From Alphaproteobacteria bacterium (GTDB lineage Bacteria > Pseudomonadota > Alphaproteobacteria > CAAHEQ01 > UBA3637): a stretch of 64,000 nucleotides of DNA. Under the pieces are notes generated by a model. The model saw nothing but the letters and a program-made list of their open reading frames with translations, ran no database searches and was not told where the DNA came from. The stretch covers positions 7,587 to 71,586 of the forward strand of contig SUUT01000006.1 of assembly GCA_015062385.1 (NCBI GenBank). The letters run 5' to 3'. The translations under genes and the position numbers were made by a program. Shown here one piece after another: positions 1 through 64,000 of this stretch (positions within the stretch are counted from its first letter, which is position 1; each line of letters begins with the position of its first letter).

Positions 1-1
1 T

Positions 2-757
2 TTTGAAATTACGGGTGTATCCGATATTATGCGAGGCAGTTCTAATGAACGGGAAACCGCAACCGCTGTTGAGAAAAAGACAAATTTTGGTACATTACGT
101 AATCAAGACCGTCAGAATGATATGCAACGCTTTTTGGCAGATTTATATCGTATTAAAGCCGATATGATTTGTACCTGTTTTACCCCGGATACATTGGCCG
201 GTTTTGTAAACGTGAGCGAAGGATATACCGAAAATGTTATTCAAGAAGCCGTATCGCTTTTAAAACAAGATAAATTAAGGGGGATGTTGCTTCATGTTGA
301 ATCAACGGGTATTGTTAATACTCAGGAAGAAATTTTACGTACGACACAGGGCGTTCAGATATTACAAGATTTGTTAAAAGATGCAATGAGTTTTGTATCT
401 GCTCAACCGTTATTGTTACCGATTTATAAGCAAATGATGATGACGGTTATCGGGCAAATGCCACAAGCTCGATCCTTTGAAAGTGTGTTGGATCAAACGT
501 TTTCTCATATTAAGACTGATTTGGAAAAACCGGATATGCAAGGTACGGAACAAATGCAACGCCATACTCAATTAACAGATCATCAAATGCGTATGGAAAA
601 TCAGGCATTGGAACAACAATTGTTTGAGCGAAAATTATCCGTTCGCAAATTACAACAAGAGTATGAATTAACGAAAGAAAAAAATGCCATTGAACGGGAA
701 AAAAATCTGTTGAAACAACGAGAGTTGGATATGAAAGAACATGAAACACAACAGTAA
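2..757 (+). CDS. phage portal protein, C-terminal part (5' end outside window)
   Basis: The frame is open from base 2, so ORF 29..757 is only the tail of a longer gene. It has a long Q/E/K-rich helical C-terminus (QQLFERKLSVRKLQQEYELTKEKNAIEREKNLLKQRELD), like podovirus portal barrels. It lies in a tail/lysis/terminase block. The call rests on resemblance and context only. Confidence 0.45.
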   Translation, partial: FEITGVSDIMRGSSNERETATAVEKKTNFGTLRNQDRQNDMQRFLADLYRIKADMICTCFTPDTLAGFVNVSEGYTENVIQEAVSLLKQDKLRGMLLHVESTGIVNTQEEILRTTQGVQILQDLLKDAMSFVSAQPLLLPIYKQMMMTVIGQMPQARSFESVLDQTFSHIKTDLEKPDMQGTEQMQRHTQLTDHQMRMENQALEQQLFERKLSVRKLQQEYELTKEKNAIEREKNLLKQRELDMKEHETQQ

Positions 758-767
758 AGCGGATTTG

Positions 768-785
768 TAGTTTTGCTATATGTTT
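768..785 (+). promoter_or_regulatory. conserved phage intergenic motif, copy 1 of 6
   Basis: tagttttgctatatgttt lies directly after the portal stop. It shares the consensus TA(G)TTTT(A/G)CTATA(T/A)GTT with copies at 1075, 6180, 8589, 9130 and 9155, all on the + strand. Confidence 0.5.
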
Positions 786-859
786 TTAATTGATATTATT
801 ATTTTAAGTTTTAAGTCATTGTTTTCTTTCCCCACTGTCACATTGGATTTAACATCTAT

Positions 860-1048
860 CGTCAATTTTGGAAAAATGTGAGAGCATTTTATCTGAAATC
901 TTGTCACGATAATGACACATCGTTTGTACTACTTCTAACTTTTCTTAGTTTTTCGTCTCCCTGAATTTATTTCAGAGTCTCGTGACGATAATGGTACATT
1001 TTTTGTGCCTGTTCTTTATAAGAATCTGAAACAAGTTCAGATTGACGG
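860..1048. repeat. two tandem hairpin-rich REP/MITE-like units
   Basis: The units carry terminal CGTCA-plus-hairpin ends (ctgaatttatttcag, ctgaaacaagttcag) and a central GTCACGATAATGG...GTGCC block. The first unit is collinear with 27271-27368. The same family occurs at 8244-8572, 18571-18743 and 27271-27490. Confidence 0.75.
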
Positions 1049-1074
1049 TAAGGGTAAGGAAGAATGAAAATACA

Positions 1075-1092
1075 TACTTTTACTATATGTTT
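1075..1092 (+). promoter_or_regulatory. conserved phage intergenic motif, copy 2 of 6 (left arm degenerate)
   Basis: tacttttactatatgttt begins the 500-bp block that is duplicated at 6180-6680. Confidence 0.45.
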
Positions 1093-1145
1093 GGACCATT
1101 AAAAATATCAATATTTGTTTAATTTTAACAAGAAAGGAAATCAAA

Positions 1146-1741
1146 ATGACAGATTTATCAACTTACGATATCTTAAATGATATCAGAAACGGGAAGACGC
1201 CGGTCAAAAGACAAAATCCGCAACCAGGGAAAGTCCGTATTATTATATTCAGTCTAACGGAGATAAATCATATCTGCCAATAACGGAAAAGAATATTATC
1301 GGTGTAAATTCGGCAGATGAACCCAATCCGCTTTGGCGTAGTACGTTTCAAAAGACAACAAATAAGGGAAGTAGTGAATCAACACCGACAAGTGTTTCCG
1401 ATTTGGTTTTATCGGGAACAGGCGATACATCTCCAACGGATAGTTTGGGAATAAATTCCACACAAACGGATAATTTGGGCTTTAATTCTGTTTCATCAAC
1501 AAATAACACAATGTCTTTGTTTGATACGCCTCAAACAATGTCGTCAATATTAGGCACAAGTTCAACCGGTTCGGTTAATATTGAATCAAAATGGCCAAAG
1601 TTATATCAAGCGGCCCGAGAATTTAACCAACAAGAATTGTGTAATAATATTGCTCGGACAACAAAAGATCGTCCGGATATGATAGAAAGAAACGCTTGGG
1701 GTTTAAATGAATGTTTGCAGGATGATTTTATTCAAAAATAG
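1146..1741 (+). pseudogene. frameshifted orphan copy of the 6251..7354 gene with a different short C-terminus
   Basis: The same RBS and ATG context as 6251 is present (aagaaaggaaatcaaaatgacagat). Where 6331-6335 has GGGGG, this copy has AGGG (1226-1229), one base shorter. The ATG frame therefore stops at 1281-1283 and the homologous frame continues as track ORF 1403..1741. Homology ends near 1574, after which a different 55-aa tail follows. Confidence 0.7.
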
Positions 1742-1756
1742 CTTGCAAGGAGCGGA

Positions 1757-1788
1757 TATTGAGCATATAGTAAGCTATATGCTCAATA
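1757..1788 (+). promoter_or_regulatory. perfect 14-bp stem hairpin/palindrome (tattgagcatatag-taag-ctatatgctcaata)
   Basis: Read directly from the sequence. There is no following T-run. It contains the same ATATAG/CTATAT arms as the six-copy motif and lies between the orphan gene and the tandem array. Confidence 0.6.
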
Positions 1789-1810
1789 TAGTGTCTGGGA
1801 GGAGGGTTGC

Positions 1811-2275
1811 ATGTTCAAGAATAAATTTTTCCATATTTTAATTTGTTTGTGTATGAGTTTTACAGGATACGCCCAAGAACCGACAACTTTTGTAGATGAA
1901 CGGTTTAATCAGGTGTTAAAAGAATATTCATACAGGAGTGGAGATGCAAAGGTGACTCCTGATACTGTGATTAATCCTTACGGAAATGAATATGTTAATA
2001 TTATTAAAGGCGATTGTGAACTGTTAAAAAATGAAATAGGATACATTAAACTGCATTGTCGTACATGGAAAGTGTGTATGAAAACACCCAGTTGTGATGC
2101 TCCGGTAGAGCCTTTTTCGGATGACTTTATTTTTGTGATATTGGATGAAACAACGGAGAGGGAAGGTAAAACATATCGACTGATACACATGCGATATTCA
2201 GGAGGAGGTAGTTTTGAAGATTTTTTTTCCAGAACAACATTAATGATAGAGGAAAAGTCTAATGTTCAAGAATAA
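1811..2275 (+). CDS. secreted 154-aa protein, tandem copy 1 of 3
   Basis: It has a Sec-type signal (MFKNKFFHILICLCMSFTGYA|QE) and four conserved Cys. It is one of three head-to-tail copies with a 451-bp period, each ATG lying 14 nt inside the previous ORF. Confidence 0.7.
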   Translation: MFKNKFFHILICLCMSFTGYAQEPTTFVDERFNQVLKEYSYRSGDAKVTPDTVINPYGNEYVNIIKGDCELLKNEIGYIKLHCRTWKVCMKTPSCDAPVEPFSDDFIFVILDETTEREGKTYRLIHMRYSGGGSFEDFFSRTTLMIEEKSNVQE

Positions 2276-2726
2276 GTGTTTCCATATTTTAATTTGTTTG
2301 TGTATGAGTTTTACAGGATACGCCCAAGAGCCGATAACTTTTGTAGATGAACGGTTTAACCAGGTGTTAAAAGAATATTCATACAATAGTGGTGATGTAA
2401 AAGTGACTCCTGATACTGTGATTAGTGCTTATGGTTATGAATACGTTAATATTATTAAAGGCAATTGTGAATTGTTAGAAAATGAAATAGGATACATTAA
2501 ACTGCATTGTCGTACAAGGCAGAACTGTATGAAATCACCCAGTTGTGATGCTCCGATTAAGGCATTTCAAAATTATTTGAGTTTTGAGATATTGGATGAA
2601 ACAATAGAGTGGAAGGGTAAAACATACAGGCTTGTAGAAATGCGATATTCAGGACGAGATAAATTAGAAGATTCTTTTTCCGGAACAACATTAATGATAG
2701 AGGAAAAGACTGATGTTCAAGAATAA
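2262..2726 (+). CDS. secreted 154-aa protein, tandem copy 2 of 3
   Basis: Paralog of 1811..2275 with the same signal peptide and Cys spacing. Confidence 0.7.
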   Translation: MFKNKCFHILICLCMSFTGYAQEPITFVDERFNQVLKEYSYNSGDVKVTPDTVISAYGYEYVNIIKGNCELLENEIGYIKLHCRTRQNCMKSPSCDAPIKAFQNYLSFEILDETIEWKGKTYRLVEMRYSGRDKLEDSFSGTTLMIEEKTDVQE

Positions 2727-3177
2727 ATTTTTCCATATTTTAATTTGTTTATGTGTGAGTTTTACAGGATATGCTCAAGAGTCGATAACTTTTGTAGATG
2801 AACGGTTTAATCAGGTGTTAAAAGAATATTCATACAGGAGTGGAGATGCAAAGGTGACTCCTGATACTGTGATTAATCCTTATGGGAATGAATATGTTAA
2901 TATTATTAAGGGCAATTGCGAACTGTTAAAAAATGAAATAGGATACATTAAATTGCATTGTCGAACATGGCAAGACTGTATGAAAACGCCCAGTTGTGAT
3001 GCTCCGATTAAGGCATTTCAAAATTATTTGAGTTTTGAGATATTGGATGAAACAATAGAGTGGAAGGGTAAAACATACAGGCTTGTAGAAATGCGATATT
3101 CAGGACAGGATAAATTAGAAGATTCTTTTTCCGGAAAAACATTAATGATAGAGGAAAAGCCACATGGTCAAGAATAA
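2713..3177 (+). CDS. secreted 154-aa protein, tandem copy 3 of 3 (mosaic of copies 1 and 2)
   Basis: The N-terminal two thirds match copy 1 (YRSGDAKVTPDTVINPYGNEYV). The C-terminal third matches copy 2 (IKAFQNYLSFEILDETIEWKGKTYRLVEMRYSG). Confidence 0.7.
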   Translation: MFKNKFFHILICLCVSFTGYAQESITFVDERFNQVLKEYSYRSGDAKVTPDTVINPYGNEYVNIIKGNCELLKNEIGYIKLHCRTWQDCMKTPSCDAPIKAFQNYLSFEILDETIEWKGKTYRLVEMRYSGQDKLEDSFSGKTLMIEEKPHGQE

Positions 3178-3211
3178 ATGTTTCTATGATCTTGCCGGTT
3201 ATTTATAAACT

Positions 3212-3748
3212 TTAATATAATCCGAAAAATGTCGGGTAAAATAATGGTTTATCAATGTTGGAAATTAGCGGAATCAAAATGTTTTGATCGTATGCATATT
3301 CCCATATTCGCCAAACAACGGGAATTAAAATCAATGCCCAAGCCCAGTTTGGATTTTTGCGATAAATATAAATTGACAAGACAATCGCAGGCAAGCATAT
3401 CCCTAAAAACAAACCATTATACAAATAAAATTCTTTTAAACAATGCCAATCCCATCCGCAGGTATAACAACCCCATTTTACCCCGGCTGACAAGCCGTTT
3501 GTCCATACGTCAATAATAAAATAAAATGTTAATGCCAAAAACAACATATCAAAAACAGTTATGCCGATAAACAAAATCTGAAAAATCTTAGCTAAAACAG
3601 AATGTGACGGTTTATTCGGTGTTGTATCAATATCTTTTGATTTTAACCGTTTACGCACTGACGGTAATAACCGATATGATAATGGGACAAAAGCCGATTG
3701 ATAGGCCCGTTTAATATTTCTGGATGATTTGCGAGGCATTACATTCAT
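3212..3748 (-). CDS. integral membrane protein, opposite strand inside the phage block (moron-like)
   Basis: The 178-aa ORF has several hydrophobic helices (ILFIGITVFDMLFLALTFYFII, LFLGICLPAIVLSIYIY, WALILIPVVW). No family was recognised. Confidence 0.5.
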   Translation of the reverse strand: MNVMPRKSSRNIKRAYQSAFVPLSYRLLPSVRKRLKSKDIDTTPNKPSHSVLAKIFQILFIGITVFDMLFLALTFYFIIDVWTNGLSAGVKWGCYTCGWDWHCLKEFYLYNGLFLGICLPAIVLSIYIYRKNPNWAWALILIPVVWRIWEYAYDQNILIPLISNIDKPLFYPTFFGLY

Positions 3749-3913
3749 TCTCCCTGATAGATTTATTCAAAATTCTATCAGGTAATTTTCTGAATTGCAA
3801 CAGAAAAAAACAGGTGTCGCAAAATTTCTTTGTCGGCACTTTTTATTTTAATTTTTAACGGGCGTTATTGTGTTTAAAGCATACAACGCTCTTTTTTTAC
3901 GGAGAAAATAAAG

Positions 3914-4639
3914 ATGAGTACGATTTTAGAAATTTGTCAGGATGTTGCTTCACTGGTTGCAACACAAAAACCGGATACATTGTTTGATACGGATAATCAA
4001 CAATCCGCCATTTTTTTAAGCATTGCCAAAGATACGTTGGAAAGTTTACGGCGTTATGGTGATTGGCAGGAGTTAACCAAAGAGGGCTCTTTAACCGTTA
4101 CGCCTAATAAGTCAATCTATCGATTACGGGATGTTTGTCCTGATTTTTATTCATTGATGAACAATACGGTATATGTGCGGGATACGTCCGAACGGATTAT
4201 CGGGTCCATTACGCCCGAACAATGGATGAATGACCGTTTTTTTAATGTAGGTGTATCGGAAATGCGGTTTAAAATTCAAAATAATTGTTTGCGATTTTTA
4301 ACACCGCCCACACAACGTTGTCGGATTGTGTTTTATTATCGGTCAAGCGTTATTGCGGTTTCATCCGAAACGGATTGTCCATGTGATGAAATTGAAAAAA
4401 CAACCTTAACGGCAGATACGGATATTCCTGTATTTGATGAATATCTGGTTAAGTTGGGTATTATCTGGCGGTGGTATAAACGTAACGGATTGCCATATGA
4501 AGAAGAATTTAACGAATATACAAAGGAAGTGAAAAATCGTTTTAGCAATGGGTTATGTTTAAAAGATATTCCGTTAGCCCGTTGTTTTGATACGTCTTTA
4601 AACGGATTGGGAGGTGTTCATGTTATTACGAAAGCCTAA
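3914..4639 (+). CDS. phage structural protein (head-tail adaptor/tail accessory candidate)
   Basis: The 241-aa ORF has an RBS (ggagaaaataaagatg) and overlaps the next gene by 20 nt. The call is by position only, upstream of a large beta-rich tail-like protein. Confidence 0.4.
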   Translation: MSTILEICQDVASLVATQKPDTLFDTDNQQSAIFLSIAKDTLESLRRYGDWQELTKEGSLTVTPNKSIYRLRDVCPDFYSLMNNTVYVRDTSERIIGSITPEQWMNDRFFNVGVSEMRFKIQNNCLRFLTPPTQRCRIVFYYRSSVIAVSSETDCPCDEIEKTTLTADTDIPVFDEYLVKLGIIWRWYKRNGLPYEEEFNEYTKEVKNRFSNGLCLKDIPLARCFDTSLNGLGGVHVITKA

Positions 4640-6182
4640 TCGAACAAACAAGTCGGTCAACTATGTGTTGCCGTGTCCCAGCGGGGGATTAAATGCCCGT
4701 GATAGTCGGGATAAAATGCAGTTAACCGATGCCATTGTTATGGATAATTATATGCCGTTAAATACACAGGTTTCTTTGCGAAAAGGATATCGTAAATATG
4801 TACCCTTGTCATGTGCAGTAAAAACATTAGTGACATATAATGCACCGGATGGAAAAGACCGTTTATTTGCTTTTGGTGGTGGTACGGTATGGGATATTAC
4901 CAGTGTTCTGGATGTGCGGGATTTGGAAAAAACATATACCGGTAATACATGGCAAACATGTCAGTTTAAAAATCGGTTGTTTGCCGTCAATGGTGTTGAT
5001 GTTCCGCAAACGTATGTGCCGGATGAAACGGGTGTTTCGGTCGGGTCTTGGGAAGATGTGTCTTTTTCGGGTGACAATTTAAATTTAACCAAGCTTGTGC
5101 AGGTTGGTGTTTCAAAACAACGCCTGTGGTTTGTTGAAAAAGGTAGTTTAACCGTTTGGTACACAAGTGGTGTTGCCGAAGTTCAGGGAACATTAATTCC
5201 GTTTGATTTTAGTACCGTTGCTACAAAAGGGGGGCATCTGGTTGCCGTTGGTTGTTGGACACAGGACGGTGGTCAGGGATTGGATGATTTAACTGTTTTT
5301 ATCACATCGGAAGGGGAAGTTCTTGTTTATAGTGGAACAAATCCAAGCAGTGCAGATGGTTGGATTTTACGGGGTGTGTATCAAATCAGCCGACCGCTTG
5401 GGTATGATTGTCTATTGCCATATCAAGGCGATTTGATTGTTTTGTGCGAAGCCGGATATTTACCGTTATCCAAAGCATTATCCTTGCAAAACGCTACCGA
5501 TACCCGTATTGCATTCAGCGATAAAATCAGGGAGCTGGTGCAAGATCGTATTCGGTCCAATCGGGCAAAGGACGGTTGGCAGGGGATTATATACAGTCGG
5601 GGCGGATATGCCTTGTTTAATGTGCCGGTTGCACAGCAATTTGAACAACATGTTGTGAATACTACAACTGGAGCATGGTGTCGGTTTACGGGTATTCGTT
5701 CTTATTGTTGGACGGTTTTTCAAACACGGCTTTATTTTGGAACAGATAATGGAGTTATGCTGTTTGATGAGGGGTATAGTGATGACGGGCAACCGATTGT
5801 CGGAGTTGTGGAACAGGCATTCAGTGATTTGGGTAGTCCGTACTTAAAAAAAGCACAGTTGATGAATCCCCGAACAAAATCATCATTGCCTTATGCTTTA
5901 ACGGTTTACTGGAATACGGATTATCAATCGGTTGAACGTAAAAATGCTTTATCGGTCGGTGATCAGAAAACGGTTTTGTGGAATCAGGTTAAATGGTCCT
6001 CATTAAAAGATAAAAGCGGGACACTTTGGGCAACGTTGAAAGGTCGTATTCGGTCGCAGTGGATTGGTTGCAATGCAACCGGTTTTAAATTGAGTTTGGT
6101 ATTTAAAACCAAAACAAAAGGAACCCTGATTGATTGGTATGAAACAGGTGTTCGCTATGAACAGGGAACCGGAATTTTATAG
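4620..6182 (+). CDS. phage tail hub/head-completion-like protein with beta-propeller-like repeats
   Basis: The start is taken at ATG 4620, behind gggagg. It has repeated beta-strand blocks (LFAFGGGTVWDIT, LFAVNGVDVP, LWFVEKGSLTVWYT, VFITSEGEVLVYSG, LYFGTDNGVMLF). Its size, position and C-terminal GFKL..L.F pattern recall P22 gp10-type proteins. Not verified. Confidence 0.4.
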   Translation: MLLRKPNRTNKSVNYVLPCPSGGLNARDSRDKMQLTDAIVMDNYMPLNTQVSLRKGYRKYVPLSCAVKTLVTYNAPDGKDRLFAFGGGTVWDITSVLDVRDLEKTYTGNTWQTCQFKNRLFAVNGVDVPQTYVPDETGVSVGSWEDVSFSGDNLNLTKLVQVGVSKQRLWFVEKGSLTVWYTSGVAEVQGTLIPFDFSTVATKGGHLVAVGCWTQDGGQGLDDLTVFITSEGEVLVYSGTNPSSADGWILRGVYQISRPLGYDCLLPYQGDLIVLCEAGYLPLSKALSLQNATDTRIAFSDKIRELVQDRIRSNRAKDGWQGIIYSRGGYALFNVPVAQQFEQHVVNTTTGAWCRFTGIRSYCWTVFQTRLYFGTDNGVMLFDEGYSDDGQPIVGVVEQAFSDLGSPYLKKAQLMNPRTKSSLPYALTVYWNTDYQSVERKNALSVGDQKTVLWNQVKWSSLKDKSGTLWATLKGRIRSQWIGCNATGFKLSLVFKTKTKGTLIDWYETGVRYEQGTGIL

Positions 6183-6197
6183 TTTTGCTATATGTTT
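6180..6197 (+). promoter_or_regulatory. conserved phage intergenic motif, copy 3 of 6
   Basis: tagttttgctatatgttt overlaps the stop of 4620..6182 and lies 54 nt upstream of ATG 6251. Confidence 0.5.
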
Positions 6198-6250
6198 GGA
6201 CCATTAAAAATATCAATATTTGTTTAATTTTAACAAGAAAGGAAATCAAA

Positions 6251-7354
6251 ATGACAGATTTATCAACTTACGATATCTTAAATGATATCAGAAACGGGAA
6301 GACCCCAGTCAAAAGACAAAATCCGCAACCGGGGGAAAGCCCATATTATTATATCCAGTCTAACGGAGATAAATCATATCTGCCAATAACGGAAAAGAAT
6401 ATTATTAATGTTAATTCGGCAGAGGAGCCGAATCCGCTATGGAGTAGTGCGTTTCAAAAGACAACAAATACGGGAAGTAATGAGGCAACACAAACAAGTG
6501 TTGCCGATTCGGTTTTATCGGGAACATTTGATACATTTCAAACGGATGGTTTGGGGACAAATTCCACGCAAACGGATAATTGGGGCTTCAATTCTGTTTC
6601 ATCAACAAATAACACAATGTCTTTGTTTGATACGCCTCAAACAATATCATCAATATTAGGTACAAGTTCAAGTGGTTCGGCAAATCCGTTTGGCACATCA
6701 TCATTTCAGCCGGATAATTCATCATTTTCTAACACAATCAATAATTATTTTACACCGAATATGTCGACTGAACAATCTTATCTTGATACCACTGCTCAAA
6801 CACAGAATACAATAGATATTAATACAAATTTAAAAACAAAGGAAAATTATTCAAACGCATATCCAATTATGCGTCCTGATAAAAGAAAATTAGTTCATTT
6901 TCCCCTTACTGAATATGTGAAGTATACAACAGGAAAGTTCGATTCCCCACATCCAAATAATCAAATTTTTGGAGCATTAAGAGATTTCGGAGAAAGTTAC
7001 ATTAATATGCAAAATGCAAATTTAAGAAGTAATCCGGAGACAAGAGAATCAGGAAAAACAATGGATAATTATGTACATTGTATAGCTAATTATAATGCTG
7101 CAAAACGAGGATCGTTAGGGGGGGGAACTGGATTGCTGTTAGGTGTATCTCGTGAGATGATGGATTTAATTAAAAATACAAAAAAAGGAGATATCTATTC
7201 GGCTTTAAAAGATGCTGTAAATGATCTTTCTGTTAATTCTGTTGGAATATTAAAAGGGATGACTAATTGGCATCAGTCAGCCGAAGAGGCTTGCCAAGAT
7301 TACAAACCGGAAAGTTATAATCCGATAGATGTTTATAAATGGTATCGTAAATAA
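6251..7354 (+). CDS. tail-associated protein: conserved N-module, S/T/N-rich linker, serum-amyloid-A-like C-terminal domain
   Basis: The start is taken at ATG 6251 (RBS aaggaaatcaaaatg). The C-terminus FGALRDFGESYINMQNAN...DNYVHCIANYNAAKRGSLGGG...VSRE parallels the vertebrate SAA motifs FDGARDMWRAYSDMREAN...DKYFHARGNYDAAKRGPGG...DARE. Confidence 0.6.
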   Translation: MTDLSTYDILNDIRNGKTPVKRQNPQPGESPYYYIQSNGDKSYLPITEKNIINVNSAEEPNPLWSSAFQKTTNTGSNEATQTSVADSVLSGTFDTFQTDGLGTNSTQTDNWGFNSVSSTNNTMSLFDTPQTISSILGTSSSGSANPFGTSSFQPDNSSFSNTINNYFTPNMSTEQSYLDTTAQTQNTIDINTNLKTKENYSNAYPIMRPDKRKLVHFPLTEYVKYTTGKFDSPHPNNQIFGALRDFGESYINMQNANLRSNPETRESGKTMDNYVHCIANYNAAKRGSLGGGTGLLLGVSREMMDLIKNTKKGDIYSALKDAVNDLSVNSVGILKGMTNWHQSAEEACQDYKPESYNPIDVYKWYRK

Positions 7355-7438
7355 TTTGTTTATGATGTAAAATTTTCTTGTTTATAGATGCATTTTGTTA
7401 TATGAATCTCGTGTAATAAGTGTATTAGGAGTGCCAAG

Positions 7439-8173
7439 ATGTTTTTATTTTGTGTTGTTTGTTTTCTTGTTTTTTTAGGATGGCAGTATCATGTTTATCA
7501 TTCTTTTTTAAGAATGACTAAATCGTGTTGCTTAATTAGTTACAAGGTTATCTTTGCACTTTTTACAATCGTATTATTTTTATTTTGTATCGGATGTTTG
7601 TTGTTATCTGTTCCGATTTGGATAATTTTTTTCGGTGGCTTATGTTTATATGTCTTGATGTTTTGCCTACTGGATATTGTATTATCACGGCAAGTGATAA
7701 AATACCGAAGTTTATGGTTTTTAAAGCCGATATGGATAAGTTTTTTTATCGTTAATTTATTATTTTTAATAATTGGTTTAGGGGAATATATTTCGGTTAT
7801 CGTATGGATTTGGGTACAATTAATGAGTGTTTTTTGGATTTGTTTATCTAAACAACTGTTTTCGTATTCTTTAAATTATACATCTATAAATGGTGTTTTT
7901 AGACGTTTATTTTTTTGTATTTCTTTGTTCTTTTCGGTAGGGATGGGGCTTATATGGATTTTGATATTTTTAAGTGTTTGCTTTTTGCCGATATTTAATT
8001 GGTTACCGGAGAATTCATCAGACACATGTTTGGATTTTGGATATTGTCAATCAGGTTTGGTAATTAAGTATTGCGATAATGATTGTTCGGATATAATAGT
8101 TAGCAAAGATTGGTGCCTATCTCAAAATTTTCATTGGGATGAAAATGGGCAGGCATGTATTTTACATCAATAA
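7439..8173 (+). CDS. polytopic membrane protein with Cys-rich C-terminal tail
   Basis: The 244-aa ORF has at least 6 hydrophobic helices. It ends in CLDFGYCQSGLVIKYCDNDCSDIIVSKDWCLSQNFHWDENGQAC. It lies directly downstream of the SAA-like gene. Confidence 0.55.
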   Translation: MFLFCVVCFLVFLGWQYHVYHSFLRMTKSCCLISYKVIFALFTIVLFLFCIGCLLLSVPIWIIFFGGLCLYVLMFCLLDIVLSRQVIKYRSLWFLKPIWISFFIVNLLFLIIGLGEYISVIVWIWVQLMSVFWICLSKQLFSYSLNYTSINGVFRRLFFCISLFFSVGMGLIWILIFLSVCFLPIFNWLPENSSDTCLDFGYCQSGLVIKYCDNDCSDIIVSKDWCLSQNFHWDENGQACILHQ

Positions 8174-8243
8174 TGTTAAAGATGAAGCTTGGTTATTGCT
8201 TTTTGTTTTGATTGTTGTTTTTCTTATTATATATCCCGCATTG

Positions 8244-8572
8244 CTCTGAATTTATTTCAAGGATTTGGTTACAATAATGGCAGAATGTTTGTGCCAATTC
8301 TACCCGAGATTCCGGACTAAATCCAGAATGACGGTAAGTGTAAATATTTGTTGTTATTTCAATCATTTTTAATGTTTTTCGTCACTCCGGACTTGGTCCG
8401 GAGTCTTGTCACAACAATGGCACACCATTCGTGCCACACCGTCCCGAGAATCTGAAACAAGTTCAGATGACGATGAGTGTAAAGGGGGGGCATCATTTTG
8501 TCCGAAATCTCGTCACGAAATGGCAGCGTGTTTGTGCCGGTTCTATACGAGACTCCGGATGACGATAGCGAT
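8244..8572. repeat. three tandem REP/MITE-like units
   Basis: The units lie at about 8244-8335, 8378-8472 and 8490-8572. Each contains GT(C/T)AC(G/A)A(T/C)AATGGCA-N8-GTGCC and hairpin ends (ccggacttggtccgg, ctgaaacaagttcag, ccggactaaatccag) next to GACG/CGTC. Confidence 0.8.
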
Positions 8573-8588
8573 GACAAACAATGATATA

Positions 8589-8606
8589 TAGTTTTACTAT
8601 GTGTTT
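8589..8606 (+). promoter_or_regulatory. conserved phage intergenic motif, copy 4 of 6
   Basis: tagttttactatgtgttt lies 63 nt upstream of ATG 8669, whose RBS context (aagaaaggaaataaaaatg) matches that of 6251. Confidence 0.5.
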
Positions 8607-8668
8607 GAGGATTTTCAATTCGTCGTTATGTATAAAATTGAGTTGTTTTTTTAAGAAAGGAAATAAAA

Positions 8669-9127
8669 ATGTCAATAAAAACAGATATATTATCTTCCAG
8701 TCAATCGGGAATGAGTGATGTGATATGGGATAAAGATTTATTAACCGTTCCTTGGGCTTGTGCCGGATTGGGGATAAAGCCTTCTGAAATTCGGATATTG
8801 ACGGCTTTAGCATTCTTTTGGCAGGGGCGTTTGGTCGGGTCGTTATTGTTTCATGATGGCTATGCCGGTCGGGATGTTTGGTGGACAATTTATACAGTAG
8901 ATAAACATTGGTGTCAACGGCGTTTTTTACGGACAATTTTTCGGGTTGCGTTTGAAGATTTTCATTTTCGCAGAATAGGAATTATTGTTCGGGCAGACAA
9001 TAAAAAATCATTGTCGTTGGTTCGTCGGCTTGGCTTTGTAGAGGAGGGACGATTTCGTCAAATTGAAGATGACGGAACGGATTGCCTTGTTTTTTCAATG
9101 CTCAAAAATGAAAATCAATTTGTATAA
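8669..9127 (+). CDS. GNAT-family N-acetyltransferase
   Basis: The C-terminal half (FHFRRIGIIVRADNKKSLSLVRRLGFVEEGRFRQ) fits the GNAT acetyl-CoA-binding beta4-alpha3 and beta5 pattern. Confidence 0.65.
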   Translation: MSIKTDILSSSQSGMSDVIWDKDLLTVPWACAGLGIKPSEIRILTALAFFWQGRLVGSLLFHDGYAGRDVWWTIYTVDKHWCQRRFLRTIFRVAFEDFHFRRIGIIVRADNKKSLSLVRRLGFVEEGRFRQIEDDGTDCLVFSMLKNENQFV

Positions 9128-9129
9128 TA

Positions 9130-9147
9130 TAGTTTTACTATAAGTTC
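9130..9147 (+). promoter_or_regulatory. conserved phage intergenic motif, copy 5 of 6
   Basis: atatagttttactataagttc, tandem with copy 6, which lies 25 nt downstream. Confidence 0.5.
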
Positions 9148-9154
9148 AGATATA

Positions 9155-9172
9155 TAGTTTTACTATAAGTTT
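9155..9172 (+). promoter_or_regulatory. conserved phage intergenic motif, copy 6 of 6
   Basis: atatatagttttactataagttt. Confidence 0.5.
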
Positions 9173-9357
9173 TGCTTTTGTTCGTTGTCCGAGACTTGTT
9201 TTATCGTTTTTGGGGGCGTAAAAAGTATTTTAAAGTAATAAAAAAATGTCAAAACAGATACGAATAATGTATCTGAATGATTTGTTCAATCAATTTTTAT
9301 TCAAATTTCAAGTGTGTCAAAAATAAATTTAAATTTTTTAAAAAAGGAGAAAAAAAT

Positions 9358-10056
9358 ATGAGTAAAGCAATTGGTTCGGTCTTAGGTACAAATGTTAAAG
9401 TTGATACCTCTGCCGGAGAGAATTATTTATCTTATTTAAAGTCTTATGATACGTCAACAGCCGATAAAACAAACAACTTAATGGCTCAGGAAGCGTATCA
9501 GTTGGCTTCTGATTTATCTAATCAAGGGCTGGTTTCTGCCGTTTCGGCTTCTGATGAAGCCCGTCAGCGGATGGAAAATGCAACATATCAATCATATATG
9601 GATCGCTTAATCCCGCAACATCAACAACAAATGGCTGATTTGGAAACCCGTTTGGCTAATCAGGGATTGTCGGTTGGTTCACAGGCTTATCAAACAGCCG
9701 TTAATAATTTAATGCAAGAACAAAATGATTCCATTAATCAAGCGACTTACAAGAGCGTTATTGCAGGTCAGGATGCTTATACGCAATCCCTAAATGATGC
9801 CATTGCAGCCGGTAATTTTACAAATACGGCTTATCAAACGGCAATTAATCAGATGAATGCACTCTTGCAAAATAGCCCAACGGGGTATCAAAATCAAGCA
9901 AATATCTATGCTGTTCAACAGGGTGTTGCACAACAACAGGCATCGGCAAAACAGCAAAGCTTAAACAATATGTTTGGCGTGTTGGGTGGGGCTTTAAATG
10001 CAGCGACAACCGCTTATGGTTATTCTCAAATGGGTAAAACTGCTTCAAACGGTTAA
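9358..10056 (+). CDS. Q/A/N-rich helical virion protein (ejection/scaffold-like)
   Basis: The start is taken at ATG 9358, behind aaggagaaaaaaat. The 232-aa product is low-complexity and coiled-coil-like. The call is by position only. Confidence 0.4.
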   Translation: MSKAIGSVLGTNVKVDTSAGENYLSYLKSYDTSTADKTNNLMAQEAYQLASDLSNQGLVSAVSASDEARQRMENATYQSYMDRLIPQHQQQMADLETRLANQGLSVGSQAYQTAVNNLMQEQNDSINQATYKSVIAGQDAYTQSLNDAIAAGNFTNTAYQTAINQMNALLQNSPTGYQNQANIYAVQQGVAQQQASAKQQSLNNMFGVLGGALNAATTAYGYSQMGKTASNG

Positions 10057-10203
10057 TCGGTGTTAACCTCAAATAATGCAGTATATCAGAGTGTTTTTTT
10101 TCTGTAATTTAAGTGTATCTGCATTTGATATTATTTATTTTTAATCAATAAATTAAATAGAATTATTAATGCTTAACATTAATTTAAAAAAAGGAAGGTT
10201 AAA

Positions 10204-11454
10204 ATGACAAATTTTAATTATGTTAATGATATTTTAAACGTTAATCGTCATGCTCCGAAAGCATTGGATTTAACGGGGATTGCCTCATTGCCGAATGCGG
10301 CGATAAATGGTTTACGAAATGGTATGGAGTTGAAAAATACAGTTTTGAAACAGCAGTCAACAGCAGATAGTTTATCTCGTCAACAGGCAGAAAACGATGT
10401 TCGGCGACAATATTTGCAAAATCCGGCTGCAAATACCATTTATGAGCCGTATTTTAACATCCGTCCATCTGGTCTTTCTCAAATGAATGGATATACAGTT
10501 AACGGCACAACTCAATCAGGTACCGATCGTTCTCGGATGATGCCGTCTAATGGATCTTCAATCAATAGTCGGGTAAATACATCCCGTACGCAAATGAGTG
10601 CAAAAGATAAAGAGTGGAATCGATTGACTGAGGCTGGTTTCGCTCCGCAAGAAATTATGTCTGTCTTATATCCGAAAGGTGTTCAAAGTAATGCTGTACA
10701 GCAAGAAAATCAAAAATCTTCAACAATGTTTGATAGATATGATTATTTTAACAAAAACAATCAAATAAATGACATTTCTAATCCAGTGAATGAAGATAAT
10801 TTTTCATCTTCAAACTTGATGAATGTTGGTCAAAATGTTTTTGTTTCTCCTCAACGTACACCGGTGGATTTTTCGGCTGTTGGAACAGATATGACAGTTC
10901 CTTCCGGCATGAATTTTGATACATCGGATGTGGCTAATCCGACAGATTTGAATACGTCATATCGACAAAATGCGTTTTCTTTTCCGCAATCGGATATCGT
11001 AAATGAAAAAACAATACCTATGCAATCGTTTATGTCCACATCTGAAACGGGGCCGATGAGTATGGATACAGTAAGTGATACATTAAATGCTTCCAATCCG
11101 GTAAGTAGTGAAATAAATACCTCAACGATGAGTGGAACAGTTGATAATGCATTTGTGTCAACAGGAACATCATCTGCTCCTACGGTTGAAAATATGCTAT
11201 CGACTTCCCCTGTCGGTTTAGGTGGAATGCATACAACAAATAATTATTCCTCCGAAACACAAAAATCAAGCGGACAAACATCATCGGTTGAAACTCAAAG
11301 CATGCATATGATGCCGTTTAAAACACAAGATGAATTGTATGCTTTTCAAGAAGCTGCTTTGGGAGCTGATTCTTCTTTAACCCCTGATCAACGCAATGCG
11401 CGTATTTTACAGGGCGTGCCAGTGTCTGATACATTTTGGAACAGCTTTGTTTAA
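10204..11454 (+). CDS. S/T/N-rich low-complexity virion protein (ejection/internal protein candidate)
   Basis: The 416-aa ORF has an RBS (aaggaaggttaaaatg) and extended S/T/N/M-rich segments. No family was recognised. Confidence 0.4.
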   Translation: MTNFNYVNDILNVNRHAPKALDLTGIASLPNAAINGLRNGMELKNTVLKQQSTADSLSRQQAENDVRRQYLQNPAANTIYEPYFNIRPSGLSQMNGYTVNGTTQSGTDRSRMMPSNGSSINSRVNTSRTQMSAKDKEWNRLTEAGFAPQEIMSVLYPKGVQSNAVQQENQKSSTMFDRYDYFNKNNQINDISNPVNEDNFSSSNLMNVGQNVFVSPQRTPVDFSAVGTDMTVPSGMNFDTSDVANPTDLNTSYRQNAFSFPQSDIVNEKTIPMQSFMSTSETGPMSMDTVSDTLNASNPVSSEINTSTMSGTVDNAFVSTGTSSAPTVENMLSTSPVGLGGMHTTNNYSSETQKSSGQTSSVETQSMHMMPFKTQDELYAFQEAALGADSSLTPDQRNARILQGVPVSDTFWNSFV

Positions 11455-11473
11455 CCGAATAAAAACCGTTAAC

Positions 11474-11503
11474 TTCCCCCGAAAAGATGTTTTTTCGGGG
11501 GAA
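11474..11503 (+). terminator. strong intergenic hairpin (ttcccccgaaaa-gatgtt-ttttcgggggaa)
   Basis: A 12-bp stem is read directly from the sequence. There is no clear T-run, so it may be a processing or attenuation hairpin rather than a true terminator. Confidence 0.4.
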
Positions 11504-11522
11504 AACGTTTAGGGAGCGGAAA

Positions 11523-11813
11523 ATGGACAGGAGAAGAAAAATGCCAAAATCTATGGATAGATTTTATGAAGTTCTGCATAAAACGGTGACCGGTTTTTTA
11601 ATTCCGCTTGTTTTTTATTTGTTGGGTCAAATCAATGAAGTGAAAAAAGAGGTATCAATTTTTGAGTTGCGGGTTGCCAAAGATTCAGCACAGTATGCCC
11701 TGCGAGATGATATCGTGCGGGTAGAAACAAAAATTGATGAGTTAAAAACACTTATCATACAGGAGGTTAAACGAAATGAGCATTATTACACCGGCTTTAA
11801 AAAAGCGGATTAA
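11523..11813 (+). CDS. holin or i-spanin-like membrane protein
   Basis: The start is taken at ATG 11523, behind gggagcggaaa. It has one TM helix (VTGFLIPLVFYLLGQI) followed by a coiled coil. It lies immediately upstream of, and overlapping, the endolysin gene. Confidence 0.5.
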   Translation: MDRRRKMPKSMDRFYEVLHKTVTGFLIPLVFYLLGQINEVKKEVSIFELRVAKDSAQYALRDDIVRVETKIDELKTLIIQEVKRNEHYYTGFKKAD

Positions 11814-12201
11814 ACGACATGAAGGGATGCGTCTTAAACCGTATCATTGTCCGGCTGGACGACTGACAATTGGCATTGGGCGTAATTTAACTGATGTTGG
11901 TATAACAGAAACGGAAGCTGAGTATTTGTTGGAAAACGATTTGCAATCGGCCGAAAAAAATTGTTCGGATGCGTTTATTTGGTATGAAAAACTGGATAAT
12001 ATTCGAAAAGGCGTGATTGTGGAAATGGTTTTTAATTTAGGATTTGCGGGATTTTTGGGATTCCGCAAATTGATAAAAGCGTTAACGATAGGGGATTATC
12101 TGACCGCTTCGAAAGAAATGTTATCCAGTCGTTGGGCAGCACAGGTGGGGCATCGGGCAGAGGTATTATCGTTAATTATGAAAACAGGAAAGGAGTATTA
12201 A
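11776..12201 (+). CDS. T4-type (GH24) phage lysozyme/endolysin
   Basis: HEGMRLKPYHCPAGRLTIGIGRNL aligns with T4 lysozyme [24 protein letters not shown], including the catalytic Glu and Thr. EMVFNLGFAGFLGF...SRWAAQVGHRAEVL aligns with NMVFQMGETGVAGF...SRWYNQTPNRAKRV. Confidence 0.9.
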   Translation: MSIITPALKKRIKRHEGMRLKPYHCPAGRLTIGIGRNLTDVGITETEAEYLLENDLQSAEKNCSDAFIWYEKLDNIRKGVIVEMVFNLGFAGFLGFRKLIKALTIGDYLTASKEMLSSRWAAQVGHRAEVLSLIMKTGKEY

Positions 12202-12202
12202 C

Positions 12203-12343
12203 ATGAAAGACAGACTATTATTATTTTTAAAAACAAACAAAAAGAAAATGATAACATTTATCGTAACGGGTATTTTAGCGGCGTTAGGTGTAGTAGCCGA
12301 TACAACGGCGTTAACTGAGTTATTGTCCGTTATGATACCATAA
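12203..12343 (+). CDS. 46-aa single-TM protein (holin/antiholin/spanin-like), below the ORF-track cutoff
   Basis: The ATG lies 2 nt after the lysozyme stop, with aggag 8 nt upstream. The product is MKDRLLLFLKTNKKKMITFIVTGILAALGVVADTTALTELLSVMIP, with a basic N-terminus and one TM helix. Confidence 0.5.
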   Translation: MKDRLLLFLKTNKKKMITFIVTGILAALGVVADTTALTELLSVMIP

Positions 12344-12354
12344 AAGGAGTGAAA

Positions 12355-13011
12355 ATGATGATTGTACAGCAAACGAAACCGGCGTTTTATCCGATAACGA
12401 CGGAGGATGTGTCGGCAACGGATATGCCGGAATGTCATCAATTAAATAATCGGATACATTCAGTTGAAAATAAGCTCAAAAAGCAAAATCATTCATCTGA
12501 AATTGTTTCGTCTGTTCAGCGAAAGCCTCAAAAAACTTCCGTTGAACGAAATTTGCAATCAGTTCAGGAAAAAAAGGTTTCTGTTTTTTCCGAACAGGAT
12601 GTATTGCCATCTCAGCGGAAAGCAGAAATGCTTTCCGCTGAACAAATTCAGTGTACAAAGCAAAAACAAACAGATGTTTGTTCTGTCACACAGGATGAAC
12701 CGACCCTTTTTTCATATACGATTGCAGACAGTTTTTCAAAATTATGTGATATTCAGGAAACTGCTTTATCCATGGCACCCAAACCCGATTTTACGGCAGC
12801 GTTAAAGTCGGAGGAATTAAAAGGAAAACTGTTTGGATTATATACGGATAAAAAGGATAAAGAAAAAGGATTTGAAAATTTACCGCAGTTGTTGGTTGAA
12901 TTTATTGAGGTTGATAAAACGGAATATCGAACATCATTCGGCAATGCAACAGCAGATAATAATCATTCGACAGAGGAAAATAGTTTGCCATTTACGGTAG
13001 AATATGTTTAA
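12355..13011 (+). CDS. hypothetical phage protein upstream of the large terminase (small-terminase position)
   Basis: The ATG lies behind aaggag. The 218-aa product has no recognisable motifs. Only its position suggests a small-terminase (TerS) role. Confidence 0.3.
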   Translation: MMIVQQTKPAFYPITTEDVSATDMPECHQLNNRIHSVENKLKKQNHSSEIVSSVQRKPQKTSVERNLQSVQEKKVSVFSEQDVLPSQRKAEMLSAEQIQCTKQKQTDVCSVTQDEPTLFSYTIADSFSKLCDIQETALSMAPKPDFTAALKSEELKGKLFGLYTDKKDKEKGFENLPQLLVEFIEVDKTEYRTSFGNATADNNHSTEENSLPFTVEYV

Positions 13012-13022
13012 GGAGTTTTTTT

Positions 13023-14348
13023 ATGCCAAAAATCAAGGTGTGCATACCGGCGGTTTTTCGTCCGTTGTTAAGTCAGAAAAAACGCATTAAATTTTATTAC
13101 GGCGGACGGGCAGGGGGAAAATCTTATGCTTTTGCCGATAGTTTACTGATTTTAGGGCGGATGAAAAAATTATTTATTGTCTGTTTAAGGGAGATTCAGG
13201 GATCCATTCGGGATTCTGTTCATAAATTGTTATCTGATCGTATTTCGTATTATCAGTTAAGTGATTATAAAGTGACTGATACAAAAATTGAAAATAAAGT
13301 GACCGGAACAGTTTTTGTATTTAAAGGTTTGCGAGATCAGGATCCGCAAAAAATAAAATCATTGGAGGGAGCAGATATTGCTTGGATTGAAGAAGCACAA
13401 ACCATTACCAAAAAATCATGGGATATATTAGAACCGACCATTCGTAAGCCGAATTCCGAAATTTGGATATCCATGAATCGAGAACAGGAAAATGATCCTT
13501 TATGGGTAGCGGTGGCAGTACAACCGGATGAAAATACGCTGGTTCAAAAGGTTAATTATACAGATAACCCCTTTTGTCCGCAGGAAATGAAAGATTTAGC
13601 CGATAAGTGTCGAGAGAAAAATCCGACGGATTATGCACACATTTGGTTAGGTGAACCCATTTTAAACGGAAATAATAAGCTGATAGATTTGCAGTCCGTT
13701 AAAAAGGCTCAATCGGGTCATCTGATTGAAACATCCGGTTCGTTGATTATCGGATTGGACATTGCCCGTTTTGGGGATGATGAAACTGTTTTTTGTTTCA
13801 GGCGGGGGCGTATATGTGAACGGTTTGAAGCCTATCGGAAAAAAGATACGGTAGAAGTGGCAAATATTGTCACGCATTACATTCAGCAATATCAACCATA
13901 TCGCATTTTTTTGGATATTGGCGGACAGGGTGCCGGTGTGTATGATATTTTAACGGACAGAGGATTTCGGGAAGTTGTTCGGGGTATATCGTTTGGGGAA
14001 AAAGCCATTCAATCAGACAGATACGTGAATAAACGGGCAGAAATGTGGGACGGTATTCGTCAATGGTTGACGGGAACGAGTCCTGTTTATTTGCCGAATG
14101 ATACAGCTATTACGGATGATTTATGTGATGTGAATAAAAAATACGATCGGTTGGGACGATTACAGTTGGAAGAAAAAGAAAGTTTAAAACGCCGGTTAGG
14201 ACGTTCTCCGGATTGGGGAGATGCATTAGCGTTAACGTTTGCAGAGCCGATATTTGAACAAGATACGCCGAATTTATATACGAATGATACGGATAAAATC
14301 AGCATTGAAACCTTGTTTTGCGATAAAAGGGAAGGTGCTGGTTGGTAA
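13023..14348 (+). CDS. terL: phage terminase large subunit
   Basis: It has a Walker A-like YYGGRAGGKSYAFA and an ATPase-coupling LREIQGS / IAWIEEAQ (Walker B-like). The C-terminal nuclease-like half has GLDIARFGDDETVF and FLDIGGQGAGVYD. Confidence 0.8.
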   Translation: MPKIKVCIPAVFRPLLSQKKRIKFYYGGRAGGKSYAFADSLLILGRMKKLFIVCLREIQGSIRDSVHKLLSDRISYYQLSDYKVTDTKIENKVTGTVFVFKGLRDQDPQKIKSLEGADIAWIEEAQTITKKSWDILEPTIRKPNSEIWISMNREQENDPLWVAVAVQPDENTLVQKVNYTDNPFCPQEMKDLADKCREKNPTDYAHIWLGEPILNGNNKLIDLQSVKKAQSGHLIETSGSLIIGLDIARFGDDETVFCFRRGRICERFEAYRKKDTVEVANIVTHYIQQYQPYRIFLDIGGQGAGVYDILTDRGFREVVRGISFGEKAIQSDRYVNKRAEMWDGIRQWLTGTSPVYLPNDTAITDDLCDVNKKYDRLGRLQLEEKESLKRRLGRSPDWGDALALTFAEPIFEQDTPNLYTNDTDKISIETLFCDKREGAGW

Positions 14349-14463
14349 TGGGAAAAGTAGGCTGAAAAAGCAGATAAAAGGGATGTGTTTCAGCAATAAT
14401 AAGGGTAGAACGATTTTTTATTAATGAAACACATCTAAAAGGGCAGAAAAAAATCTGCCCTTT
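14316..14463 (+). repeat. 148-bp perfect direct repeat, left copy (terL 3' end plus terminator)
   Basis: Base-for-base identical by eye to 16028-16175. It contains an 11-bp inverted repeat (gatgtgtttca ... tgaaacacatc) and the gggcaga/tctgccc terminator. Confidence 0.9.
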
Positions 14464-14464
14464 T
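14441..14464. terminator. bidirectional rho-independent terminator
   Basis: gggcaga-aaaaaa-tctgccc is flanked by A4 and T4. Confidence 0.75.
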
Positions 14465-14486
14465 CCCAACTTTGAGCCATATGATA

Positions 14487-14551
14487 TTACTGCACCAAAA
14501 TAGCTTGTGCGGTTGCAGATGATACAGTCGGTGTCGCATAAAAAATAAGGC
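14487..14551 (-). pseudogene. relic 3' end of a pilin-like Cys-rich paralog
   Basis: The reverse strand reads ...FYATPTVSSATAQAILVQ*, against ...FYASIDVFSSTAQAILIQ* at the end of 16212..18341. An in-frame stop lies just upstream, so only about 20 codons survive. Confidence 0.6.
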
Positions 14552-14692
14552 TATACATTTAATCGGGTTATTATTTGATGTTATCGAAAATGGTTTTAGG
14601 GACAAAAATGGATAGTTTAAGTTTAAAAATTGGGTAAAAGTTAAACTTAAATAGCATAATATTAAAATAAGTTTAATTGTTCAAACTTAAAT

Positions 14693-15817
14693 TTATAAAC
14701 CGGCTTCAATTATATCCATATACTTTTTGAATATGTATTTTTTATATCTTTTTGTTTGATTGGTTTGGACTAATAATCCTTTTTCCACAAATCCATTTAC
14801 TAATTTATTTGCGGTTGCTTTACTAACTTGTAATGATTTCTCAACTGCTGAAATCTCTAATGTTGGTTTGACGAATAAAAAGTCAAAAAGTTTATACTCA
14901 TTTTCTCCTTTTAAAGTATGGGATAGTTCATTTTTTAACGAATTAATTTGAGTAGTTGTTTGCATAATTTGTTTGCAAACTATTTCTATTCCTTTTAAAA
15001 AGAACAAAATCCAAGTCTCAAAATCATTATTTTCTCTTGTTTTTGTTAAGAGAGTATAGTATTCTTGTTTATGTTTTTTTAAGTATAAACTCAAATATAA
15101 TGTCGGTTGTTCCAAGATGTTTTTGCTTATTAAAAATAAACTGATTAATAAACGTCCAATTCTTCCGTTTCCATCTAAAAATGGATGAATGGTTTCAAAT
15201 TGATAGTGTATTAATGCTAATTTAATAACATCGGGAAGTGTTCCTTCATAGATATATTTTTCTAAATCACTCATTAAATTAATTACGGTATCTTCTTTGG
15301 GTGGAACATAAATTGCGGTAGAGGGATTATTTCCGCCAATGAAATTTTGACTTCTTCTGAATTCGCCGGGGGTTTTGTCGTTTTCTCCACCTCTCACATT
15401 ATTCATTAAAATATTGTGACATTCTCTTAATAGCCTTGATGATAAAGGTAATCCACCATTTTTGATTTGATTGGTGGCATAATTTAAAGCATGCAAGTAG
15501 TTTTTCACTTCTATAATATCTACTTTTATATCATCATTATTATTGTTTTCATTTTGTAAAATTTCCACCATGGTGGATTGTGTCCCTTCTATCTGTGATG
15601 ATAATAATGCTTCTTTTAATGCATATTTTTCAATTAAAAGTTCCGGATTAGGTAATAAAATATTTAATGCATTTAATTGTCCTAATGCCCAAGTTGCACT
15701 GGAGATTGCTTGATATAGATTTGACAAATCCAATTCTTTTTCTATTTGTTGTAATGCATTTGGTTGAAAAGTGTCATATCCTCTGCCAGAATTTACTTTA
15801 CTTCCGGAAATTGGCAT
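14693..15817 (-). CDS. Fic-family protein (class II, N-terminal inhibitory helix, C-terminal wHTH-like domain)
   Basis: It has the Fic motif HPFLDGNGRIGR and the inhibitory motif S-x-x-x-E-G in LLSSQIEGTQS upstream. The C-terminal ~70 aa are winged-helix-like. Confidence 0.9.
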   Translation of the reverse strand: MPISGSKVNSGRGYDTFQPNALQQIEKELDLSNLYQAISSATWALGQLNALNILLPNPELLIEKYALKEALLSSQIEGTQSTMVEILQNENNNNDDIKVDIIEVKNYLHALNYATNQIKNGGLPLSSRLLRECHNILMNNVRGGENDKTPGEFRRSQNFIGGNNPSTAIYVPPKEDTVINLMSDLEKYIYEGTLPDVIKLALIHYQFETIHPFLDGNGRIGRLLISLFLISKNILEQPTLYLSLYLKKHKQEYYTLLTKTRENNDFETWILFFLKGIEIVCKQIMQTTTQINSLKNELSHTLKGENEYKLFDFLFVKPTLEISAVEKSLQVSKATANKLVNGFVEKGLLVQTNQTKRYKKYIFKKYMDIIEAGL

Positions 15818-16027
15818 TTTTATCTCCTTTTTTTAATGTTAATTATTATAATTTATTTCAAAGTATAATGAATTTAAGTTAAAAAAACAAGATAAAATTA
15901 AACTTATTGGCAAAAATATAAGAATAAGTACAGAAAACTAAACTTATATTTTTGCTAATAAAAAAATTTTTTGTAAAGCAGAAACAACTTGTGCGTAAAT
16001 GATTTGATGTTTGCCGGAAAAAAGATA

Positions 16028-16175
16028 TTTTGCGATAAAAGGGAAGGTGCTGGTTGGTAATGGGAAAAGTAGGCTGAAAAAGCAGATAAAAGGGATGTGT
16101 TTCAGCAATAATAAGGGTAGAACGATTTTTTATTAATGAAACACATCTAAAAGGGCAGAAAAAAATCTGCCCTTT
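16028..16175 (+). repeat. 148-bp perfect direct repeat, right copy (detached terL 3' fragment plus terminator)
   Basis: Identical to 14316-14463. Here it is not attached to any terminase ORF. Confidence 0.9.
16153..16175. terminator. bidirectional terminator (copy), serves the gene ending at 16212
   Basis: The same gggcaga/tctgccc hairpin. On the minus strand it is followed by tttt. Confidence 0.7.
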
Positions 16176-16211
16176 AATTGTTCCCCTCTTTTTTATTGAA
16201 AAAAAAACAGT

Positions 16212-18341
16212 CTATTGTATCAAAATCGCTTGTGCGGTTGATGAGAATACATCTATTGATGCATAAAACGTATTGGCAGGTGCTAGATCTTTATTGGTAT
16301 TTACCTGTGCCAATACAACAAGTTGATTACCTTTTGGTTTTTGTAATGCCATTAATAAATGTTGCCCATGATTATCATAGCATCCGGTATCTTGATCATA
16401 ATGAACCGGTACAAAATTTGAAATAGTTGTATTTGTTAAGATTATCTGATTGTTTGTTACAGTTAAACGACCGCTCCATCTTGGACAGCTTCCTAATTGA
16501 ACACTTGTAGAAATATCTGCTTTTTGATTTGTTCCGATTAATTGCCATACACCGGTTGTAATTGTTGTCGGAAAAGTAAATATTAACGAATTTCCTTTGG
16601 TTAATGAATATGTTCCAACATGATTAGCAATATCTTCATAATATCCGCCTGTTTCAATCGAAACGGTTACGGCACACGCTTTATGTTCATCATTCCAAGT
16701 TGCCCCCTCCGGACACGTAATACACGTTCTGCCATTATCATGTGAACCGGTCGGACAAGTACATCCTGTTTGTGTGGCATTTATGATATACGGTGCTGTA
16801 CACGTTGCACAGGTTGTCCCTGTATCATATGTTCCTGTCGGACAGACACATTTATCGCCTTCACGAGTATAGGGGGCAAAGCACATCGGGCCCCAATCCC
16901 GACATAATGCGTAGTGCGGTCCACCATGATAATCCGTAGAAGAGCTTTGATGTGTATTAACTTTGTTTTGAGATAACCAGAAACAGGCTCGTTGACAAGT
17001 CATATTGCCACTCTGACTCCAAGGATTATAGGTAATCCACGGACCACTTGAATATCCGGCATTTATTAAATTGGTTGTAATTATCTTATATACTGAACTA
17101 TCATATCCGCTACATGTTTGGGCCTGATTGTCAATTGCTAGATTGTTTGTACATCCTAAATCAGGAACGGATACCATTTGTTTCCCCAAAGCTGTACAGA
17201 AGTTAATGGCTGATTCCCAACCTTTATTGCCGTCTCCATAATCTTTTTTAGAGAAATAAAAGTTGACACCGTTAATTTTGAAAGTGATGAAATCCAATTT
17301 TTCACAACGAGCATTGCTAAATGTTCCCGTTTCACAAATATTATCCCCCCGTGTACAGAAATAATTTGTATCATTATTGTACAGTTTATGACAATCATCA
17401 TTCGATTCGCATTCATTCGGCGAACATTCTTTACCATTCCAATACGGCGCAGAACTTGGACAGGCAATACATTCGTTTGTATTAACGGCAAAAACCGGTG
17501 TTGCATCCGGACATTTTTCACATTTGTCTGGATTTGTACTGTTCACATTATAAAATGGGCGTTCATCCGGACACGATTTGCAGGTATTATTTGATGTATC
17601 ACAGACAAGGTTCGGAATTTGACACGTACTGTCATCGATGCATTCAACACATTCTTCATTATGCCATACAGGTGTCATATCCGGACAACGACACGTTGTT
17701 TCATCTTCAAACCATTCTTTGGGCGGATAACACCGTTCGCAATTATCTCCAAATTCATATTCGTGACGACAAACACAACCATATGTACCATCTTCTTTTT
17801 GTCGCCATACCATTTTATCGGGGCAGGATTGCGGTTCAATATTTGGATTATCCGTTTCTGTTTCAGTGGTTCCGCCGAAATGACTGTCTGAATTAACAAC
17901 CGGAATTGCATTAAAAGAAAACACCATATTTGTTTTGCTGTTTGGATTTCCGCACGTTCTTGTTAAAATTGAAATACCCATATCATTCAATATACCTTCC
18001 TTTTGAAGGAGTTTTTCACAAACCTTATAAACCACTTTAAATGTCGTTACCTGATAATTACTATTAACCAACTTGACCATGGACTTTTTGTCATCAGGGA
18101 CATATTCGGAAAGTGCTGATTTAATAAACCGATTGACTTCCAATGCATGAGAAGCCCGAGAATCTGTTTGTGCCAATGTTTTGGCTTTTCCGAGAACATC
18201 CTGCACTTTGCCGGCTTGATAAGCCGTTAACGCATATTGGTAAGTAGCAACACCGGCAACAGATAATACACCGATAATTGCCAATACCCCTAGCATTTCC
18301 ACCATACTTCGTCCGGTTTCATTCAGTTTGATTTTAAACAT
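16212..18341 (-). CDS. type IV pilin-like N-terminus fused to Cys-rich ectodomain with lectin-like insert
   Basis: MFKIKLNETG|RSMVEMLGVLAIIGVLSVAG has a Gly, Glu at +5 and a hydrophobic helix. The RBS is gggaggag. It has dense C-x-x-C / C-x-C repeats, a W-x-S-A-x-x-F-C-x-x-x-G module, and a Cys-poor beta-rich C-terminal ~140 aa. Confidence 0.8.
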   Translation of the reverse strand: MFKIKLNETGRSMVEMLGVLAIIGVLSVAGVATYQYALTAYQAGKVQDVLGKAKTLAQTDSRASHALEVNRFIKSALSEYVPDDKKSMVKLVNSNYQVTTFKVVYKVCEKLLQKEGILNDMGISILTRTCGNPNSKTNMVFSFNAIPVVNSDSHFGGTTETETDNPNIEPQSCPDKMVWRQKEDGTYGCVCRHEYEFGDNCERCYPPKEWFEDETTCRCPDMTPVWHNEECVECIDDSTCQIPNLVCDTSNNTCKSCPDERPFYNVNSTNPDKCEKCPDATPVFAVNTNECIACPSSAPYWNGKECSPNECESNDDCHKLYNNDTNYFCTRGDNICETGTFSNARCEKLDFITFKINGVNFYFSKKDYGDGNKGWESAINFCTALGKQMVSVPDLGCTNNLAIDNQAQTCSGYDSSVYKIITTNLINAGYSSGPWITYNPWSQSGNMTCQRACFWLSQNKVNTHQSSSTDYHGGPHYALCRDWGPMCFAPYTREGDKCVCPTGTYDTGTTCATCTAPYIINATQTGCTCPTGSHDNGRTCITCPEGATWNDEHKACAVTVSIETGGYYEDIANHVGTYSLTKGNSLIFTFPTTITTGVWQLIGTNQKADISTSVQLGSCPRWSGRLTVTNNQIILTNTTISNFVPVHYDQDTGCYDNHGQHLLMALQKPKGNQLVVLAQVNTNKDLAPANTFYASIDVFSSTAQAILIQ

Positions 18342-18380
18342 TTGGCTCCTCCCTACAAAAAAACTACTACTTTATATTAT

Positions 18381-18536
18381 AAAAAAAGGTACCTTTTTTT
18401 CCCGCTTCGAATCGAAAGAATCGGATTTTTAAGAAAATGAAAAATTATTGTTTTTATTGAATTGGTTAGTTAAAATCAAAAAAAATGTCAAAATGTGAAA
18501 AAAATTGTTGCATTTATACGTACCTTTTTGTACAGA
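18381..18536 (-). promoter_or_regulatory. conserved upstream element, copy A
   Basis: This is the reverse complement of 27526-27678. It ends in the perfect palindrome aaaaaaaggtaccttttttt (18381-18400). It also contains an A8/T8 tract and the tctgtacaaaaaggtacgta box. Confidence 0.75.
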
Positions 18537-18743
18537 CATATATTTTTTATTATGGCATTCTTTTGAACCTGCCGTCTGTCCTGTTGAACTTGTTTCAACA
18601 TTGCGGATAGAATTGGAATGGATATTTTTTTACCATTATCGTAATGAACCGCTGAAACAAATTCAAGGTTGTTGCTTAAAAGTGTGATAAATAAATGACG
18701 AAAAACTAAAAAGAGGGAAGAATCAGCACAAATAATATGCTAT
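18381..18743. repeat. left arm of a ~360-bp inverted repeat (upstream element plus REP units 18571-18743)
   Basis: The reverse complement aligns with 27322-27678 with only scattered mismatches and small indels, by eye. Confidence 0.85.
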
Positions 18744-18961
18744 TTTACATAAAAACCCTAAAATAATGCAAGAATAAGGGGCAAAAGTGTAAAAATACAC
18801 AAAAAAATTAATCACTGTAATGCTAAAAAATATAAAGAATAAATCTGATTTAGAATAGAAACAAAAAAAATACAAAAAAATTTAATATATTTTTTATTTA
18901 AAGAAAAAAAATTATTTTTTTTTGAAAAAAATGCTTTATGTACTTGCATAATTAAAAATTT

Positions 18962-19231
18962 TAAGATACATTACCTTTCGTAAAGATGGCCAATCTTTAC
19001 AGGGATTTTGCGATCCGAGACTTATGTACAGAATTTGAACGAAAATTTATCACGTTCTATAAGTTTTATCAACTAAAGTTCTGTTGGCATCCTCTTACGA
19101 GAAGTAAAAAAAATACCTATCTCTGGGTGGATGCCTGCCTAATAAGGGGGACTCCCCAAATAAGCAGGGCTATTCTCACATAAGTCGTAGTTGCAAACAT
19201 CCACCCACCTTTTAACAGGTGGGTTGTTTTT
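18962..19231 (+). ncRNA. structured 5' leader or small RNA with competing antiterminator and terminator helices
   Basis: tgggtggatg (19124-19133) pairs with catccaccca (19198-19207), enclosing a nested hairpin (cctgc..ggggg-act-cccc..gcagg). The 3' strand overlaps terminator stem acccacct/aggtgggt (19203-19224), which is followed by tgttttt. An 8-bp hairpin gtaaagat-ggcca-atctttac lies near the 5' end. The 5' boundary is a guess based on a weak promoter-like ttgaaa...cataat at 18922-18952. Confidence 0.5.
19203..19231 (+). terminator. rho-independent terminator within the leader
   Basis: acccacct-tttaac-aggtgggt is followed by tgttttt, 31 nt before ATG 19262. Confidence 0.7.
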
Positions 19232-19261
19232 AGTGTTTAACCGTCAACCCATTCGTGTTCA

Positions 19262-19687
19262 ATGTATAAACAATGCTCTTTTTATGAATATGGTTTTCAA
19301 AAATTATCAATTCTTGAAAAACAACAGCTGATAAATATTATCAGTATGTTAATTATTAATTATGATGTAAATGCATTTTACATCAATCCACAGAATGAAT
19401 TTAATCTCGAAGCGGCATCAATTATTTGGAACATAAAAAAAGGTCTTCAAAATTATATTCAACTGGATCTTTTTCCCTTAAATACCGAAGCACACGATTC
19501 GGTATCAATTAAGCAACCATCTCAAATTCAGTATAAAGTTGTTTACGCTAATACCAAACATCACAGTACGTTTTACATTCAAAAAATACAAGACAATAAA
19601 ATTACTTTGTTACATTCAGCCGATATTTTTATTGAAACGGAAAATGATAAAATTATTTCCCGACAACGACATTCGTTATTACAATAA
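19262..19687 (+). CDS. hypothetical protein (141 aa)
   Basis: An ORF with no recognisable motif, first gene after the structured leader. Confidence 0.45.
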   Translation: MYKQCSFYEYGFQKLSILEKQQLINIISMLIINYDVNAFYINPQNEFNLEAASIIWNIKKGLQNYIQLDLFPLNTEAHDSVSIKQPSQIQYKVVYANTKHHSTFYIQKIQDNKITLLHSADIFIETENDKIISRQRHSLLQ

Positions 19688-19787
19688 TCTATCAGTAGCA
19701 ATGTGTTTTTTGTTGACATTTTTCGCAATATATGATACATATTTGCACATAAACATCAATTAAATGTGATAACAAAAGGGACAATGT

Positions 19788-20423
19788 ATGTCAAAATCGT
19801 TGCTTCAAAATCCGATTTTTCTTGAATCATTTCAAATTAACAACAATCGCCTTTCTTTTGTGTATGCCAATATGCCTGCACAAGAAATACTGCCTGTTAT
19901 GCCTGTTTTATTAGTTCGAGGACAAAAAACAGTTTCGCATCCTAATGAATTGACACGAATTGAAAAAATCGGATATACAACGTATGGACAAGTCCTCAAT
20001 TACTTAAATCAACACCAAGCTGACACGCCTGATTATCCCGAAAACAACAACGTGGAAAAATTTTTGATTCAAAAATCCATTGATGCCCATCAAAACAAAC
20101 ACATTACTTATTTATTGCCGATACAAGACATTCAACGGCATCCGTTAGGCGGAATGCTTTTTATAAAAACCCGCATGGCAGACGGCACAAAGCATACCCG
20201 TTTTGTCGGCACAGTCGGCATGATGAAATTCCAACTGTTAAAGCACAAAGCCATTCCGTTGGATAAAGCACCGTTATACCCGTTCAAAACAGATGAAAAA
20301 CCGATTATTCCGGATACATCATTTACATTTTCTAATTATCGGTTTGTTCCAATTACACCAAATTTAACAAGCGCCGTTAAATTAGCTCGTATCAGATATG
20401 CCTGTCAACATCAACCGGAATAA
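19788..20423 (+). CDS. hypothetical protein (211 aa)
   Basis: An ORF with an RBS (aaagggacaatgtatg). No family was recognised. Confidence 0.5.
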   Translation: MSKSLLQNPIFLESFQINNNRLSFVYANMPAQEILPVMPVLLVRGQKTVSHPNELTRIEKIGYTTYGQVLNYLNQHQADTPDYPENNNVEKFLIQKSIDAHQNKHITYLLPIQDIQRHPLGGMLFIKTRMADGTKHTRFVGTVGMMKFQLLKHKAIPLDKAPLYPFKTDEKPIIPDTSFTFSNYRFVPITPNLTSAVKLARIRYACQHQPE

Positions 20424-20428
20424 AAAAA

Positions 20429-20947
20429 ATGTCATTTAAAACAAACGATACTTTATGGGATACAGTCAAACGCTTTATTAGCGGTATTTTTTGGCAATTA
20501 CCATGGTTGAGTGCCGTTGGTGGTGGTTCGTGGTTTGTTAAACAAAATTTACAAACATATTTGGAAACTTATTTTGATTTATTTTTATATCAAAAAAACG
20601 CCATTGATTTACAAGAACGAACCGAAGCCGTTCAGGCAACATTATCCTTAACAAATCCGTTACGCTATGCCGATTACATCTCGGCACTATCGGCAAGTAC
20701 GTTTGCTTCTGCCAAAGCCTCAACAGTAGAACAAGCTATTCATTTAATCAGCGGATTGACAAACGGTATTTTATCCGTTGTTTGGGTTATTGCCTGTATT
20801 TATGCCGTTATTCGTGTGTTTAAACATGTCAACCAAAAAACAATGGAAAATGATATTGCTAATCAGGTTGTGGAAAAATTATTACCTATTTTGGAAGATA
20901 TTCAATATCAGTCTTATCAGGCAAACACGTCAAAAAAAGCAGAATAA
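20429..20947 (+). CDS. hypothetical membrane protein (172 aa, 2 TM)
   Basis: It starts 5 nt after the preceding stop. The TM helices are FISGIFWQLPWLSAVGGGSWFV and ILSVVWVIACIYAVIRVF. Confidence 0.5.
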   Translation: MSFKTNDTLWDTVKRFISGIFWQLPWLSAVGGGSWFVKQNLQTYLETYFDLFLYQKNAIDLQERTEAVQATLSLTNPLRYADYISALSASTFASAKASTVEQAIHLISGLTNGILSVVWVIACIYAVIRVFKHVNQKTMENDIANQVVEKLLPILEDIQYQSYQANTSKKAE

Positions 20948-21035
20948 AAATCTGATACCTTATCTCAAAGAATGGTATTTTAGCATTTAATGATACTTAT
21001 TATTGATTTTTTTACCGAGTTCTCATAGTAGAATT

Positions 21036-21590
21036 TCATTTATTCCACGGACATTTCATCAACATTTTTTCAATTTGATTTTGTCCCAAAATACCCTGTA
21101 TAATTAAAATAAAACCAATCATTACGGGCAATATTAAAAAAATCATACTCATTAAAAAACACAATACAAAACCTGTTAAAATAATAATGCCGACAATCAG
21201 GTCTTTTTGTTGTTGCATATTCCAGTAATGATGTTCAATCATTCGTAAACCACTTGTTTTTGCTTGTATAATACCACCGGTAAGAATGGCAACATTTGGA
21301 TAATCTGCCTCAATAAATTTTTGTGCCATTTGTCGTGATTTTTCACCTGTCGTACACAAAATATATAATGTTTTTGAACCATCTAAATGATATTGTCTTA
21401 TAAATTCTTTGGGATTAACATCATCAGCTTCAACATGCCAGTGTGGATATTTTAAAGCTATTTTGGAATGACGGATATGAGAACGAATATCTAAAATCAA
21501 ATCAGTTTCTTTTAATTGACGAGCATCTATTTGTTTGATTTTAGTCCGATTGAGTTCTGAATTTTTAAATGTTTTTAAATTTTTTATCAC
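21036..21590 (-). CDS. membrane-anchored rhodanese-domain protein (YgaP-like)
   Basis: The rhodanese fold has the active-site loop LCTTGEKS. The C-terminal pair of TM helices (LIVGIIILTGFVLCFLMSMIFLILPVMIGFILII) matches the architecture of E. coli YgaP. Confidence 0.7.
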   Translation of the reverse strand: MIKNLKTFKNSELNRTKIKQIDARQLKETDLILDIRSHIRHSKIALKYPHWHVEADDVNPKEFIRQYHLDGSKTLYILCTTGEKSRQMAQKFIEADYPNVAILTGGIIQAKTSGLRMIEHHYWNMQQQKDLIVGIIILTGFVLCFLMSMIFLILPVMIGFILIIQGILGQNQIEKMLMKCPWNK

Positions 21591-21679
21591 AACGCCCCCA
21601 TTCTGATATTATAAATAATCTGTACATTATGAATGTCAATCCAACCAAAAGCATCATCAACAATCAAAAATTTTGTATT

Positions 21680-21843
21680 TCTGTAAAAAAAGGGACGTAT
21701 AATTGCAACACTTTTTTTCACTTTTTAGCATTTTTTTTGATTTTAACTAACTTATTAAACTAAAAGAATAATCTTTCATTTTTGCCGAAAGTTGATTTTC
21801 CCGATTCGAATAGGGAAAAAAAGGTCCCTTTTTGTATACACAA
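21680..21843 (+). promoter_or_regulatory. conserved upstream element, copy D (most diverged)
   Basis: tctgtaaaaaaagggacgtataattgcaacactttttttcac...T8...gattttaactaa...gattcgaatagggaaaaaaaggtcccttttt is collinear with copies A-C. The palindrome is degraded to ggtccc. Confidence 0.65.
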
Positions 21844-21873
21844 TTAGTGTACAACCAAACACATGGAGGAAAT

Positions 21874-22242
21874 ATGAAAAAAATACTATTATTAGCAACT
21901 CTTTCTATCATCTTGCCAAGTATAGCATGGGGAGCCTGTGAAGGTGGAGAAGAATTTACCGGTAAAAATGGTCATGTATATTGTAAAAGCAATCAATATA
22001 TGAATTGGTGGAGTGCTTTTGCTTGGTGCAAAGCAAACGGTCGTCATTTAGTGACTTTGGATGAAGCATGCAATAATAATTCTTGGATAAACGGTTGTCC
22101 AAATATTTTTTTAGACGTAGATCGGTTTGGTTGGACTTCAATCGCATCAGGGGATCAACACGCCTATCGTGTTCATTTTAAATATGCCACTGTTAGCACA
22201 GCAGGGAGAGCTGGCGAGTACTGTACTGCTCTTTGCTATTAA
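21874..22242 (+). CDS. small secreted Cys-rich lectin-like protein
   Basis: The start is taken at ATG 21874, behind ggagga. It has a Sec signal (MKKILLLATLSIILPSIAWG|A). NWWSAFAWCKANGRHLVTLDEAC ... EYCTALC parallels GWESAINFCTALGKQMVSVPDLGC ... HYALC in 16212..18341. Confidence 0.6.
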   Translation: MKKILLLATLSIILPSIAWGACEGGEEFTGKNGHVYCKSNQYMNWWSAFAWCKANGRHLVTLDEACNNNSWINGCPNIFLDVDRFGWTSIASGDQHAYRVHFKYATVSTAGRAGEYCTALCY

Positions 22243-22346
22243 ATTTGTCTGAAAATGTTATTTTAATTAATGAGTGATAATTAATTGAATTGAATCCGTT
22301 TTTAATGACTGTATAAATTTTTCTTAATAAATAGATGACCCTAATA

Positions 22347-22380
22347 TAAAAAAACGCCGATATAAATCAGCGTTTTTTTA
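22347..22380. terminator. bidirectional terminator between convergent genes
   Basis: aaaaaaacgc-cgatataaatca-gcgttttttt. Confidence 0.7.
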
Positions 22381-22431
22381 TTACGTAAAAAGACAAATGA
22401 CACATTGTTTCTGTGTCGCCCCCTAAAAGGT

Positions 22432-23208
22432 TTAATCATCCATATATTTACGGCCGGATTTCCAGTAATCATAACCGGTCATAACCGTTAAAATAGCAGC
22501 CCCCCATAAGGCTAACTGTCCAACATAATAAAACACATCAGAAAATTGTCCGCTGACCCCCGGTTCGGAAACCATTAACATCGGCAAGGCACACATTTGA
22601 CAGGCTGTTTTCCATTTTGCTAAACGAGTGACCGGACAACCGACTTTAATTTCTGCCAAAAATTCACGCAGACCGGAAACCAAAATTTCACGGCACAAAA
22701 TAATAACTGCCGGAATAATACCGTAATCGCCTAAACGTGCCGTAAATGCCAACATCAACAAAATAGCCCCGACAAGCAATTTATCGGCAATCGGATCTAA
22801 CACCCGACCAAAACGGGACAACTGATTTAAATGTCTTGCCAAATAGCCGTCCATATAATCACTAATACCGGCTAAACCAAACAAAACAACGCCTATCCAA
22901 GCCGCAGTCGGTTTATCAAAAAAGAATGTTGCGACAATAGCCGGAATGGCCCAAATGCGAAACAATGTCAACATGTTGGGAATATTAACCTGTTTATGTA
23001 CCTTTTTTAAGGTATCAATTGTTTGCGTTGCTTTTTCTTGAATCATTTCTTTTACATCACTCGGGGCAGAAATAACGACTTCTTCCGTTGTGGACGATTC
23101 GGAAACACCTTGGGTTTCGCTTTGAATTTCTTCCGATATTTCCTGCACTTCTTTTGTATTGTTTTTTAAGACTTTTTTATCTTCTTTTGTTATTTTTTTG
23201 TCTGCCAT
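22432..23208 (-). CDS. pgsA: CDP-diacylglycerol--glycerol-3-phosphate 3-phosphatidyltransferase with acidic N-terminal extension
   Basis: It has the CDP-alcohol phosphatidyltransferase motif DYMDGYLARHLNQLSRFGRVLDPIADK and multiple TM helices. About 70 extra E/K/S-rich residues sit at the N-terminus. Confidence 0.85.
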   Translation of the reverse strand: MADKKITKEDKKVLKNNTKEVQEISEEIQSETQGVSESSTTEEVVISAPSDVKEMIQEKATQTIDTLKKVHKQVNIPNMLTLFRIWAIPAIVATFFFDKPTAAWIGVVLFGLAGISDYMDGYLARHLNQLSRFGRVLDPIADKLLVGAILLMLAFTARLGDYGIIPAVIILCREILVSGLREFLAEIKVGCPVTRLAKWKTACQMCALPMLMVSEPGVSGQFSDVFYYVGQLALWGAAILTVMTGYDYWKSGRKYMDD

Positions 23209-23256
23209 TTTTTATCCTCTCACCCTAATAAAATTACGCTCTTTTATCTTTATAAC

Positions 23257-25083
23257 TCAATCATGATAAAATGTATAGACTTTTTTTGCAATTTTTTCAC
23301 TTATTCCTTCAACACGCTGAATTTGTTCCAAAGAAGCCCCCGCAATTGCCTTAGGAGAACCAAAATGTCGCAATAATGCTTTTTTTCTTTTTTCCCCGAT
23401 TCCTTCAATATCCAATATGGTTTCATGAAACATATTTTTTGCCCGTTTCATTCGGTGCGTTCCAATAGCAAATCGATGGGCTTCATCTCTTAACCGCTGA
23501 ATTAAATGAATTAAATCACTTTTTAAATCTAAATGAATGGGGGTATTCGGATTACTGCCGTGAAAAAGCGTTTCTTTACCGGCATTACGTTGTTCCCCTT
23601 TGGCAACAGCCAACAAGGCGATTGAATGAATACCCAATTCGTCCATCATTGCCTGAACGGCAGACAGTTGTCCTTTTCCACCGTCAATCAACATGGCAGT
23701 CGGTAAATCTTTTTCAACTACACCCCGAGATAATCGCCGATACATAACTTCTTTCATCATACCGAAATCATCATTTGTTTTAGCCCGTGAGCCGTCAATA
23801 TTATACCGCCGATACCATTTTTTTTGAAAACCGTCCTGATTGGCGGCAATCATGGCACCGACAGCTGCTGTTCCCTGAATATGACTGTTATCATAGACTT
23901 CCACCTTTTCCAAAATGGGAACATTTAACAACTGCCTTAATTCTTCCCATACCTGTGCTTTAATTTCTTTTTCGTTTTGTGTTTGTTTAAAAGAACGTTT
24001 TGCGTTTTCAAGTGCTTGCTCCATTAATTTTTTACGAGTTCCTTTAAACGGCCCTGTTCCGATGTGAACAGTATAACCGGCTTTTTGAGAAAGAGCCTCA
24101 GCCAATCCGTTTTCGGGTAAAATGGATAAATAAATTTGTCGGGGAGCCGGAATCTTGTCATACACTTGCATCAGATATGAGGATAAAACCTCATTTAAGT
24201 TGTCATTATTTATATCTTGAAAAAACTGAATTAAATTACCTTCCGCTCGACCCGTTCGATATAAAAACACCTGAATACACCCTTTTCCGTTTTCGGTATA
24301 AACGGCAACAATATCCGTTTGTTTTAAAGGCGTAGCGGAATCCGTATCCTGAATATGATTTAACGCCAATATCTTATCCCGAACGACAGCCGCTTCCTCA
24401 TAGCGAAAATCAGCCGCCAATTCATCCATCTGTTGTTGCAGAACCTTTTGAATACCGACATGTTCGCCCCTCATAAATGCTTTTGCATTTTGAACGCTTT
24501 TTTCATAATCTGCCGATGATATACATTGACAACACGGACCGGAACACCGTTTAATTTGGTAAAGCAGACACGGTCGAGAACGATTTTTGTAATAGGTGTT
24601 ATTACAGGTACGCAATCCGAATATTTTTTGTAGCTCTTTAATGGTTTGATTAACCGCCAAAACAGATGAAAACGGACCAAAATATGTTCCCTTTATCCGT
24701 CTTTCTCCTCGATATTTCAACAAACGAGCAGGCGTTTCATCCGTTAACACAATATACGGATAACTTTTATCATCCTTCAAAAGAATATTGTAAAATGGCT
24801 TATATTGCTTAATTAAATCATTTTCCAACAAAAATGCTTCCGTTTCACCGGCGGTTTCAATCACAATCAAATCGGCAACCTGCGAAACCATTTGACGGAT
24901 ACGATTAGATAACCGTTCCGTTTGAGTATAATTTGTCAGTCTGTTTTTTAAATTTTTGGCTTTGCCGACATACAAAACCGTGCCGGTCTCGTCTATCATC
25001 CGATAAACACCGGCTTTGTGTGAAACATACTTAATTTTTTGGCGTAATATATCAACGCCTTGTAATTTGTTTTCAGTACCCAT
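23257..25083 (-). CDS. uvrC: excinuclease ABC subunit C
   Basis: It has an N-terminal GIY-YIG domain (GVYRMIDETGTVLYVGKAKNLKNRL), a UVR domain, an endonuclease V-like domain and a C-terminal (HhH)2. Confidence 0.95.
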   Translation of the reverse strand: MGTENKLQGVDILRQKIKYVSHKAGVYRMIDETGTVLYVGKAKNLKNRLTNYTQTERLSNRIRQMVSQVADLIVIETAGETEAFLLENDLIKQYKPFYNILLKDDKSYPYIVLTDETPARLLKYRGERRIKGTYFGPFSSVLAVNQTIKELQKIFGLRTCNNTYYKNRSRPCLLYQIKRCSGPCCQCISSADYEKSVQNAKAFMRGEHVGIQKVLQQQMDELAADFRYEEAAVVRDKILALNHIQDTDSATPLKQTDIVAVYTENGKGCIQVFLYRTGRAEGNLIQFFQDINNDNLNEVLSSYLMQVYDKIPAPRQIYLSILPENGLAEALSQKAGYTVHIGTGPFKGTRKKLMEQALENAKRSFKQTQNEKEIKAQVWEELRQLLNVPILEKVEVYDNSHIQGTAAVGAMIAANQDGFQKKWYRRYNIDGSRAKTNDDFGMMKEVMYRRLSRGVVEKDLPTAMLIDGGKGQLSAVQAMMDELGIHSIALLAVAKGEQRNAGKETLFHGSNPNTPIHLDLKSDLIHLIQRLRDEAHRFAIGTHRMKRAKNMFHETILDIEGIGEKRKKALLRHFGSPKAIAGASLEQIQRVEGISEKIAKKVYTFYHD

Positions 25084-25209
25084 ACCTTAATAATATGGCA
25101 TTTATCGTAAAAATCAATTATTATTCTTTAAAAATTAAAAAAAAGTAATTTGTTTAACATCTGTTAATTATTTATATTGTATAAATGTAAAATATATAGA
25201 GGGGATTTT

Positions 25210-27111
25210 ATGCGTTATTTAATGAGTTTGGCTTTGTGTTTTATTTTGTTTTGTGCCTGTGAGGCACAAGCCGTTGTTTCAACCTTAGTTGCTGACACAA
25301 AAAGCGGAACAATTTTATCTTCTAAAAATGCACAAAGAAAACAATATCCGGCATCACTAACAAAAGTAATGACTCTATATTTAACATTTAATGCCTTAGA
25401 TAAAGGGTTGTTAAAAATGGATGATAAACTGCCGATTTCTTTACATGCGGCAAAACAACCCCGCTCAAAAATGTTTTTAAAAGCCGGCGATACAATTCGG
25501 GTTAAAGATGCCGTTATGGCATTGATAATTAAATCGGCAAACGATGCTGCCGTTGTTTTGGCGGAAGCACTGGCCCCATCTGAAAAAGAATTTGCCAAAA
25601 TGATGACGCAAACTGCACATCAACTGGGGTTAAAAAACACACAATTCAGAAATGCATCCGGTTTGCACAATCCCGAACAGGTCACAACGGCAGAAGATAT
25701 GGCTTTATTGACAATCGCTCTGATTAATCATTATCCTGAATATTACAAATTGTTTTCAAAGGGAAAATTTTGGTATAGGGGAAAAGAATATCGATCACAC
25801 AATCAGGTAACACGTTCATATTCAGGGGCCGAAGGATTAAAAACAGGTTATATTGCCGCAGTCGGTTATAACATTATTTCAACAGCAAAACGCAATAATG
25901 ACCGATTGGTAACGGTTGTTATCGGACATAACACATCCAAATCACGGGACAAACAAGCGGTTCGTTTATTGGATAAAGGATTTTCTTTGATGAAAAAATC
26001 CCGTTCTGTTTTAAAAAAATTGTGTGCACAAGGTAAATATCGCACGTTAAATTATGCACAAGCATCACGCAAACCAAACCTAACAGCACAATTAAAAACC
26101 ATGGAAAAAAGATTGGCGTATACCCGCCAAACGGTAACAAATGTACAAAAAGAACGCTTATTGGCCTTACAAAAAACCGGTGTTTTGGATAGATTAACCG
26201 TTTCAAAAGCAATGAGAGAAACAATAGAACAAGGCGATAGCAATCTTGGAACTGCTACCGTATCAAATGAAACAGATTCAAATACATCCATTGAAAAAAG
26301 TTTGGCTTTATCTCCGACCATATCGGATGAGATACGGGCAGAACTGGCTGACAACATAACGGAGCAAACCGCACTTTTGACAGAAAATGAACAAGCAAAT
26401 TTACCAATGGCAACATTTACGCCTGTTTATGGTTGGAAATTAGATGAAAATACAACTGATGAAATCACACATATCTATATCTCGGCAAATCATACACCGA
26501 TTGATTTAAACAGATATCCGCTGTCGGTTGTGCAAAATCAACTACAAACAATGGATAACATATCAAACGAAGAGACAAGTGCTGTTGTCTTACAAACAAA
26601 AGAAACGGAAAAGCCCTCAGAAACAATCATTGCATTACAAGAAATAGAAACAAGCGATAAATTCTCCTCTTTGTCGTCAGAAGCCATTGAACAACCCTCC
26701 AAAACAGTTCAAGTTACCGGTTTAATGCCGATTGCACCAACGCAAACAGAAACCGAAAAGGAGATATCAACAAATAAGACAATAACAAAACCTCAACCGA
26801 TAATATCAGCACAAACACAGCAAAATAAATCTGTTAAAAAAGAAAGAAAAAGCGTTCAAACAGCTCAATTACGCAAAAAAGGATGGGGGGTACAGGTAGG
26901 GGCTTTTTATGAAAAATCACAGGCACAAAAACAAGCTCAAAAAGCCTTAAAATCCATTTCTAAAAAAGGGAAGAAAATAGCTGTTTCACCCAACAAAAAA
27001 GAAACGATATATCGTTCCCGCATTTATGGATTTCAATCCAAAAAAGAAGCCCAGCAAGCTTGTCGTGTATTAAAACGCTCACAAAATATGAATTGTTTGC
27101 CTGTTTTATAG
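25210..27111 (+). CDS. D-alanyl-D-alanine carboxypeptidase (S11) with long linker and C-terminal SPOR domain
   Basis: The start is taken at ATG 25210 with a signal peptide. It has SLTKVMT (SxxK), SANDAA (SxN) and KTGY (KTG) motifs. The C-terminal WGVQVGAFYEKSQAQKQAQ...YRSRIYGFQSKKEAQQACRVLK fits a SPOR domain. Confidence 0.85.
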   Translation: MRYLMSLALCFILFCACEAQAVVSTLVADTKSGTILSSKNAQRKQYPASLTKVMTLYLTFNALDKGLLKMDDKLPISLHAAKQPRSKMFLKAGDTIRVKDAVMALIIKSANDAAVVLAEALAPSEKEFAKMMTQTAHQLGLKNTQFRNASGLHNPEQVTTAEDMALLTIALINHYPEYYKLFSKGKFWYRGKEYRSHNQVTRSYSGAEGLKTGYIAAVGYNIISTAKRNNDRLVTVVIGHNTSKSRDKQAVRLLDKGFSLMKKSRSVLKKLCAQGKYRTLNYAQASRKPNLTAQLKTMEKRLAYTRQTVTNVQKERLLALQKTGVLDRLTVSKAMRETIEQGDSNLGTATVSNETDSNTSIEKSLALSPTISDEIRAELADNITEQTALLTENEQANLPMATFTPVYGWKLDENTTDEITHIYISANHTPIDLNRYPLSVVQNQLQTMDNISNEETSAVVLQTKETEKPSETIIALQEIETSDKFSSLSSEAIEQPSKTVQVTGLMPIAPTQTETEKEISTNKTITKPQPIISAQTQQNKSVKKERKSVQTAQLRKKGWGVQVGAFYEKSQAQKQAQKALKSISKKGKKIAVSPNKKETIYRSRIYGFQSKKEAQQACRVLKRSQNMNCLPVL

Positions 27112-27270
27112 ATAAACTATTCATTTGATTATGTTGTATATCCTAATCATACTGATTTTATTTTAAAAACAATCTTTGTATTTAAATCAGATTAATGTGA
27201 TAAATTCAGAATAATCAGAATATTACGTGTGGTTTCAGCAATATAACATGATAGCAAATGTAAAGATTTA

Positions 27271-27490
27271 TCATCATTTTGGAAAAATGCGAAAGATTTT
27301 ATTCAAAATCTTATGACAACAATAGCATATTATTTGTGCCGTTTCTATCCTTTTTTTAGTTTTTCGTCATTTATTATATCACACTTTTAAGTAACAACCT
27401 TGAATTTGTTTCAGCGGTTCATCACGATAATGGTAAAAAAATATCCGTTCCAATTCTATCCGCAATGTTGAAACAAGTTCAACAGGACGG
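27271..27490. repeat. two tandem REP/MITE-like units
   Basis: Collinear with 860-1048 (tcatcattttggaaaaatg..., ...gttgaaacaagttcaacaggacgg). The part from 27322 onward also forms the inverted repeat with 18571-18743. Confidence 0.8.
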
Positions 27491-27678
27491 CGGGTTCAAA
27501 AGAATGCCATAATAAAAAATATATGTCTGTACAAAAAGGTACGTATAAATGCAACAATTTTTTTCACATTTTGACATTTTTTTTGATTTTAACTAACCAA
27601 TTCAATAAAAACAATAATTTTTCATTTTCTTAAAAATCCGATTCTTTCGATTCGAAGCGGGAAAAAAAGGTACCTTTT
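27322..27678. repeat. right arm of the ~360-bp inverted repeat
   Basis: See 18381-18743. Confidence 0.85.
27526..27678 (+). promoter_or_regulatory. conserved upstream element, copy B
   Basis: tctgtacaaaaaggtacgtataaatgcaacaatttttttcacattttgaca-T8-gattttaactaacc...cgattcgaagcgggaaaaaaaggtacctttt. Confidence 0.75.
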
Positions 27679-27726
27679 ATTACACTCACTTTATAAATGC
27701 AACTTTATAATTGTGAGGGTAAGATT

Positions 27727-30700
27727 ATGCGAATCAAACTGAATGAACATGGACGAAGTATGGTAGAAATTCTTGGTGTGTTGGTTGTTATTGGCATATT
27801 GTCTATTGGGGGTATGGTTGGATATGAATATGCCTATTCGGCATATCAAGTACATAAAATTCAGGATGTTTTGCTAAAAGCAAAAGCACAGACAGACACC
27901 AAACGTCGAAATTCCCGAGTGACAAGCATTAATCGTTTTGTTAAAAGTACATTAAGCGAATATGCTCCGGATGATAATACACCAATGGTTTCTTTTGAAG
28001 AAAATGTTCATTATGTCGATTTATACAAAGTATCGGATGTTATATGTAAAATGTTGTTTGAGCGACAAGAGTCATTGAGCCGAGTCGATATTTATCTAAT
28101 AAAACCTAACAGTATCGAAAATTGTACCAATCAAGAAAATCGTTTAGTGTATTCATTTGACAAAGTTGTTGATACAGATGACACGTCAACCTCCGATTGG
28201 ACTGATGAACCACTGAATTCTGATATTCCCGACTGTGAATATCCCCGTCAGATAATAGATGGGATTTGTACTTGTGCCTCTCCGACAATATGGAGTGATG
28301 TATATAACGATTGTATTTGTGATGAAGAAAATTATGCTGATATGTGTGCTGCTTGTCCGTTGCCTCGTAAATGGGTTTCCGGAGAATGTGTTTGTGCCGA
28401 TTCGGATAAGGTTTGGGATGAAGAAAATAACGCTTGTGTTTGTAAAGATGAAAATGCAGAAGAAGATGCATCCGGTAAGTGTATTCTTTGTGAATCTCCG
28501 AATACATACGACCCAATTGAAGATAAATGTGTTTGTATAGAACCGGAATGTGTATGCGAAACACCTCGTCAGATTATAGATAACGAATGTAAATGTTCAG
28601 ATAATCAAAAATATTTAGAAAGTGAAAATATTTGTGTTGAATGTCGTCACAATAATGATTGTATGGATGAGTACTATTGTGATGAAAATCATACCTGTCA
28701 ATTGTTGAATTGTGATGAAATGGGTTTTCCGATACGGTCCTTTTATTGCAGTTATGTGGATTTTGACAGTAATGCCGGTTATACCCCGTGGATGTATGTA
28801 AATAAGTATTATCAAACGGGGAGGGGAAATTGGACACTTGTATCTGGTTGCCAAAATTCTGTTTTGATTGTTCCAAAAGATTTTAAAGGTAATGTTTCTT
28901 TGGGTTCTTGTCGAGTTGGATGGGTTATTATTGACGGACAAAAATATTCATTAAATTCAAGCAAAACAACAGAGATTGATATTAAAAAAGGGAAATATTC
29001 CATTACATTCGGAACATCTCGTAATAAAGGTCGGGAAGGATGTAATATTAATTTCCATAGAAAACTCGGATGGGATATCTGTATGGCAAAGCAAAATAAT
29101 TGTCCTGCCGGATTTTATTGCCAACCTGACAGTCATAAAACAACTATTTGTCCAGTGGGGCATTATTGTCCCCAAAATTCATTTTTAGGGCCTACGCAAT
29201 GTCCGGTCGGAACATATAATCCTGAGGAAGGAAAATCGGCAAAAAGCGATTGTATGACGTGTTCATTAGGTAATTATTGTGCCAAAGGTTCTATTAATCA
29301 AACTCCTTGTCCGGCAGGATATTATTGTACATCAGCTTCTAAACAGACAGCATGTCCGAAAGGAACGTACAATCCGGATACGGGTAAAACGGCAAAATCT
29401 GATTGTATTGTCTGCTCGGAAACATCTTATTGTCCGGCGGGATCTGTACAGGAAATTACGTGTCCCGCAGGATATTATTGTACAGAAACAGCTCAAACAG
29501 CTTGTCCTGCAGGAACGTATAATCCGAATGAGGGCGCAACCGATAAGAGTGCCTGCTTAAAATGCGAATCCGGTCATTATTGCCCGAAAGCTTCCGTTAC
29601 CCAAACAATCTGCCCAAAAGGTCATTATTGTTCTTTGACAACAGCAACGGCTTGTGGGGCAGGTAAATATAACAATTTAGAAGGACAAACAAGTAGTAAG
29701 GCTTGTTTAGCTTGTCCGGCAGGTTCCTATTGTCCAAAAGCATCGGCTGAACCGATAATTTGTCCGAAAGGATATTATTGTTTGGCAAGTAAAGGGGCAG
29801 CAACTGTTTGTCCGAGCGGAACTTATACTGTTGGCGAAGGGGCAACGGCAAAAACAGATTGTATTGCTTGTACAACTGGTATGTATTGTGCAACGGGTGA
29901 AAGCGGAGATTGTCCGGCAGGATATTATTGTCCGACCCCCAAGACAAAAACAGCATGTCCGGTTGGTACTTACAACCCAACACCCGGAGCAACAAGCAAA
30001 GATGCTTGTATTGCATGTGATGACGGTATGTATTGTGCCAAAGGTTCTACCGAACAAACGCCTTGTCCGGCGGGGTATTATTGTACATCTCCTTCAACAA
30101 AAACGGCATGTCCGGCCGGAAAATACAATCCGAATGAACAGGCAACCAGTAAAACAGATTGTATTGCTTGTACAAGCGGATATTATTGTTTAAAAGGGGC
30201 TATTGAACAAACACTGTGTTCTATAGGGTGTTATTGTTCATTAACAAAAGAAACTATATGTTCTGCCGGAACTTACAACTTAAAAACGGGACAAAGCAGT
30301 TCTTCTGCTTGTTTGGCTTGTCCGGTCGGAATGTATTGTCCAACAACAACCAAAGAACCGATTACTTGTCCGGAAGGGTATTATTGTCCGGCAAAATCAG
30401 CGACGGCAAAAGCATGTGCAAGTGGTTATTTTAGTGATGTTGGTGCAAAAGTCTGTACAAAATGTTTAGCGGGGTCTTATTGTCCTGATGGTAAGAACTC
30501 AACAATAAAAACGTGTCCAATCGGGCATTATTGTGCTGCCGGATGTACTTCTCCGGTAAAGTGTGCAGAGGGGTATTATAACGGACAAACAGGACAATCG
30601 GCTTGTACAAAGTGTCCGGCCGGTTCATACTGCTCGGGAACGGGAAATACGCAAACAACGGTTTGTCCGGCGGGGGCATATTGTCCGGCAGGAGCAACTG

Positions 30701-31344
30701 CACCGACATTGTGTGCCGCCGGAAAATACAATCCGAATACAGGCGGAACGGCAAGCACGGCTTGTAAAACATGTCCGGCCGGTTCCTATTGTCCGACAGC
30801 GGGAACAGTGACTCCTATAACTTGTAAAGCCGGAACTTATTGTGTTGCCGGAGCAACGGCAGAAAAAGTATGTGCTGCCGGATATTACAATGGGCAAACA
30901 GGACAATCGGTTTGTACAAAGTGTCCGGCTGGTTCATACTGCTCGGGAACAGGCAATACACAAATGACTGTTTGTCCGGCGGGGGCATATTGTCCGGCAG
31001 GAGCAACTGCACCGACATTGTGTGCCGCCGGAAAATACAATTCGAATACAGGCGGAACGGCAAGCACGGCTTGTTTAAAGTGTCCTGCTGGTTCATACTG
31101 CTCGGGAACGGGAAATACGCAAACAACGGTTTGTCCGGCGGGGGCATATTGTCCGGCAGGAGCAACTGCACCGACATTGTGTGCCGCCGGAAAATACAAT
31201 CCGAATACAGGCGGAACGGCAAGCACAGCTTGTTTAAAGTGTCCTGCTGGGTCTTATTGTGGGAAAGGAACTATAACGCCGATTGCTTGTCCGGATGGAA
31301 AAACATCAGTTGCCGGTTCGGATGCTTTAAGCGATTGTAAATAA
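27727..31344 (+). CDS. type IV pilin-like N-terminus fused to giant ephrin-receptor-like/GCC2_GCC3-like Cys-repeat protein (1205 aa)
   Basis: The start is taken at ATG 27727 (RBS gagggtaagatt). The N-terminus is MRIKLNEHG|RSMVEILGVLVVIGILSIGG. About 14 units of ~50 aa follow, with CPxGxYC ... CPxGTYNPxxGxxxxxxCxxCxxGxYC. Confidence 0.85.
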   Translation: MRIKLNEHGRSMVEILGVLVVIGILSIGGMVGYEYAYSAYQVHKIQDVLLKAKAQTDTKRRNSRVTSINRFVKSTLSEYAPDDNTPMVSFEENVHYVDLYKVSDVICKMLFERQESLSRVDIYLIKPNSIENCTNQENRLVYSFDKVVDTDDTSTSDWTDEPLNSDIPDCEYPRQIIDGICTCASPTIWSDVYNDCICDEENYADMCAACPLPRKWVSGECVCADSDKVWDEENNACVCKDENAEEDASGKCILCESPNTYDPIEDKCVCIEPECVCETPRQIIDNECKCSDNQKYLESENICVECRHNNDCMDEYYCDENHTCQLLNCDEMGFPIRSFYCSYVDFDSNAGYTPWMYVNKYYQTGRGNWTLVSGCQNSVLIVPKDFKGNVSLGSCRVGWVIIDGQKYSLNSSKTTEIDIKKGKYSITFGTSRNKGREGCNINFHRKLGWDICMAKQNNCPAGFYCQPDSHKTTICPVGHYCPQNSFLGPTQCPVGTYNPEEGKSAKSDCMTCSLGNYCAKGSINQTPCPAGYYCTSASKQTACPKGTYNPDTGKTAKSDCIVCSETSYCPAGSVQEITCPAGYYCTETAQTACPAGTYNPNEGATDKSACLKCESGHYCPKASVTQTICPKGHYCSLTTATACGAGKYNNLEGQTSSKACLACPAGSYCPKASAEPIICPKGYYCLASKGAATVCPSGTYTVGEGATAKTDCIACTTGMYCATGESGDCPAGYYCPTPKTKTACPVGTYNPTPGATSKDACIACDDGMYCAKGSTEQTPCPAGYYCTSPSTKTACPAGKYNPNEQATSKTDCIACTSGYYCLKGAIEQTLCSIGCYCSLTKETICSAGTYNLKTGQSSSSACLACPVGMYCPTTTKEPITCPEGYYCPAKSATAKACASGYFSDVGAKVCTKCLAGSYCPDGKNSTIKTCPIGHYCAAGCTSPVKCAEGYYNGQTGQSACTKCPAGSYCSGTGNTQTTVCPAGAYCPAGATAPTLCAAGKYNPNTGGTASTACKTCPAGSYCPTAGTVTPITCKAGTYCVAGATAEKVCAAGYYNGQTGQSVCTKCPAGSYCSGTGNTQMTVCPAGAYCPAGATAPTLCAAGKYNSNTGGTASTACLKCPAGSYCSGTGNTQTTVCPAGAYCPAGATAPTLCAAGKYNPNTGGTASTACLKCPAGSYCGKGTITPIACPDGKTSVAGSDALSDCK
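30571..31233 (+). repeat. near-identical in-frame intragenic repeats
   Basis: 156-bp units at 30610-30765, 30919-31074 and 31078-31233 encode KCPAGSYCSGTGNTQ(T/M)TVCPAGAYCPAGATAPTLCAAGKYN(P/S)NTGGTASTAC and differ at only a few bases. 30571-30765 is repeated at 30880-31074. Confidence 0.9.
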
Positions 31345-31510
31345 GTATATAACAGACCACCGACTTTGAATGCGTTATAATAACGTATTTGAATGGGGAT
31401 TGTCTGTTTATAAAATAAACAATAGACGATATTTTGAAAAAAAGTTAATTTTTTCTTAAAAAAAGAGTTGTGTTTTTTTTGATTATCGTGTAAGACTGTA
31501 AAATATATGA

Positions 31511-32599
<1,089 letters not shown>

Positions 32600-32626
32600 T
32601 TTTAAACACAATATTTTTGAAATACA

Positions 32627-33487
32627 ATGGAAAACAAGTTCTTTCGGTGGCAGCGGTTTAAAGGGCAGTTAAAAAAGTTTGTGCCAATTCCGTTTTTATT
32701 GGGGGGACTTGTTTTATTTGTTTTCACAGCATTGAATACGCCTTTGATTATGCATCTGAAAGAACACACAATTTCTGCGGTTGCCCCCTTGATAGCCGGT
32801 GTTTCCGCTCCGCTCAATTATTTTAGACAAGTTGGCGAAAATATGTCTGATTATTGGCATGTGTATGAGGAAAATAAACGCTTGAAAGCAGAAAATGAAA
32901 TCTTGCGAGATTGGCGAACATTGGCAATAAAGTTATCGTTTGAACATCAGGAATTGTCAAAACTGCTTAATTATCAACAGGTAGCCGAGGGACGGGAATA
33001 CGTTGTACAGATATTATCCGATTATAACAGTCCGTTTTCACAATCGTTGATTTTGAATGGCGGGCGGAATATTGGTGTTCAAAAAGGCGATGTGTTGGTA
33101 TCTAACAATGGATTAATCGGGTTTGTACAGTCTGTCGGTTCAAAAACAGCACGTGCTTTAAAAGTGACAGATTATTATGCCCGATTGCCGGTTTATATTG
33201 GCGTTAATCGGTATCCGGCCATTATGTCCGGTGATAATTCTGCCTTTCCGAAACTAAACTCTTTGCCCGAAGAAGCCCGTTTATCGGACGGTGATTTTGT
33301 GATGACTGCCGGTACGGTTGGTGTGTATCCGGCGGGAATTCCGATTGGAACGGTAAAAACGGATGTAAACGGTGAATTATGGGTGGATTTATTTGAAAAA
33401 GTGCATAATTTAGAATTTGTTCGGGTCATTGATTTTGGATTGGAAGGTTTATTGCCGGATACCTGCCAAGGAGCTTCCGAACAATGA
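32627..33487 (+). CDS. mreC: rod shape-determining protein MreC
   Basis: It has an N-terminal TM helix, a coiled coil (ENKRLKAENEILR) and a beta-rich C-terminus (GDVLVSNNGLIGFV, GIPIGTV). It lies between mreB and mreD. Confidence 0.85.
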   Translation: MENKFFRWQRFKGQLKKFVPIPFLLGGLVLFVFTALNTPLIMHLKEHTISAVAPLIAGVSAPLNYFRQVGENMSDYWHVYEENKRLKAENEILRDWRTLAIKLSFEHQELSKLLNYQQVAEGREYVVQILSDYNSPFSQSLILNGGRNIGVQKGDVLVSNNGLIGFVQSVGSKTARALKVTDYYARLPVYIGVNRYPAIMSGDNSAFPKLNSLPEEARLSDGDFVMTAGTVGVYPAGIPIGTVKTDVNGELWVDLFEKVHNLEFVRVIDFGLEGLLPDTCQGASEQ

Positions 33488-33990
33488 CGGTTAATCGGTT
33501 AAAATATTATTGTTTACAGCTTTTTCCGTTTTTTTTAATTTGCGGTTTTGTTTTTTTTAAAAGTCTTTCTTTTAATTTATTCGGTTTTTCACAATCATAT
33601 TTAACGAATGTTTATGCGGTTATTTTTTATTGTGCAGTTTTTAATGCAACTGTTTTAAATATTTTTACAGTATTTTTCTTGGGGATATTGACGGATATAT
33701 TATTGGATATCCCATTTGGATTATCTCCATTTTTATATAGTTTTGTCTTTTTTATCGGTTATTTTAACCGCCGATTTTTACGACAGACAAGTTTTAATAA
33801 ACAATGGTTTGTGTTTAATGGCGTGATAACCTGTATTTTTCTGTTTGGATTGGGTTTTTTAAAATTTTTATATGGGGGTATTCCGCATATTCAATATTTG
33901 ATTGTTGAATGGTTATTGTTGATGTGTTGTTATCCGTTGGTTGCTGCCGTAGTCGGATACGTTAATCAAAGAATGGGACGATATATATGA
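33484..33990 (+). CDS. mreD: rod shape-determining protein MreD
   Basis: A small polytopic membrane protein that overlaps both mreC and mrdA by 4 nt. Confidence 0.7.
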   Translation: MTVNRLKYYCLQLFPFFLICGFVFFKSLSFNLFGFSQSYLTNVYAVIFYCAVFNATVLNIFTVFFLGILTDILLDIPFGLSPFLYSFVFFIGYFNRRFLRQTSFNKQWFVFNGVITCIFLFGLGFLKFLYGGIPHIQYLIVEWLLLMCCYPLVAAVVGYVNQRMGRYI

Positions 33991-35855
33991 GTACGCCTTG
34001 GAAATATGAAAAAGAACGTATCTTGCATCAACGCCTGATTTATTTAATCGGAATATTTGTTTTTGTTATTTTTTTATTGATTTGTCGGATGTTTTATTTG
34101 CAGATTATTTGTGGAGACAGATATAAAGAAATGGCTGATAAAAATCGGATATCCGTTCGGTTGACATTGCCCGGTCGTGGGTATATTTATGATCGAAACG
34201 GTGTTAAATTGGCCGAAAATCGAAAAACATTTCAGGCGGTTTTGTTTCGGGAAGAAAGTAAAACATATCGCCAAAGTATTGAAAATTTTCAAAAATTAAT
34301 TCCGTTAGAGGAAGATGAATTAAACCGTATTGATAAAGAAATCAAGCGTAAAAGACAATATATGCCCATTCGGGTTAAAAATAACCTGTCATTTGAGGAA
34401 GCTGCACTTATTCAATTAAACGCTGCCGATTTAAAAGGAATTCGTATTGAGGAAGAATTAACCCGTTTTTATCCGTTGAAAGAAAATGCGGCCCATTTAA
34501 TCGGCTATGTATCATTTTTAACGGAAAAAGACGTTTCGGATGATAAAGATTCACCGTTATTGGATTTGCCGGGGTATCGTATTGGCAGAATCGGTGTTGA
34601 AAAAGGATGGGAAAAAACGTTGCAGGGTATGCCCGGTATGCGTGAAACGGAAGTTAATGCGTTTGGACGATCGATTCGTGTTTTAAAAGAAGAAAATGCA
34701 CAAAAGGGTGAAAATTTAACTTTAACAATTGATTCTCGTTTACAGGAATTTGCTTTAAAAGCAATGGGAGAAGAAGCAGGTTCAGCTATTGTCATGGATG
34801 TGCATAGTGGTGCGATTTTAGCTCTTGTTTCTGCTCCGTCATTTGATCCAAATATATTTACCCGACCTATTCCTCAAAAAATTTGGAATCCGTTGATTCA
34901 AGATGAGAAAAAACCGCTTCAAAATAAGGCAATTAACGGATTGTATTCCCCCGGTTCCATTTTTAAATTAGTTGTGGCTTTGGCAGGATTGGAAAGTGGT
35001 CATATTACAGCTTCTCGCAAGGTGTTTTGTTCGGGACGAACACAAATCGGAAAACAATATTTTCACTGTTGGAAGCGGGGCGGACACGGAGCTTTAACCA
35101 TTGAAGAAGCCCTTATGCATTCGTGTGATGTTTATTTTTATGAATTAGCACAGGAAATCGGTTGGAAAAAAATTATTTCCGTTGCTAAACGATTGGGATA
35201 CGGTATTGAAAGTTCACTCAATCTGACAGGCGAAAAAGCGGGTATTTTGCCCTCGCAGGAATGGAAAAAAGCAAAATTTAAAGATGATTGGCGTAGAGGT
35301 GATACATTAAATTTAAGTATCGGGCAAGGCTTTTTATCTGCTACACCTCTTCAAATGGTTTTGGCAACGGCACGGATTGCAAATGGTGGTTATGCAGTTG
35401 AGCCGGGTTTGGTTTTAAGTCAAATCCGACAAAAAACATCTGAAAGTTTAGGATTTTCACCATATCATTTAAAATTAATTCGTTCCGGTATGAGTATGGT
35501 TGTTAATAAAAATGGTGGAACAGCCTATAAAGCCCGATTTGATATAAACGGTCAGAAAATGGCCGGTAAAACGGCAAGTACACAGGTGCGGCGTATTACA
35601 ATGAAAGAACGGGAAAAAGGTGTGCGTTCACAAGAAGATTTACCATGGAAATATCGAGATCATGCTATGTTTACGGCATTTGCACCGCTGGATAATCCGC
35701 AGTTTGCCGTGATTGTTGCCGTTGAACACGGTGGTGGCGGTTCTAAAACGGCAGCTCCGATTGCATCACAAATTTTACAGGAAACATTACGTTTGTATCC
35801 GAACGGCTTGACGGAACGCAAATCGGATGATATGAATAATGTACAAACCGATTGA
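33987..35855 (+). CDS. mrdA: penicillin-binding protein 2 (elongasome transpeptidase)
   Basis: It has an N-terminal TM helix, a PBP dimerisation domain and a transpeptidase domain with SPGSIFK (SxxK). It lies in the mre-rodA operon. Confidence 0.9.
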   Translation: MSTPWKYEKERILHQRLIYLIGIFVFVIFLLICRMFYLQIICGDRYKEMADKNRISVRLTLPGRGYIYDRNGVKLAENRKTFQAVLFREESKTYRQSIENFQKLIPLEEDELNRIDKEIKRKRQYMPIRVKNNLSFEEAALIQLNAADLKGIRIEEELTRFYPLKENAAHLIGYVSFLTEKDVSDDKDSPLLDLPGYRIGRIGVEKGWEKTLQGMPGMRETEVNAFGRSIRVLKEENAQKGENLTLTIDSRLQEFALKAMGEEAGSAIVMDVHSGAILALVSAPSFDPNIFTRPIPQKIWNPLIQDEKKPLQNKAINGLYSPGSIFKLVVALAGLESGHITASRKVFCSGRTQIGKQYFHCWKRGGHGALTIEEALMHSCDVYFYELAQEIGWKKIISVAKRLGYGIESSLNLTGEKAGILPSQEWKKAKFKDDWRRGDTLNLSIGQGFLSATPLQMVLATARIANGGYAVEPGLVLSQIRQKTSESLGFSPYHLKLIRSGMSMVVNKNGGTAYKARFDINGQKMAGKTASTQVRRITMKEREKGVRSQEDLPWKYRDHAMFTAFAPLDNPQFAVIVAVEHGGGGSKTAAPIASQILQETLRLYPNGLTERKSDDMNNVQTD

Positions 35856-35874
35856 TTTCGGTTGAAAGGTTAAA

Positions 35875-37035
35875 ATGTTTTTTAAAGAAAGAAACTGTTA
35901 TTTAAAAGATTATAATTTATCTTTAAAAGAAAAGATAAAGCGGTTTAATTTTCGGTATCTTTTTTTAATCTGTACCGTTGTTTTTATCGGCATCGGAACG
36001 TTGTATTCTGCCGGAAACGGTAATTGGACTCCTTGGGCAGATAAGCAATTTGCCCGTTTTTTGTTGAGTTTGAGTGTTTTGTTTTTTGTGGCTTTTATTA
36101 ATTTAAGAACATGGATGAAATATGCCTATTGGATTTATGCATTGGGTGTAGCGGCATTAATTGGTGTGGAATTGTTTGGTTCGGTCAATATGGGGGCTCA
36201 ACGGTGGCTTAATTTGGGAATTATGAATGTACAGCCGTCCGAGGTGATGAAAATAGCCCTTATTTTGGCTTTGGCACGTTATTTTCATTCGGCTTCGTTA
36301 TCGGATATTCAATCGGTTCAATATATAATACCGCCGATGTTGCTGATGGGACTTCCTGTTGCATTGATTATGAAACAGCCGGATTTAGGGACAGCTTTAA
36401 TGTTGGTTTTTGCAACCGGAGCCATTTTTTTTGTTGTTGGTGTTCAGTTGTGGAAATTTTTGGCGGTTATTTTATCGGTTGGATGTTCAATACCGATTTT
36501 ATGGACGTTTTTACACGATTATCAAAAACAGCGGGTTTTGACGTTTTTAAATCCGGAAAATGATCCGTATGGAGCAGGGTATAATATTATTCAGTCTAAA
36601 ATAACGCTGGGTTCAGGTGGATTATTCGGAAAAGGATTTATGGAAAGTACACAAGGACGATTAAGCTTTTTGCCCGAAAAACAAACGGATTTTATTTTTA
36701 CGGTTTTATCCGAGGAATTTGGTTTTTTGGGTTCTTCGGCTTTAATTGTTTTATATTTGATTATTATTTTATACGGATTTTATATCAGTTATCAATCTAA
36801 TAATTTTTTTGGGAAAGTATTGGCAATTGGATTAACGGTTAATTTTGCCCTATATGTATTTATAAATATCGGAATGGTTAGTGGCATGTTGCCGGTTGTG
36901 GGTGTACCATTGCCATTAATTTCATACGGCGGAACGGCGATGTTAACCTTGTTCGCAGGATTTGGGTTGATTGAATCGGTTTATATCAATCGGGAAATGG
37001 TTATCGGTCGACGTGGATCTATTGAGGATGAATAG
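35875..37035 (+). CDS. rodA: SEDS-family peptidoglycan polymerase RodA
   Basis: It has NPENDPYGAGYNIIQSKITLGSGGLFGKG, LPEKQTDFIF and PLPLISYGGT signatures. Confidence 0.9.
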   Translation: MFFKERNCYLKDYNLSLKEKIKRFNFRYLFLICTVVFIGIGTLYSAGNGNWTPWADKQFARFLLSLSVLFFVAFINLRTWMKYAYWIYALGVAALIGVELFGSVNMGAQRWLNLGIMNVQPSEVMKIALILALARYFHSASLSDIQSVQYIIPPMLLMGLPVALIMKQPDLGTALMLVFATGAIFFVVGVQLWKFLAVILSVGCSIPILWTFLHDYQKQRVLTFLNPENDPYGAGYNIIQSKITLGSGGLFGKGFMESTQGRLSFLPEKQTDFIFTVLSEEFGFLGSSALIVLYLIIILYGFYISYQSNNFFGKVLAIGLTVNFALYVFINIGMVSGMLPVVGVPLPLISYGGTAMLTLFAGFGLIESVYINREMVIGRRGSIEDE

Positions 37036-37047
37036 GAGAATAAGTAA

Positions 37048-38841
37048 ATGAGTGATATTGATACCTCTTTGGATGCGGCTTTTCAGGCGTATAACAATCA
37101 TCAGTTTGATATGGCGGAAGATTTGGTTCGTGATGTATTGACAATTTCGCCCACAAACGGAGATGCCTTGTATTTGTTGGGATTAATTGCTTATCGAGCA
37201 AATGCCTATGAGCCGGCAGAAAAATTGCTTTATGAAGCAGTTAAATTCTATCCGCAACAAGAAAACTACACATTGGCGTTGGCAAGTGTTTTGCAAAAAA
37301 CAGGGCGATTGGATGAAGCATTAAGCTATTATTCAAAGTATCCGAATAATGCAACAGGAATGGCTCAAACAGGATATATTTATTTGCAAAAAGGACAAAC
37401 CGATTTTGCCGGAAGTGCTTTTAAAAAGGCATTGGAATTGGATAAAAAATGCTTGACAGCATTTATCGGAGAAGCGTTGATTGACCGTCAAAACGGAAAT
37501 CATACAAATGCACTGAAAAAATTAGTACAGGCTCAATCAATCGGTGTGAATGCCGAGTTGAACTATCAGTTAAGTGTTCAGTATCGTTTAAATGGTAATT
37601 TTGCATTGGCTTTGGATTATATTAATTTAGCTTTGGCAGATGAAACGACAGCTTCGTTTTTAAATGAAAAAGGATTGGTTTTTGAAGCACTGCAAGATGA
37701 TATATCTGCTCAAAAAGCATACGAGGAAGCCATTGAGTTGAATGCTTATGCACCGGACAGTTTTTATAATTTGGGTAATATTTATCTGCGACAAGAAAAT
37801 TATCGTCAGGCAGAGGATTATTATAAAAAAGCATTGGCATTGGATGCTGATTTTTTAAATGCACATCATAATTTGGCGATTGCTCTTTGTAAACAAAATC
37901 GCAAACCGGAAGGGTTGGAACATTATCGGGAAGCACTTATTATTCAACCGACACATATTCCGACATTATATAATTTAGCAATGATGTTGGAAGAAATGGG
38001 TGATTACAGTGAATCAGCGGGACTTTATTTTAATGTGTTAGCATTAAAAGCAAAGCCTGATATGATAGAATTTCGTATTGCAAATACGCTGGCAGCATTG
38101 TCGGAAATCGGAAAGAAAGAATCAAAAGAAGCTATTGATTTTGCAAAAGGATGGGTAAAGCATTTTCCGGAAAGTTTAGTTGCTCAACATACGTTAAATG
38201 CCCTAACGCATACGATTAAAGATACGTCAAAAATAACAGCATATGCTAAGCAATTATATGATTTATTTGCTAAAACGTATGATTTAACAATGGAAAAATT
38301 AGAGGCACAAGGATTATTAACGGTATTGAGTTATATCAATCAATTGCCGGATAATACGTTGGGAGATGTATTGGATTTAGCCTGTGGAACAGGTATGTTT
38401 TCTGTCGGGTTAAATAAACAATTTATATCCTTGACCGGTGTAGATATTTCTGCTGAAATGTTAAAATATGCCAAACAGAAAGAAAAATATACATCTTTAA
38501 TTGAACAGGATGTTTTAACTTATTTGGAAACAACGGATAAACATTATGATTTGATTTGTGCCGTAGAATTAAGCGGATATGTTGCAGATATTGAACGATT
38601 GATTAAGCAGGTTAAAAATCATTTAAAGGCGACAGGGCGATTTGTTTTAACCATAGAAAATACGGCAACGGACAAAGTTTATTTGTCGGAGCAGGGCCGA
38701 TATCTGTATCGACCGGATTATATTCAAAACATCCTAAAACAAAACGGATTTCAGTCGATTGATAAGCAGGAAATTCATTTGAGAAAAGAAGGAACGGGCA
38801 ATCAAACCGTTATCGGAACTGTTTTTTACGCCACTGTATAG
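37048..38841 (+). CDS. TPR-repeat protein fused to class I SAM-dependent methyltransferase
   Basis: It has multiple TPR units (e.g. AYEEAIELNAYAPDSFYNLGNIYLRQENYRQAEDYYKKALALD). The C-terminal domain carries motif I VLDLACGTGMF. Confidence 0.75.
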   Translation: MSDIDTSLDAAFQAYNNHQFDMAEDLVRDVLTISPTNGDALYLLGLIAYRANAYEPAEKLLYEAVKFYPQQENYTLALASVLQKTGRLDEALSYYSKYPNNATGMAQTGYIYLQKGQTDFAGSAFKKALELDKKCLTAFIGEALIDRQNGNHTNALKKLVQAQSIGVNAELNYQLSVQYRLNGNFALALDYINLALADETTASFLNEKGLVFEALQDDISAQKAYEEAIELNAYAPDSFYNLGNIYLRQENYRQAEDYYKKALALDADFLNAHHNLAIALCKQNRKPEGLEHYREALIIQPTHIPTLYNLAMMLEEMGDYSESAGLYFNVLALKAKPDMIEFRIANTLAALSEIGKKESKEAIDFAKGWVKHFPESLVAQHTLNALTHTIKDTSKITAYAKQLYDLFAKTYDLTMEKLEAQGLLTVLSYINQLPDNTLGDVLDLACGTGMFSVGLNKQFISLTGVDISAEMLKYAKQKEKYTSLIEQDVLTYLETTDKHYDLICAVELSGYVADIERLIKQVKNHLKATGRFVLTIENTATDKVYLSEQGRYLYRPDYIQNILKQNGFQSIDKQEIHLRKEGTGNQTVIGTVFYATV

Positions 38842-38892
38842 ATTTTTTTTCTGATTTTAGTGCGTTTTCCTGTTGTTGTGTAAAATATCCGT

Positions 38893-38950
38893 TATACAAA
38901 AAATGGTATTTAAAGAAATATGACGTTTCATCAGAACCATTTTTTGTATA
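38893..38950. terminator. long bidirectional hairpin between convergent genes
   Basis: tatacaaaaaatggt ... accattttttgtata forms a 15-bp stem with a 28-nt loop. Confidence 0.5.
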
Positions 38951-38959
38951 AGGGCTGGA

Positions 38960-39565
38960 TTAGTTGATTCTTTCAACAACAATTGTTACATTTGTAATGA
39001 AAATTTTAAAAGCAATGGCAAGAAGCAAAATTCCAAAGAATTTTTGAAGCATATAAATAACGCCTTGACCTAAAAATGCGGCAATTTTTTCTACAAAAAA
39101 CAAGATTAAGCTGATAATGACAATGTTGGCAGCAATGGCTAACAAAATATTGATATCGTGATATTGGGCTCGAATGGTTAAAAGTGTTGTTAATACACCG
39201 GCTCCCGTTAATAACGGAAAAACAATCGGAATAAAGGTTGCATCTTTTGATGATTTGGGTCCTCCGCTTTTAAAAATTTCAATATCCAACATCATTTCCA
39301 AACCGAAGAAGAAAATAACAATAGAACCGGCAATGGCAAAGGTGGAAATATCTAAACCAAACAAGGATAAAAAGGCTTCTCCGATATAAAAGAAACTAAA
39401 CATCATAATTGTTGCATATAATGTTCCTGTTTTAGGGTTGATAATCCGTCCTTTTTCCTTTGAATTTAAAATAACAGGAATACTGCCGACCGCATCAATG
39501 GCGGCAAACAGAATCAGAAATGCACTTAAAAATTGTTGAAAATTAATTTGTTGTAAAAAAGACAT
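38960..39565 (-). CDS. MarC-family (UPF0056) membrane protein
   Basis: A six-TM protein with an N-terminal FLSAFLILFAAIDAVGSIPVIL, typical of MarC/YhgN proteins. Confidence 0.75.
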   Translation of the reverse strand: MSFLQQINFQQFLSAFLILFAAIDAVGSIPVILNSKEKGRIINPKTGTLYATIMMFSFFYIGEAFLSLFGLDISTFAIAGSIVIFFFGLEMMLDIEIFKSGGPKSSKDATFIPIVFPLLTGAGVLTTLLTIRAQYHDINILLAIAANIVIISLILFFVEKIAAFLGQGVIYMLQKFFGILLLAIAFKIFITNVTIVVERIN

Positions 39566-39754
39566 TTTTTTCTCCGTTTATAAAAAGGTTAATTTTTAGG
39601 TTTCATTTTGAAAAATGAACAAAAAATATGCTTCTTTTTATAAATTGTCAAGCCTCTTTTTGATGCTGTCATAAAATTTTAAAATGTCGTTTTTCAAAAA
39701 AATATGCCTTGAATTTAATCAAGGCATAAAGGCTTTGAATTTTTTTTTTAATTA

Positions 39755-40150
39755 TTATTGTGTATTGGTGTTCTGTCCTGTTTTTTGGAACAATAATTCT
39801 TTATCGTTTTTCAAAATCAAGATTAAATATTTTTCGGCAATTTTAAAGCGTTCCACATTAGATAAATCTTTAAAATAAGCGTGTTCTGCTTCCATTTCGG
39901 CAGGTGCTCCGGCCATTTGTGTCATACCGCCGGCATTTAACGTGATTTTATTACCGTTTATTTCATATGTGCCAAAGTAATTGTTTAAGGCTTTACCGTA
40001 ATACTTATTTTCGACATTGTCAAAGGCCAATGTAATCGGCATACCTTGTGGACTGGTTGATAATGTATAAACATTTCCTTTAATGGATGGTTGATGACAA
40101 CCCGTTAAGGCAACTGTTGATAAAATAAGGGCAAATAAGTTTTTTTTCAT
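39755..40150 (-). CDS. META-domain (HslJ-like) lipoprotein
   Basis: It has the lipobox ALTGC and the pattern NNYFGTYEINGNKITLNAGGMTQMAGAPAEMEAEHAYFKDL, typical of META domains. Confidence 0.7.
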   Translation of the reverse strand: MKKNLFALILSTVALTGCHQPSIKGNVYTLSTSPQGMPITLAFDNVENKYYGKALNNYFGTYEINGNKITLNAGGMTQMAGAPAEMEAEHAYFKDLSNVERFKIAEKYLILILKNDKELLFQKTGQNTNTQ

Positions 40151-40275
40151 AATTTCCTCCGATTTGTTTTATTTCAATATAAGTGGTTTTCAAAAAAAAA
40201 TCAAATAAAATGAAAAAATAACTTTACTTTTTCCGGAAAAAAAATAAGATACATAGAAATTGGAGGAGTAAAACA

Positions 40276-40875
40276 ATGATTGTTGGTTTAACGGGTGGTA
40301 TTGCAACAGGGAAAACAACGGTGACAAATCAACTGTTGAAAGATGGGTTTGTTGTTGTTGATGCGGATGATATAACACATCAATTATATCGTGAAAATAA
40401 GGACCTGATTGAAAAAATAAAAACTTTTTTCCCCGAAGCGGTGGAAAACGGTATGATTAATCGCCAGACACTGGCACGTTATGTCATTCAAAATCCGGCA
40501 CTGATGACACGGTTGGATTTTTTAACACACGGCTATATTGTTCGAGCAATACAGGATAAAATGGATGAATTATCCCAAACAAATGCGATTGTTATTTTAT
40601 CGGCTCCGTTGTTGTTTGAAACGGGTATGTATCATTTATGTGAAAAAGTTATCGGATTATATGCCGATTTAACGACACAGTATGATCGGGCACTTATGCG
40701 TAGCGGTATGACGTCCGATAAATTGGAATTGCTTATTTCCAAGCAATGGGCAAATCATCAGCGGGAAGTTTTATCTGACTTGTGGGTTTCTACCGATACG
40801 CCGTTTGAAGAAACGTATCAAACCGTTTTAGCTTATTTAAGAAAATTGGAAAAATCGGTTTCAAAATCCAAGTAA
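40276..40875 (+). CDS. coaE: dephospho-CoA kinase
   Basis: It has MIVGLTGGIATGKTTV (P-loop), VVDADDI and PLLFE motifs. Confidence 0.9.
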   Translation: MIVGLTGGIATGKTTVTNQLLKDGFVVVDADDITHQLYRENKDLIEKIKTFFPEAVENGMINRQTLARYVIQNPALMTRLDFLTHGYIVRAIQDKMDELSQTNAIVILSAPLLFETGMYHLCEKVIGLYADLTTQYDRALMRSGMTSDKLELLISKQWANHQREVLSDLWVSTDTPFEETYQTVLAYLRKLEKSVSKSK

Positions 40876-41292
40876 AGTCTGTTCGGGCAGAAATGATGTT
40901 TTGAGTGTTTGTTTTTCAGATAAATATGCTTTGAATTTTTGGTAATTAATCTCGTCAAACAGTAAATCTTTAACAGATACCTGTTGTGTATCTGCCGGAG
41001 CAATAAATTTATAGTTTTGGGGTTTTAATTTAGAAACGGTTGCTGTTCCCTGATGTAAAATTTTACACGAATCATACGTTGCCAGATAAAAAGGACCTGT
41101 TAAATAGAGGGTTTTAATGGCATATTTCTGTGTTTTTTCATTAATCAGTGTAAAATCAAAAAAGTATGTCTTTAAATTTTTGCAGTGAATGCATAATTCC
41201 ATATCGGTACTGAATAATCCGTCCAAAATATCACTTGGTGATAGATTGTATCGGATACAAAGTGTATTGAGTGAATGATATGTTTGTGTCAT
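40861..41292 (-). CDS. hypothetical protein (143 aa)
   Basis: ORF only. Its 3' end overlaps the end of coaE by 15 nt. Confidence 0.4.
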   Translation of the reverse strand: MTQTYHSLNTLCIRYNLSPSDILDGLFSTDMELCIHCKNLKTYFFDFTLINEKTQKYAIKTLYLTGPFYLATYDSCKILHQGTATVSKLKPQNYKFIAPADTQQVSVKDLLFDEINYQKFKAYLSEKQTLKTSFLPEQTLLGF

Positions 41293-41413
41293 TTGTCCCC
41301 CTTTGAACGTGTCTTTTTAGGTGGGTTTGGTTTGTGATAATGTCAAGTTAGCCGATAAATAAATTGACGAATGTTTATATTGTGCTATAATGCCTGTATT
41401 CAGTTGAAAGGAT

Positions 41414-41815
41414 ATGCTTATGAAACCGATAAAATTAATTTTTTGTTTAAGTGTCGTATGCTGTTTGATAGGATGTCAGCGTTTAACCGTTCCGCAACAA
41501 GCGACACAGGAAAATTATAAAACCCTTTTAAACGGTTGGTTGGGGGAGAATAAAGATTCCTTGTATCAGGTTTGGGGCGAACCGGCACATGATTACTGGA
41601 AAGAAAATGCCAATTATGTGATTTACATTAAAACACAGGTGGAAGAAACGGCACAAGGAGCGACGATTAACCGAATGCCTTATATGGCAAATACGCATGC
41701 ATTTTATGAAAAACCGCAAAGTCTTGTCACAAAATCATGTACAACATTATTTAAATTGGAAGACGGTATTATTTCCACTTGGAAATTTGAAGGCAATGCG
41801 TGTGTTGCATATTAA
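41414..41815 (+). CDS. hypothetical lipoprotein
   Basis: It has a signal peptide with the lipobox CLIGC. Confidence 0.5.
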   Translation: MLMKPIKLIFCLSVVCCLIGCQRLTVPQQATQENYKTLLNGWLGENKDSLYQVWGEPAHDYWKENANYVIYIKTQVEETAQGATINRMPYMANTHAFYEKPQSLVTKSCTTLFKLEDGIISTWKFEGNACVAY

Positions 41816-41970
41816 AAACTCTTATATTTATCGTTATTTATCACAATAATAATTTTGAGTGTTAATTTTATTTGTTAAGATGTTGGATAAAATCCGGCAT
41901 GATAACTTGAAACATCGGACTAAATCCGGCATGATACAATGAGCGTATGAGCGAAGATATGTAAAAGGTA

Positions 41971-43557
41971 TTATTCTTTTACTTTTAAGAATTTTAAATC
42001 AGGATTATCTTCCATCGCTTTATTTAAATGCCATGCATTTCGGGCTAAAAAGACAGCATCCATATCGTGATCCGTTGCCATAGTTGTTGCATTGATATCG
42101 GAAAATCTTTTCACTTTATCCGAATCACCGGCAACCCAACGGGCAGTATAATATGACGTTGGTTCAAAAATAACGGGAACATCAAATTCTGTTCTGATAC
42201 GATCTGCCAATACTTCAAATTGTAAAACACCGACAACACCGACAATCCATTCAAATCCGTGAATGGGTTTAAAAACGCTAGCACCGCCTTCTTCCGCAAT
42301 TTGATCTAATGCTTTTGCTAAATGCTTTGTTTTAAGCGGATCAACGGCACGTACTTTTTTCAGCAATTCCGGTGCAAAAGACGGAATGCCTTTAAATTGG
42401 ATTAACTCGCCTTCTGTAAATGTATCACCGATACGCATGCCCCCGTGATTGGGTAATCCGATGATGTCACCGGCAAATGCTTCTTCCGCTACTTCTCGAT
42501 CTTGGGCCAAAAACATAACAGGGTTGTGTAATATCATCTGTTTTTGTGAACGGGAATGGAGTAATTTCATCCCCCGTTTAAAGTGTCCGGAACATAAACG
42601 CATAAAGGCAATTCTATCCCGATGTTTGGGATCCATATTGGCTTGAATTTTAAAAATAAAGCCACTTACTTTATCTTCATCGGGTTCAATGATGCGTTGA
42701 GGTGTTGCCTGTGGTTTGGGGGCAGGGGCAAAGGCAACTAATGCATCCAATAATTCTTTAACACCGAAATTGTTGACTGCTGAACCGAAAAAGACAGGTG
42801 TTAATGTGCCTTCTAAATAAGCGTTTTTATCAAATGTCGGACACAATGCCCGTACCATTTCTACATTTTCCCGTAATTGAGATACTTGTTCGGTTGGCAA
42901 AACTTCATCTAATTTGGCATCATCTACGCCGTGAATGGTTGCAACAAATTCCGGCTTGGTAGATTTATCGGCTCCTTTTTCAAATAAATTCAGAGAATCA
43001 TCCAATAAATTAAAGCATCCTTTGAAATCCCGTCCCATACCGATAGGCCAAACGGCCGGAGAAACATCTAATGCCAATGTTTGTTCAATTTCTTCCAACA
43101 AGGCAAAAGCATCTTGTCCGTCACGGTCTAATTTGTTAATGAATGTAATAATGGGAATATCTCTTAATCGACAGACCTCAAAAAGTTTTTTTGTTTGTTC
43201 TTCAATCCCTTTGGCACAGTCAATGACCATTACGGCCGAATCAACAGCCGTTAAAACACGATAAGTATCTTCGGAAAAGTCTTCGTGCCCAGGGGTGTCA
43301 AGTAAATTGAATGAGCAACCACCGTATTCAAAGCTCATAACAGATGATGCAACGGAAATTCCCCGTTCCTGTTCTACTTTCATCCAGTCGGAATGTGCAC
43401 GTCGGTTTTCACCCCGTGCTTTAACTGCTCCGGCTTGGTTAATGGCACCGCCGAATAACAATAATTTTTCGGTTAATGTTGTTTTACCGGCATCCGGATG
43501 GGAAATAATGGCAAACGTTCTGCGTTTTGATACGGTTTGTTTTAATATGTCACTCAT
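41971..43557 (-). CDS. prfC: peptide chain release factor 3
   Basis: It has RRTFAIISHPDAGKTTLTEKLL, DTPGHEDF and NKLDR GTPase motifs, and RF3 length. Confidence 0.95.
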   Translation of the reverse strand: MSDILKQTVSKRRTFAIISHPDAGKTTLTEKLLLFGGAINQAGAVKARGENRRAHSDWMKVEQERGISVASSVMSFEYGGCSFNLLDTPGHEDFSEDTYRVLTAVDSAVMVIDCAKGIEEQTKKLFEVCRLRDIPIITFINKLDRDGQDAFALLEEIEQTLALDVSPAVWPIGMGRDFKGCFNLLDDSLNLFEKGADKSTKPEFVATIHGVDDAKLDEVLPTEQVSQLRENVEMVRALCPTFDKNAYLEGTLTPVFFGSAVNNFGVKELLDALVAFAPAPKPQATPQRIIEPDEDKVSGFIFKIQANMDPKHRDRIAFMRLCSGHFKRGMKLLHSRSQKQMILHNPVMFLAQDREVAEEAFAGDIIGLPNHGGMRIGDTFTEGELIQFKGIPSFAPELLKKVRAVDPLKTKHLAKALDQIAEEGGASVFKPIHGFEWIVGVVGVLQFEVLADRIRTEFDVPVIFEPTSYYTARWVAGDSDKVKRFSDINATTMATDHDMDAVFLARNAWHLNKAMEDNPDLKFLKVKE

Positions 43558-43969
43558 TTATTCATAATCCTTAAAAAATATTAAAATTTGCAATAGTATA
43601 TATAGTTTTTTGTTTTTTTTCAAGTAAAAAAGATATTGTTGTTTGTTTTCAAAAAAACAGGATGCATATTTTTTTATATGTACAACTGATTGTTTTAGCT
43701 GAAAGATTTTTTTTGTATGTAAAAAAGATAAAAAAATATGTTGTTTAGGGGTTGCATTTTTTATTTTATTTGCTACAATCAACAAAACTTTTTAAGAGAA
43801 CGAAAGCAAATGCATTATTTACTGTTTCATATTAAGCAGAAAAAAAAGCGTTATTGTGATATCAATTTTGCTTATCGTTTTTTGCCCCCTGTTTATCAAT
43901 TTCAAATTTTAAGTTCTTGTTGGCCAAAACAAGGGCTTTTTGTGTTTTGTTTTAAAGGAGTATAATGTT

Positions 43970-45595
43970 ATGACAAAATATGTTTTTATATTAGGCGGTG
44001 TTGTTTCTTCATTAGGGAAGGGAATTGCTTCTGCTGCTGTGGGCGGATTGTTAAAATCACGGGGATATTCCGTTCGTATGCGTAAAATGGATCCGTATTT
44101 AAATGTTGACCCTGGGACGATGTCTCCTTATCAACATGGTGAAGTTTTTGTGACACAGGATGGGGCTGAAACAGATTTGGATTTAGGGCATTATGAACGA
44201 TTTGCTGATGTTAATTGTCATAAAACAGACAGTATTTCCGGTGGACGTATTTATTATAATGTTATTCAAAAAGAACGGCGGGGAGATTATTTGGGGGCAA
44301 CCGTTCAGGCTATTCCGCACGTTACAAATGAAATTAAAGATTTTATTCGGTCCGATTTGCACGGAGAGGATTTTGTCTTGTACGAAGTCGGGGGTACGGT
44401 TGGCGATATTGAAGGAACACTTATGTTGGAAGGTATTCGCCAATTCGCTAATGAAGTCGGGCGTGAAAATGTTTTGTTTATTTTCTTAACGTTATTGCCA
44501 TATATCGATACGGCGGGAGAGTTGAAAACAAAACCGACACAACATGCCGTTAAAACGCTTTTGGAAGCAGGTATTCAGGCTGATATTTTGTTGTGTCGCT
44601 CGAAGGTTCAATTAGGGGAAGAAGAACGGCGTAAATTGGGATTGTTCTGTAATGTTAATCCGGATAATGTTGTTGTGGCGTTGGATGTTGACAACATTTA
44701 CAAAGTGCCGTTGTCTTATCATGAGGAAGGATTGGATGTGCAGGTTTTGAAGCATTTTAAAATGTATGAACAATCTCCGGAGCCGGACTTAACTAAATGG
44801 CATGAAATTATTAAAGTTACCGAAAATTATGAAAAAGAAGTGAAAATTGCCGTTGTCGGAAAGTACTGTGGATTATTGGAAGCCTATAAGTCTTTACAGG
44901 AAGCTTTGGTTCATGCCGGTATTTCCAATAAAGCAAAAGTACGGATTTCATGGATTGAAGCGGAAGAGTTAGAGGCATTGACCGATACGGAATTGTCAGA
45001 TAAATTAAAACCGTTTGATGGTATTTTAGTGCCGGGTGGATTTGGTATTCGAGGTATTCAGGGTAAAATTCGTGCTGTTCAATATGCCCGTGAAAACAAC
45101 GTGCCGTTTTTCGGTATTTGTTTGGGTATGCAAATGGCTGTTATTGAAGCATCTCGTCATTTATTGGGTATTGAAGATGCATCATCGGCAGAGTTTGGAT
45201 TAAAATGCACACCGGTTATTTCCAAAATGACGGTATGGGAAAAAGATGGGATTCAACACATTCGTCCGGACAACGGTGATATGGGGGGTACAATGCGATT
45301 AGGGGCTTATCCTTGTATATTGGATGAAAATTCTTTGGCACACAAAATTTATGGTGTGCGGGAAATTGCGGAACGGCATCGTCATCGGTATGAAATGGAT
45401 ATTGCTTATGCCGGTAAGTTACATGAAAAAGGATTTGTTGTTTCCGGAAAATCACCGGATGGATTGTTGCCTGAAATTGTAGAGATTCCGAATCATCCGT
45501 TTTTTATTGGTGTTCAGTTCCATCCGGAATTTACGTCTCGTCCGGGAAAGCCCAATCCGATATTTAAGTCGTTTATTGCGGCGGCAATGAAATAA
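43970..45595 (+). CDS. pyrG: CTP synthase
   Basis: The start is taken at [18 protein letters not shown]. It has the glutaminase GICLGMQ and HRHRYE motifs. Confidence 0.95.
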
Positions 45596-45606
45596 AACGA
45601 ATTGTA

Positions 45607-45648
45607 AAATAACGACAGTCAGTCATGGTTGTCGTTATTTTTTTTATT
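45607..45648 (+). terminator. rho-independent terminator after pyrG
   Basis: aaataacgaca-(12 nt)-tgtcgttattt is followed by a T-run. Confidence 0.8.
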
Positions 45649-45712
45649 TTTAGTATGAGGTGTAAAAAATACTTTACTTTTTCTTTTTGTTTTGCATAAT
45701 GGAGAAAAGGGA

Positions 45713-46180
45713 ATGAAGAAAATGATTTATTGTGATTTAGATGGTGTATTGGCTGATTTTAACGGAACATTTAAACGATTAACGGGATGTCATCCCAGAG
45801 AGTTGGAACGTCCGCAATTGTGGCAAATTGTAAAAGGTATGCCTTTATATTGGGGAATATTGGATATGATGCCTGATGCAACGGATTTAATTTCATTTTT
45901 AAATACACACTCCTATCAAATTTTAACCGGTTTGCCGGTGGATGGTTATCAAAAGGCGGAAAAGGAAAAACGGGAATGGGTGGAAAAATACATTCATCCG
46001 GATTTGCCTGTTATTTGTTGTTTAAGTAAGGATAAAGCCGTTTATTGTAATAAGGGGGATATTTTAATTGATGATTATCAACCGAACATTACCCGTTGGG
46101 AAAAAGCAGGTGGTATCGGTATTTTACATAAGGATGCACAAACAACAATCGCCCGTTTGAATGAATTGGGTTTTAAGTGA
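45713..46180 (+). CDS. HAD-superfamily 5'(3')-deoxyribonucleotidase-like protein
   Basis: It has HAD motif I (IYCDLDGVLADF), a later LIDD motif and a small size. The start is behind ggagaaaaggg. Confidence 0.6.
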   Translation: MKKMIYCDLDGVLADFNGTFKRLTGCHPRELERPQLWQIVKGMPLYWGILDMMPDATDLISFLNTHSYQILTGLPVDGYQKAEKEKREWVEKYIHPDLPVICCLSKDKAVYCNKGDILIDDYQPNITRWEKAGGIGILHKDAQTTIARLNELGFK

Positions 46181-46265
46181 GTGTTAAATTTATCGGGATT
46201 TTTCTTGATTTTTAAAAACCTTCTTTTTATACTAATTAAAGAATTTAATAAAAGGAGAATAAGTG

Positions 46266-47213
46266 ATGCGTAAACATAAATATATGGATGAAATCGATGA
46301 ATTGGGTAATCGGGAAGGCGTTGCGGATGAAACACCGACAAAAGGACATTCTACCCGTAAATTATTGAGAATGACATCTATTGTTGCTTTAAGTGTTTTA
46401 TGTATAACAGGTGGTGTTTTAATTCATCAGCTGAATCATGAAAAAAACAAGCAACACATGGAACGAACGCCGATTAATCATATGATTGCAAAAAAAATGC
46501 CGTTAATTAAAAAAGAGCCCATCCCTTCTTTTCCAGTGCCGGAAACAATGACAGATTCTCCCTTGTTGCCTGCAACTGCATCTGAACCAATCATTTCTTA
46601 TAAACCCGAACCGGTACGCATTATCCCAAACGAAACGAACGTATCTGATGTGACAGAAAACAGTGTTGAAAATCAACAAATTGTTGTTTCTTCATCTGCC
46701 GATTCCGGTTATACAATGCGTCAGGCATTGATGTTTAAAGACAGATTTTTAACAGGGTCTTCCTGTTATACGGATTATCAGGCATTAATGCGAATTGCGA
46801 ATAAAACACCGCAAATGAAAGAAGTTTTGAATAATTTATCGCCGTATTGTCTGCGTTTGATTCCGGCCAATGAATCGGTTAAGAATGCATTTTTAAAAAA
46901 CAAAAGACAAGCTTTGGTTGCAATGTATCAGGCTAAAAGTCCGTTATGGTTATCATATTTAAAAACGGTTTTGGTTTATTTAGTTGAAATTCGTAAATTA
47001 AATCCGACAACCTCCCGTCCGAAAGATTTGTTGTATAAAGTTCAAAATGAAATTTATCAAAATAATATTACCCAAGCAGACAAATTAGCTAAACAGTTGC
47101 CGATACATATGCAAAGGGCATTACCTGATTTCTTTCGGGAAGCTGAAATTTATTTGCGGGCGGAAGAAAGTTTAAATAAATTGATTTTGTCTTTTGGAAA
47201 AGAAGGAAAGTAA
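46266..47213 (+). CDS. alphaproteobacterial Mic60 (mitofilin)-like membrane protein
   Basis: It has an N-terminal TM helix (IVALSVLCITGGVLI) and a C-terminal block LVEIRKLNP...DLLYKVQNEIYQNNITQADKLAKQLP...FFREAEIYLRAEESLNKL of the mitofilin-domain type. It lies immediately upstream of a HemY-like gene. Confidence 0.45.
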   Translation: MRKHKYMDEIDELGNREGVADETPTKGHSTRKLLRMTSIVALSVLCITGGVLIHQLNHEKNKQHMERTPINHMIAKKMPLIKKEPIPSFPVPETMTDSPLLPATASEPIISYKPEPVRIIPNETNVSDVTENSVENQQIVVSSSADSGYTMRQALMFKDRFLTGSSCYTDYQALMRIANKTPQMKEVLNNLSPYCLRLIPANESVKNAFLKNKRQALVAMYQAKSPLWLSYLKTVLVYLVEIRKLNPTTSRPKDLLYKVQNEIYQNNITQADKLAKQLPIHMQRALPDFFREAEIYLRAEESLNKLILSFGKEGK

Positions 47214-47216
47214 CTC

Positions 47217-48401
47217 ATGTTAAAGTTAATTATATTTATAGTCTCCTTAATTTTAATCGGTTTTTTGATTGTACATGATAATTGGATGATGACGTTTTCC
47301 GGTTTTGGATATGAAATTACCATTTCAACTATTTTATTTGGGGCTCTGGTTATTTTGTTATTTTACGGTGTTCATTTGGTTAAAAAGCCGTTTATGTGGT
47401 TAAGTGGCGTTCGTTCAAAAATGAATGTGAGCTATTATGCCAAAAGGGAAGCCTATTTGGCACGGGTATTGCACGCTGTTTTGGCAAATGATACAGATAA
47501 TATCCAATCTTTAATGAAACAAAAGAAGTCCCTTTTTTCAAAACAGGATAAAAAACATTTGCTTGTTGCAGGATTAATTGCTCCGCATACGGATATTTTT
47601 GAAGAAATGAGTAAAAATCCCGAAACGGAATTAGCCGGATTGAGAGGACTGTATTTGGAAGCTCAAAAGAAAGGTGATGTGAAAGAACAGGATAAAATTT
47701 TGCAAAAAGCCATTGAAAATTATCCGCATGTCCATTGGGTTATACAGGCACAATTTGATTTGCAAATTCTTCAGAACGATTGGGAGGAAGCATTAAAAAC
47801 ATTGGATATCTTGAAAAAACATCAGTTAATAACAAAAGAGGCTTATACAAAAGGGAAAGCGGGATTATTATTTAAAACCGGTCATTATGCCGAAGCTTAT
47901 GCCTTAGATAAAACCAATCCGCAATTTGCTATATCGGCGGCACAAGTCAATCCGAAAAAAGCGGCGGATATTTTATTGGATAGCTGGCGGATAACACCTG
48001 CAAAAGAAGTATATACAGCTTATATGGACGTATTTAAAAACGAAACTGCCGTCAAGCAAATGAAAGCCGTTAAAAAACTGATTTCAAACAATCCGACTGG
48101 TAGGCAGGCTTTGTTGGCACTGGCTGATACAGCTATTCGATTAGAATTGTGGCAAGAAGCGAAGGAAACATTGCAGGTTTATATGGCAAGTTATCCGTTA
48201 ACGAAGGAAGTTGCTGAATTAATGGCTACGGTAATTCGGGAAGGGTGGCATCATCCGGAAGAAGCTCGAGAATGGGAACAAAAAGCAACGGAAAGTGAAG
48301 ATAATAGTGGTTGGCTATGTGGTAAATGCGGTCAAAAAACGTACGAATGGCAAGTGACTTGTCCGCATTGTCAGACATTTGATTCGATTTTGTATCGTTA
48401 A
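47217..48401 (+). CDS. HemY-like TPR membrane protein with C-terminal zinc ribbon
   Basis: It has two N-terminal TM helices (HemY_N type) and TPR-like helices. It ends in CGKCGQKTYEWQVTCPHCQ. Confidence 0.65.
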   Translation: MLKLIIFIVSLILIGFLIVHDNWMMTFSGFGYEITISTILFGALVILLFYGVHLVKKPFMWLSGVRSKMNVSYYAKREAYLARVLHAVLANDTDNIQSLMKQKKSLFSKQDKKHLLVAGLIAPHTDIFEEMSKNPETELAGLRGLYLEAQKKGDVKEQDKILQKAIENYPHVHWVIQAQFDLQILQNDWEEALKTLDILKKHQLITKEAYTKGKAGLLFKTGHYAEAYALDKTNPQFAISAAQVNPKKAADILLDSWRITPAKEVYTAYMDVFKNETAVKQMKAVKKLISNNPTGRQALLALADTAIRLELWQEAKETLQVYMASYPLTKEVAELMATVIREGWHHPEEAREWEQKATESEDNSGWLCGKCGQKTYEWQVTCPHCQTFDSILYR

Positions 48402-48423
48402 CAGCTGATATCAAATATTAATG

Positions 48424-48458
48424 CAACCTCGTAAAGTGATACGGGGTTGTCTTTTTTT
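48424..48458 (+). terminator. rho-independent terminator
   Basis: caacctcg-(10 nt)-cggggttg is followed by tcttttttt. Confidence 0.8.
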
Positions 48459-48468
48459 ATTATTATCG

Positions 48469-48530
48469 TTATGCCGGATTTAGTCTGATTTTTAAGCCTG
48501 TCGTCATGCCTGATTCAGTCCGGTATCTTG
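48469..48530. repeat. partial REP/MITE-like end units
   Basis: atgccggatttagtc and cgtcatgcctgattcagtccgg match the terminal hairpin modules of the 8244-8572 units. Related half-units occur at 41884-41935. Confidence 0.55.
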
Positions 48531-48600
48531 GGTAGATGTAGCATAACCGATTTGAATTTTTTATGATTACAACGTAGGTAAGAGATTTCTGTTGTTTGTG

Positions 48601-48756
48601 TCTGTACAAAAAGGTACGATTAATTGCAACACTTTTTTTCACATTTTTGAATTTTTTTTAATTTTGAATAACATATTCAACTAAAACAATAATTTTGCAT
48701 TTTATCAAAAATTTAATTTTGCTGATTCGAATAGGGAAAAAAAGGTACCTTTTTTT
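48601..48756 (+). promoter_or_regulatory. conserved upstream element, copy C
   Basis: tctgtacaaaaaggtacgattaattgcaacactttttttcacatttttgaa-T8-aattttgaataac...gattcgaatagggaaaaaaaggtaccttttttt. The 20-bp perfect palindrome lies at 48737-48756 and is followed by tataat. Confidence 0.75.
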
Positions 48757-48798
48757 ATAATATGTTTTATAAGAATCATTTTATAAAAGGGGAAAGAT

Positions 48799-50019
48799 AT
48801 GAAAATTAAAATTAATGAATTCGGTCGTAGCATGGTGGAAATGCTAGGTGTACTTGCCGTTATCGGGGTATTAAGTGTTGCCGGTATTATGGGATATAAG
48901 TATGGTATGATGAAATATCGGGTCAATGAAACTGTGAATGAACTCAACATTATGGCAAACACATATGGTGTTCAAATGCAACAGATGACAGAAGAACAGA
49001 CAATGCCGACAAACGGAGAATTACTGAGTGAAGAAGGGGCAACGACTCGTATGGGCTATGGATATGAAGTGCTGGGTTTTGATAATCATTTTGAAATAGC
49101 CTTATTGAATATCCCGACAGAAGAATGTGAACAACTCCAAAAAACAGGGTGGGCTATGCCGTATGATATACAAGTTGCAGAAGTGACAGCAGAAAACTGT
49201 GGCGAAATTGTATATTATATCAACAATGATTTAAGCGGATTTGCTCCGGAAACAGATAGTTCAGATGAAGATGATACAGATGAGGAAGAATCTCCGCTTG
49301 ATTGTGGTTTATATGGAACATTGATTGATAATACTTGTCAATGCGATGATGGATATACGGGAAATACATGTAATCGATGTGATACATCAAAAGGGTATAA
49401 GAAACAAGATTCTAATGGTAAATGTTATCAGGATTGTCAAATAACAAACAGTTGTACAAATGAAAATTATTGCAATGGAAATGCATTTCATACGGTAATT
49501 GGAGGCGATGGTCTTTTTTATTGTAAGCATTGCAAAGATGGGTATTGGGGAACACATTGTGAAAATTATGATCCTTCAGGCGATGCTTGTAATGGTCAAA
49601 GTAAAAGTTATGGTTGGATGAATTCTAATGTTGTAAATGGATGTGCTTGTGATAATAATCATTGGGGAGATCATTGTGAATATTTAAAATCAGAAAAGCC
49701 TGAATGTCATGGTCACGGAACAGTATATGGTTATGGACATTGTACTTGTGATGAAGGTTATTCCGGAGAATATTGTGAAAAGGAAGAACCAGCTGTTGAA
49801 TGTGGTATTACACTGGATTCTTATGGTTCTAAAAGTGGGTATATGATATATGAAAATGGTACAGCCTATTGTCAATGTGTCAATGGTTATACCGGTTCAG
49901 ATTGTAAAACTCCGCCAACCCAAGAATGCAAAAATGGTTATTGGGCTTATTATGAGGAAAATCCGACATGCGTTTGTTATAGTGGATGGTCCGGACCTGA
50001 TTGTAATACTCGGAATTAA
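48799..50019 (+). CDS. type IV pilin-like N-terminus fused to EGF-like repeat protein (406 aa)
   Basis: The N-terminus is MKIKINEFG|RSMVEMLGVLAVIGVLSVAG. Repeats CQCDDGYTGNTC, CTCDEGYSGEYC, CQCVNGYTGSDC and CVCYSGWSGPDC fit the EGF-like C-x-C-x2-G-[FYW]-x4-C pattern. Confidence 0.85.
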   Translation: MKIKINEFGRSMVEMLGVLAVIGVLSVAGIMGYKYGMMKYRVNETVNELNIMANTYGVQMQQMTEEQTMPTNGELLSEEGATTRMGYGYEVLGFDNHFEIALLNIPTEECEQLQKTGWAMPYDIQVAEVTAENCGEIVYYINNDLSGFAPETDSSDEDDTDEEESPLDCGLYGTLIDNTCQCDDGYTGNTCNRCDTSKGYKKQDSNGKCYQDCQITNSCTNENYCNGNAFHTVIGGDGLFYCKHCKDGYWGTHCENYDPSGDACNGQSKSYGWMNSNVVNGCACDNNHWGDHCEYLKSEKPECHGHGTVYGYGHCTCDEGYSGEYCEKEEPAVECGITLDSYGSKSGYMIYENGTAYCQCVNGYTGSDCKTPPTQECKNGYWAYYEENPTCVCYSGWSGPDCNTRN

Positions 50020-50031
50020 TACCTAAATGCT

Positions 50032-50057
50032 AGCCTGTTGTTGAAAAATAACAGGCT
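50032..50057. terminator. bidirectional terminator between convergent genes
   Basis: agcctgtt-gttgaaaaat-aacaggct. Confidence 0.65.
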
Positions 50058-50084
50058 GAGTTCTTTTAACAATATCAAAACAGG

Positions 50085-53015
50085 TTAATGGGCTTCTTTC
50101 CAGTTGTCACCAGATTGAACTTCGGCAATCAGCGGAATGGAAAGACGAGTGGCATTTTCCATTGTTTGTTTTATCAATTCCATTGCTTGTGGAACATCGT
50201 TTTCTTTAACTTCAAACACCAATTCATCATGTACTTGCAATAATAATCGGGCATCTAAATTTGATTTTTTAAGTGCTTTATCAACATCAATCATTGCCCG
50301 TTTTATAATATCGGCAGCTCCGCCTTGAATAGGGGCATTAATGCCGGCCCGAACCGCAAAACTTTTTGTTTTTGGTACATTATATCCTTGAATAAAACAT
50401 TTACGTCCCATATGTGTTTTCACATAACCGTTTGTTAAAACCTGTTCGGTCATATTATCCATATATGTTTTTATTTCCGGATAATGCTCAAAATAAGTAT
50501 TAATATATTCTTTTGCTTCTTTTTGTCCAATTCCTAATTGGCGAGCCAATCCAAATCCCGATATGCCGTAAATTAAACCAAAATTAATGGCTTTTGCCCG
50601 TCGACGTAAATCCGCATCAACTAAATGAAGGGGTTGTCCGAAAATTTGTGAGGCAGTTCGGGCGTGAATATCTTCATTTTTTAAAAATGATTCTTTGAGT
50701 TGAGCGACATTTGCAACATCAGCCATTAAACGCAATTCAATTTGTGAATAATCGGCACAAACAAGTTTATACCCTCGTTTCGCAATAAAAGATTTTCGAA
50801 TTTCTTTTCCGGCACTTGTCCGAATGGGAATGTTTTGTAGATTAGGATCAACGGATGATAATCGTCCCGTATTGGTAATTGTTTGCAAAAAGGTTGTATG
50901 AACCCGATTATTTTCATCTGCTTGGGCTGTTAAAGCATCAATATAGGTTGATTTTAGTTTGCCGTATAATCTGTATTCTAATATTTTTTGTGCAATCAGA
51001 TGACCATCTTCTGCCAAAGCCGTCAATGTTTTAACATCGGTTGCATATGTGCCCGAGGCTGTTTTTTTGCCGGCACTTAATTCCAATTTATCAAAAAGAA
51101 TATGGCTGACTTGTGCCGGAGAATTAATATTGAAAACTTCACCGGCAAGTTCATAAATTTGATTCATTAAGTGATCTAGTTCTTGAGTGAACAGTTCACG
51201 CAAATGGGATAAGTGGTTTTTGTCAATTAAAATGCCAGTTTTTTCCATTTCAAACAAAATCGGAATAAGTGGTAAATCCAAGGTGTGATAAATAATTTCG
51301 GCTGTTGAGTTTTGCATTTGCACGGCAAGAAGATTGTGTATTTGGATAGTGGCAGATACTTCTTGCATGCAAACAGGAGCTTTTGTTTCCAGTTCAATTG
51401 TTTCGAAACGGACTTTATTTTTGCCGGATCCAAGTAAGGCAGATATGTTTATAGAACAATCATTTAAATAGTGTAAACGCATATCGGATAAAGTGTGTGT
51501 GACATTTGAGCCGTTTAAAACATAACTTTCAAGCATAATATCGTGAAAGTTATTTAAACAAATATTTTTCATGCCTTGTTTGCTGAGTTGATGACATAAA
51601 GACTTTAAATCACAACCGATTGTTAATACGGATTTATCAGATAACCAATTTTGTACATAATTGAGGGCGACTGAACGGGAAATACCGTTTGATTCAGTGT
51701 TTTGGAACGAAAATAAATCCAGCGGTTTTTCTGCTTCGGCATGAGTTAAGGGTACATAAAATGCGTTTTTTTCATCTACTGCAATGGCTAAACCATCCGA
51801 AGGCGAATTTGGTTTGTCATTATCACACGGATAAAGTAAAATAGCACATTTTTTTGTTTTCTGAATCCGTTGAATGAGAGTATTAAATTCCGATTGCGTT
51901 TTGATAATGGTATATTCTTTATCTTTATTTACCATGCTTTTGAGTGTGTTCGAAGCAGAATCTTTTGAAGATTCAGAATAAAACGCAGGGCTTTTTTCCG
52001 AAATGATACCGGAAAAGACTGTATCGGATTCAGATGACAGACAGTTTTCGGGTGTTTGAAATAGCACTTTTTCTGTTTCATCCGGTTGTTTTGTACAAGC
52101 TATTTCACAAACGGATTTCTCCTCACTTGTTGAATCTGAACCGTATTTTGCACACCAGTGTTGCATTTTGGGAAGAAGACTTTTAAACTCGTTTTGAATA
52201 AGAAAATCCATAACGATTTGTGTTTGAACAGGTTTTGCTTTGAATTGTTCTAAATCCGGTTGAACGGGTGCATATTCATTTAATAAAACTAATTGTTTGG
52301 AAATAAAAACCTTTTCTTTATCCCTTTCCAATCCCTCTTTACGTTTGGGGCTTTTGATTTCATCCAAGTGTTGATATAAATTTTCAACGGAATTAAATTG
52401 ATTGATTAATTCTGCCGCTGTTTTGGGTCCGATACCGCTTGCACCGGGGACATTATCTGTTGAATCGCCCATTAAAGCCTGAACATCAACAACTTTATCC
52501 GGTGTGACACCAAATTTTTTTAACACATCTTCATTTGTCAGTTCTTTCTTTTTCATTGGGTCGTATAAGGAAACATTATCCCGCATTAATTGCATTAAAT
52601 CTTTATCGGCCGAAATAACACGGGCTTTAAATCCGTTTTCTACGGCTAAGCGGGCATAAGTAGCAATCAGATCGTCTGCCTCATATCCTTCCATTTCCAA
52701 ATAAGGAACGTTTAATGCCGTACAAACGGCTCGTATCAGAGGAAATTGCGGAATTAATTCCGGTGGTGTTTCTTTTCGGGTTGCTTTGTATTCCGGAAAA
52801 ATATCGTTCCGAAAATTTTTGCGTTTGGCATCAAATACAACAACAATATGCGAACAACGATTGGTATCAATCAGTTGTGTTAACATATTAAAAAAACCGT
52901 ACACCGCATTAACAGGAGTTCCGTCACTGTGGCGGGTCATTGGGGGCAGGGCATAAAAAGCACGAAAAATATATCCTGAACCGTCAACCAAACAAATTGT
53001 TTGTTGCGTGTTCAT
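50085..53015 (-). CDS. polA: DNA polymerase I
   Basis: It has a 5' nuclease N-terminus (LVDGSGYIFRAFYA), a 3'-5' exonuclease-like middle, and polymerase motifs DYSQIELRLMA and QVHDELVFEV. A low-complexity insert follows the 5' nuclease domain. Confidence 0.95.
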   Translation of the reverse strand: MNTQQTICLVDGSGYIFRAFYALPPMTRHSDGTPVNAVYGFFNMLTQLIDTNRCSHIVVVFDAKRKNFRNDIFPEYKATRKETPPELIPQFPLIRAVCTALNVPYLEMEGYEADDLIATYARLAVENGFKARVISADKDLMQLMRDNVSLYDPMKKKELTNEDVLKKFGVTPDKVVDVQALMGDSTDNVPGASGIGPKTAAELINQFNSVENLYQHLDEIKSPKRKEGLERDKEKVFISKQLVLLNEYAPVQPDLEQFKAKPVQTQIVMDFLIQNEFKSLLPKMQHWCAKYGSDSTSEEKSVCEIACTKQPDETEKVLFQTPENCLSSESDTVFSGIISEKSPAFYSESSKDSASNTLKSMVNKDKEYTIIKTQSEFNTLIQRIQKTKKCAILLYPCDNDKPNSPSDGLAIAVDEKNAFYVPLTHAEAEKPLDLFSFQNTESNGISRSVALNYVQNWLSDKSVLTIGCDLKSLCHQLSKQGMKNICLNNFHDIMLESYVLNGSNVTHTLSDMRLHYLNDCSINISALLGSGKNKVRFETIELETKAPVCMQEVSATIQIHNLLAVQMQNSTAEIIYHTLDLPLIPILFEMEKTGILIDKNHLSHLRELFTQELDHLMNQIYELAGEVFNINSPAQVSHILFDKLELSAGKKTASGTYATDVKTLTALAEDGHLIAQKILEYRLYGKLKSTYIDALTAQADENNRVHTTFLQTITNTGRLSSVDPNLQNIPIRTSAGKEIRKSFIAKRGYKLVCADYSQIELRLMADVANVAQLKESFLKNEDIHARTASQIFGQPLHLVDADLRRRAKAINFGLIYGISGFGLARQLGIGQKEAKEYINTYFEHYPEIKTYMDNMTEQVLTNGYVKTHMGRKCFIQGYNVPKTKSFAVRAGINAPIQGGAADIIKRAMIDVDKALKKSNLDARLLLQVHDELVFEVKENDVPQAMELIKQTMENATRLSIPLIAEVQSGDNWKEAH

Positions 53016-53018
53016 TTG

Positions 53019-53816
53019 TTATTTTCCTTTTTTTTCGGTTGAACCGACTTTTTTTGATGTTTCTTTTGTCGTTGATTTTATCGGTTTTGTTGAAACGGGT
53101 TTTGCCGTTGCTTTTTCAGCCGATTTTTTCGGCGCTTTTGGATTTGGTTTTGCCGGTGTTTTGACCGGTGTTTTCGGTTTAGGTTTGATTGGAGCCTTCG
53201 ATACAGATTTTGCAACTGTTTTTGCTTCTGTGTTTTCCGTTGTCTTTACCTGTTTTTTTTGCTTTTCAGTCGATTTATCCGTTTTAGCCGGATTTTTTGA
53301 AACGGCAACCGGTATTTGTTCGGTATTTAAAGCCTGTTCTTTGCTGTTTTCATTGTTTTTCATAGAGGTTGTTTCTTGAGCATCTTCCGGCAATACATTT
53401 ACCAGTTTTGATGGATCAATCGTGTTTTTTGCGTTTTGCATGGTTAATTCTTTAAGAGAAGTATATGCTTTTTTGCAATGCTCGGCACAATAGGGTTTTC
53501 CGGTTTTAACTTCTTTACCGCAAAAATGAAAATCCGAATGATCCGGTTCGCCAATCGGCCAACGACAAGAATTGATTTTTAAATCAACCAAACGAACCCA
53601 TTCCATACGCATTTTGGCCTGCTTGGACATACGGGCTTCTTTTCTCAGTCGTCTCATTGGGGATTCGCGATTATTTAATCCCAACCGGTGTGCTTTGCCG
53701 ACAACGGCATTTTTGGAAATACCCAATTCTTTGCCGATTTCAATCGTGCTTTTACCTCTGTCCCATAATTTTTTTAATGTTCTGATGGCTTCCGGTGTCC
53801 AAAACATAGCAGACAT
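53019..53816 (-). CDS. gcrA: GcrA cell-cycle regulator with ~150-aa Lys/Pro/Thr-rich C-terminal extension
   Basis: The start is taken at MSAMFWTPE, behind aaggag. The N-terminus is WTPEAIRTLKKLWDRGKSTIEIGKELGISKNAVVGKAHRLGL. The conserved CRWPIGEPDHSDFHFCGKEVKTGKPYCAEHCKKAYT box is present. The tail reads KAPIKPKPKTPVKTPAKPNPKAPKKSAEKATAKP. Confidence 0.85.
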   Translation of the reverse strand: MSAMFWTPEAIRTLKKLWDRGKSTIEIGKELGISKNAVVGKAHRLGLNNRESPMRRLRKEARMSKQAKMRMEWVRLVDLKINSCRWPIGEPDHSDFHFCGKEVKTGKPYCAEHCKKAYTSLKELTMQNAKNTIDPSKLVNVLPEDAQETTSMKNNENSKEQALNTEQIPVAVSKNPAKTDKSTEKQKKQVKTTENTEAKTVAKSVSKAPIKPKPKTPVKTPAKPNPKAPKKSAEKATAKPVSTKPIKSTTKETSKKVGSTEKKGK

Positions 53817-54044
53817 TCTTGATAACTCCTTTATTGAATGAAACATAATTATTAAAAAAATATACCTTTTTGTGTCGATAGTCAAGTAAAATCAGTAATC
53901 TGATAATTAAAAATGCCAGTTTTTCCATTTAAATTATTACACAAAAAAGATATTTTATCTTGGGCAATCAGAAATTTGCCATTTGTAATTATTTGTTTTA
54001 TTTTCGAATAATTATTTGTTGTCTTTTTATGTATAAAGAAAGGA

Positions 54045-55187
54045 TTAATCTAATGAAATCGGCAATCCGATAACAATGTACAAGTCATTTGTCCACATAG
54101 ATTGCCATTCTTTACCGTTTTTAAGCATATAAATAGCATCGCCCGGTGCAGCATTATACATTTCATTATACATTTGAATGGAAAGTAATTTTTCCCCTTT
54201 TTTAATTGGATAATCTCGTCGCATTTGATATAAAACCATTGCTTGCGTTAATTCCATTTGTGAAACACGATAGGCCTTTAAAGCGGTATCCGTTTTTGTG
54301 ATAAATTCTTCTTCGTTTTGCCAGCCGTGGTCTTTTAAAAATTGTGTAAAACCAATACGTCCCTTTGTTTGCTTTAAATTTTTTACCCATTCACGAATAG
54401 GGTGAACCATCATTATTTTTAAATTATCTTCGGTAATAAAATCCCGCAGTTGACTAGGTAATTCTTTATCTGTTTTAAAGACATAAATTGGCAAATCGGC
54501 AAGTGTTGCTGAAATTCGGGCTAAATCACCGTCTTTAAAAATGGTTTTGTTATAATTTTTGCGTGTTTCTTCGGATAGTTGATAAGAATCTCGCAGTGAT
54601 TTAACTTTGTAATTGAGATTGGGTTTAGAGTCTTCTATTTCCAATAACGGTAAATCATTTAAATTTGGCATTGTAATGATTTTTTCAAGCGTTTGTCTTT
54701 CTGTTGTCCGTTTCCATTTGTCCGGATCCAAGTGCGGATAGAAGTATGCCGGTAAAGCATCTAAATGTTTTTCGGCAAATTCTTTTAATTGAGGCGGTAA
54801 AACAGTTGGTTTCTTGCCTTTCCAGATAATAATTTCCGGATGGGAGGTAATTTTATGTGGTAATATAATTAATTCATGAACAGCCGGAAAATAATATTGC
54901 CTTTTTTCTTCCGGAATAGTTAACAGTTTATCCAGTACATAATCAGCTGATGTAAAATAATCTTTGTTTGCATCAAACACTTCCTGTACTTCCCGTAAGG
55001 ATAATTCATTATGCGGATCAAAATGAATTGGATTGAATGACTGTGCTTGTGCGGAAACAAATGAAAAACCGATAACTGATACGGTCATTGTTAAAAAAGC
55101 AATCCGATGGCGAAAATGTAAAACCGGCATCTTTTTAAATAACAGACGTATCTTGCTTTGAAATGGCGTTGTTATCGGTTTGTTCAT
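54045..55187 (-). CDS. hypothetical exported protein (380 aa)
   Basis: It has a signal/anchor (IAFLTMTVSVIGFSFVSAQA). No family was recognised. Confidence 0.5.
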   Translation of the reverse strand: MNKPITTPFQSKIRLLFKKMPVLHFRHRIAFLTMTVSVIGFSFVSAQAQSFNPIHFDPHNELSLREVQEVFDANKDYFTSADYVLDKLLTIPEEKRQYYFPAVHELIILPHKITSHPEIIIWKGKKPTVLPPQLKEFAEKHLDALPAYFYPHLDPDKWKRTTERQTLEKIITMPNLNDLPLLEIEDSKPNLNYKVKSLRDSYQLSEETRKNYNKTIFKDGDLARISATLADLPIYVFKTDKELPSQLRDFITEDNLKIMMVHPIREWVKNLKQTKGRIGFTQFLKDHGWQNEEEFITKTDTALKAYRVSQMELTQAMVLYQMRRDYPIKKGEKLLSIQMYNEMYNAAPGDAIYMLKNGKEWQSMWTNDLYIVIGLPISLD

Positions 55188-55310
55188 GTTGACTCCCTTT
55201 GTTGTTTTTCTTTATTAATAAATTATTTTGAAAACATTTGTCAATCAGTAAAATTACTTTAACCTGATAAATGTAAGTGTTAAATTTTTATCTTTGTTTG
55301 TATTTTTTTA

Positions 55311-56795
55311 TTAATAAATTACTTTAACCTGATAGGTTAAAACAGTTTCTCCTTCGGCGGGAACGGCAATTTTCCATTGATAATTGCCGGCATTTTCCTG
55401 TGTATAGTTGTGACTTGTTTTTAAAATAGAACTTTGTGCCGGATAGGTTTCTTTTAAGACGACTTCTTTTGCATTTTTGGCACCATTTTTAAATGTTATT
55501 TCATATGTTGCCGTATAATCCCTTTTGCCGATACGTTGATATTCCGTTTGTTTGGCGTTGGCATAGACATCAAAAGCATCTCCCATTTGCATTTTTACCG
55601 TTGCCGTGTTAGGCGTATGCGTTATTCTATTTTCTCCGACAAACAAAGGCTTGCCGTCTGCTGTGTTTTTATAAAACCGAATAACACCGGCGGGTAGAGC
55701 AATGCCCAGTTGATTATCTTTTGTATTGTTGAATTGATAATGAATGGTTGCTTTTGCATTTTCAATCGGTGTTTCAGAAGGACGCAGATAATTGAAAACG
55801 TATGTTTTTTGAATGCCGATATCATTGCCCGTTAATAAAGAAACTTGTTTTGTTTGGCGGGCATTGACCGTTGTTTTTGTGGGTAGTGTATATACGTAAA
55901 AATCGGCAACATCTTCTACCGTTGGCATCGCTCCGGCACTTTCTATTGTGTCCATAGCCATGGCATTCATTGCTTTATACCGTCGAACAGTTTGAATGCG
56001 TGGAGCTGTTTTAACATCACCTGCAACTAACTGTAAATCGGCATTTTTAAATGTTGAATTTGTTTGGTTGCTTAATGTAATATATCCGTTTAAATTCATT
56101 TTATCTTCATTCTCATTGAGTAATGCAACGTAGTTAGCTTGCCAAGAAAGTCCGTTTGTTAAATAATTTAAGTGTAATTTTTGTTCTTCAGTTTTACCGG
56201 CATTTATTCGTAAATTAAGAGACGGACGGGAAATTAACCCATGTGGCATATCATTTAACAAAACGGTACCAACTGGATTAATAACGATTTGATTGTTAAT
56301 TTCTAAAATGGCACCACTGTTGCCGGCATTTGTTGATGCGTTTTCATTCAATGCGGATAAAACAGCGGTGGGATTATCGGCATTAATTGTATTTGTTCCT
56401 GTAAAGGCAAGCAATTTGGCCGGTGTTTGAATTTTTTCACCGGAATCGGTTGTTGTTTGTAAGATGACATTTTGTCCGATTGATTTTTCCAATAATGAAG
56501 ACCGTGTAATTAAATCATAGTTAAAGTTTTGCTCTAATGTTGTAATGTTCGTTCCTTTTAACAAAGCACTTTCCGGAATAAGTTGGGCAGATATTTCTTC
56601 AAAGGAAATATCATTTATTCCTTGTGTCAAAGAAACGGTGCGTACATCATCAACCAGGGCAGTGTTTTGATTGTAAATGGCAATGTTTAAATTCGTTTGT
56701 TGAGATAACGGAATAATGGTTTGTGCTATTGCCGGAATACTTAATGCTGATAAAAGTAAAGCCTGAGTCACAGATAAAATCGTTTGTTTTTTCAT
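55311..56795 (-). CDS. DUF4139-type exported protein
   Basis: It has a signal peptide. The LNYLTNGLSWQANYVALLNENEDKMNLNGYITLSNQTNSTFKNADLQLVAGDV pattern is typical of DUF4139 (MuiA-like) proteins. Confidence 0.65.
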   Translation of the reverse strand: MKKQTILSVTQALLLSALSIPAIAQTIIPLSQQTNLNIAIYNQNTALVDDVRTVSLTQGINDISFEEISAQLIPESALLKGTNITTLEQNFNYDLITRSSLLEKSIGQNVILQTTTDSGEKIQTPAKLLAFTGTNTINADNPTAVLSALNENASTNAGNSGAILEINNQIVINPVGTVLLNDMPHGLISRPSLNLRINAGKTEEQKLHLNYLTNGLSWQANYVALLNENEDKMNLNGYITLSNQTNSTFKNADLQLVAGDVKTAPRIQTVRRYKAMNAMAMDTIESAGAMPTVEDVADFYVYTLPTKTTVNARQTKQVSLLTGNDIGIQKTYVFNYLRPSETPIENAKATIHYQFNNTKDNQLGIALPAGVIRFYKNTADGKPLFVGENRITHTPNTATVKMQMGDAFDVYANAKQTEYQRIGKRDYTATYEITFKNGAKNAKEVVLKETYPAQSSILKTSHNYTQENAGNYQWKIAVPAEGETVLTYQVKVIY

Positions 56796-56829
56796 TTGTT
56801 GTCTCCCTTTTTTTGTTTTATTCTTTCGT

Positions 56830-58545
56830 TTAATCCTGTTTATTTAAAGATGGACAGTGTTGACCTGCGTTTTTCCTCCATTGTTCGGAAAAGTTTAAAA
56901 CACGAGCGTACGAATAATTTTTTAAATATAAATTATAAACGGATTGTTCCGATAAACCATAAAAAATTGTATCATTGAGTAATTTTTGACGGAAACGAAC
57001 TGTTTCCCTTAAAATTTCTCGTCGTCCGATGTATCGGAAAAATAAGATTGTTAGAATAATCGTTGTTGAGATAATCAAGATGTATTGAGTAATGGTTAAA
57101 TCAATGTCATGTTGTTGAATAAAACAAAAACAGCCGATTAACAGTAAAATATCCGTTATCCAGTATTCGCCGGATAATCGTAAATATCGCATAAGCGAAA
57201 AAATATATTTAAATCCGAAACGGTTATAAAAACGGGTTTTGTATAATTTGCATTCTAATGGCTTTTTTTGTTTAAATTGACTGGAAAATCCATCCAAATC
57301 TGTCAAAAGAGCAGTGTTTGGCACAACACGATATAAACGGTCCAATGTTAATGGATGATATTTATATATAAAACGTTGTGTGTTTTTTGTGTGTTTTCGG
57401 ATGAGTAAAATATATCCTGCGGATAACAGTAAAAAGATAAGAACAGAACTGATTGAAAACAAAATACCAAACAAGGGGAGATGATTTTTCAATATATCTT
57501 CAAATTGTGTTTGATGAAATGCAGCCGGATGAAAAGACGCATAAATTGACGCGGATGCATAGGCGGGTAATAAATTATTTAAAATAAAGAGTGAATTGCC
57601 TTGTTTATCCGTTGTTATTTGGGTTGAATCCTGAATGGAGAGTTTATTTTGTCCGAATAAAATGTCTTTTTCAAACAGAACTGTTTGTTTGGGAAATGTT
57701 AAATAGGCAACAAAGCGATTAATCGGTAAATTCCAGCGACCGCCGGTCATGTCATGCATAATGTAACCTTTTCCGTCTTTTACTAAGACACTTCCTTTTG
57801 TTAAATAACGTAAGTAAATAGTGTGAAATCCAGCAGGCAGGTAATCTTTATTCGTCAGAATAATTTCTTTACTGTTTTGGCGGGAAATAATCGGTTGAAT
57901 TGTTTTGCCGTCAACCTTGACTTCCAATAATTCAAACGGATGAGCTATTTTTGAAGTGTTTATCGGTTTGTTTAACAATATAGAACGGACAAATGGTACA
58001 TTTTTTGTTTCAATAAAATAAATATGTTCTTCAATTAATAGTGTTTCTCTATCTAAAACACGAATAATGCTCACAAAATCGGTTGTGTGTGGAATAAATT
58101 GACTTGTTTGTGTATTGCCAAAGGGTGTTTTATATGTAATTTCTTTAAATAACGGCGTGTTTGCAATTCTGAAATTCGGTTTTTGAGGGGATAAATTGGC
58201 AATTTGACCGCCATTTGGTAATAATTCCGTTTTAGTAATTTGTGTTGTGCCAAATAGACGTTTTTTTTCTTCATCCATCCAGCCAGAGGCTTTTTCTTCC
58301 TCGGGGGCTCCAATTGTTTTGCCGATATAGACAAATGGGGAACCGAAATGGGCTTGTTGTTTTTTACCTCTGTTTTTTATATCCAATAAAGAAGCACTTG
58401 GCATTTGTTTTGCTTGTTGCAAAGCCTGACTGACTCCTTTTATTGGATACATTTTATTTTGTTGAGCAATGGACATCCCGCTATAAAAAAACAAGCAAAT
58501 AAACAAAGTTAAAGACAGAAAGCGGATAAAATTTAAAATAAACAT
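56830..58545 (-). CDS. DUF2207-like membrane protein
   Basis: It has a signal peptide, a beta-rich ectodomain (GFHTIYLRYLTKGSV ... MTGGRWNLPINRFVAYLTFP) and then several C-terminal TM helices. Confidence 0.5.
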   Translation of the reverse strand: MFILNFIRFLSLTLFICLFFYSGMSIAQQNKMYPIKGVSQALQQAKQMPSASLLDIKNRGKKQQAHFGSPFVYIGKTIGAPEEEKASGWMDEEKKRLFGTTQITKTELLPNGGQIANLSPQKPNFRIANTPLFKEITYKTPFGNTQTSQFIPHTTDFVSIIRVLDRETLLIEEHIYFIETKNVPFVRSILLNKPINTSKIAHPFELLEVKVDGKTIQPIISRQNSKEIILTNKDYLPAGFHTIYLRYLTKGSVLVKDGKGYIMHDMTGGRWNLPINRFVAYLTFPKQTVLFEKDILFGQNKLSIQDSTQITTDKQGNSLFILNNLLPAYASASIYASFHPAAFHQTQFEDILKNHLPLFGILFSISSVLIFLLLSAGYILLIRKHTKNTQRFIYKYHPLTLDRLYRVVPNTALLTDLDGFSSQFKQKKPLECKLYKTRFYNRFGFKYIFSLMRYLRLSGEYWITDILLLIGCFCFIQQHDIDLTITQYILIISTTIILTILFFRYIGRREILRETVRFRQKLLNDTIFYGLSEQSVYNLYLKNYSYARVLNFSEQWRKNAGQHCPSLNKQD

Positions 58546-58547
58546 AT

Positions 58548-59321
58548 TTATTCTCCTTTTTTCGTCTTTATTGGTGCGTTTTTTTTAACTTTTTTTGTTT
58601 CTTTTGGTACTGTTTTTTTGATACGCTTTTCGATGTTGTTTGATGTGTTGTTTTTTTCCATTGATGTACAAACATCATATATCGGGCATTTGTGACAATA
58701 TGGTTTGCGAGCTGTACAGGTATAACGACCATGTAAAACCAAGGCCAATCCAACATCTGCCTTATAAGAATCAGGAACTAGCTTGTTTAATTTGTGTTCA
58801 ATTTCCTGTGGGGTTTTTCCGGTACAGATATTCAGCCGATGACATAACCGAAAAACATGTGTATCAACCCCGATAGAGGGGGCATGTAATAAAATGTTTA
58901 AAAATACGTTTGCCGTTTTACGACCAACTCCAGGTAAAGTAATTAATGTATCAAAATCTGTCGGTACTTGCCCGTTATATTGATTAAGCAAAACATTGGC
59001 TAATTGAACAATTGATTTTGTCTTATTGTTAAAGTAATTGATTGATTTTGTATATTGTTTAAGGTTTTCTTCGCCTAATTCGAGTATTTTTTGAGGCGTG
59101 TCAGCCACGGGAAACAGTTTTTCTGTCACTTTGTTTACGCCTTTGTCTGTGCTTTGTGCCGATAAAATAATGGCGACCAATAAGGAGTACGGATTTGTCC
59201 AATTCAGTTCACAACGGGGATTGGGATATGCTTTATCCAATGCTTTAAAAAATGTTTCCCTTTGTGTTTTATTCATTAAAGGCATATGAGCTCCTGTTTT
59301 TTTATTTGTCACGTACGGCAA
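58548..59321 (-). CDS. nth: endonuclease III with Lys-rich C-terminal tail
   Basis: It has the HhH-GPD motif LPGVGRKTANV and the 4Fe-4S cluster loop CTARKPYCHKCPIYDVC. The tail is KRIKKTVPKETKKVKKNAPIKTKKGE. Confidence 0.9.
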   Translation of the reverse strand: MPYVTNKKTGAHMPLMNKTQRETFFKALDKAYPNPRCELNWTNPYSLLVAIILSAQSTDKGVNKVTEKLFPVADTPQKILELGEENLKQYTKSINYFNNKTKSIVQLANVLLNQYNGQVPTDFDTLITLPGVGRKTANVFLNILLHAPSIGVDTHVFRLCHRLNICTGKTPQEIEHKLNKLVPDSYKADVGLALVLHGRYTCTARKPYCHKCPIYDVCTSMEKNNTSNNIEKRIKKTVPKETKKVKKNAPIKTKKGE

Positions 59322-60495
59322 TATATTCGGTTAATGATTTTAGCAATGCGGCCCGTTCTCCGAATATTTCCAGTTTTTCCAAAGCCTGTTTACATATTTC
59401 TTGAACACGTTCAACCGTTTTTTCTGTTCCGTATAAACTGACAAAAGTTGATTTGTTTGCTTTTGCATCTTTGCGAACGGATTTGCCGATTGTTTGTTCA
59501 TCTCCCCATGCATCTAATAAATCATCTGTCATTTGGAATAAAATACCCAATAAATGGGCGTATTCCACTAATGCAATTTTTTCTTCCATCGGACAATTAC
59601 TGATAAAACACGGAGCAATACAGGAAAAATGAAGCAATTTTCCAGTTTTTAAAGCCTGCATTTGATAAATTTCTTCTTCGGAAAGTTGTTTCGTTTCACC
59701 ATACATATCAATCATTTGTCCGCCAATCATTCCGGAAGCCCCGGCACATTTTGCCAATTCGCAGATAATTCGACATTTTTGTTGTGCTAACATCGGACAG
59801 TTCGGTTCGGATAAAATTTCGAAAGCTTTTGTCAATAATCCGTCACCGGCTAAAATTGCCGTTGCTTCGTCAAAAGCGATATGGCAAGTTGGCTTCCCTC
59901 GTCGTAGGGTATCATTATCCATTGCCGGTAAATCATCATGAATTAATGAATAGGTGTGAACCATTTCAACGGCACAGGCAATTCGGCTTAATGCTTCCGG
60001 CAAGCAATCCAGCATTTGTCCGACTGTCCATACCAAAAACGGACGAAGGGCTTTCCCGTCCGATAATGCACTATAACGCATAGCTTCCCAAACACGATTA
60101 GTCAAATCATTTTGTTCAGGTAGAAAATGGTTTAAATCTTCATTCGTTTGAGTTCGCACAATTTCAAATTTGTTTGTTAATTGGTCCACCCGAGATAAAA
60201 CGGATAACAATTCGGGGGATAAATGAGCAAATGCCGTTGTGCGTGATTTTTTGAGAGATTTTGTTCCGTCTGATGTATCAGCTTGCATAAAATCTTCTGC
60301 CTCATGAGCTTGTGATAAAGCTTTTAAAAAATCAAAAGAAATAATGTTTGCAGGTGTTCCGGTCGAAATGGATAAGCGTGATTTTGGTTCAAAACGAGAA
60401 GCTATTTCATCAAAAGAAATAATGTTTGCCGATTTTTTCGGTTTTTTATTTTGTGTTTGAGAAGAATATGAGTTTTTCTTTGTCATTGTCCGCAA
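59302..60495 (-). CDS. ispA: farnesyl-diphosphate synthase with ~100-aa N-terminal extension
   Basis: It has the first and second Asp-rich motifs LIHDDLPAMDND and FQMTDDLLD. It lies next to xseB, as in many bacteria. Confidence 0.9.
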   Translation of the reverse strand: MRTMTKKNSYSSQTQNKKPKKSANIISFDEIASRFEPKSRLSISTGTPANIISFDFLKALSQAHEAEDFMQADTSDGTKSLKKSRTTAFAHLSPELLSVLSRVDQLTNKFEIVRTQTNEDLNHFLPEQNDLTNRVWEAMRYSALSDGKALRPFLVWTVGQMLDCLPEALSRIACAVEMVHTYSLIHDDLPAMDNDTLRRGKPTCHIAFDEATAILAGDGLLTKAFEILSEPNCPMLAQQKCRIICELAKCAGASGMIGGQMIDMYGETKQLSEEEIYQMQALKTGKLLHFSCIAPCFISNCPMEEKIALVEYAHLLGILFQMTDDLLDAWGDEQTIGKSVRKDAKANKSTFVSLYGTEKTVERVQEICKQALEKLEIFGERAALLKSLTEYIAVRDK

Positions 60496-60510
60496 TAAAT
60501 TGTTTGTTTT

Positions 60511-60768
60511 TTAACCATTAATTTGATTTTCAAAATTTTCCGTACCGATAGGTGTATCATTTTTTAGAATGAGTAAATCGATTTTTGATTTTGCCGATTG
60601 TAATTTTTCGGCACAGTGATTTTTCAACTGAACACCTCGTTCGTATGTTTGAACGGCATCTTCCAGTTTGATATTGCCACTTTCAAGTCTGCGGACAACA
60701 CTTTCCAATTCCGTCATTGCTTCTTCAAATGATAATTCAGCAATCGGTTTTAAATTTTCCGTATTCAT
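60511..60768 (-). CDS. xseB: exodeoxyribonuclease VII small subunit
   Basis: FEEAMTELESVVRRLESGNIKLEDAVQTYERGVQL is the canonical XseB helix pair. Confidence 0.9.
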   Translation of the reverse strand: MNTENLKPIAELSFEEAMTELESVVRRLESGNIKLEDAVQTYERGVQLKNHCAEKLQSAKSKIDLLILKNDTPIGTENFENQING

Positions 60769-60795
60769 TATATTAATCTCCCGTCATATTTATGA

Positions 60796-61338
60796 TTAAT
60801 GACATTTGCAACAGCAACAGGGTTTATCGGTTGTTGTTTCTTTTTTGTCATTCGAACAACATTTTGCAGGGATATCTTCCTTACAATGGGAACAGTGAGA
60901 ATCATTTTCACAGGTACAATTATCGGAACAACGGTGTCCGTCATGACAATGACAATTATTGCCACAGGTACAGTCGCTAGAACAATGACATACATCTTTA
61001 TTTGATTCTTTATCGGAACAATGACATTTTTTAGTTGTACTGTCTGTACGGCAACAATTTGTTTGTTTATGATAGGATTTTTCTTTTACTTCTAATTCTC
61101 GCAAGGCAATTTCATTCATGGTATTCCAAACGGCTTCCCGTGTGTCAAATAATTCCCGCATAGCTTCAACATTTCGCTCCGTTAGTTCGGCAGCATCCAA
61201 TAAGGACATAATTTCTTCTTGTAAATCAAAAGCTTTTTCGGAAACGATCCGCATTTCTTCCAATAAAATCTTTTTATTATGGGCTGTTTCGTTTAATTTG
61301 TTTAATTGATATAATTTTTCTTCGATAATTTGTTGCAT
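60796..61338 (-). CDS. coiled-coil protein with Cys/His-rich metallothionein-like tail
   Basis: The start is taken at MQQIIEE, behind aaggag. The last ~88 aa contain about 22 Cys and 9 His in C-x-C / CC / CCCC clusters (CHCSSDCTCGNNCHCHDGHRCSDNCTCENDSHCSHC...PCCCCKCH). Confidence 0.6.
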   Translation of the reverse strand: MQQIIEEKLYQLNKLNETAHNKKILLEEMRIVSEKAFDLQEEIMSLLDAAELTERNVEAMRELFDTREAVWNTMNEIALRELEVKEKSYHKQTNCCRTDSTTKKCHCSDKESNKDVCHCSSDCTCGNNCHCHDGHRCSDNCTCENDSHCSHCKEDIPAKCCSNDKKETTTDKPCCCCKCH

Positions 61339-61508
61339 GGTTTTCTCCTTTTTTTGTATTTTACTCAATCGATAATATAATTACAAGTTTTTTATTGCGA
61401 AAGCATCAAAAAAATTGACTTTTGTCATGCAACATTTTAATATACCGATAAAAATAATTTGAACAATTTTTAAAATATTTCGTTTTAACTGTTTGAAGGA
61501 GCTTAAAA

Positions 61509-62870
61509 ATGATGATAAAAACAATTTTAAAAACCGGTTGTGCTGTTGCCTTGTTAATATCGGCAATTCCTGCTGTTGCCTTAGATCCATTTTCGGTTTA
61601 TCGGGCAAATGCTCCTAAGGATTGTATCGATAAAGATATCGGAACGGGTCAGTTAGGTTTATCCGAGTTGCTGGAAATCGGCTTGTGTAATAATCCGGCA
61701 CTTAATCGGGATTATATGGGGGTTAAATCTTCAGAGGCTTCTTTGGGAAAATCTAAATCGGAATATTTACCGAATATTGATGTAAGCGGTTCTTTTTCCG
61801 ATACCGTTTCAAAAAAAGAATCCCTAGATTCACATCAGAGTAATCCATATAGTGCAAATGTTGCTTTATCATGGTTGTTATATGATTTTGGCGGAAGAAG
61901 TGCTCGTATCGAACGGGAAAAAGAATATTTAAATCAAACGCTTTTTTCATACAAATCAACAGTTCATAATACGATTTTAGCCATTCAAAATGCTTATTTG
62001 GATTTATTGGGAAGCGAAGAAGTTTTAAAGAGTGCCAAAACCAGTGAAGCCAGTTATAAAAAATCATATGAAGAATCAGCACGCAGATATGAGTTGGGAT
62101 TGGTTTCTTTAAGTGATAAATTGCAGGCAAAAACAAGTTATGAACAATCAAAACTGGATGTTGTTACGGCACAAAACACCGTTAAGCAAAATCAGGGTAA
62201 TTTAGCTGTTTTGCTGAATATTTCGCCGGATGCAACTTTTAATTTGAAGCATCCGCCCAAGGATAAAACGAAGAATTTTGCAAAATTGGAATCCGGTGAT
62301 TTGTCAGTTCAGAAATTAATGGATATGGCTTTGGACTTACGACCCGAAATTAAAAGTGCACAAAGTGCTGTTCGGGCATCAAAAGAAGGTATCGGTGTTG
62401 CCAAATCAAAATTGTATCCGTCTTTTTCGGCAACAGGACGTTTGTCGGTTGGAGATGACTGGAAATACGATAATCCGTATGAAACCGGATCATCGGTGGG
62501 TTTAAATGTATCTGTTCCCTTGTTTACAGGGTTTTCAAATACCTATAATATAGCACAGGCAAAGTATCAATATAAACAGGCTGAATATTCTTTGGCGGAT
62601 ACAAAGGAAAGTGTTAAAAATGAAGTATGGAGTGCTTATCAAAATTATAAAACAGCAGTTACTGCCCATGAAATCAGTGAAAAAGTCTTGGAAAGTGCCG
62701 TTGAAGCTGAACGGGTAGCATTTGCCATGTATCAAGTTGGCAAAGGGGATATTTTAACATTATTAACAGCCGGTTCAAATTTGGCATCAGCCCGAAAAGA
62801 GGTTATTGTCGCTTACTATGCCGTTTTAAAGAGTAAAGCCAATTTATATCGGGCAGTTGGGCAGTTTTAA
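61509..62870 (+). CDS. TolC-family outer membrane efflux protein
   Basis: It has a signal peptide and two OEP-type repeats (LSELLEIGLCNNPAL..., LMDMALDLRPEIKSAQ...). It lies upstream of an adaptor gene. Confidence 0.85.
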   Translation: MMIKTILKTGCAVALLISAIPAVALDPFSVYRANAPKDCIDKDIGTGQLGLSELLEIGLCNNPALNRDYMGVKSSEASLGKSKSEYLPNIDVSGSFSDTVSKKESLDSHQSNPYSANVALSWLLYDFGGRSARIEREKEYLNQTLFSYKSTVHNTILAIQNAYLDLLGSEEVLKSAKTSEASYKKSYEESARRYELGLVSLSDKLQAKTSYEQSKLDVVTAQNTVKQNQGNLAVLLNISPDATFNLKHPPKDKTKNFAKLESGDLSVQKLMDMALDLRPEIKSAQSAVRASKEGIGVAKSKLYPSFSATGRLSVGDDWKYDNPYETGSSVGLNVSVPLFTGFSNTYNIAQAKYQYKQAEYSLADTKESVKNEVWSAYQNYKTAVTAHEISEKVLESAVEAERVAFAMYQVGKGDILTLLTAGSNLASARKEVIVAYYAVLKSKANLYRAVGQF

Positions 62871-62914
62871 CGAATAAAACGGATAATTTTAGTTAAGAGA
62901 AAAAAGGAAAGAAG

Positions 62915-64000
62915 ATGATAGCAAAATTAAAAACGATTTTAAAAAACATTTGGCAGTATAAATGGATACGGCGGGGATTGATTTTGTTGATTGTTTGTGT
63001 TTTGGTTTTTCCTTTTTTGGGTAGAAAGGGAGGTGTTGACGAGAAAAATTTTGAGCAAACCGTTTTGGAAAAAGGAACTATTGTTGAACGTGTGACGGCA
63101 ACCGGTAAAATTCAACCGATTAATACGGTAAGTGTCGGTACACAGATTTCCGGTATTGTGGAACAGGTGTTGGTTGATTATAATGACGAAGTATCCCATG
63201 GGCAACTGCTTGCCCGACTGGATACGGCGTTGTTAACGGAAAATAAAAATGATGCCGAAGCTCGTTTGACACTTGCTAATGCTAAAAAGAAAGTAGCCCA
63301 ACTCAATTACGATCGATATAAAAAATTATATCAAGATAAATTAATTGCGAAAGCAACGTTTGAAGAAGCCGAAGTTGAATTAGCCTCAGCCGATGCGGAG
63401 GTCTTATCGGCAACGGCGGAGGTAAATAAAGCCAATCGTAATTACGGATATGCACAAATTACATCCCCTGTTTCGGGAACAGTTATTTCCAAAGAAGTGG
63501 AGCAGGGACAAACCGTTGCTGCCAGTTATCAGACACCGACGCTGTTTTTAATTGCCGAAGATTTATCAAAAATGCAAATTGAAGCCAATGTTGCCGAGGC
63601 AGATATCGGTTCCATAAAGGCTAATATGTCGGCAACATTTACGGTTGATGCGTATCCGAATGATACATTTAAGGGGGAAGTTAAACAGATTCGTTTATCG
63701 CCGACAGAAGATTCAAATGTTGTTATGTATACAGTTGTGATTGATGTGGATAATTCTTCTCGTAAATTATTACCGGGGATGACTGCCTTTGTAAACATTG
63801 ATGTGCGAACGGCAAAAGATGTTGTTCGTTTGCCGACAGGTGCTTTACAATTTAAACCGAATGCCCAACTAAAACAATTGGTTGAAAAACGAAAAATAGA
63901 ATTAAAGCCTAATGAAGGTATGGTTTATCAGTTTAAAAACGGTAAATTGATACCGATTGTGTTTGAGCGGGGTATTTCTAATGCTTCTTATATGGAAGTG
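62915..64000 (+). CDS. HlyD/MacA-type periplasmic adaptor subunit (3' end outside window)
   Basis: The ATG at 62915 lies behind aaggaaagaag and the frame stays open to base 64000. It has an N-terminal TM helix, a lipoyl-like TVSVGTQISGIVEQVLVDYNDEVSHGQLLARLD, a coiled-coil hairpin and a beta-barrel (GEVKQIRLSP). Confidence 0.85.
   Translation, partial: MIAKLKTILKNIWQYKWIRRGLILLIVCVLVFPFLGRKGGVDEKNFEQTVLEKGTIVERVTATGKIQPINTVSVGTQISGIVEQVLVDYNDEVSHGQLLARLDTALLTENKNDAEARLTLANAKKKVAQLNYDRYKKLYQDKLIAKATFEEAEVELASADAEVLSATAEVNKANRNYGYAQITSPVSGTVISKEVEQGQTVAASYQTPTLFLIAEDLSKMQIEANVAEADIGSIKANMSATFTVDAYPNDTFKGEVKQIRLSPTEDSNVVMYTVVIDVDNSSRKLLPGMTAFVNIDVRTAKDVVRLPTGALQFKPNAQLKQLVEKRKIELKPNEGMVYQFKNGKLIPIVFERGISNASYMEV

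Follow-up and report, generated by a model that had tools for sequence, protein, structure and literature searches.

Within the window (the whole 64,000-nt stretch of DNA analysed here), the frameshifted gene copy at 1146-1741, hereafter the orphan, is best explained (probability roughly 0.75) as the decayed first paralog of an effector pair. The pair belongs to the virion module of a small prophage, podovirus-like in type and carried by an uncultured low-GC alphaproteobacterium. The orphan is a young pseudogene, routine as such and without function except possibly as a recombination substrate; its value is as a pointer to a compact phage-like element of gut/rumen Alphaproteobacteria with two effector genes in its virion module. 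The features are as follows.

29-757, + strand: portal gene of the phage, of which the window, starting inside the gene, holds just the C-terminal part (phrog_12082 portal, E = 5e-21; 99.5% identical to L001).
763-954, no strand: intergenic segment with a third motif copy, TTTTGCTATATGTTT, at 771-785; no counterpart in relatives keeping an intact paralog 1.
1074-1145, + strand: upstream block of paralog 1, with motif TTTTACTATATGTTT at 1078-1092, an AT-rich spacer and the ribosome-binding site (RBS) AAGGAAA; inside direct-repeat family D3.
1146-1741, + strand: paralog-1 pseudogene (lysozyme-type N-module effector), in which N-module codons 1-140 run on in frame into the final 58 codons of the 402-aa ancestor, with a 1-nt frameshift in addition (P0002/P0003 alignment).
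1146-1283, + strand: remaining 45-aa ORF, which begins at the original ATG and ends at TAA (1281-1283), the stop brought in by the frameshift; its own cluster, P0018.
1226-1229, + strand: frameshift site AGGG, which is (G/T)GGGG in intact copies (N-module alignment).
1563-1579, + strand: deletion junction CAACCGGTTCGGTTAAT, two fused imperfect direct repeats (14/17 nt, 8 nt perfect), each encoding (S/T)GSVN.
1575-1741, + strand: 55-aa tail corresponding to P0002 residues 348-402, the C-terminal helices of the GH24 lysozyme-like fold, and homologous to the P0007-P0009 C-termini.
1811-3177, + strand: three tandem overlapping 154-aa genes (1811-2275, 2262-2726, 2713-3177); repeat family D1, 451-bp period.
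3212-3748, - strand: 178-aa membrane protein, conserved island member (175 aa in relatives), with two TM-like segments.
3914-4639, + strand: head-to-tail adaptor (PF24175 SU10_adaptor, E = 1.8e-7; phrog_6013 tail protein, E = 8e-33).
4614-6182, + strand: 522-aa putative tail-module protein at the nozzle-gene position (phrog_5107, labelled 'amidase', E = 4e-83; no Pfam match).
6179-7354, + strand: intact paralog 2, 367 aa (gene 6251-7354, upstream block 6179-6250), with N-module, S/T-rich linker and Prok-SAA (Lipocone) C-terminal domain.
7439-8173, + strand: 244-aa polytopic membrane protein, candidate Imm-SAA-type partner of paralog 2, with 4-5 TM-like segments and then six Cys after the last one.

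The full 625-aa portal homolog in L001 scored E = 4e-108. The 192-nt segment at 763-954 is only 22 nt in L001, and the L011 match to it stops at 866. No family match (Pfam, PHROG, NCBIfam, PADLOC) was obtained for the 178-aa membrane protein. Nozzle identity for the 522-aa protein was unsupported (BLASTP to a PF25675 protein, E = 0.098), and the 'tail-associated' label given to paralog 2 is positional only, its gene lying 3' of the SU10-type adaptor (PF24175) and the 522-aa protein. An endolysin is also encoded in the window, at 11776-12201.

The sequence-only reading had described a duplicate of ~500 bp and ~90% identity that includes an intergenic motif, RBS and ATG and then diverges completely, and this description held: by MAFFT alignment, 1074-1579 and 6179-6683 form one continuous duplicate with a single 1-nt gap and 91.3% identity, covered by direct-repeat families D3 (1074-1232 vs 6179-6337, 96%, spacing 5105 nt) and D2 (1227-1526 vs 6333-6632, 89%, spacing 5106 nt). 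Chance is excluded as the origin of a 500-bp repeat at ~91% identity. The common block consists of an upstream segment with motif TTTTRCTATATGTTT, the AAGGAAA RBS, the ATG (1146 / 6251) and 143 codons up to GTSS(T/S)GS, beyond which orphan and intact copy are unrelated in the alignment. The single lost base had likewise been read correctly: the orphan has CAACC-AGGGAAAG, with AGGG at 1226-1229, where the intact copy has CAACCGGGGGAAAG, with G5 at 6331-6335, and because of this loss the ATG frame ends at 1281-1283. No further stop interrupts the -1 frame up to 1741, and after GS the orphan tail is exactly 55 aa (VNIESK...DFIQK). A diversity-generating retroelement target was considered for the pair and rejected: the 42 substitutions between the two copies span all base pairs, with no A bias.

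What the orphan has lost is apparent from six related prophage loci (L001-L006), in which the portal-to-adaptor slot holds an intact 402/404-aa gene. Its product has the N-module seen in the orphan, a GH24 (T4-lysozyme-like) domain and, as its C-terminus, exactly the orphan's 55-aa tail. The flanks of this slot are 97-99% identical between window and relatives, and the orphan's tail is near-identical to the C-termini of P0002 and P0003. The tail that had been taken for an alternative C-terminus is instead the last 55 residues of the GH24 lysozyme-like domain, the other 204 codons having been deleted in frame. The junction at 1563-1579 aligns with both L001 flanks of the deleted segment, 9120-9136 and 9732-9748, and exactly 612 nt are gone, corresponding to P0002 residues 141-344 with catalytic E227/D236/T242 among them; past the junction the orphan keeps residues 345-402 only, without any catalytic residue, and the 55-aa tail by itself is non-functional. 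A search of related prophages for the tail in frame with an N-module, which the sequence-only reading had proposed and on whose failure it would have given way, succeeded with P0002 and P0003, so that the reading does not fall on that count.

Several lines of evidence, each modest singly, together indicate that the ancestral paralog-1 tip was a GH24, T4-type lysozyme. Intact P0002 matched PF00959 (Phage_lysozyme) with E = 2.9e-4 and 21.6 bits, for a cutoff of 22.3 bits. Its homologs P0007-P0009 are stand-alone lysozyme-like proteins, of which P0008 and P0009 carry Pesticin (PF16754), and the genes for P0007 and P0008 lie just 3' of phage nozzle genes in other podophage contigs. The residues E227-9-D236-6-T242 (P0002 numbering) were invariant, with the spacing of T4 lysozyme E11/D20/T26, and hhalign mapped this E/D/T motif onto the prophage's own endolysin. 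With the P0002 structural model, which has low confidence in the C-terminal lobe, the top 50 Foldseek matches all contained T4 lysozyme (probability 1.0, E about 3e-3, TM 0.5-0.6 on the target), matches including the gp5-Spackle complexes 6xc0 and 7cn7; sequence searches of the PDB, whether started from P0002 itself or from its profile, gave marginal matches only.

Paralog 2 is encoded as an identical protein (P0001) on 15-18 public contigs. The SAA-like domain attributed to it from sequence was corroborated by PF00277 (SAA; E = 1.9e-5, 25.4 bits), though below the 30.8-bit cutoff, and by an end-to-end BLASTP alignment of residues 239-354 with a published Prok-SAA domain (E = 5e-6); with respect to the SAA/Prok-SAA motifs D-x-Y-x-H...N-x-x-A-x-x-G and sNxxG(R), the tip has MDNYVHCIANYNAAKRG and VNSVG and is without the Arg of sNxxGR, and other members of the N-module family reach E = 8e-10. 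The C-terminus of the neighbouring 244-aa protein is 28-30% identical to that of a protein whose gene follows, in the distant locus L017, an SAA-type gene of 40% identity, and the pairing of SAA tip with TM/Cys-rich protein is kept between window and L017 at this 40% tip identity. The architecture of the 244-aa protein fits the 'TM+[TM+TM+]Imm-SAA' arrangement published for Prok-SAA Lipocone toxins with Imm-SAA partners (Burroughs et al., eLife 2025, PMC12419801), which the window pair resembles in an alignable full-length tip domain matching PF00277 and in a downstream protein with TM segments and a Cys-stabilised C-terminal domain, and from which it differs in its delivery module and in a score under the Pfam cutoff. 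None of the N-module family's accessions is listed in the portion of that paper's supplementary files covered here.

For the paralog-1 lysozyme, the 154-aa proteins are candidate immunity or exclusion partners, nominated by position alone. They are predicted to be secreted (signal peptide ...TGYA|QE), share four invariant cysteines in the alignment, and are encoded always 3' of paralog 1 in relatives, in 1, 3 or 4 copies. The family is lineage-restricted, with no homologs detected outside: an exact sequence look-up of the first protein gave zero matches, and when the 154-aa and 178-aa proteins were compared by tblastn with the other loci of this analysis, no homologs were found beside other lysozyme-type members. 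The AlphaFold model gave no usable fold (mean pLDDT 35). T4 gp5 is a tail lysozyme, and Spackle is its periplasmic inhibitor; the window resembles that system and the podovirus virion hydrolases in a GH24-type domain placed in the virion module apart from the endolysin, and resembles gp5-Spackle further in a small secreted protein, here the 154-aa candidate picked by position, that could neutralise a lysozyme in the periplasm. Unlike in T7 gp16-type and T4 gp5 proteins, to which the N-module had no detected sequence similarity, the enzymatic tip here is interchangeable across the family.

This N-module, of ~65 aa with the pattern M..LST.EIL.N..NG.T.IKRQNPK.GE..YYY....//..V.SPD.PNP, is shared by 38 representative protein clusters and heads about 35, whose C-termini are mostly cell-wall-directed: Tlde1_dom, YkuD, VgrG3-like_C, GH108 with a PG-binding domain, Phage_lysozyme, SAA and Phage_Mu_F. 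It had zero matches among Pfam, PHROG, NCBIfam and PADLOC models, and its predicted structure is of low confidence (pLDDT 20-46). The family of swappable toxin-like proteins that it defines is apparently undescribed. Its genes usually adjoin genes for small envelope proteins of immunity-like look. Some members are found in chromosomal islands without nearby phage genes, as successive pairs of gene and membrane-protein gene, so that delivery could also take another route. As in polymorphic toxins (sensu Zhang et al. 2012; Jamet et al. 2017), a shared N-domain is joined to unrelated C-termini, and defective copies stand beside a main gene at L017, where three copies stand in a row, the first with a nonsense mutation, the next intact and the last start-less (ATG to AAG); the window orphan differs in kind, its tip being deleted. 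The suggestion of a phage receptor-binding tip cassette gained no support, similarity to receptor-binding tip proteins not having been found.

Among the closest known parallels are the MuF polymorphic toxins, which temperate phages encode (Jamet et al. 2017, PMC5576092), for which MuF-Prok-SAA fusions with Imm-SAA have been catalogued in the Lipocone paper (PMC12419801). Both are encoded by phages, within the morphogenesis module and adjacent to the portal gene (in the window, L001-L006 and L011, paralog 1 comes immediately after it), both join a constant N-domain to varied C-terminal toxin domains with an adjacent immunity-like gene, and the Prok-SAA tip occurs in both. The window proteins, however, lack a MuF domain and have an uncatalogued N-module: a search for PF04233 (Phage_Mu_F) was negative for both paralogs and for P0002 and P0003, even at E<=1, and P0033 is the sole member joining the N-module with a Mu_F domain. 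The host here is moreover an alphaproteobacterial MAG, not one of the Firmicutes, and each prophage has a pair of paralogs, of which one is placed 3' of the adaptor and tail genes, with tips across the family mostly peptidoglycan-directed.

In the mechanism that we propose, each paralog combines its ~65-aa N-domain and a disordered S/T/N-rich linker with a C-terminal domain predicted to act on the envelope: a GH24 T4-lysozyme-like muramidase for paralog 1, in the portal-adaptor interval, and a probable Prok-SAA Lipocone domain for paralog 2, whose gene lies 3' of those for the adaptor and the 522-aa protein. The N-module would direct both effectors to the phage particle, into its interior or onto its surface, for ejection into the periplasm of the target cell. 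Next to each paralog, on its 3' side, come one or more small genes for envelope-located proteins (the 154-aa four-cysteine array for 1, the polytopic Cys-rich-tailed membrane protein for 2), and these products may shield the lysogen through immunity or superinfection exclusion. Paralog 1 was hit by the in-frame 612-nt deletion, which presumably arose when the short repeats slipped or recombined illegitimately, and by the loss of one G, leaving the 45-aa ORF; the partner genes may have been kept after loss of the lysozyme because protection would still be useful without the weapon, and the 500-bp homology may still be trading sequence with other N-module copies. More tentatively, the N-module could be a new cargo-loading domain with which a small podovirus-like, possibly GTA-like, particle of gut/rumen Alphaproteobacteria delivers interchangeable periplasmic toxins (GH24, GH108, Tlde1, VgrG3-C, Prok-SAA) to neighbours, as a Gram-negative equivalent, without MuF, of the polymorphic toxins that phages deliver, defective copies (the orphan and L017 genes A and C) serving as recombination reservoirs and immunity genes being kept against kin particles. 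The family N-domain is fused to many envelope-targeting tips that are also used by T6SS and MuF toxins; if it is a virion-loading signal, phage-delivered polymorphic toxins reach beyond MuF and Firmicutes, a handle on new toxin/immunity pairs is gained, and the survival of tandem immunity-like genes after toxin loss is explained.

T7 gp16 and other virion-associated peptidoglycan hydrolases help phage through the cell wall. We consider it possible, though on balance doubtful, that both paralogs are ordinary lysins of this kind, ejection or internal virion proteins rather than toxins, which only aid wall crossing, with the downstream genes being unrelated morons or superinfection exclusion genes and the loss of paralog 1 reflecting either its redundancy beside paralog 2 or the general decay of a defective prophage. 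Both genes do lie within the portal-adaptor-tail module, stand-alone lysozyme homologs occupy a position just 3' of nozzle genes in other podophage contigs, most family C-termini degrade or remodel peptidoglycan as an entry enzyme needs, and no integrase or replication genes were present in the stretches of the element examined, which is compatible with a decaying prophage. The element's other genes, however, are all intact and 97-99% identical to relatives, giving no sign of general decay, and the phage-free islands of gene and membrane-protein pairs, nonsense and start-less copies included, have a toxin/immunity layout. Tlde1 and VgrG3-C are, moreover, T6SS-effector domains by their Pfam names, and Prok-SAA figures in the Lipocone paper (PMC12419801) as a tip of polymorphic toxins that is partnered by Imm-SAA. 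The lysin and toxin readings are not mutually exclusive.

Exchange among N-module copies, which our preferred reading of a decayed effector paralog takes to be continuing, is indicated by several comparisons. The p1 and p2 states are exchanged in L006 relative to L001, and the four-gamete test was failed by 320 of 1081 site pairs. A point against that reading is that the orphan N-module, 88-91% identical to the sampled copies, is more diverged from every one of them than the orphan's flanks are from relatives (98-99%), and a donor allele was not found. Identity between the window and L011 orphans runs 100%, 90%, 81%, 57% and 97% in successive patches, the middle of the pseudogene being sharply different between two lineages that have both lesions in common. 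These patterns indicate that the N-module copies are mosaic through recombination, with the caveat that all sequences are metagenome assemblies, in which contigs often break at repeats, so some of the mosaicism could be assembly chimera. The orphan's dN/dS (0.28-0.32, vs 0.20-0.35 for intact pairs) shows that its N-module retains a signature of purifying selection and carries discrete lesions rather than random decay, as the sequence-only reading had anticipated. The locus offers a clean natural case of microhomology-mediated in-frame domain deletion, followed by ongoing gene conversion of the remnant.

Such exchange might seem to favor a silent cassette, in which the orphan stores an alternative C-terminus to be swapped onto the expressed gene through the 500 bp, and indeed the two copies are in direct orientation, 5.1 kb apart and 91% identical, with start-less and nonsense copies beside intact ones at L017; we nevertheless judge this quite improbable. 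The tail is a 55-residue lysozyme fragment without catalytic residues, so that any chimera would be inactive, and while the N-modules are mosaic as a recombination handle would have them, this tail on another N-module could not yield a working protein. Recombination between the direct repeats would remove the intervening adaptor and tail genes, and no contig was found that joins the tail directly to a paralog-2-type N-module. Of the cassette layout first proposed, the constant 5' module, varied 3' modules and differing small downstream genes stand for the family, but the orphan is no displaced or silent cassette: it occupies the native paralog-1 slot, intact in six loci, and keeps its promoter-like motif, RBS and ATG. 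Classical orphans of CDI and Rhs systems are missing the 5' end and retain a complete alternative toxin tip. CDI (cdiA-CT/cdiI) and Rhs orphan modules do resemble the family in that defective copies homologous to the constant part adjoin intact and immunity genes, as in the L017 island, and in that the homology can mediate recombination; the window orphan, unlike them, keeps its 5' end, has no toxin domain and lies upstream at its native locus.

A sequencing or assembly error as the source of the frameshift, the deletion or both is very improbable, even though the source is probably a MAG with repeats, the N-module or the interior of the 154-aa array is where several related contigs stop, and the frameshift falls in a G-run. 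The gap at 1226-1229 was unique to the window orphan among 14 aligned N-module copies, and the identical lesion is present in L011, an independent assembly from another sample, which has the same junction and is otherwise divergent, with an additional 27-nt indel in its pseudogene. The identical 45-aa product was also called on five other public contigs. We conclude from L011 and these five contigs that the lesions are real and inherited; in addition, the 8-nt perfect (14-of-17-nt) repeat is too short for k-mer assembly collapse. Two further contigs bearing P0001 (L007 and L008) begin inside the tandem 154-aa array and are therefore uninformative on the orphan. Wider searches added little: an annotated phage collection gave no matches by megablast (window 1-9000) or tblastn (repaired orphan), IMG/VR viral contigs and JGI metagenome contigs contained zero relatives by protein pattern or exact 35-mer, and the sole result among GTDB genomes was a single MAG with two short contigs.

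Least plausible of all is a phase-variation or programmed-frameshift switch for a 198-aa protein, for although the lesion lies in a homopolymer beside GGGAAAG and the -1 frame is open for 170 more codons, the orphan has 3 G and intact copies 4-5 G, runs much too short for slippage at a useful frequency, the heptamer GGGAAAG is out of X_XXY_YYZ phase relative to the ATG frame, L011 has its extra 27-nt indel, and the product would still be without a catalytic domain.

Regulatory sequence was also sought. Rfam found zero RNA families in window positions 1-15000, and a promoter/terminator scan was without signal, with 32 promoter-like sites vs 31.9 expected. The upstream motif was enriched in the window, with 9 matches vs 1.5 expected, six of them + strand copies between the element's genes.

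The orphan lies between the portal and adaptor genes of a phage-like element, in the following order.

Genes around the orphan and copies of an intergenic motif (window coordinates; strand where noted)
29-757, phage portal gene (phrog_12082), inside which the window starts
1146-1741, orphan
1811-3177, three tandem 154-aa genes, 451-bp period
3212-3748, minus strand, 178-aa membrane-protein gene
3914-4639, SU10-type adaptor (PF24175)
4614-6182, 522-aa tail-module protein (phrog_5107)
6251-7354, intact 367-aa gene (paralog 2)
7439-8173, 244-aa membrane protein
between the 244-aa gene and the endolysin, GNAT gene and more structural proteins
11776-12201, endolysin
13023-14348, large terminase
771-785, 1078-1092, 6183-6197, 8592-8606, 9133-9147 and 9158-9172, all plus strand, motif TTTTRCTATATGTTT

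Host genes, e.g., UvrC, occupy the window from ~20 kb onward. A protein identical to the intact gene's product is annotated solely as 'hypothetical', in an uncultured 'Alphaproteobacteria bacterium' MAG.

The ~500-bp duplicate claimed by the sequence-only reading is real: repeat finding in the window paired 1074-1232 with 6179-6337 (96% identity, spacing 5105 nt) and 1227-1526 with 6333-6632 (89%, spacing 5106 nt), and pairwise alignment of orphan and intact gene gave one continuous block of ~505 nt at 91.3% identity with a single 1-nt gap; after codon 143 (GTSS(T/S)GS) the two are unalike throughout. At the gap, CAACCGGGGGAAAG of the intact gene becomes CAACC-AGGGAAAG in the orphan; the frame from the ATG at 1146 closes at TAA 1281-1283, confirming the frameshift, and every coordinate of that reading was correct. 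The next stop in the -1 frame comes only at 1741; the tail measures 55 aa.

A homology search with the intact gene yielded only six clusters. Two of these, the intact paralog-1 proteins P0002 (402 aa) and P0003 (404 aa), have the orphan's N-module (the conserved N-terminal domain) and a C-terminus nearly letter-identical to its tail, with ~200 extra residues between; the in-frame joining of tail to N-module that had been envisaged in relatives thus exists. Their genes occupy the orphan's exact slot in the portal-adaptor interval at six loci (L001-L006) of the window's prophage (flanks 97-99% identical); next come the 154-aa gene, in 1, 3 or 4 copies, and the reverse-strand gene for the membrane protein. 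These loci also carry an SAA-type gene farther downstream, past the adaptor and a ~520-aa protein; two paralogs per prophage are therefore the normal state. Judged from locus alignment, the window's 'orphan' is paralog 1 at its native locus. Relative to L001 it has lost 612 nt (204 codons) with the frame kept, corresponding to P0002 residues 141-344. Both gap edges align to window 1563-1579, CAACCGGTTCGGTTAAT, whose L001 counterparts, CAAgtGGTTCGGTaAAT and CAAccGGTTCGGTtAAT, each encode (S/T)GSVN, a footprint suggesting that a short, imperfect direct repeat led to slippage or illegitimate recombination.

The region of P0002 to which the missing segment belongs is predicted, on four grounds, to be a T4-type lysozyme. 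Residues 226-350 match Phage_lysozyme (PF00959) near threshold (E=2.9e-4, 21.6 bits; cutoff 22.3 bits). The closest outside relatives of the C-terminal region are stand-alone 224-233-aa proteins (P0007-P0009), two with the Pesticin muramidase domain PF16754 and two (P0007, P0008) encoded directly downstream of nozzle genes on other podophage contigs. E227, D236 and T242 of P0002 are invariant in alignment with them, at 9- and 6-residue spacings equal to those of T4 lysozyme E11/D20/T26, and hhalign places this motif on the prophage's own endolysin. The AlphaFold model of P0002 is confident for residues 210-345 alone (pLDDT 70-87), and all top 50 PDB matches from Foldseek contain T4 lysozyme (probability 1.0, target TM 0.5-0.6), including gp5-Spackle complexes and a pesticin-T4L hybrid. 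In alignment, the orphan tail falls on the C-terminal helices of the P0002/P0007-P0009-type lysozymes; hence the short form is a deletion product, not ancestral, and it cannot work as the alternative C-terminus that had been proposed, the tail being a leftover of the fold. These comparisons show the orphan to be a deletion-plus-frameshift derivative of the intact lysozyme-type paralog. A cassette with an alternative tip (variable C-terminal domain) is largely ruled out in favor of an ordinary young pseudogene.

That the lesions are assembly or sequencing artefacts is very unlikely, because the 45-aa frameshifted product is called on five other public contigs and the L011 locus, from a different sample, is 100% identical to the window over 243 nt through the frameshift and has the same deletion junction and tail. 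Both lesions are thus shown to be inherited. The window orphan has no further frame-breaking lesions. Compared with intact copies, it has a dN/dS of 0.28-0.32 overall and 0.11-0.13 for the structured core, the overall value lying within the range of intact pairs (0.20-0.35). As aligned, the pseudogene carries two discrete lesions and lacks any sign of the random decay that would have counted against the sequence-only reading.

The proposal that the ~500-bp block serves as a recombination handle was supported. Against L001 the orphan's flanks reach 98-99% identity, but its N-module only 87-91% against any sampled copy; successive segments against the L011 orphan run at 100%, 90%, 81%, 57% (with a 27-nt indel) and 97%, with an identical tail, and the divergent L011 patch is in places similar to paralog 2. 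The four-gamete test, run on eight copies, failed at 320 of 1081 informative-site pairs, and around the G-run the paralog states are exchanged in L006 relative to L001. Alignment shows the N-modules to be mosaic, though all data are MAG assemblies, whose chimeras may account for some of the mosaicism; the patchy identity, four-gamete failures and swapped states together indicate that the shared block acts as a recombination substrate.

Used as query in an exhaustive HMMER search, the first 70 residues gave 38 representative clusters of 45 to 627 aa, the N-module being N-terminal in nearly all and followed by a low-complexity linker of very variable length. The N-module had no match in Pfam, PHROGs, NCBIfam or PADLOC.

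C-terminal domains in the N-module family
Tlde1_dom, 5 members
YkuD, 2 members
SAA, 4 members, best E=8e-10
T6SS_VgrG3-like_C
Glyco_hydro_108 with PG_binding_3
Phage_lysozyme
Phage_Mu_F, one case

The named members are all from MAGs of uncultured Alphaproteobacteria; one (L019) adjoins a similar phage-like element and others (L017/L018, L020, L021) are in chromosomal islands. The L017 island (8013-12214; also L018), in another alphaproteobacterial MAG, has three consecutive N-module genes, each followed by a small polytopic membrane protein, with Cys-rich tails in two of the three. In gene A, codon 63 is a TAA, and the SAA tip beyond it is 40% identical to the window's; the next protein has four TM segments and six cysteines, and its C-terminus and that of the window 244-aa protein share 28-30% identity. 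Intact gene B, whose tip is another SAA, precedes a protein with three TM segments and four cysteines; in gene C, which precedes another 3-TM protein, the start codon is gone (ATG to AAG) and the tip is a third one. Polymorphic toxin loci with orphan modules classically have this layout. Domain content and neighborhoods show a polymorphic family whose tips are directed at the envelope and whose conserved neighbors are envelope proteins; the suggested toxin/immunity layout thus holds for the family and fails for the orphan, a pseudogene.

The tip of paralog 2 aligns over the whole domain (E=5e-6) with a Prok-SAA sequence from the data of Burroughs et al. 2025 (PMC12419801), where Prok-SAA is one of the toxin tips of polymorphic toxin systems, predicted to cleave lipid head groups or lipid-carrier-linked peptidoglycan intermediates, with T6SS and MuF as delivery modules. 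Its immunity partner there is 'TM+[TM+TM+]Imm-SAA', with a four-cysteine domain, an architecture that the topology of the window 244-aa protein fits. The window proteins themselves were absent from the supplementary files searched, and the orphan belongs to an apparently uncatalogued, phage-embedded polymorphic effector family. MuF polymorphic toxins are likewise phage-encoded, in the packaging module, with variable C-terminal toxins (Jamet et al. 2017, PMC5576092); the N-module family is a new variation on this theme. P0033 (L020 9001-9573) combines the N-module, Phage_Mu_F (PF04233, E=2.7e-13) and the start of a lysozyme-like motif, and physically links the family to MuF toxins; it lies in host chromosome, with no phage genes nearby.

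The position in the virion module and the one Mu_F fusion suggest that the N-module targets proteins to the phage particle; the tips would act in the recipient cell's periplasm and downstream proteins would give immunity or exclusion, a role that would account for the retention of three intact 154-aa genes next to a dead lysozyme gene. The chief rival reading, that N-module proteins may be nothing but entry enzymes, is compatible with part of this model. The observation behind the sequence-only reading stands and its interpretation is supported in part, for the family's layout but not for the cassette; the interest lies in that phage-embedded family, the orphan alone being an ordinary pseudogene.

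A third N-module paralog type (P0005-like; 417-426 aa, Gly/Ala-rich C-terminus, no Pfam match) lies past capsid-like genes in other phage-like regions (L009 2685-3938, L012 10001-11269), and a 196-aa member of a P0005-type cluster, E7014_00040 (P0083), is annotated in the window's apparent MAG.

Motif TTTTRCTATATGTTT has 9 window matches at <=2 mismatches (1.5 expected), six of them intergenic in the element and directly 5' of genes (orphan, paralog 2, GNAT, structural gene), making it a candidate promoter or regulatory site specific to the element. The motif noted before both copies is indeed present, but its six sites make it an element-wide trait. The portal-to-orphan spacer (763-1073) includes 192 nt (763-954) without counterpart in relatives with intact paralog 1, and two alike ~17-nt boxes, GTCACGATAATGACACA (~903) and GTGACGATAATGGTACA (~981); L011 has a different deletion there (window 867-989). 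The spacer's variability matches that of the pseudogene.

The element is apparently just ~18-19 kb (window 1-14400 plus L001 4900-8500), bordered at one end by host tRNA-synthetase and LOG-like genes and at the other by a SoFic gene. Its recognizable genes encode a GroES-like co-chaperonin, portal, adaptor, endolysin, terminase, the 522-aa tail-module protein and a virion structural protein. Genes for an integrase, a repressor or replication were not recognized in these intervals, and the element may be either a defective prophage or a gene cluster for a GTA-like particle. The 374-aa Fic_N/Fic protein (14693-15817, minus strand), directly past the terminase gene, strongly matches SoFic anti-phage defence (PADLOC PDLC03963, E=1e-113; phrog_5978, E=8e-90). 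The 522-aa protein sits where a nozzle gene is expected, with undetectable similarity to a PF25675 nozzle protein; its phrog_5107 match is labeled 'amidase' (lysis), a label that may mislead here, and Pfam found no amidase in it.

The 154-aa protein is secreted and has four cysteines, and its tandem genes overlap at stop and start codons. Copy number is one in L006 and L011, three in the window, L001 and L003-L005, and four in L002, although the prophages are otherwise 97-99% identical; several public contigs end within the array. Copy 1 differs from copies 2 and 3 mostly in the C-terminal half.

Follow-up and report, generated by a model that had tools for sequence, protein, structure and literature searches.

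How does a gene whose product ends in a domain resembling vertebrate serum amyloid A (SAA) come to lie among the tail genes of a podovirus-like prophage, and what might the encoded protein do there? The question arises from 64,000 nucleotides of DNA of an uncultured gut Alphaproteobacterium (the window, by which the whole of that stretch is meant), where the SAA-like effector gene, here called SAAL, and the downstream gene TM244 form a 2.5-kb insertion (6183-8668) between a nozzle gene and a GNAT-like gene. It is argued below that 6183-8668 is probably a two-gene cassette of the toxin-immunity type, inserted in the late tail-gene operon of the prophage. The cassette and its flanks comprise the following features.

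3914..4639, forward strand: head-to-tail adaptor or tubular tail A-like gene (PF24175 SU10_adaptor, 32.2 bits; phrog_6013, E=8e-33)
4614..6182, forward strand: nozzle gene of the tubular tail B or P22 gp10-like type, the left flank (phrog_5107, E=4e-83; tblastn)
6185..6250, forward strand: leader with ribosome-binding site, a duplicate of 1080-1145 (DNA alignment and repeat search)
6251..7354, forward strand: SAAL gene, encoding an N-terminal module, a probably disordered linker and a prok-SAA/Lipocone domain (protein P0001)
6251..6445, forward strand: SAAL N-terminal module of about 65 aa, common to copyA (described below) and the N-terminus of a Phage_Mu_F-domain protein
6446..6943, forward strand: S/T/N-rich linker of SAAL (composition and single-sequence AF2)
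6944..7351, forward strand: SAA-like four-helix domain (prok-SAA, Lipocone superfamily), residues 232-367 of SAAL
7439..8173, forward strand: TM244, a 244-aa membrane protein with about six predicted transmembrane segments, candidate immunity gene (conserved downstream gene; family alignments)
8003..8170, forward strand: cysteine-rich C-terminal domain of TM244, predicted periplasmic (invariants of alignment A4)
8669..9127, forward strand: GNAT-like gene, the right flank (phrog_4470, E=5.6e-23; synteny with MT835830 and phiGT1)

The gene upstream of SAAL had been taken for a putative tail hub, and this assignment stands, as the tblastn matches of the nozzle gene lie in podoviruses of Alphaproteobacteria, where they are annotated as tubular tail B or phage stabilization protein; neither the nozzle nor the adaptor protein matched a sequence in the PDB. 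No gene separates the nozzle gene from the GNAT-like gene in MT835830, the closest phage relative, or in Sulfitobacter phage phiGT1, and the SAAL/TM244 pair is thus an insertion and not a conserved tail component. The two inserted genes have GC contents of 0.35 and 0.29, as against 0.43 and 0.40 in the flanks, and the left edge of the cassette is the leader, which begins directly after the nozzle stop codon. The SAAL open reading frame spans 6185-7354 on the forward strand, with a likely true start at ATG 6251, 8 nt downstream of an AAGGAA ribosome-binding site; from that start the product is 367 aa long, identical to P0001, and the same protein, its reading frame intact, is found on 18 metagenome contigs. 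The whole protein had no tblastn match in 50,697 GenBank phage records, a scan of IMG/VR with the close-clade alignment A2 gave no match, and a blastn search with the DNA of 3900-8200 matched nothing but a short stretch within the nozzle gene. Neither SAAL nor TM244 was matched by PHROGs, NCBIfam or PADLOC. A promoter scan of the pair region gave no excess over shuffled sequences and is therefore uninformative on whether the pair is transcribed separately.

The C-terminal domain of SAAL, residues 232-367, is homologous to serum amyloid A. The only Pfam family to match SAAL is SAA (PF00277; E=5.5e-6, 27.2 bits, profile positions 12-70 of 102); this is the family that the original prediction had named for a check, and the protein alone scores 27.2-28.2 bits, under the gathering score of 30.8 bits. 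A BLASTP alignment to human SAA1 has 26% identity over 95 residues with a pairwise E of 8e-7, and pairs the same motifs that had been listed from inspection of the sequence. Far stronger matches come from the family as a whole. A word-index search with the C-terminal 160 aa retrieved no relatives, whereas an exhaustive HMMER search found 105; all 54 of the 54 aligned relatives match Pfam SAA at E<1e-3 (best 3.7e-31), and a close relative, P0008, scores 46 bits against PF00277. Searched against the PDB, the single protein ranks SAA at the top, at E=0.4-1.8 (phmmer), while a profile of the 14 nearest relatives finds the SAA chains at E=1.1e-12 and the 54-sequence profile at E=1.9e-26.

The predicted fold agrees with this homology. 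An AlphaFold2 model of the domain (pLDDT 89.8, pTM 0.85) has four long helices, at domain residues 4-24, 40-54, 57-81 and 84-107, followed by short C-terminal ones, and in the PDB SAA1 and SAA3 account for all of its top seven Foldseek matches (probability 1.00, target-normalised TM 0.66-0.73), the first non-SAA match having E>1. A fold search of BFVD returned no viral protein with an SAA-like fold at a meaningful score. Chance or compositional similarity was considered as a source of the resemblance and is ruled out by the profile E-values together with the fold match. The original prediction of an SAA-like domain at 6965-7354 was therefore sound, and nearly exact in its extent. With vertebrate SAA (PF00277; PDB 4IP8 and 4Q5G) the SAAL domain shares, besides the fold, the DxYFH motif, the (K/R)RG turn, the RE motif, the D...N..G of helix 4 and the YRP...Y tail; it differs in having 10 extra residues between helix 1 and helix 2, an added cysteine pair and a region of 230 aa ahead of the domain, and it stands in a context of bacterial conflict, whereas vertebrate SAA is an apolipoprotein.

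Residues D272 (7064), H276 (7076), G287 (7109), E302 (7154), D325 (7223) and N329 (7235) are invariant in the family: at each of the first five positions 102-104 of the 103-104 or so relatives that align there carry the same residue, and the position of N329 is occupied by N in 98 relatives and D in five. SAAL keeps all of the family-invariant polar residues, and the conserved pocket set (His in helix 2, Glu in helix 3, Asp/Asn in helix 4) is present as H276, E302, D325 and N329, along with G332. The published sNxxGR motif reads VNSVGI in SAAL, with N and G kept, Val at the "small" position and Ile in place of the R that 66 of the 105 relatives possess. Two further residues, C277 (7079) and C348 (7292), are coupled across relatives, 87 of which have both, nine neither and one a single cysteine, a co-occurrence in keeping with a disulfide bond and an extracytoplasmic site of action.

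We know of no biochemical test of any prok-SAA family member, nor of any enzyme activity of vertebrate SAA, which has the same polar residues. Other Lipocone proteins are enzymes, namely TelC, a lipid II phosphatase, and PTDSS1/2. By analogy with these, phosphate-linked lipid head groups would be what the SAAL domain works on, in the target-cell periplasm; undecaprenyl-linked cell-wall or polysaccharide carriers are candidate substrates, as are envelope phospholipids. A mechanistic template for both genes of the pair may be TelC/TipC of Streptococcus intermedius, in which the toxin, a soluble Lipocone protein, cleaves lipid II, works only outside the cytoplasm and is countered by a periplasm-facing immunity protein that is membrane- or surface-anchored, although TelC belongs to another Lipocone clade and is delivered by a type VII secretion system (T7SS) in Gram-positive bacteria.

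If SAAL is a toxin, its partner should be sought in TM244. The C-terminal domain of TM244 has the pattern D-x-C-L-D-x-G-x-C ... C-L-x-x-N-x-x-W ... C, with five invariant cysteines and one nearly invariant (in at least 90% of sequences) in alignment A4; its predicted periplasmic placement derives from a hand-made positive-inside count on the sequence. This domain is homologous to a 79-aa single-TM protein encoded after a distant SAA toxin, P0065, in the non-phage locus L019 (hhalign 96.2%, E=2.6e-9), and four of the conserved cysteines align between the two. A comparison with small two-cysteine proteins of viral contigs gave a weak match (hhalign probability 39%), and no common domain is claimed.

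Pairs of the SAAL/TM244 type occur in 15 further loci of gut and rumen Alphaproteobacteria, and no phage structural genes were found beside those 15 pairs. Among the 16 related loci that extend past the SAA-like gene, 15 have a TM244 homolog after it: it lies directly downstream in 12 of 13 genome loci (L003-L014) and three of four full-length metagenome loci (L022-L024), the fourth metagenome contig ending just after the SAA-like gene. One locus has two tandem pairs, and elsewhere pairs are lodged between housekeeping genes, as between dnaK and rpsA, or between tgt and a response-regulator gene. The related loci were also considered as syntenic chromosomal neighborhoods or hidden prophages and are neither, according to BLAST against all open reading frames of the window and to Pfam and PHROGs searches of the neighboring genes. 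In at least five loci the SAA-like gene is seemingly truncated or frameshifted with the membrane gene intact, an apparent decay of the toxin gene that could in part be assembly error in metagenome-assembled genomes. Thus, on genomic evidence, an immunity-type gene is found downstream of the presumed toxin and co-varies with toxin type, down to the homologous domain after P0065, and the earlier suggestion that the polytopic downstream protein is a cognate protection factor is, on the conserved pairing and the homology to the P0065 partner, plausible. TM244 would tether its disulfide-rich domain to the inner membrane, facing the periplasm, where the domain would bind and neutralise the SAAL toxin and so keep the lysogen and its kin from harm.

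The region ahead of the SAA-like domain bears on how such a toxin might be delivered, and here a second, damaged copy of the gene is informative.

1080..1741, forward strand: copyA, a frameshifted SAAL paralog with its ATG at 1146 (DNA alignment and repeat search)
1811..3177, forward strand: tandem array of three 154-aa paralogs (repeat family D1, 90-93% identical) located after copyA, their N-termini resembling signal peptides

The N-terminal module of SAAL carries the pattern G-K-x-P-V-x-R-x-N-P-x-P-G-x-S-x-Y-Y ... P-N-P (alignment A5), and close relatives of SAAL align from query residue 1. Alignment A5 was too variable for a collection scan. The module is 34% identical (E=7e-9) to residues 14-75 of L009:18446-19474, a Phage_Mu_F protein (PF04233, 53 bits) of MuF plus lysozyme-like composition; the alignment takes in SAAL residues 2-62 only and falls on the stretch just ahead of the MuF core. 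The same MuF protein is 46-52% identical to SAAL relatives of 259-262 aa (L021-L024). SAAL itself has no match to the Pfam MuF families PF04233 and PF06152, even at E<=1. The linker that follows is 58% S/T/N/Q/G/P and probably disordered, with a pLDDT of about 24 in a single-sequence AF2 model that, at pLDDT 31 for the whole protein, gives weak support for a disordered middle region; the end of the linker, 6863-6931 (YPIMRPDKRKLVHFPLTEYVKYT), is conserved within the closest clade. On these similarities the N-terminal module is proposed to be a trafficking or packaging module.

In copyA the leader, N-terminal module and linker are 89-96% identical in DNA to 6185-6684, a 1-nt deletion lies near 1226, and the C-terminus of 55 aa is unrelated. 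A word-index search with the N-terminal 207 aa of SAAL found only a fragment and P0107, which joins a SAAL-type linker to a different, SAA-like-looking C-terminus. A common N-terminus with alternative C-termini is a trait of polymorphic toxins, seen here in copyA and SAAL and, with the linker as the common part, in P0107. CopyA lies directly downstream of the portal gene (portal stop at 757), whereas SAAL follows the nozzle gene; a place immediately after the portal gene is the canonical position of muf (PMC5576092). The 154-aa tandem paralogs are possibly an immunity array of copyA, and related 131-aa lipoproteins adjoin the MuF plus lysozyme-like protein in L009. The MuF polymorphic toxins (Jamet et al., BMC Biol 2017, PMC5576092) are similar in being prophage-encoded, in their constant N-terminus and variable C-terminal toxin, in the small downstream gene of presumed immunity function, and in the position that copyA occupies; they differ from SAAL in that it lacks a detectable PF04233 or PF06152 domain, its intact copy follows the nozzle gene, and its presumed target is periplasmic and not cytoplasmic.

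Taken with its partner, SAAL appears to fit polymorphic toxin systems of a known kind, prok-SAA toxins with Imm-SAA immunity, described by Burroughs et al. 2025 (eLife, PMC12419801). That work reported prok-SAA toxins delivered by T6SS or MuF and paired with "TM+[TM+TM+]Imm-SAA", and proposed that SAA descended from bacterial toxins targeting lipid head groups. The likenesses to this SAA-Wnt clade are several: a C-terminal four-helix SAA domain with conserved His, Glu and Asp/Asn; a toxin tip preceded by an N-terminus for trafficking and a disordered linker; a partner gene immediately downstream whose product is TM-anchored and stabilised by cysteines, the TM244 C-terminal domain being a candidate Imm-SAA by the published description; and MuF, RHS and PGBD fusions among the relatives. 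Of these fusions, RHS/YD-repeat motifs and a DPxGL junction are found in P0071, P0094 and P0100, only the last with a Pfam RHS match, just below threshold; P0084 is a sub-threshold MuF fusion, and P0016 and P0034 are fusions to PG_binding_1. SAAL departs from the described toxins in falling under the Pfam SAA threshold, in the Ile of its sNxxGR motif and in having a short N-terminal module akin to the beginning of a MuF protein but no MuF core; TM244 departs from Imm-SAA in having about six TM segments and six cysteines, as against four absolutely conserved cysteines; and the insertion site of the pair lies behind a podovirus nozzle gene, in hosts that are gut and rumen Alphaproteobacteria.

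SAAL would accordingly be built as a polymorphic toxin, with a MuF-protein-like module of about 65 aa, a long S/T-rich linker and a C-terminal prok-SAA domain. Most likely it would be loaded into phage particles by way of its N-terminal module and then ejected into the next cell; alternatively it might be released at lysis. Several observations count against the toxin-immunity interpretation, including the sub-threshold Pfam score of SAAL, the Ile in its sNxxGR motif and the presence of the same polar residues in vertebrate SAA. Most related pairs also lie away from phage structural genes, which leaves their delivery unexplained, and SAAL, whose export or packaging is putative, has neither a Pfam MuF match nor a signal peptide.

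An unlikely alternative is that SAAL is a virion-borne ejection protein whose Lipocone domain attacks envelope lipids or lipid-linked polymers and so aids genome entry, as a penetration enzyme likened to the T7 gp16 transglycosylase acting on peptidoglycan, with TM244 providing superinfection exclusion. SAAL does follow the nozzle gene in the late operon, a place that in T7-like and phiGT1-like phages is taken up by genes for internal virion or injection proteins, of which some contain muramidase domains, and its N-terminal module is common to a MuF plus lysozyme-like protein. Moreover, three podovirus contigs of IMG/VR (L027-L029) carry PG_binding-type plus SAA genes, each followed by a small TM protein, beside tail tubular A/B genes. 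The position of that gene varies between phages, however, being before tubular A in L027 and L028 and after tubular B in L029, and SAAL is absent from the closest phage relatives, and so is not needed for infection in that phage group. The pair also persists away from phages, and decay of toxin genes next to intact partner genes better fits toxin and immunity than a role in entry.

The position of SAAL had also suggested a tail needle with a receptor-binding tip. In the P22 late operon, gene 26 is located between the gp10 and gp14 genes, and SAAL likewise lies between a gp10-like hub gene and the GNAT-like gene, whose equivalence to gp14 is taken from a note in the phiGT1 record. As a gp26-like needle or plug, SAAL would use its SAA-like tip to bind OmpA-type receptors or lipids, and mammalian SAA has been reported to bind OmpA (cited in PMC12419801). 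This part of the original prediction has fared badly and is very unlikely to be correct, for MT835830 and phiGT1 have no gene at the site, and SAAL is an insertion with a conserved, immunity-like partner that occurs outside phages, between housekeeping genes. Its N-terminus resembles that of a MuF protein, its paralog copyA carries another C-terminus after the portal gene, and, by composition and a low-confidence single-sequence model that makes a weak test, its S/T-rich middle has no coiled-coil-like region.

Might the gene instead do nothing of the kind? Between portal and adaptor the prophage has no homologs of three MT835830 genes, namely the scaffold, putative capsid and 213-aa genes; the element may therefore be defective, and particle delivery may not operate in this strain. 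This loss and the frameshift in copyA would suit a SAAL domain that is an inert remnant or a passenger of a defective prophage, and the retinol-bound SAA3 among the structures matched by the domain model would suit a non-enzymatic binder of lipid or retinoid-like ligands. Such readings are very improbable as well, given a reading frame that is intact and identical on 18 contigs, the retention of all of the invariant polar residues and the cysteine pair, and the conservation of the partner gene. Most improbable is that SAAL is an endolysin- or amurin-like lysis accessory, directed late in infection at the producer's own lipid II or outer-membrane lipids, with TM244 as a holin-like gate or regulator. 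In favour of this, the cassette would be expressed late, and some relatives have PG_binding_1, typical of Gram-negative phage endolysin architecture, and precede genes for small TM proteins. Against it, a holin-like and lysozyme pair separate from the cassette is already present in the window (11487-12201), six or so TM segments and a cysteine-rich domain are unlike holins, and a TM244-type domain follows an SAA toxin in the non-phage locus L019, as the pair itself persists in non-phage loci.

What SAA, a major acute-phase protein, does at the molecular level is still under debate, and the toxin-immunity interpretation of the SAAL/TM244 cassette touches on that question. A bolder and decidedly unlikely extension would be that SAA-type Lipocone proteins are a recurrent, so far unrecognised cargo of podovirus virions, ejected into the periplasm to cut lipid-linked envelope precursors enzymatically, and that the paired cysteine-rich membrane proteins form a layer of prophage exclusion or immunity; SAAL would then be loaded via a mini-module derived from a MuF-type protein. 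Were this true, the bacterial and phage ancestors of SAA would be envelope-attacking enzymes, and the SAAL/TM244 pair would offer a genetic means of testing directly what SAA does biochemically, a matter long unknown. The locus offers a compact and clearly delimited effector-partner pair, in which the candidate catalytic residues are invariant, a disulfide is probable and the candidate inhibitor is cysteine-rich and anchored in the membrane, while copyA, with the same N-terminus and another C-terminus, supplies a natural control, features that make experiments on toxicity, rescue and substrate straightforward. For annotation and phage biology the cassette is a modest extension of a described system and introduces no new principle; it extends the published picture to a pair that is a mobile insert in a podovirus tail-gene operon, as in the window and, for a related form with PGBD, three contigs of IMG/VR, and that is common in uncultured gut and rumen Alphaproteobacteria.

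SAAL, an effector candidate made of an N-terminal module, a linker and a C-terminal domain likened to serum amyloid A (SAA), is encoded directly upstream of the membrane protein TM244, its candidate immunity protein.

6185-7354, + strand: SAAL open reading frame, containing the region of the original prediction
6251-7354, + strand: SAAL from the ATG at 6251, the start in public collections, with a 367-aa product (P0001)
7439-8173, + strand: TM244, 244 aa

A ribosome-binding site, AAGGAA, lies 8 nt 5' of the ATG at 6251, and the P0001 protein occurs in identical sequence on 18 metagenome contigs. The SAA homology originally predicted for the C-terminus is confirmed at the level of family profile and fold. 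The sole Pfam match of SAAL is SAA (PF00277), found over the last 129 aa (E=5.5e-6, 27.2 bits, profile positions 12-70 of 102), though SAAL alone falls slightly under the curated 30.8 bits. In a pairwise BLASTP comparison with human SAA1 (E=8e-7), 95 residues align at 26% identity, among them the very motifs by which a likeness to vertebrate SAA had been proposed. When the last 160 aa served as query against 1.84 billion representative proteins in an exhaustive HMMER search, 105 relatives came out at E<=1e-3, 54 of which were trimmed to the domain and aligned (alignment A1); all 54 match Pfam SAA at E<1e-3 (best 3.7e-31), and the A1 profile matches solved SAA chains in the PDB at E=1.9e-26. 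Because A1 includes very SAA-like members, the test was repeated with a profile of the 14 closest relatives only (A2, 40-51% identity to SAAL), which again placed SAA chains on top (E=1.1e-12 to 6e-8), with no non-SAA PDB chain found below E=0.008. The AlphaFold2 model predicted from A1 (pLDDT 89.8, pTM 0.85) consists of four long helices and short C-terminal helices, and in the PDB Foldseek ranks SAA1 or SAA3 structures in each of the first seven places (probability 1.00, target-normalised TM 0.66-0.73), with the next match already at E>1; as SAA relatives made up the alignment behind the model, this fold match depends partly on the sequence evidence.

Residue conservation was counted after all 105 relatives had been aligned to the A1 model. 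D272, H276, G287, E302 and D325 are identical in 102-104 of the ~103-104 sequences aligned per position, position 329 is N in 98 relatives and D in 5, and C277 and C348 occur together in 87, with neither present in 9 and one alone in 1; SAAL retains all of these residues, including N329. In an alignment read by hand, the counterparts of the invariant positions in mature human SAA1 are D33, H37, G48, E63, D79 and N83. SAA has been placed in the Lipocone superfamily, within which a prok-SAA family was defined for prokaryotes (Burroughs et al. 2025, PMC12419801); the ancestral pocket comprises His (H2), Glu (H3) and Asp (H4), and an sNxxGR motif is present in the SAA-Wnt clade (PMC12419801). The sNxxGR site of SAAL reads VNSVGI, retaining N and G and lacking the R that is found in 66/105 relatives. 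Co-occurrence of C277 and C348 is the pattern expected of a disulfide, which would point to action outside the cytoplasm.

Within the TM244 family, the N-terminal hydrophobic 190 residues are poorly conserved, and a C-terminal domain of ~55 aa carries five invariant and one nearly invariant Cys in the pattern D-x-C-L-D-x-G-x-C ... C-L-x-x-N-x-x-W ... C. A hand count for the window protein puts 9 Lys and Arg residues in alternate loops and 0 in the others, and because of this distribution our own reading is that the C-terminal domain is probably periplasmic and follows about six TM segments. A similar domain accompanies P0065, an SAA-type toxin with only ~33% identity in the SAA domain; P0065 has an HPNCKC motif as in MuF proteins and no Pfam MuF match. 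The gene directly after it (locus L019) encodes a 79-aa single-TM protein whose C-terminus matches the TM244 domain (hhalign probability 96.2%, E=2.6e-9) and has four Cys in common with it. The published partner of prok-SAA toxins is 'TM+[TM+TM+]Imm-SAA', with four absolutely conserved stabilising Cys (PMC12419801), and the TM244 and L019 partners appear to match that account, the likeness being to the published description. The L019 locus lies between pheT and a 5'-nucleotidase gene with no obvious prophage, and in its stretch 5042-5615 the 79-aa Imm-SAA-like gene is adjoined by one for 57 aa that matches Pfam Imm_superinfect (PF14373).

The pairing is conserved across genomes. Thirteen related loci were found in GTDB genomes, all gut or rumen MAGs, labelled Alphaproteobacteria or Rhodospirillales in 11 cases, 'proteobacterium' in 1 and Lachnospiraceae in 1 (a 3.8-kb contig). 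A TM244 homolog lies directly downstream of the SAA-like gene in 12/13 of them, and downstream in 3/4 full-length metagenome loci (L022-L024), the contig of the fourth (L021) stopping ~240 bases past the SAA-like gene; L012 has two such pairs in tandem. The SAA-like gene is apparently truncated or frameshifted in L004, L005, L011, L013, L014 and possibly L003, with the membrane gene intact, a pattern that fits orphan immunity genes, and MAG assembly errors may instead lie behind the apparent decay. Taken with the domain shared with the P0065 partner, this pairing makes plausible the earlier proposal that the downstream membrane protein could be a protection factor. Most related pairs lie outside recognisable prophages: the related genome and metagenome loci showed no homolog of the adaptor, nozzle, portal or terminase, PHROGs found no structural phage genes near the L006 and L004 pairs, and the L013 and L009 pairs are flanked by dnaK and rpsA and by tgt and a response-regulator gene, respectively. 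In L005, the BLAST match of an ORF beside the pair to the window's 709-aa protein was inconsistent, a second run giving a different window ORF.

The window is bacterial chromosome, as indicated by genes for UvrC, D-Ala-D-Ala carboxypeptidase, PBP2, RF3, CTP synthase and PolA at 23-53 kb, and it carries a phage-derived cluster at 1-14.4 kb, in this order:

Position 1: portal C-terminus
Position 2: copyA (1080-1741, + strand, frameshifted SAAL paralog); three tandem 154-aa paralogs (1811-3177, + strand, 90-93% DNA identity, spacing 451 nt, signal-peptide-like N-termini); 178-aa membrane gene (- strand)
Position 3: adaptor
Position 4: nozzle
Position 5: SAAL, TM244
Position 6: GNAT-like gene
Position 7: virion structural protein
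Position 8: 416-aa S/T-rich protein
Position 9: holin-like gene
Position 10: lysozyme
Position 11: large terminase

The putative tail-hub gene noted upstream of SAAL proves to encode a 522-aa nozzle of the tubular tail B / P22 gp10 type of Alphaproteobacteria podoviruses (among them Brucella, Sulfitobacter and Rhizobium phages). In Sulfitobacter phage phiGT1 a GNAT-like 'head assembly protein' gene directly follows tubular tail B, and in MT835830, the closest relative, which comes from human faeces and whose nozzle is 53% identical, the GNAT-like gene directly follows the nozzle. By this comparison SAAL and TM244 form an insertion of 2.5 kb (6183-8668), with GC of 0.35 and 0.29, whereas the genes on either side have 0.43 and 0.40. 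The late operon of P22 runs 10, 26, 14, with the needle gene at this nozzle/GNAT-like junction; the positional argument for a needle is thus understandable, but the junction is empty in the nearest relatives, phiGT1 and MT835830, and a P22-type tail needle is not supported. From the end of TM244 to the GNAT-like gene, ~495 nt (8174-8668) hold no convincing + strand ORF and may be a right-hand remnant of the inserted cassette. Between portal and adaptor (5807-8313), MT835830 encodes a scaffold-like protein of 266 aa, a putative capsid protein of 323 aa and a 213-aa gene product, homologs of which were found nowhere in the window, which starts inside the portal gene; because of their absence (compared region 757-3913) the element is probably either a defective prophage or one with a replaced head module. 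The 416-aa S/T/N-rich protein (10204-11454), encoded after the gene for the virion structural protein, has no family match and could be a divergent injection protein. By the terminase end lies a Fic-domain gene (14693-15817, - strand, GC 0.289) matching the PADLOC SoFic anti-phage defence model (E=1.9e-113); L006 has a 68%-identical copy of this gene, 1.2 kb 5' of its SAA-like pair. ORFs of 709 aa (16212-18341, - strand) and 1215 aa (27697-31344, + strand) have no Pfam match at E<=1e-5.

The N-terminal module links SAAL to a MuF-type protein. SAAL residues 2-62 match residues 14-75 of the L009 Phage_Mu_F protein (34% identity, E=7e-9), which has PF04233 at 53 bits and a lysozyme-like C-terminus, and SAAL relatives of 259-262 aa (L021-L024) are 46-52% identical to the N-terminus of that protein; SAAL itself has no Pfam MuF match. 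The module is duplicated in copyA: window 1074-1578 repeats 6179-6684 at 89-96% identity, with a 1-nt deletion near 1226, and takes in, after ~70 nt of leader, the N-terminal module and the greater part of the linker. Past the repeat the two proteins are unrelated, copyA ending in 55 aa with two Cys (NIESKWPKLYQAAREFNQQELCNNIARTTKDRPDMIERNAWGLNECLQDDFIQK). It starts 389 nt past the portal stop codon, and the position after the portal gene is that occupied by muf genes (PMC5576092). The three 154-aa paralogs, for which no family matches were found, may serve copyA as an array of immunity or inhibitor proteins; at L009 19474-20333, related 131-aa lipoproteins adjoin the MuF protein with the lysozyme-like C-terminus. 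Among domain relatives, some carry PG_binding_1 N-termini, some carry RHS/YD-repeat sequence motifs (Pfam RHS matching only P0100, sub-threshold), and P0084 has a sub-threshold Pfam MuF match beside its SAA-like domain. P0107 (307 aa, L018) has the S/T linker in common with SAAL and a different C-terminus (DNYMHRRAQIEAAQWG...KED...D..NN.DG), which by eye looks like another SAA-type variant and has no Pfam match; within L018 1125-5080 its gene is followed by one for a membrane protein of 169 aa and, further on, by genes for two polytopic membrane proteins of ~260 aa.

SAAL has no match among 50,697 GenBank phage records, nor its domain fold in BFVD. A scan of IMG/VR with A1 gave four contigs, three of which encode a protein of 196-213 aa, with an SAA domain and an N-terminus that by eye looks PG_binding-like, and then a 63-73-aa single-TM protein with 2 Cys.

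L027, 7737-8508: pair just before tail tubular A
L028, 5494-6292: pair just before tail tubular A
L029, 3925-4744: pair just after tail tubular B

All three pairs are embedded in T7-like podovirus structural modules, and the small TM proteins match TM244 weakly. The L029 pair fills the stretch from tubular B to the tail fibre, the place at which T7 has the genes for its internal virion proteins. Because its position varies, before tubular A or after tubular B, the SAA-type pair would seem to be a mobile insert in late operons.

These features fit a polymorphic-toxin-type effector with a prok-SAA tip, SAAL, and an Imm-SAA-type membrane immunity protein, TM244, carried as a podovirus-like prophage insert. 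The Lipocone framework includes TelC, a lipid II-cleaving protein with activity only outside the cytoplasm, and PTDSS1/2, which exchange the head groups of phospholipids (PMC12419801); by analogy, the periplasm would be where the SAAL domain attacks phosphate-linked lipid head groups and where the Cys-rich domain of TM244 blocks it. SAAL might be loaded into phage particles and then ejected into the target cell. Delivery is the weakest step: this route is favoured by the position in the late operon and by the MuF-related module at the N-terminus but weakened because the element may be defective and most pairs lie outside recognisable prophages. A serious rival is that SAAL is an infection-promoting ejection enzyme and TM244 an exclusion factor.

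SAA-type toxin tips, the fusions of these to MuF or PGBD, and an Imm-SAA partner have already been described (PMC12419801), and by its sequence features the SAAL/TM244 locus appears to belong to this prok-SAA/Imm-SAA kind. Particular to it are the trimmed N-terminal module, the six predicted TM segments and six Cys of TM244, and the insertion after a nozzle gene.

Follow-up and report, generated by a model that had tools for sequence, protein, structure and literature searches.

SoFic proteins are known as single-gene anti-phage defences (Millman et al. 2022), exemplified by the Shewanella oneidensis protein (PDB 3EQX/3ZCN) and by Sofic of Escherichia coli (Wu et al. 2025), and SoFic has been reported as a standalone defence and toxic AMPylase (10.1101/2022.05.11.491447; PMC12249575). 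Defence genes of this kind also recall the prophage defence hotspots, or "morons," of P2 and P4 (PMC9122126, PMC13586616), at which a lone AT-rich gene occupies a fixed position by phage genes in some strains and is missing in others; the 2026 survey among these does not mention direct repeats or terminators and leaves the mechanism of exchange open. In cis-mobilizable elements (CIMEs) and tandem accretion at att sites (PMC5704250), short cargo without integration genes sits beside a larger element, between direct repeats that include a gene 3' end.

The locus analyzed here, in a 64-kb stretch of DNA (the window) from an uncultured ruminant-gut alphaproteobacterium, resembles each of these systems in part. 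Campbell-type single-crossover integration, as in suicide-plasmid insertion-duplication mutagenesis, yields a homology–insert–homology arrangement, which recombination between the two homologous segments can undo. The same arrangement is found at this locus, where the homology is single-copy in the empty allele; the differences from the suicide-plasmid case are that the event would be natural, that the identity extends over only 148 nt, and that a circular intermediate has to be presumed. Like the prophage hotspots, the locus holds a lone AT-rich, predicted defence gene at a fixed position by phage genes, present in some strains and missing in others; unlike them, it has a single cargo kind among the strains sampled, too little to call it a hotspot, lies at the phage–host junction rather than between phage genes, and stands between two long, perfectly matching copies of that junction. 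The CIME-like traits are short cargo, repeats with a gene 3' end, and proximity to a larger element. In contrast to CIMEs, neither an integrase among the scanned ORFs nor a third att copy in the window was found, the repeat is 148 nt and perfect, and the left repeat leads into host-type, not element-type, sequence.

Results

Layout of the Locus and Its Repeats

The left end of the prophage falls outside the window, whose sequence opens within the portal gene of a phage-like cluster. The last gene of the cluster is terL (13023..14348, plus strand), which encodes a PBSX-type terminase large subunit (Pfam Terminase_3, E 1e-34; PHROG terminase; NCBIfam TIGR01547 above the cut-off) and converges on a host pilin-like gene. 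The earlier note had described perfect 148-bp repeats around an insert of about 1.56 kb with a Fic gene, and both a repeat search and direct string comparison confirmed this: two direct repeats of 148 nt (R), at 14316..14463 and 16028..16175, are 100% identical, are spaced 1,712 nt apart, and enclose 1,564 nt with one gene, Fic. No third copy, nor a partial copy of more than 13 nt, occurs in the 64-kb window. R starts 33 nt ahead of the terL stop codon; the final 33 nt of terL are thus inside the left copy, and the first 33 nt of the right copy are a detached terL 3' fragment. The terL/pilin-like junction is therefore present twice with Fic between the copies, as the note had also said.

Beyond the terL end, R contains a hairpin (arms 14382-14402 and 14415-14435, 21 nt, 86% complementary, with an 11-bp perfect core) and a second, G+C hairpin of terminator-like form, AAAAGGGCAGA-N6-TCTGCCCTTTT at 14437-14464. 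As RNA, R has a folding energy of -45.6 kcal/mol (z = -5.9 vs. shuffles). To call R a bidirectional terminator, as had been proposed, is a fair reading of this structure, but only the left copy, read on the minus strand, passed a simple terminator rule.

The strain-variable insertion amounts to 1,712 bp, i.e., 1,564 nt of foreign, AT-rich DNA plus one additional R, placed at the convergent junction of terL and the pilin-like gene. Its GC content is 27.7% in the insert, compared to 39-40% in the flanks. Two segments of the insert have no counterpart in the DNA compared: 71 nt at 14544..14614, which matched nothing in the window or the fetched loci except copies of the filled allele itself, and 80 nt at 15948..16027, which has no homology to terL upstream of 14316 and no match elsewhere in the window or the fetched loci. 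The latter segment joins the right R abruptly at 16027/16028, with no microhomology visible. The ORF list and a domain search gave no credible ORF besides Fic and no recombinase gene inside the cassette, which agrees with the earlier reading. An insertion sequence or transposon was rejected, since Fic is the sole ORF, no terminal inverted repeats were found at the insert ends, and the duplication is 148 nt.

The Fic Protein and Its Palindrome-Flanked Unit

The insert gene (14693..15817, minus strand) encodes a SoFic-type Fic protein of 374 aa, with Pfam Fic_N and Fic domains (Fic, E 3.7e-20). Its layout comprises an AMP-transferase fold preceded by an inhibitory motif near the N terminus and followed by a winged-helix region at the C terminus, as in SoFic. 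The catalytic motif HxFx(D/E)GNGRxxR is matched by HPFLDGNGRIGR at residues 211-222, and SSQIEG at residues 73-78, within the Fic_N match (36-115), probably represents the class II-type inhibitory motif (S/T)xxxE(G/N). Matches to PADLOC SoFic (E 1.2e-113 across residues 14-371) and to the SoFic structures 3eqx/3zcn (E 5e-37) are strong, and the gene stands alone. However, the score against the NCBIfam SoFic equivalog NF046030 is 186 bits, compared to a cut-off of 550, so the protein belongs to a distant clade. As a further difference from the known SoFic system, no AS1-like small ORF was seen in the conserved 78 nt downstream of the gene.

Fic lies within a smaller unit of 1,333 bp (14615..15947, minus strand; module–Fic–module), recognized by DNA homology to the loci L032 (78% identical, 14615-15947) and L063 (70.5%, 14614-15906). 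The downstream end is common to both comparisons, and the upstream end at 15947 was set by L032. The unit (GC 26.9%, compared to 39.8% for terL) is also found in four other chromosomal contexts, and in every context modules of 72-83 nt, made of two palindromes, stand on both sides of it. In the window, the downstream module (14618..14689, minus strand, 72 nt) consists of TAAGTTTG-N6-TAAACTTA and TAAGTTTA-N16-TAAACTTA, and the upstream module (15875..15946, minus strand, 72 nt) has the same two palindromes and overlaps the likely promoter region. Pattern searches returned only four such palindrome sites in 64 kb, all flanking Fic. The same layout is seen in L032, L034, L059, and L063; such paired modules are absent from all of 31 SoFic-like loci from IMG/VR. 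An integron gene cassette was rejected, given modules on both sides of the gene and contexts that are scattered chromosomal sites; no integrase was found among the window ORFs scanned in this test. The predicted SoFic-type defence gene, within a smaller palindrome-flanked unit, is an addition to the earlier note.

The Pilin-Like Gene and Its Relic

After the right R, a spacer (16176..16211) beginning AATTGTTCCCCTC leads to the intact pilin-like gene (16212..18341, minus strand, 709 aa), an ORF convergent with terL. The protein has a prepilin-type leader (G-RSMVE), and its N_methyl match is below threshold (E 0.04). The gene is one of a multigene family whose conserved 5' region recurs at 27321-27691, 21663-21845, and 48584-48766; its 3' part is polymorphic between strains, with alleles 87-96% identical.

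After the left R, junction alignment showed a different spacer (14464..14486) and then a pilin-like relic that consists of a gene's final 18 codons and the stop (14487..14543, minus strand), with the reading frame broken upstream of these codons. The left spacer matches none of 17 empty-site alleles, with at most a short TCCC..CTTT similarity. The relic is 73% identical to the intact gene (14488-14543 vs. 16213-16268); it encodes FYATPTVSSATAQAILVQ before the stop, compared to an ending FYASIDVFSSTAQAILIQ in the intact gene, and its peptide is closest to the alleles of L054 and L009. The relic is not a decayed copy of its neighbor's end, as the earlier note had it, and is instead a different allele of this polymorphic end.

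In one strain, L007, the relic carries five clustered substitutions that bring 30 nt of it into identity with an intact allele of the L054/L119 type, and a k=31 unitig ends exactly at the start of the shared 30-mer. Conversion in this strain has replaced part of the relic by the intact, resident allele. A donor genome carrying an intact "allele B," with the relic-type end, was not found.

Empty Sites in Other Strains

A separate JGI contig of 7,134 nt (L002), 100% identical to the window, likewise runs through both repeats. These two are the only assemblies to do so; L001, L003, L005, and L006 break exactly at R. The cassette-less arrangement, i.e., terL, one R, and then the pilin-like gene, was present in 16 contigs from other samples, whose terL is ~97% identical in DNA to that of the window, as well as in the more distant relative L009 (~95% terL DNA identity), whose one R is diverged and which lacks the relic. 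The single R of the 16 contigs is 98-100% identical to the window's, and exactly the same in three (L054, L119, and L120). In all 16, R is followed by the AATTGTTCCCCTC spacer, which is therefore the ancestral continuation of R; L009 has a similar one. Spacer and pilin-like end of L051, L053, and L114-L118 are 94.5-96.6% identical to those of the window. The empty site occurs with four other terL protein variants (P0121, P0243, P0245, and P0253); all filled alleles seen went with a single terL protein haplotype, that of the window.

Since an independent assembly spans the insertion and empty sites occur elsewhere, the insertion is real and strain-variable. The 16 contigs and L009 make it an ordinary polymorphism, though a clearly documented one, in the gain and loss of a predicted defence gene, and the arrangement that the earlier note had named as contrary to its reading, in which all relatives share the insert with diverged repeats, was not what we found. 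The earlier suggestion of a recent event or ongoing conversion is supported: restriction to one terL haplotype and the L007 patch speak for it, whereas the identity of the two R copies is no strong sign of recency, because three of 16 empty alleles carry the same R.

Origin of the Insertion

The earlier note saw in the duplicated junction the footprint of Campbell-type integration. In agreement with this, the direct repeats flanking the insert are single-copy at the empty site in the 16 conspecific contigs, and these empty sites are exactly what clean R x R deletion would produce or what insertion would use as substrate. We regard recombinase-independent, single-crossover homologous integration of junction-carrying DNA as the best explanation, with about an even chance of being correct; the polymorphism is observed, and the mechanism is read from its topology. 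The absence of any ORF besides Fic, the lack of a recombinase and of terminal inverted repeats, and a GC content below that of the flanks support this reading, and the contig graph would accommodate a circle. The insert also has its own diverged copy of the sequence after R, the relic, as DNA arriving from a homologous locus should. Against this, a de Bruijn graph by itself would be the same for a tandem and for an empty site plus a free circle; the relic spacer is unlike every known allele, and the intact donor allele is missing. The origin of the first circle calls for an ad hoc step, an illegitimate join at 16027/16028.

Two other histories appear unlikely, each to the same degree. R might hold the right att site of the prophage, with the Fic segment an integrase-less, att-flanked (CIME-like) element integrated, and possibly excised, by the integrase of the prophage or of another element acting in trans. 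R lies exactly where the phage genome was opened: in related phage contigs a GroES-like gene and the portal gene come after terL, but at this locus the phage genes end with terL and the portal gene stands at the start of the window; R also includes a gene 3' end, as island att repeats often do, contains two hairpins, and would fit a described class of elements with attL and attR (PMC5704250). However, no integrase or recombinase family was seen in the insert or in the subset of phage-cluster ORFs scanned, the window, which excludes the left prophage end, has no further copy of R, and 148 nt of identity is far longer than a typical crossover core. Moreover, a true attP x attR event would put the phage-side arm after the left R, where the host-side pilin-like relic stands. 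In the second history, disruption came first: the SoFic unit would have entered the pilin-like gene 57 nt ahead of the stop codon, and an intact allele would have been acquired later from a different strain, anchored by homology in the conserved 5' region and joined illegitimately at its other end 33 nt inside a terL fragment, thereby restoring the gene and duplicating R. The relic indeed stops abruptly after 18 codons, the right R begins at an arbitrary position in terL coding sequence without homology farther upstream, and the family's highly conserved 5' region could anchor recombination; the locus is also a mosaic between strains, with L119/L120 matching the terL 3' end and R of the window and L114-L118 and L053 matching its pilin-like allele. 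But the 71 nt and 80 nt around the SoFic unit are not recognizable as pilin-like coding sequence, so the first step would not be a simple insertion, and the relic spacer is unlike all known alleles, though terL and R to its left are species-typical. Homology-facilitated illegitimate recombination is, in addition, a mechanism known from naturally transformable bacteria, and competence would have to be presumed in the present organism.

The polarity could also be reversed, with the filled state ancestral and the empty alleles products of R x R deletion, or the arrangement could be a misassembly of an empty locus and a separate 1.7-kb molecule; jointly, we consider these very improbable. Because R x R deletion is scarless, a single allele does not reveal polarity; at k <148, the two configurations give the same short-read graph, and most assemblies break at R. 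Yet in the more distant L009 the one R is diverged and no relic accompanies it, empty alleles occur in four other terL variants vs. filled ones in one, two assemblies span both repeats, the insert is 10-12 GC points below its flanks, and a 1.7-kb circle with only Fic would have no replication function. We attach least credence to the idea that the palindromic modules serve a cassette system as recombination sites, akin to integron attC sites or Xer-site-bounded plasmid modules, with the recombinase in trans and the R duplication a by-product of insertion near hairpins. The unit common to five contexts does end at the outermost half-sites, its two modules are in direct orientation and can be more alike within a locus (96% in L032, 84% in L063) than between loci (51-79%), and several contexts are intergenic beside gene 3' ends, L032 lying between convergent ends. 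However, the insert is not a clean unit (151 nt and 80 nt are extra, and the duplication begins and ends well away from the modules), the outer duplication is absent in L032 and L059, and no candidate recombinase was found; operators bound by the protein's own winged-helix domain would equally account for palindromes at -40 to -120 from the start codon.

Discussion

Single-crossover integration would account for the locus in a short series of events. In a related lineage, the SoFic unit would have arrived beside the 3' end of a terL-adjacent pilin-like gene, of which the last 18 codons would remain as the relic. A segment reaching from 33 nt inside terL, via R and the relic, to 80 nt past the SoFic unit may then have been circularized, or otherwise presented to an empty locus, where one RecA-type homologous crossover in R would give R–insert–R with no dedicated recombinase. 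The two junction copies would thereafter keep exchanging sequence, which would hold R identical and patch the relic, as seen in L007. Finally, R x R recombination is predicted to delete the cassette exactly and to restore the empty allele of other strains.

The cargo is most likely a toxic, auto-inhibited AMP-transferase that would abort phage infection. With integration and R x R deletion as its history, this defence gene would be gained and lost as a unit.

Fic Gene between Perfect Direct Repeats

A repeat search and string comparison returned two copies of a 148-nt repeat, R (14316-14463 and 16028-16175), which are 100% identical, in direct orientation and 1,712 nt apart; no third copy, nor any partial copy longer than 13 nt, was found in the 64-kb window. 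R opens with the final 33 nt of terL (13023-14348, a PBSX-type terminase) and contains two hairpins, the first with arms at 14382-14402 and 14415-14435 and the second, made of G+C (AAAAGGGCAGA-N6-TCTGCCCTTTT), at 14437-14464. RNA folding of R was much stronger than that of shuffles (z = -5.9). The 1,564 nt between the R copies are AT-rich (27.7% GC vs. 39.8% for terL and 38.6% for the neighboring pilin-like gene), and their sole gene encodes a 374-aa Fic protein (14693-15817, minus strand). Following the right R is a 36-nt spacer and then the 3' end of the intact pilin-like gene (16212-18341, minus strand; 709 aa with a prepilin-type leader). Following the left R is a different 23-nt spacer and then 57 nt (14487-14543) encoding the relic FYATPTVSSATAQAILVQ and a stop codon, as compared with the C-terminal end FYASIDVFSSTAQAILIQ plus stop of the intact gene; the spacer sequence going with the relic allele is TCCCAACTTTGAG. 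Since the repeats are identical, the Fic gene lies between them and both gene ends follow R, the earlier description of repeats, intervening Fic gene and duplicated junction was correct. The insert was rejected both as a transposon and as an integron.

Relatives of this terL occur in metagenome-assembled genomes (MAGs) of uncultured Alphaproteobacteria from ruminant guts. The phage-like cluster (1-14348) comprises the C-terminal part of a portal gene cut off by the window's left edge, an SU10-type adaptor, an amidase, a virion protein, a lysozyme and terL. The window begins inside the portal gene (1-757), where ORF 29-757 runs off its start; in exact-protein look-ups, neither this ORF nor the 709-aa pilin-like gene was on record. 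Related phage contigs (L020, L022, L027 and L028 were compared) have the order terL - GroES-like gene - portal; therefore, the phage genome here is opened between terL and the portal gene, with terL last. The phage-like element is thus permuted; relatives in other species have several differing gene orders, and the terL region of a 17-kb human-gut phage record is 68% identical. The cluster also holds three tandem paralogous 154-aa genes (1811-3177; DNA 90-93% identical) and a 450-nt segment duplicated 5.1 kb away (1074-1526 vs. 6179-6632; 89-96% identity). To the right of about 21 kb, scanning of ORFs gave ordinary chromosomal genes, namely a rhodanese-domain gene, a CDP-alcohol phosphatidyltransferase, uvrC, mreB, mreC, a penicillin-binding transpeptidase, a rodA/ftsW-family gene, an RF3-type GTPase, CTP synthase and DNA polymerase I.

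Empty Sites in Related Strains

Empty sites were sought via four further terL protein variants belonging to the 90% cluster of the window terL. All 16 contigs returned (L050-L058 and L114-L120, from different samples) were empty, carrying terL, a single R, a AATTGTTCCCCTC spacer and the convergent pilin-like gene. Their R was 98-100% identical to that of the window (L054, L119 and L120 being identical), and the spacer plus pilin-like 3' region was 94.5-96.6% identical in L051, L053 and L114-L118 and 87-88.6% in the other nine. A more distant MAG (L009, terL DNA 95% identical) was likewise empty, with no Fic gene but the same terminator hairpin and the same gene; its intergenic region has diverged and its spacer is similar. 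Relatives that are all filled and have diverged repeats, which the earlier note named as speaking against its reading, are not what was found: 16 contigs and L009 were empty, and the filled allele was seen only with the window's own terL protein. Samples with the filled haplotype are JGI 3300024303, 3300018475 and 3300018493, ENA ERZ27248306, and SRR7032240, SRR7032241 and SRR10963010. Parsimony suggests that the empty state is ancestral and that the 1,712 nt represent a recent insertion in one lineage. The polymorphic insertion is real and well supported, and the earlier reading of a repeat-flanked Fic insertion holds.

A Predicted Distant SoFic Bracketed by Palindromic Modules

The Fic protein combines Fic_N and Fic domains with a weak MarR-like match at its C-terminus, and shows the catalytic motif HPFLDGNGRIGR at residues 211-222 and the inhibitory-helix motif SSQIEG at 73-78. 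It matched solved SoFic structures (E 5e-37) and the PADLOC SoFic model (E 1.2e-113), scoring under the NCBIfam SoFic equivalog cut-off, and is by these matches a predicted distant member of the SoFic defense family. SoFic has been reported as a standalone anti-phage system (10.1101/2022.05.11.491447) and has been described as a toxic, dimeric AMPylase whose toxicity involves the C-terminal domain (PMC12249575). Escherichia coli SoFic has a 47-aa antitoxin encoded downstream (PMC12249575), whereas no conserved small ORF of that kind was found 3' of the Fic gene here, and an AS1-like antitoxin at this position was rejected. Searches of phage and plasmid databases gave no close match to the insert, the hits being short and limited to the Fic domain.

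Related gut Alphaproteobacteria encode Fic homologues of 68-84% identity, and the four looked up (71-84% identity) lie in unrelated chromosomal contexts: between hypothetical genes and a dUTPase (L032), after a PilS/bundlin-type pilin gene near pnp (L034), between NUDIX and M20-peptidase genes (L059) and in a further unrelated context (L063). At the DNA level, L032 is homologous to window positions 14615-15947 and L063 to 14614-15906, with the downstream end common to both. In five of five contexts, the Fic gene is bracketed by modules of 72 nt each (83 nt in L063), a complete module holding two palindromes with 8-nt arms, TAAGTTTA-N6-TAAACTTA and TAAGTTTA-N16-TAAACTTA. They lie at 14618-14689 and 15875-15946 in the window, at 7878-7949 and 9120-9191 in L032, at 3861-3943 and 5126-5208 in L063, at 5989-6020, 7189-7260 and 7279-7350 in L034, and at 3988-4019 and 5198-5269 in L059. 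Upstream of the start codon, the N6 site falls at about -102 to -119 and the N16 site at about -42 to -58, the latter being the only one recognizable in L034 and L059; downstream, the sites start 4-16 nt (N6) and 44-58 nt (N16) past the stop. Upstream and downstream modules run in the same direction, and pattern searches of the 64-kb window found no such palindrome sites besides the four around Fic. The two modules of one locus are 96% identical to each other in L032, 84% in L063 and 71% in the window, the last being lower than the 75-79% between window and L032 modules. Flanking similarity of this kind was absent from all 31 more distant SoFic-like loci on viral contigs (IMG/VR), and the modules were rejected as a general SoFic feature.

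Most simply, the modules would be operators for SoFic's own DNA-binding domain, and they could also be cassette ends. Outer direct repeats occur at two of the compared loci: in L034, a 69-nt terminator-bearing repeat (4946-5014 and 7534-7602, 91% identical) flanks the pilin gene and Fic, and in L063, a 79-nt sequence (2373-2451) recurs in two separated pieces (5477-5514 and 6822-6861) either side of a neighboring gene. Both may have arisen through a similar history of recombination, or by chance.

Relic Allele and Exchange at the Locus

The earlier note had taken the relic for a decayed copy of the neighboring gene end. It is not: the peptide is as near to natural alleles of other strains (FYATANVSSSTAQAILIQ plus stop in L054, FYATATVSLSTAQAILMQ plus stop in L009) as to the resident allele, and its spacer had no match in any of 17 empty alleles. 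A simple tandem duplication with decay in place was rejected: next to a 100% identical R, the spacer and relic share 73% identity or cannot be aligned, and the relic looks like other natural alleles; descent from another pilin-like paralogue in the window was rejected because the C-termini differ. We sought an intact version of the relic allele with the C-terminal 299 aa of the pilin-like protein as query, which gave two matches, neither informative. Scanning metagenomes for the terminator pattern AAGGGCAGAAAAAA(N0-1)TCTGCCCTTT gave ten unrelated loci and no conspecific contig, and exact patterns for the R center and relic spacer had no match in viral contigs.

A second filled strain (L007, Logan SRR10963010) was 99.5% identical over 1,561 nt. 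Five of its eight differences cluster at 14502-14520, all turning the relic into intact sequence of the L054/L119 type, and a 30-nt stretch (equivalent to 14497-14526) is identical to that allele. The end of the L007 k=31 unitig coincides with the start of this stretch, where a 30-mer present in two copies in that genome would place it, and this break implies a longer duplicated junction in the L007 strain. The comparison shows exchange, by recombination or gene conversion, either between the two copies of the junction or from strain to strain. The recent event or ongoing conversion proposed earlier is supported. The locus is mosaic, the window matching L119/L120 in its terL 3' end and R, and L114-L118 in its pilin-like allele. 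Within the first 500 nt of the window terL (13023-13522), 21 differences are private: a base-by-base comparison found them in none of five empty-site contigs (L050, L051, L055, L114 and L119), which are almost identical to each other there. The stretch has the look of a recombination patch that has nothing to do with the cassette.

The pilin-like 5' upstream region and leader occur four times in the window (18374-18744, inverted, vs. 27321-27691; 21663-21845; 48584-48766), with up to 99% identity over 197 nt, marking a multigene family whose proteins share a prepilin-type leader (G-RSMVEMLGVLA...). The member next to terL varies strongly between strains (87-96% identity), one member matches Teneurin-type EGF domains, and a 1,215-aa member (27697-31344), for which no Pfam match was found, has ~150-nt tandem coding repeats, especially at 29250-31311, with a CxxCPAGxYC-type cysteine pattern.

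Origin of the Insertion

A separate 7,134-nt JGI contig (L002) crosses both R copies and is identical to the window. Two terL-bearing contigs (L001 and L003) end inside R, and the Fic segment forms its own contig in L005 (MEGAHIT k141; 141 nt of R at each end) and L006 (123 nt at each end), breaks of the kind that a repeat of 148 nt should produce in a de Bruijn graph. Since an empty locus plus a free circle would give the same graph, only the two spanning assemblies, the window and L002, argue for the tandem form. An assembly artefact, or a polarity the reverse of that suggested by parsimony, seems very unlikely.

The arrangement R - insert - R, the single R of empty alleles, the absence of a recombinase inside the insert (as claimed earlier) and a left end homologous to post-R sequence are as a single crossover would give. 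An empty locus would recombine within R with a circularized fragment of a homologous filled locus, yielding R - insert - R; recombination between the R copies would delete the cassette precisely, and the filled allele, once present, would spread and be lost through general recombination alone. Insertion-duplication by single crossover also yields repeat-flanked, recombinase-less segments. We give this Campbell-type homologous route about an even chance. The join at 16027/16028 is abrupt, lies inside terL coding sequence and lacks microhomology, so at least one illegitimate event is needed for the first filled allele. Such an end would also suit a two-step origin, in which the insertion disrupted the pilin-like gene and an imported intact allele with one illegitimate end later repaired it; we consider this unlikely. 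Cis-mobilizable elements (CIMEs; PMC5704250) are likewise repeat-flanked segments that lack a recombinase, and a CIME-like, site-specific accretion at a prophage att site with an integrase acting in trans is similarly improbable; ORF scanning of the visible part of the phage-like cluster gave no integrase among the ORFs covered. Bracketing of Fic in unrelated contexts might suggest a cassette mechanism via the palindromic modules. At this locus, the module-SoFic-module unit (1,333 bp, 14615-15947) is embedded in an extra 151 nt, relic included, on one side and 80 nt on the other and therefore did not arrive bare; we hold that mechanism to be highly improbable here. More broadly, the unit might be a previously undescribed, recombinase-less defense-gene cassette, the modules serving as recombination sites from which a circle is excised and reinserted near gene 3' ends by a factor in trans, with long local duplications (R and the L034 69-nt repeat) as its signature; this we regard as quite unlikely.

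Implications

Strain-variable defense genes beside conserved prophage genes are also known from prophage defense hotspots and morons (PMC9122126; PMC13586616), and the insertion belongs to known kinds rather than a new one, its newest element being the conserved module pair around this SoFic clade. It offers a natural example of one toxic defense gene as a gain/loss polymorphism, with filled and exact empty alleles from many samples. How defense genes move between hotspots is still an open question (PMC13586616), and repeat-mediated homologous integration of circularized fragments would be one concrete route. The module pairs suggest autoregulation via the little-studied SoFic C-terminal DNA-binding domain, or a cassette boundary. 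Finally, the 148-bp perfect repeats predict frequent scar-less loss, such that a lineage could shed or regain a costly abortive-infection gene without a dedicated mobility gene.
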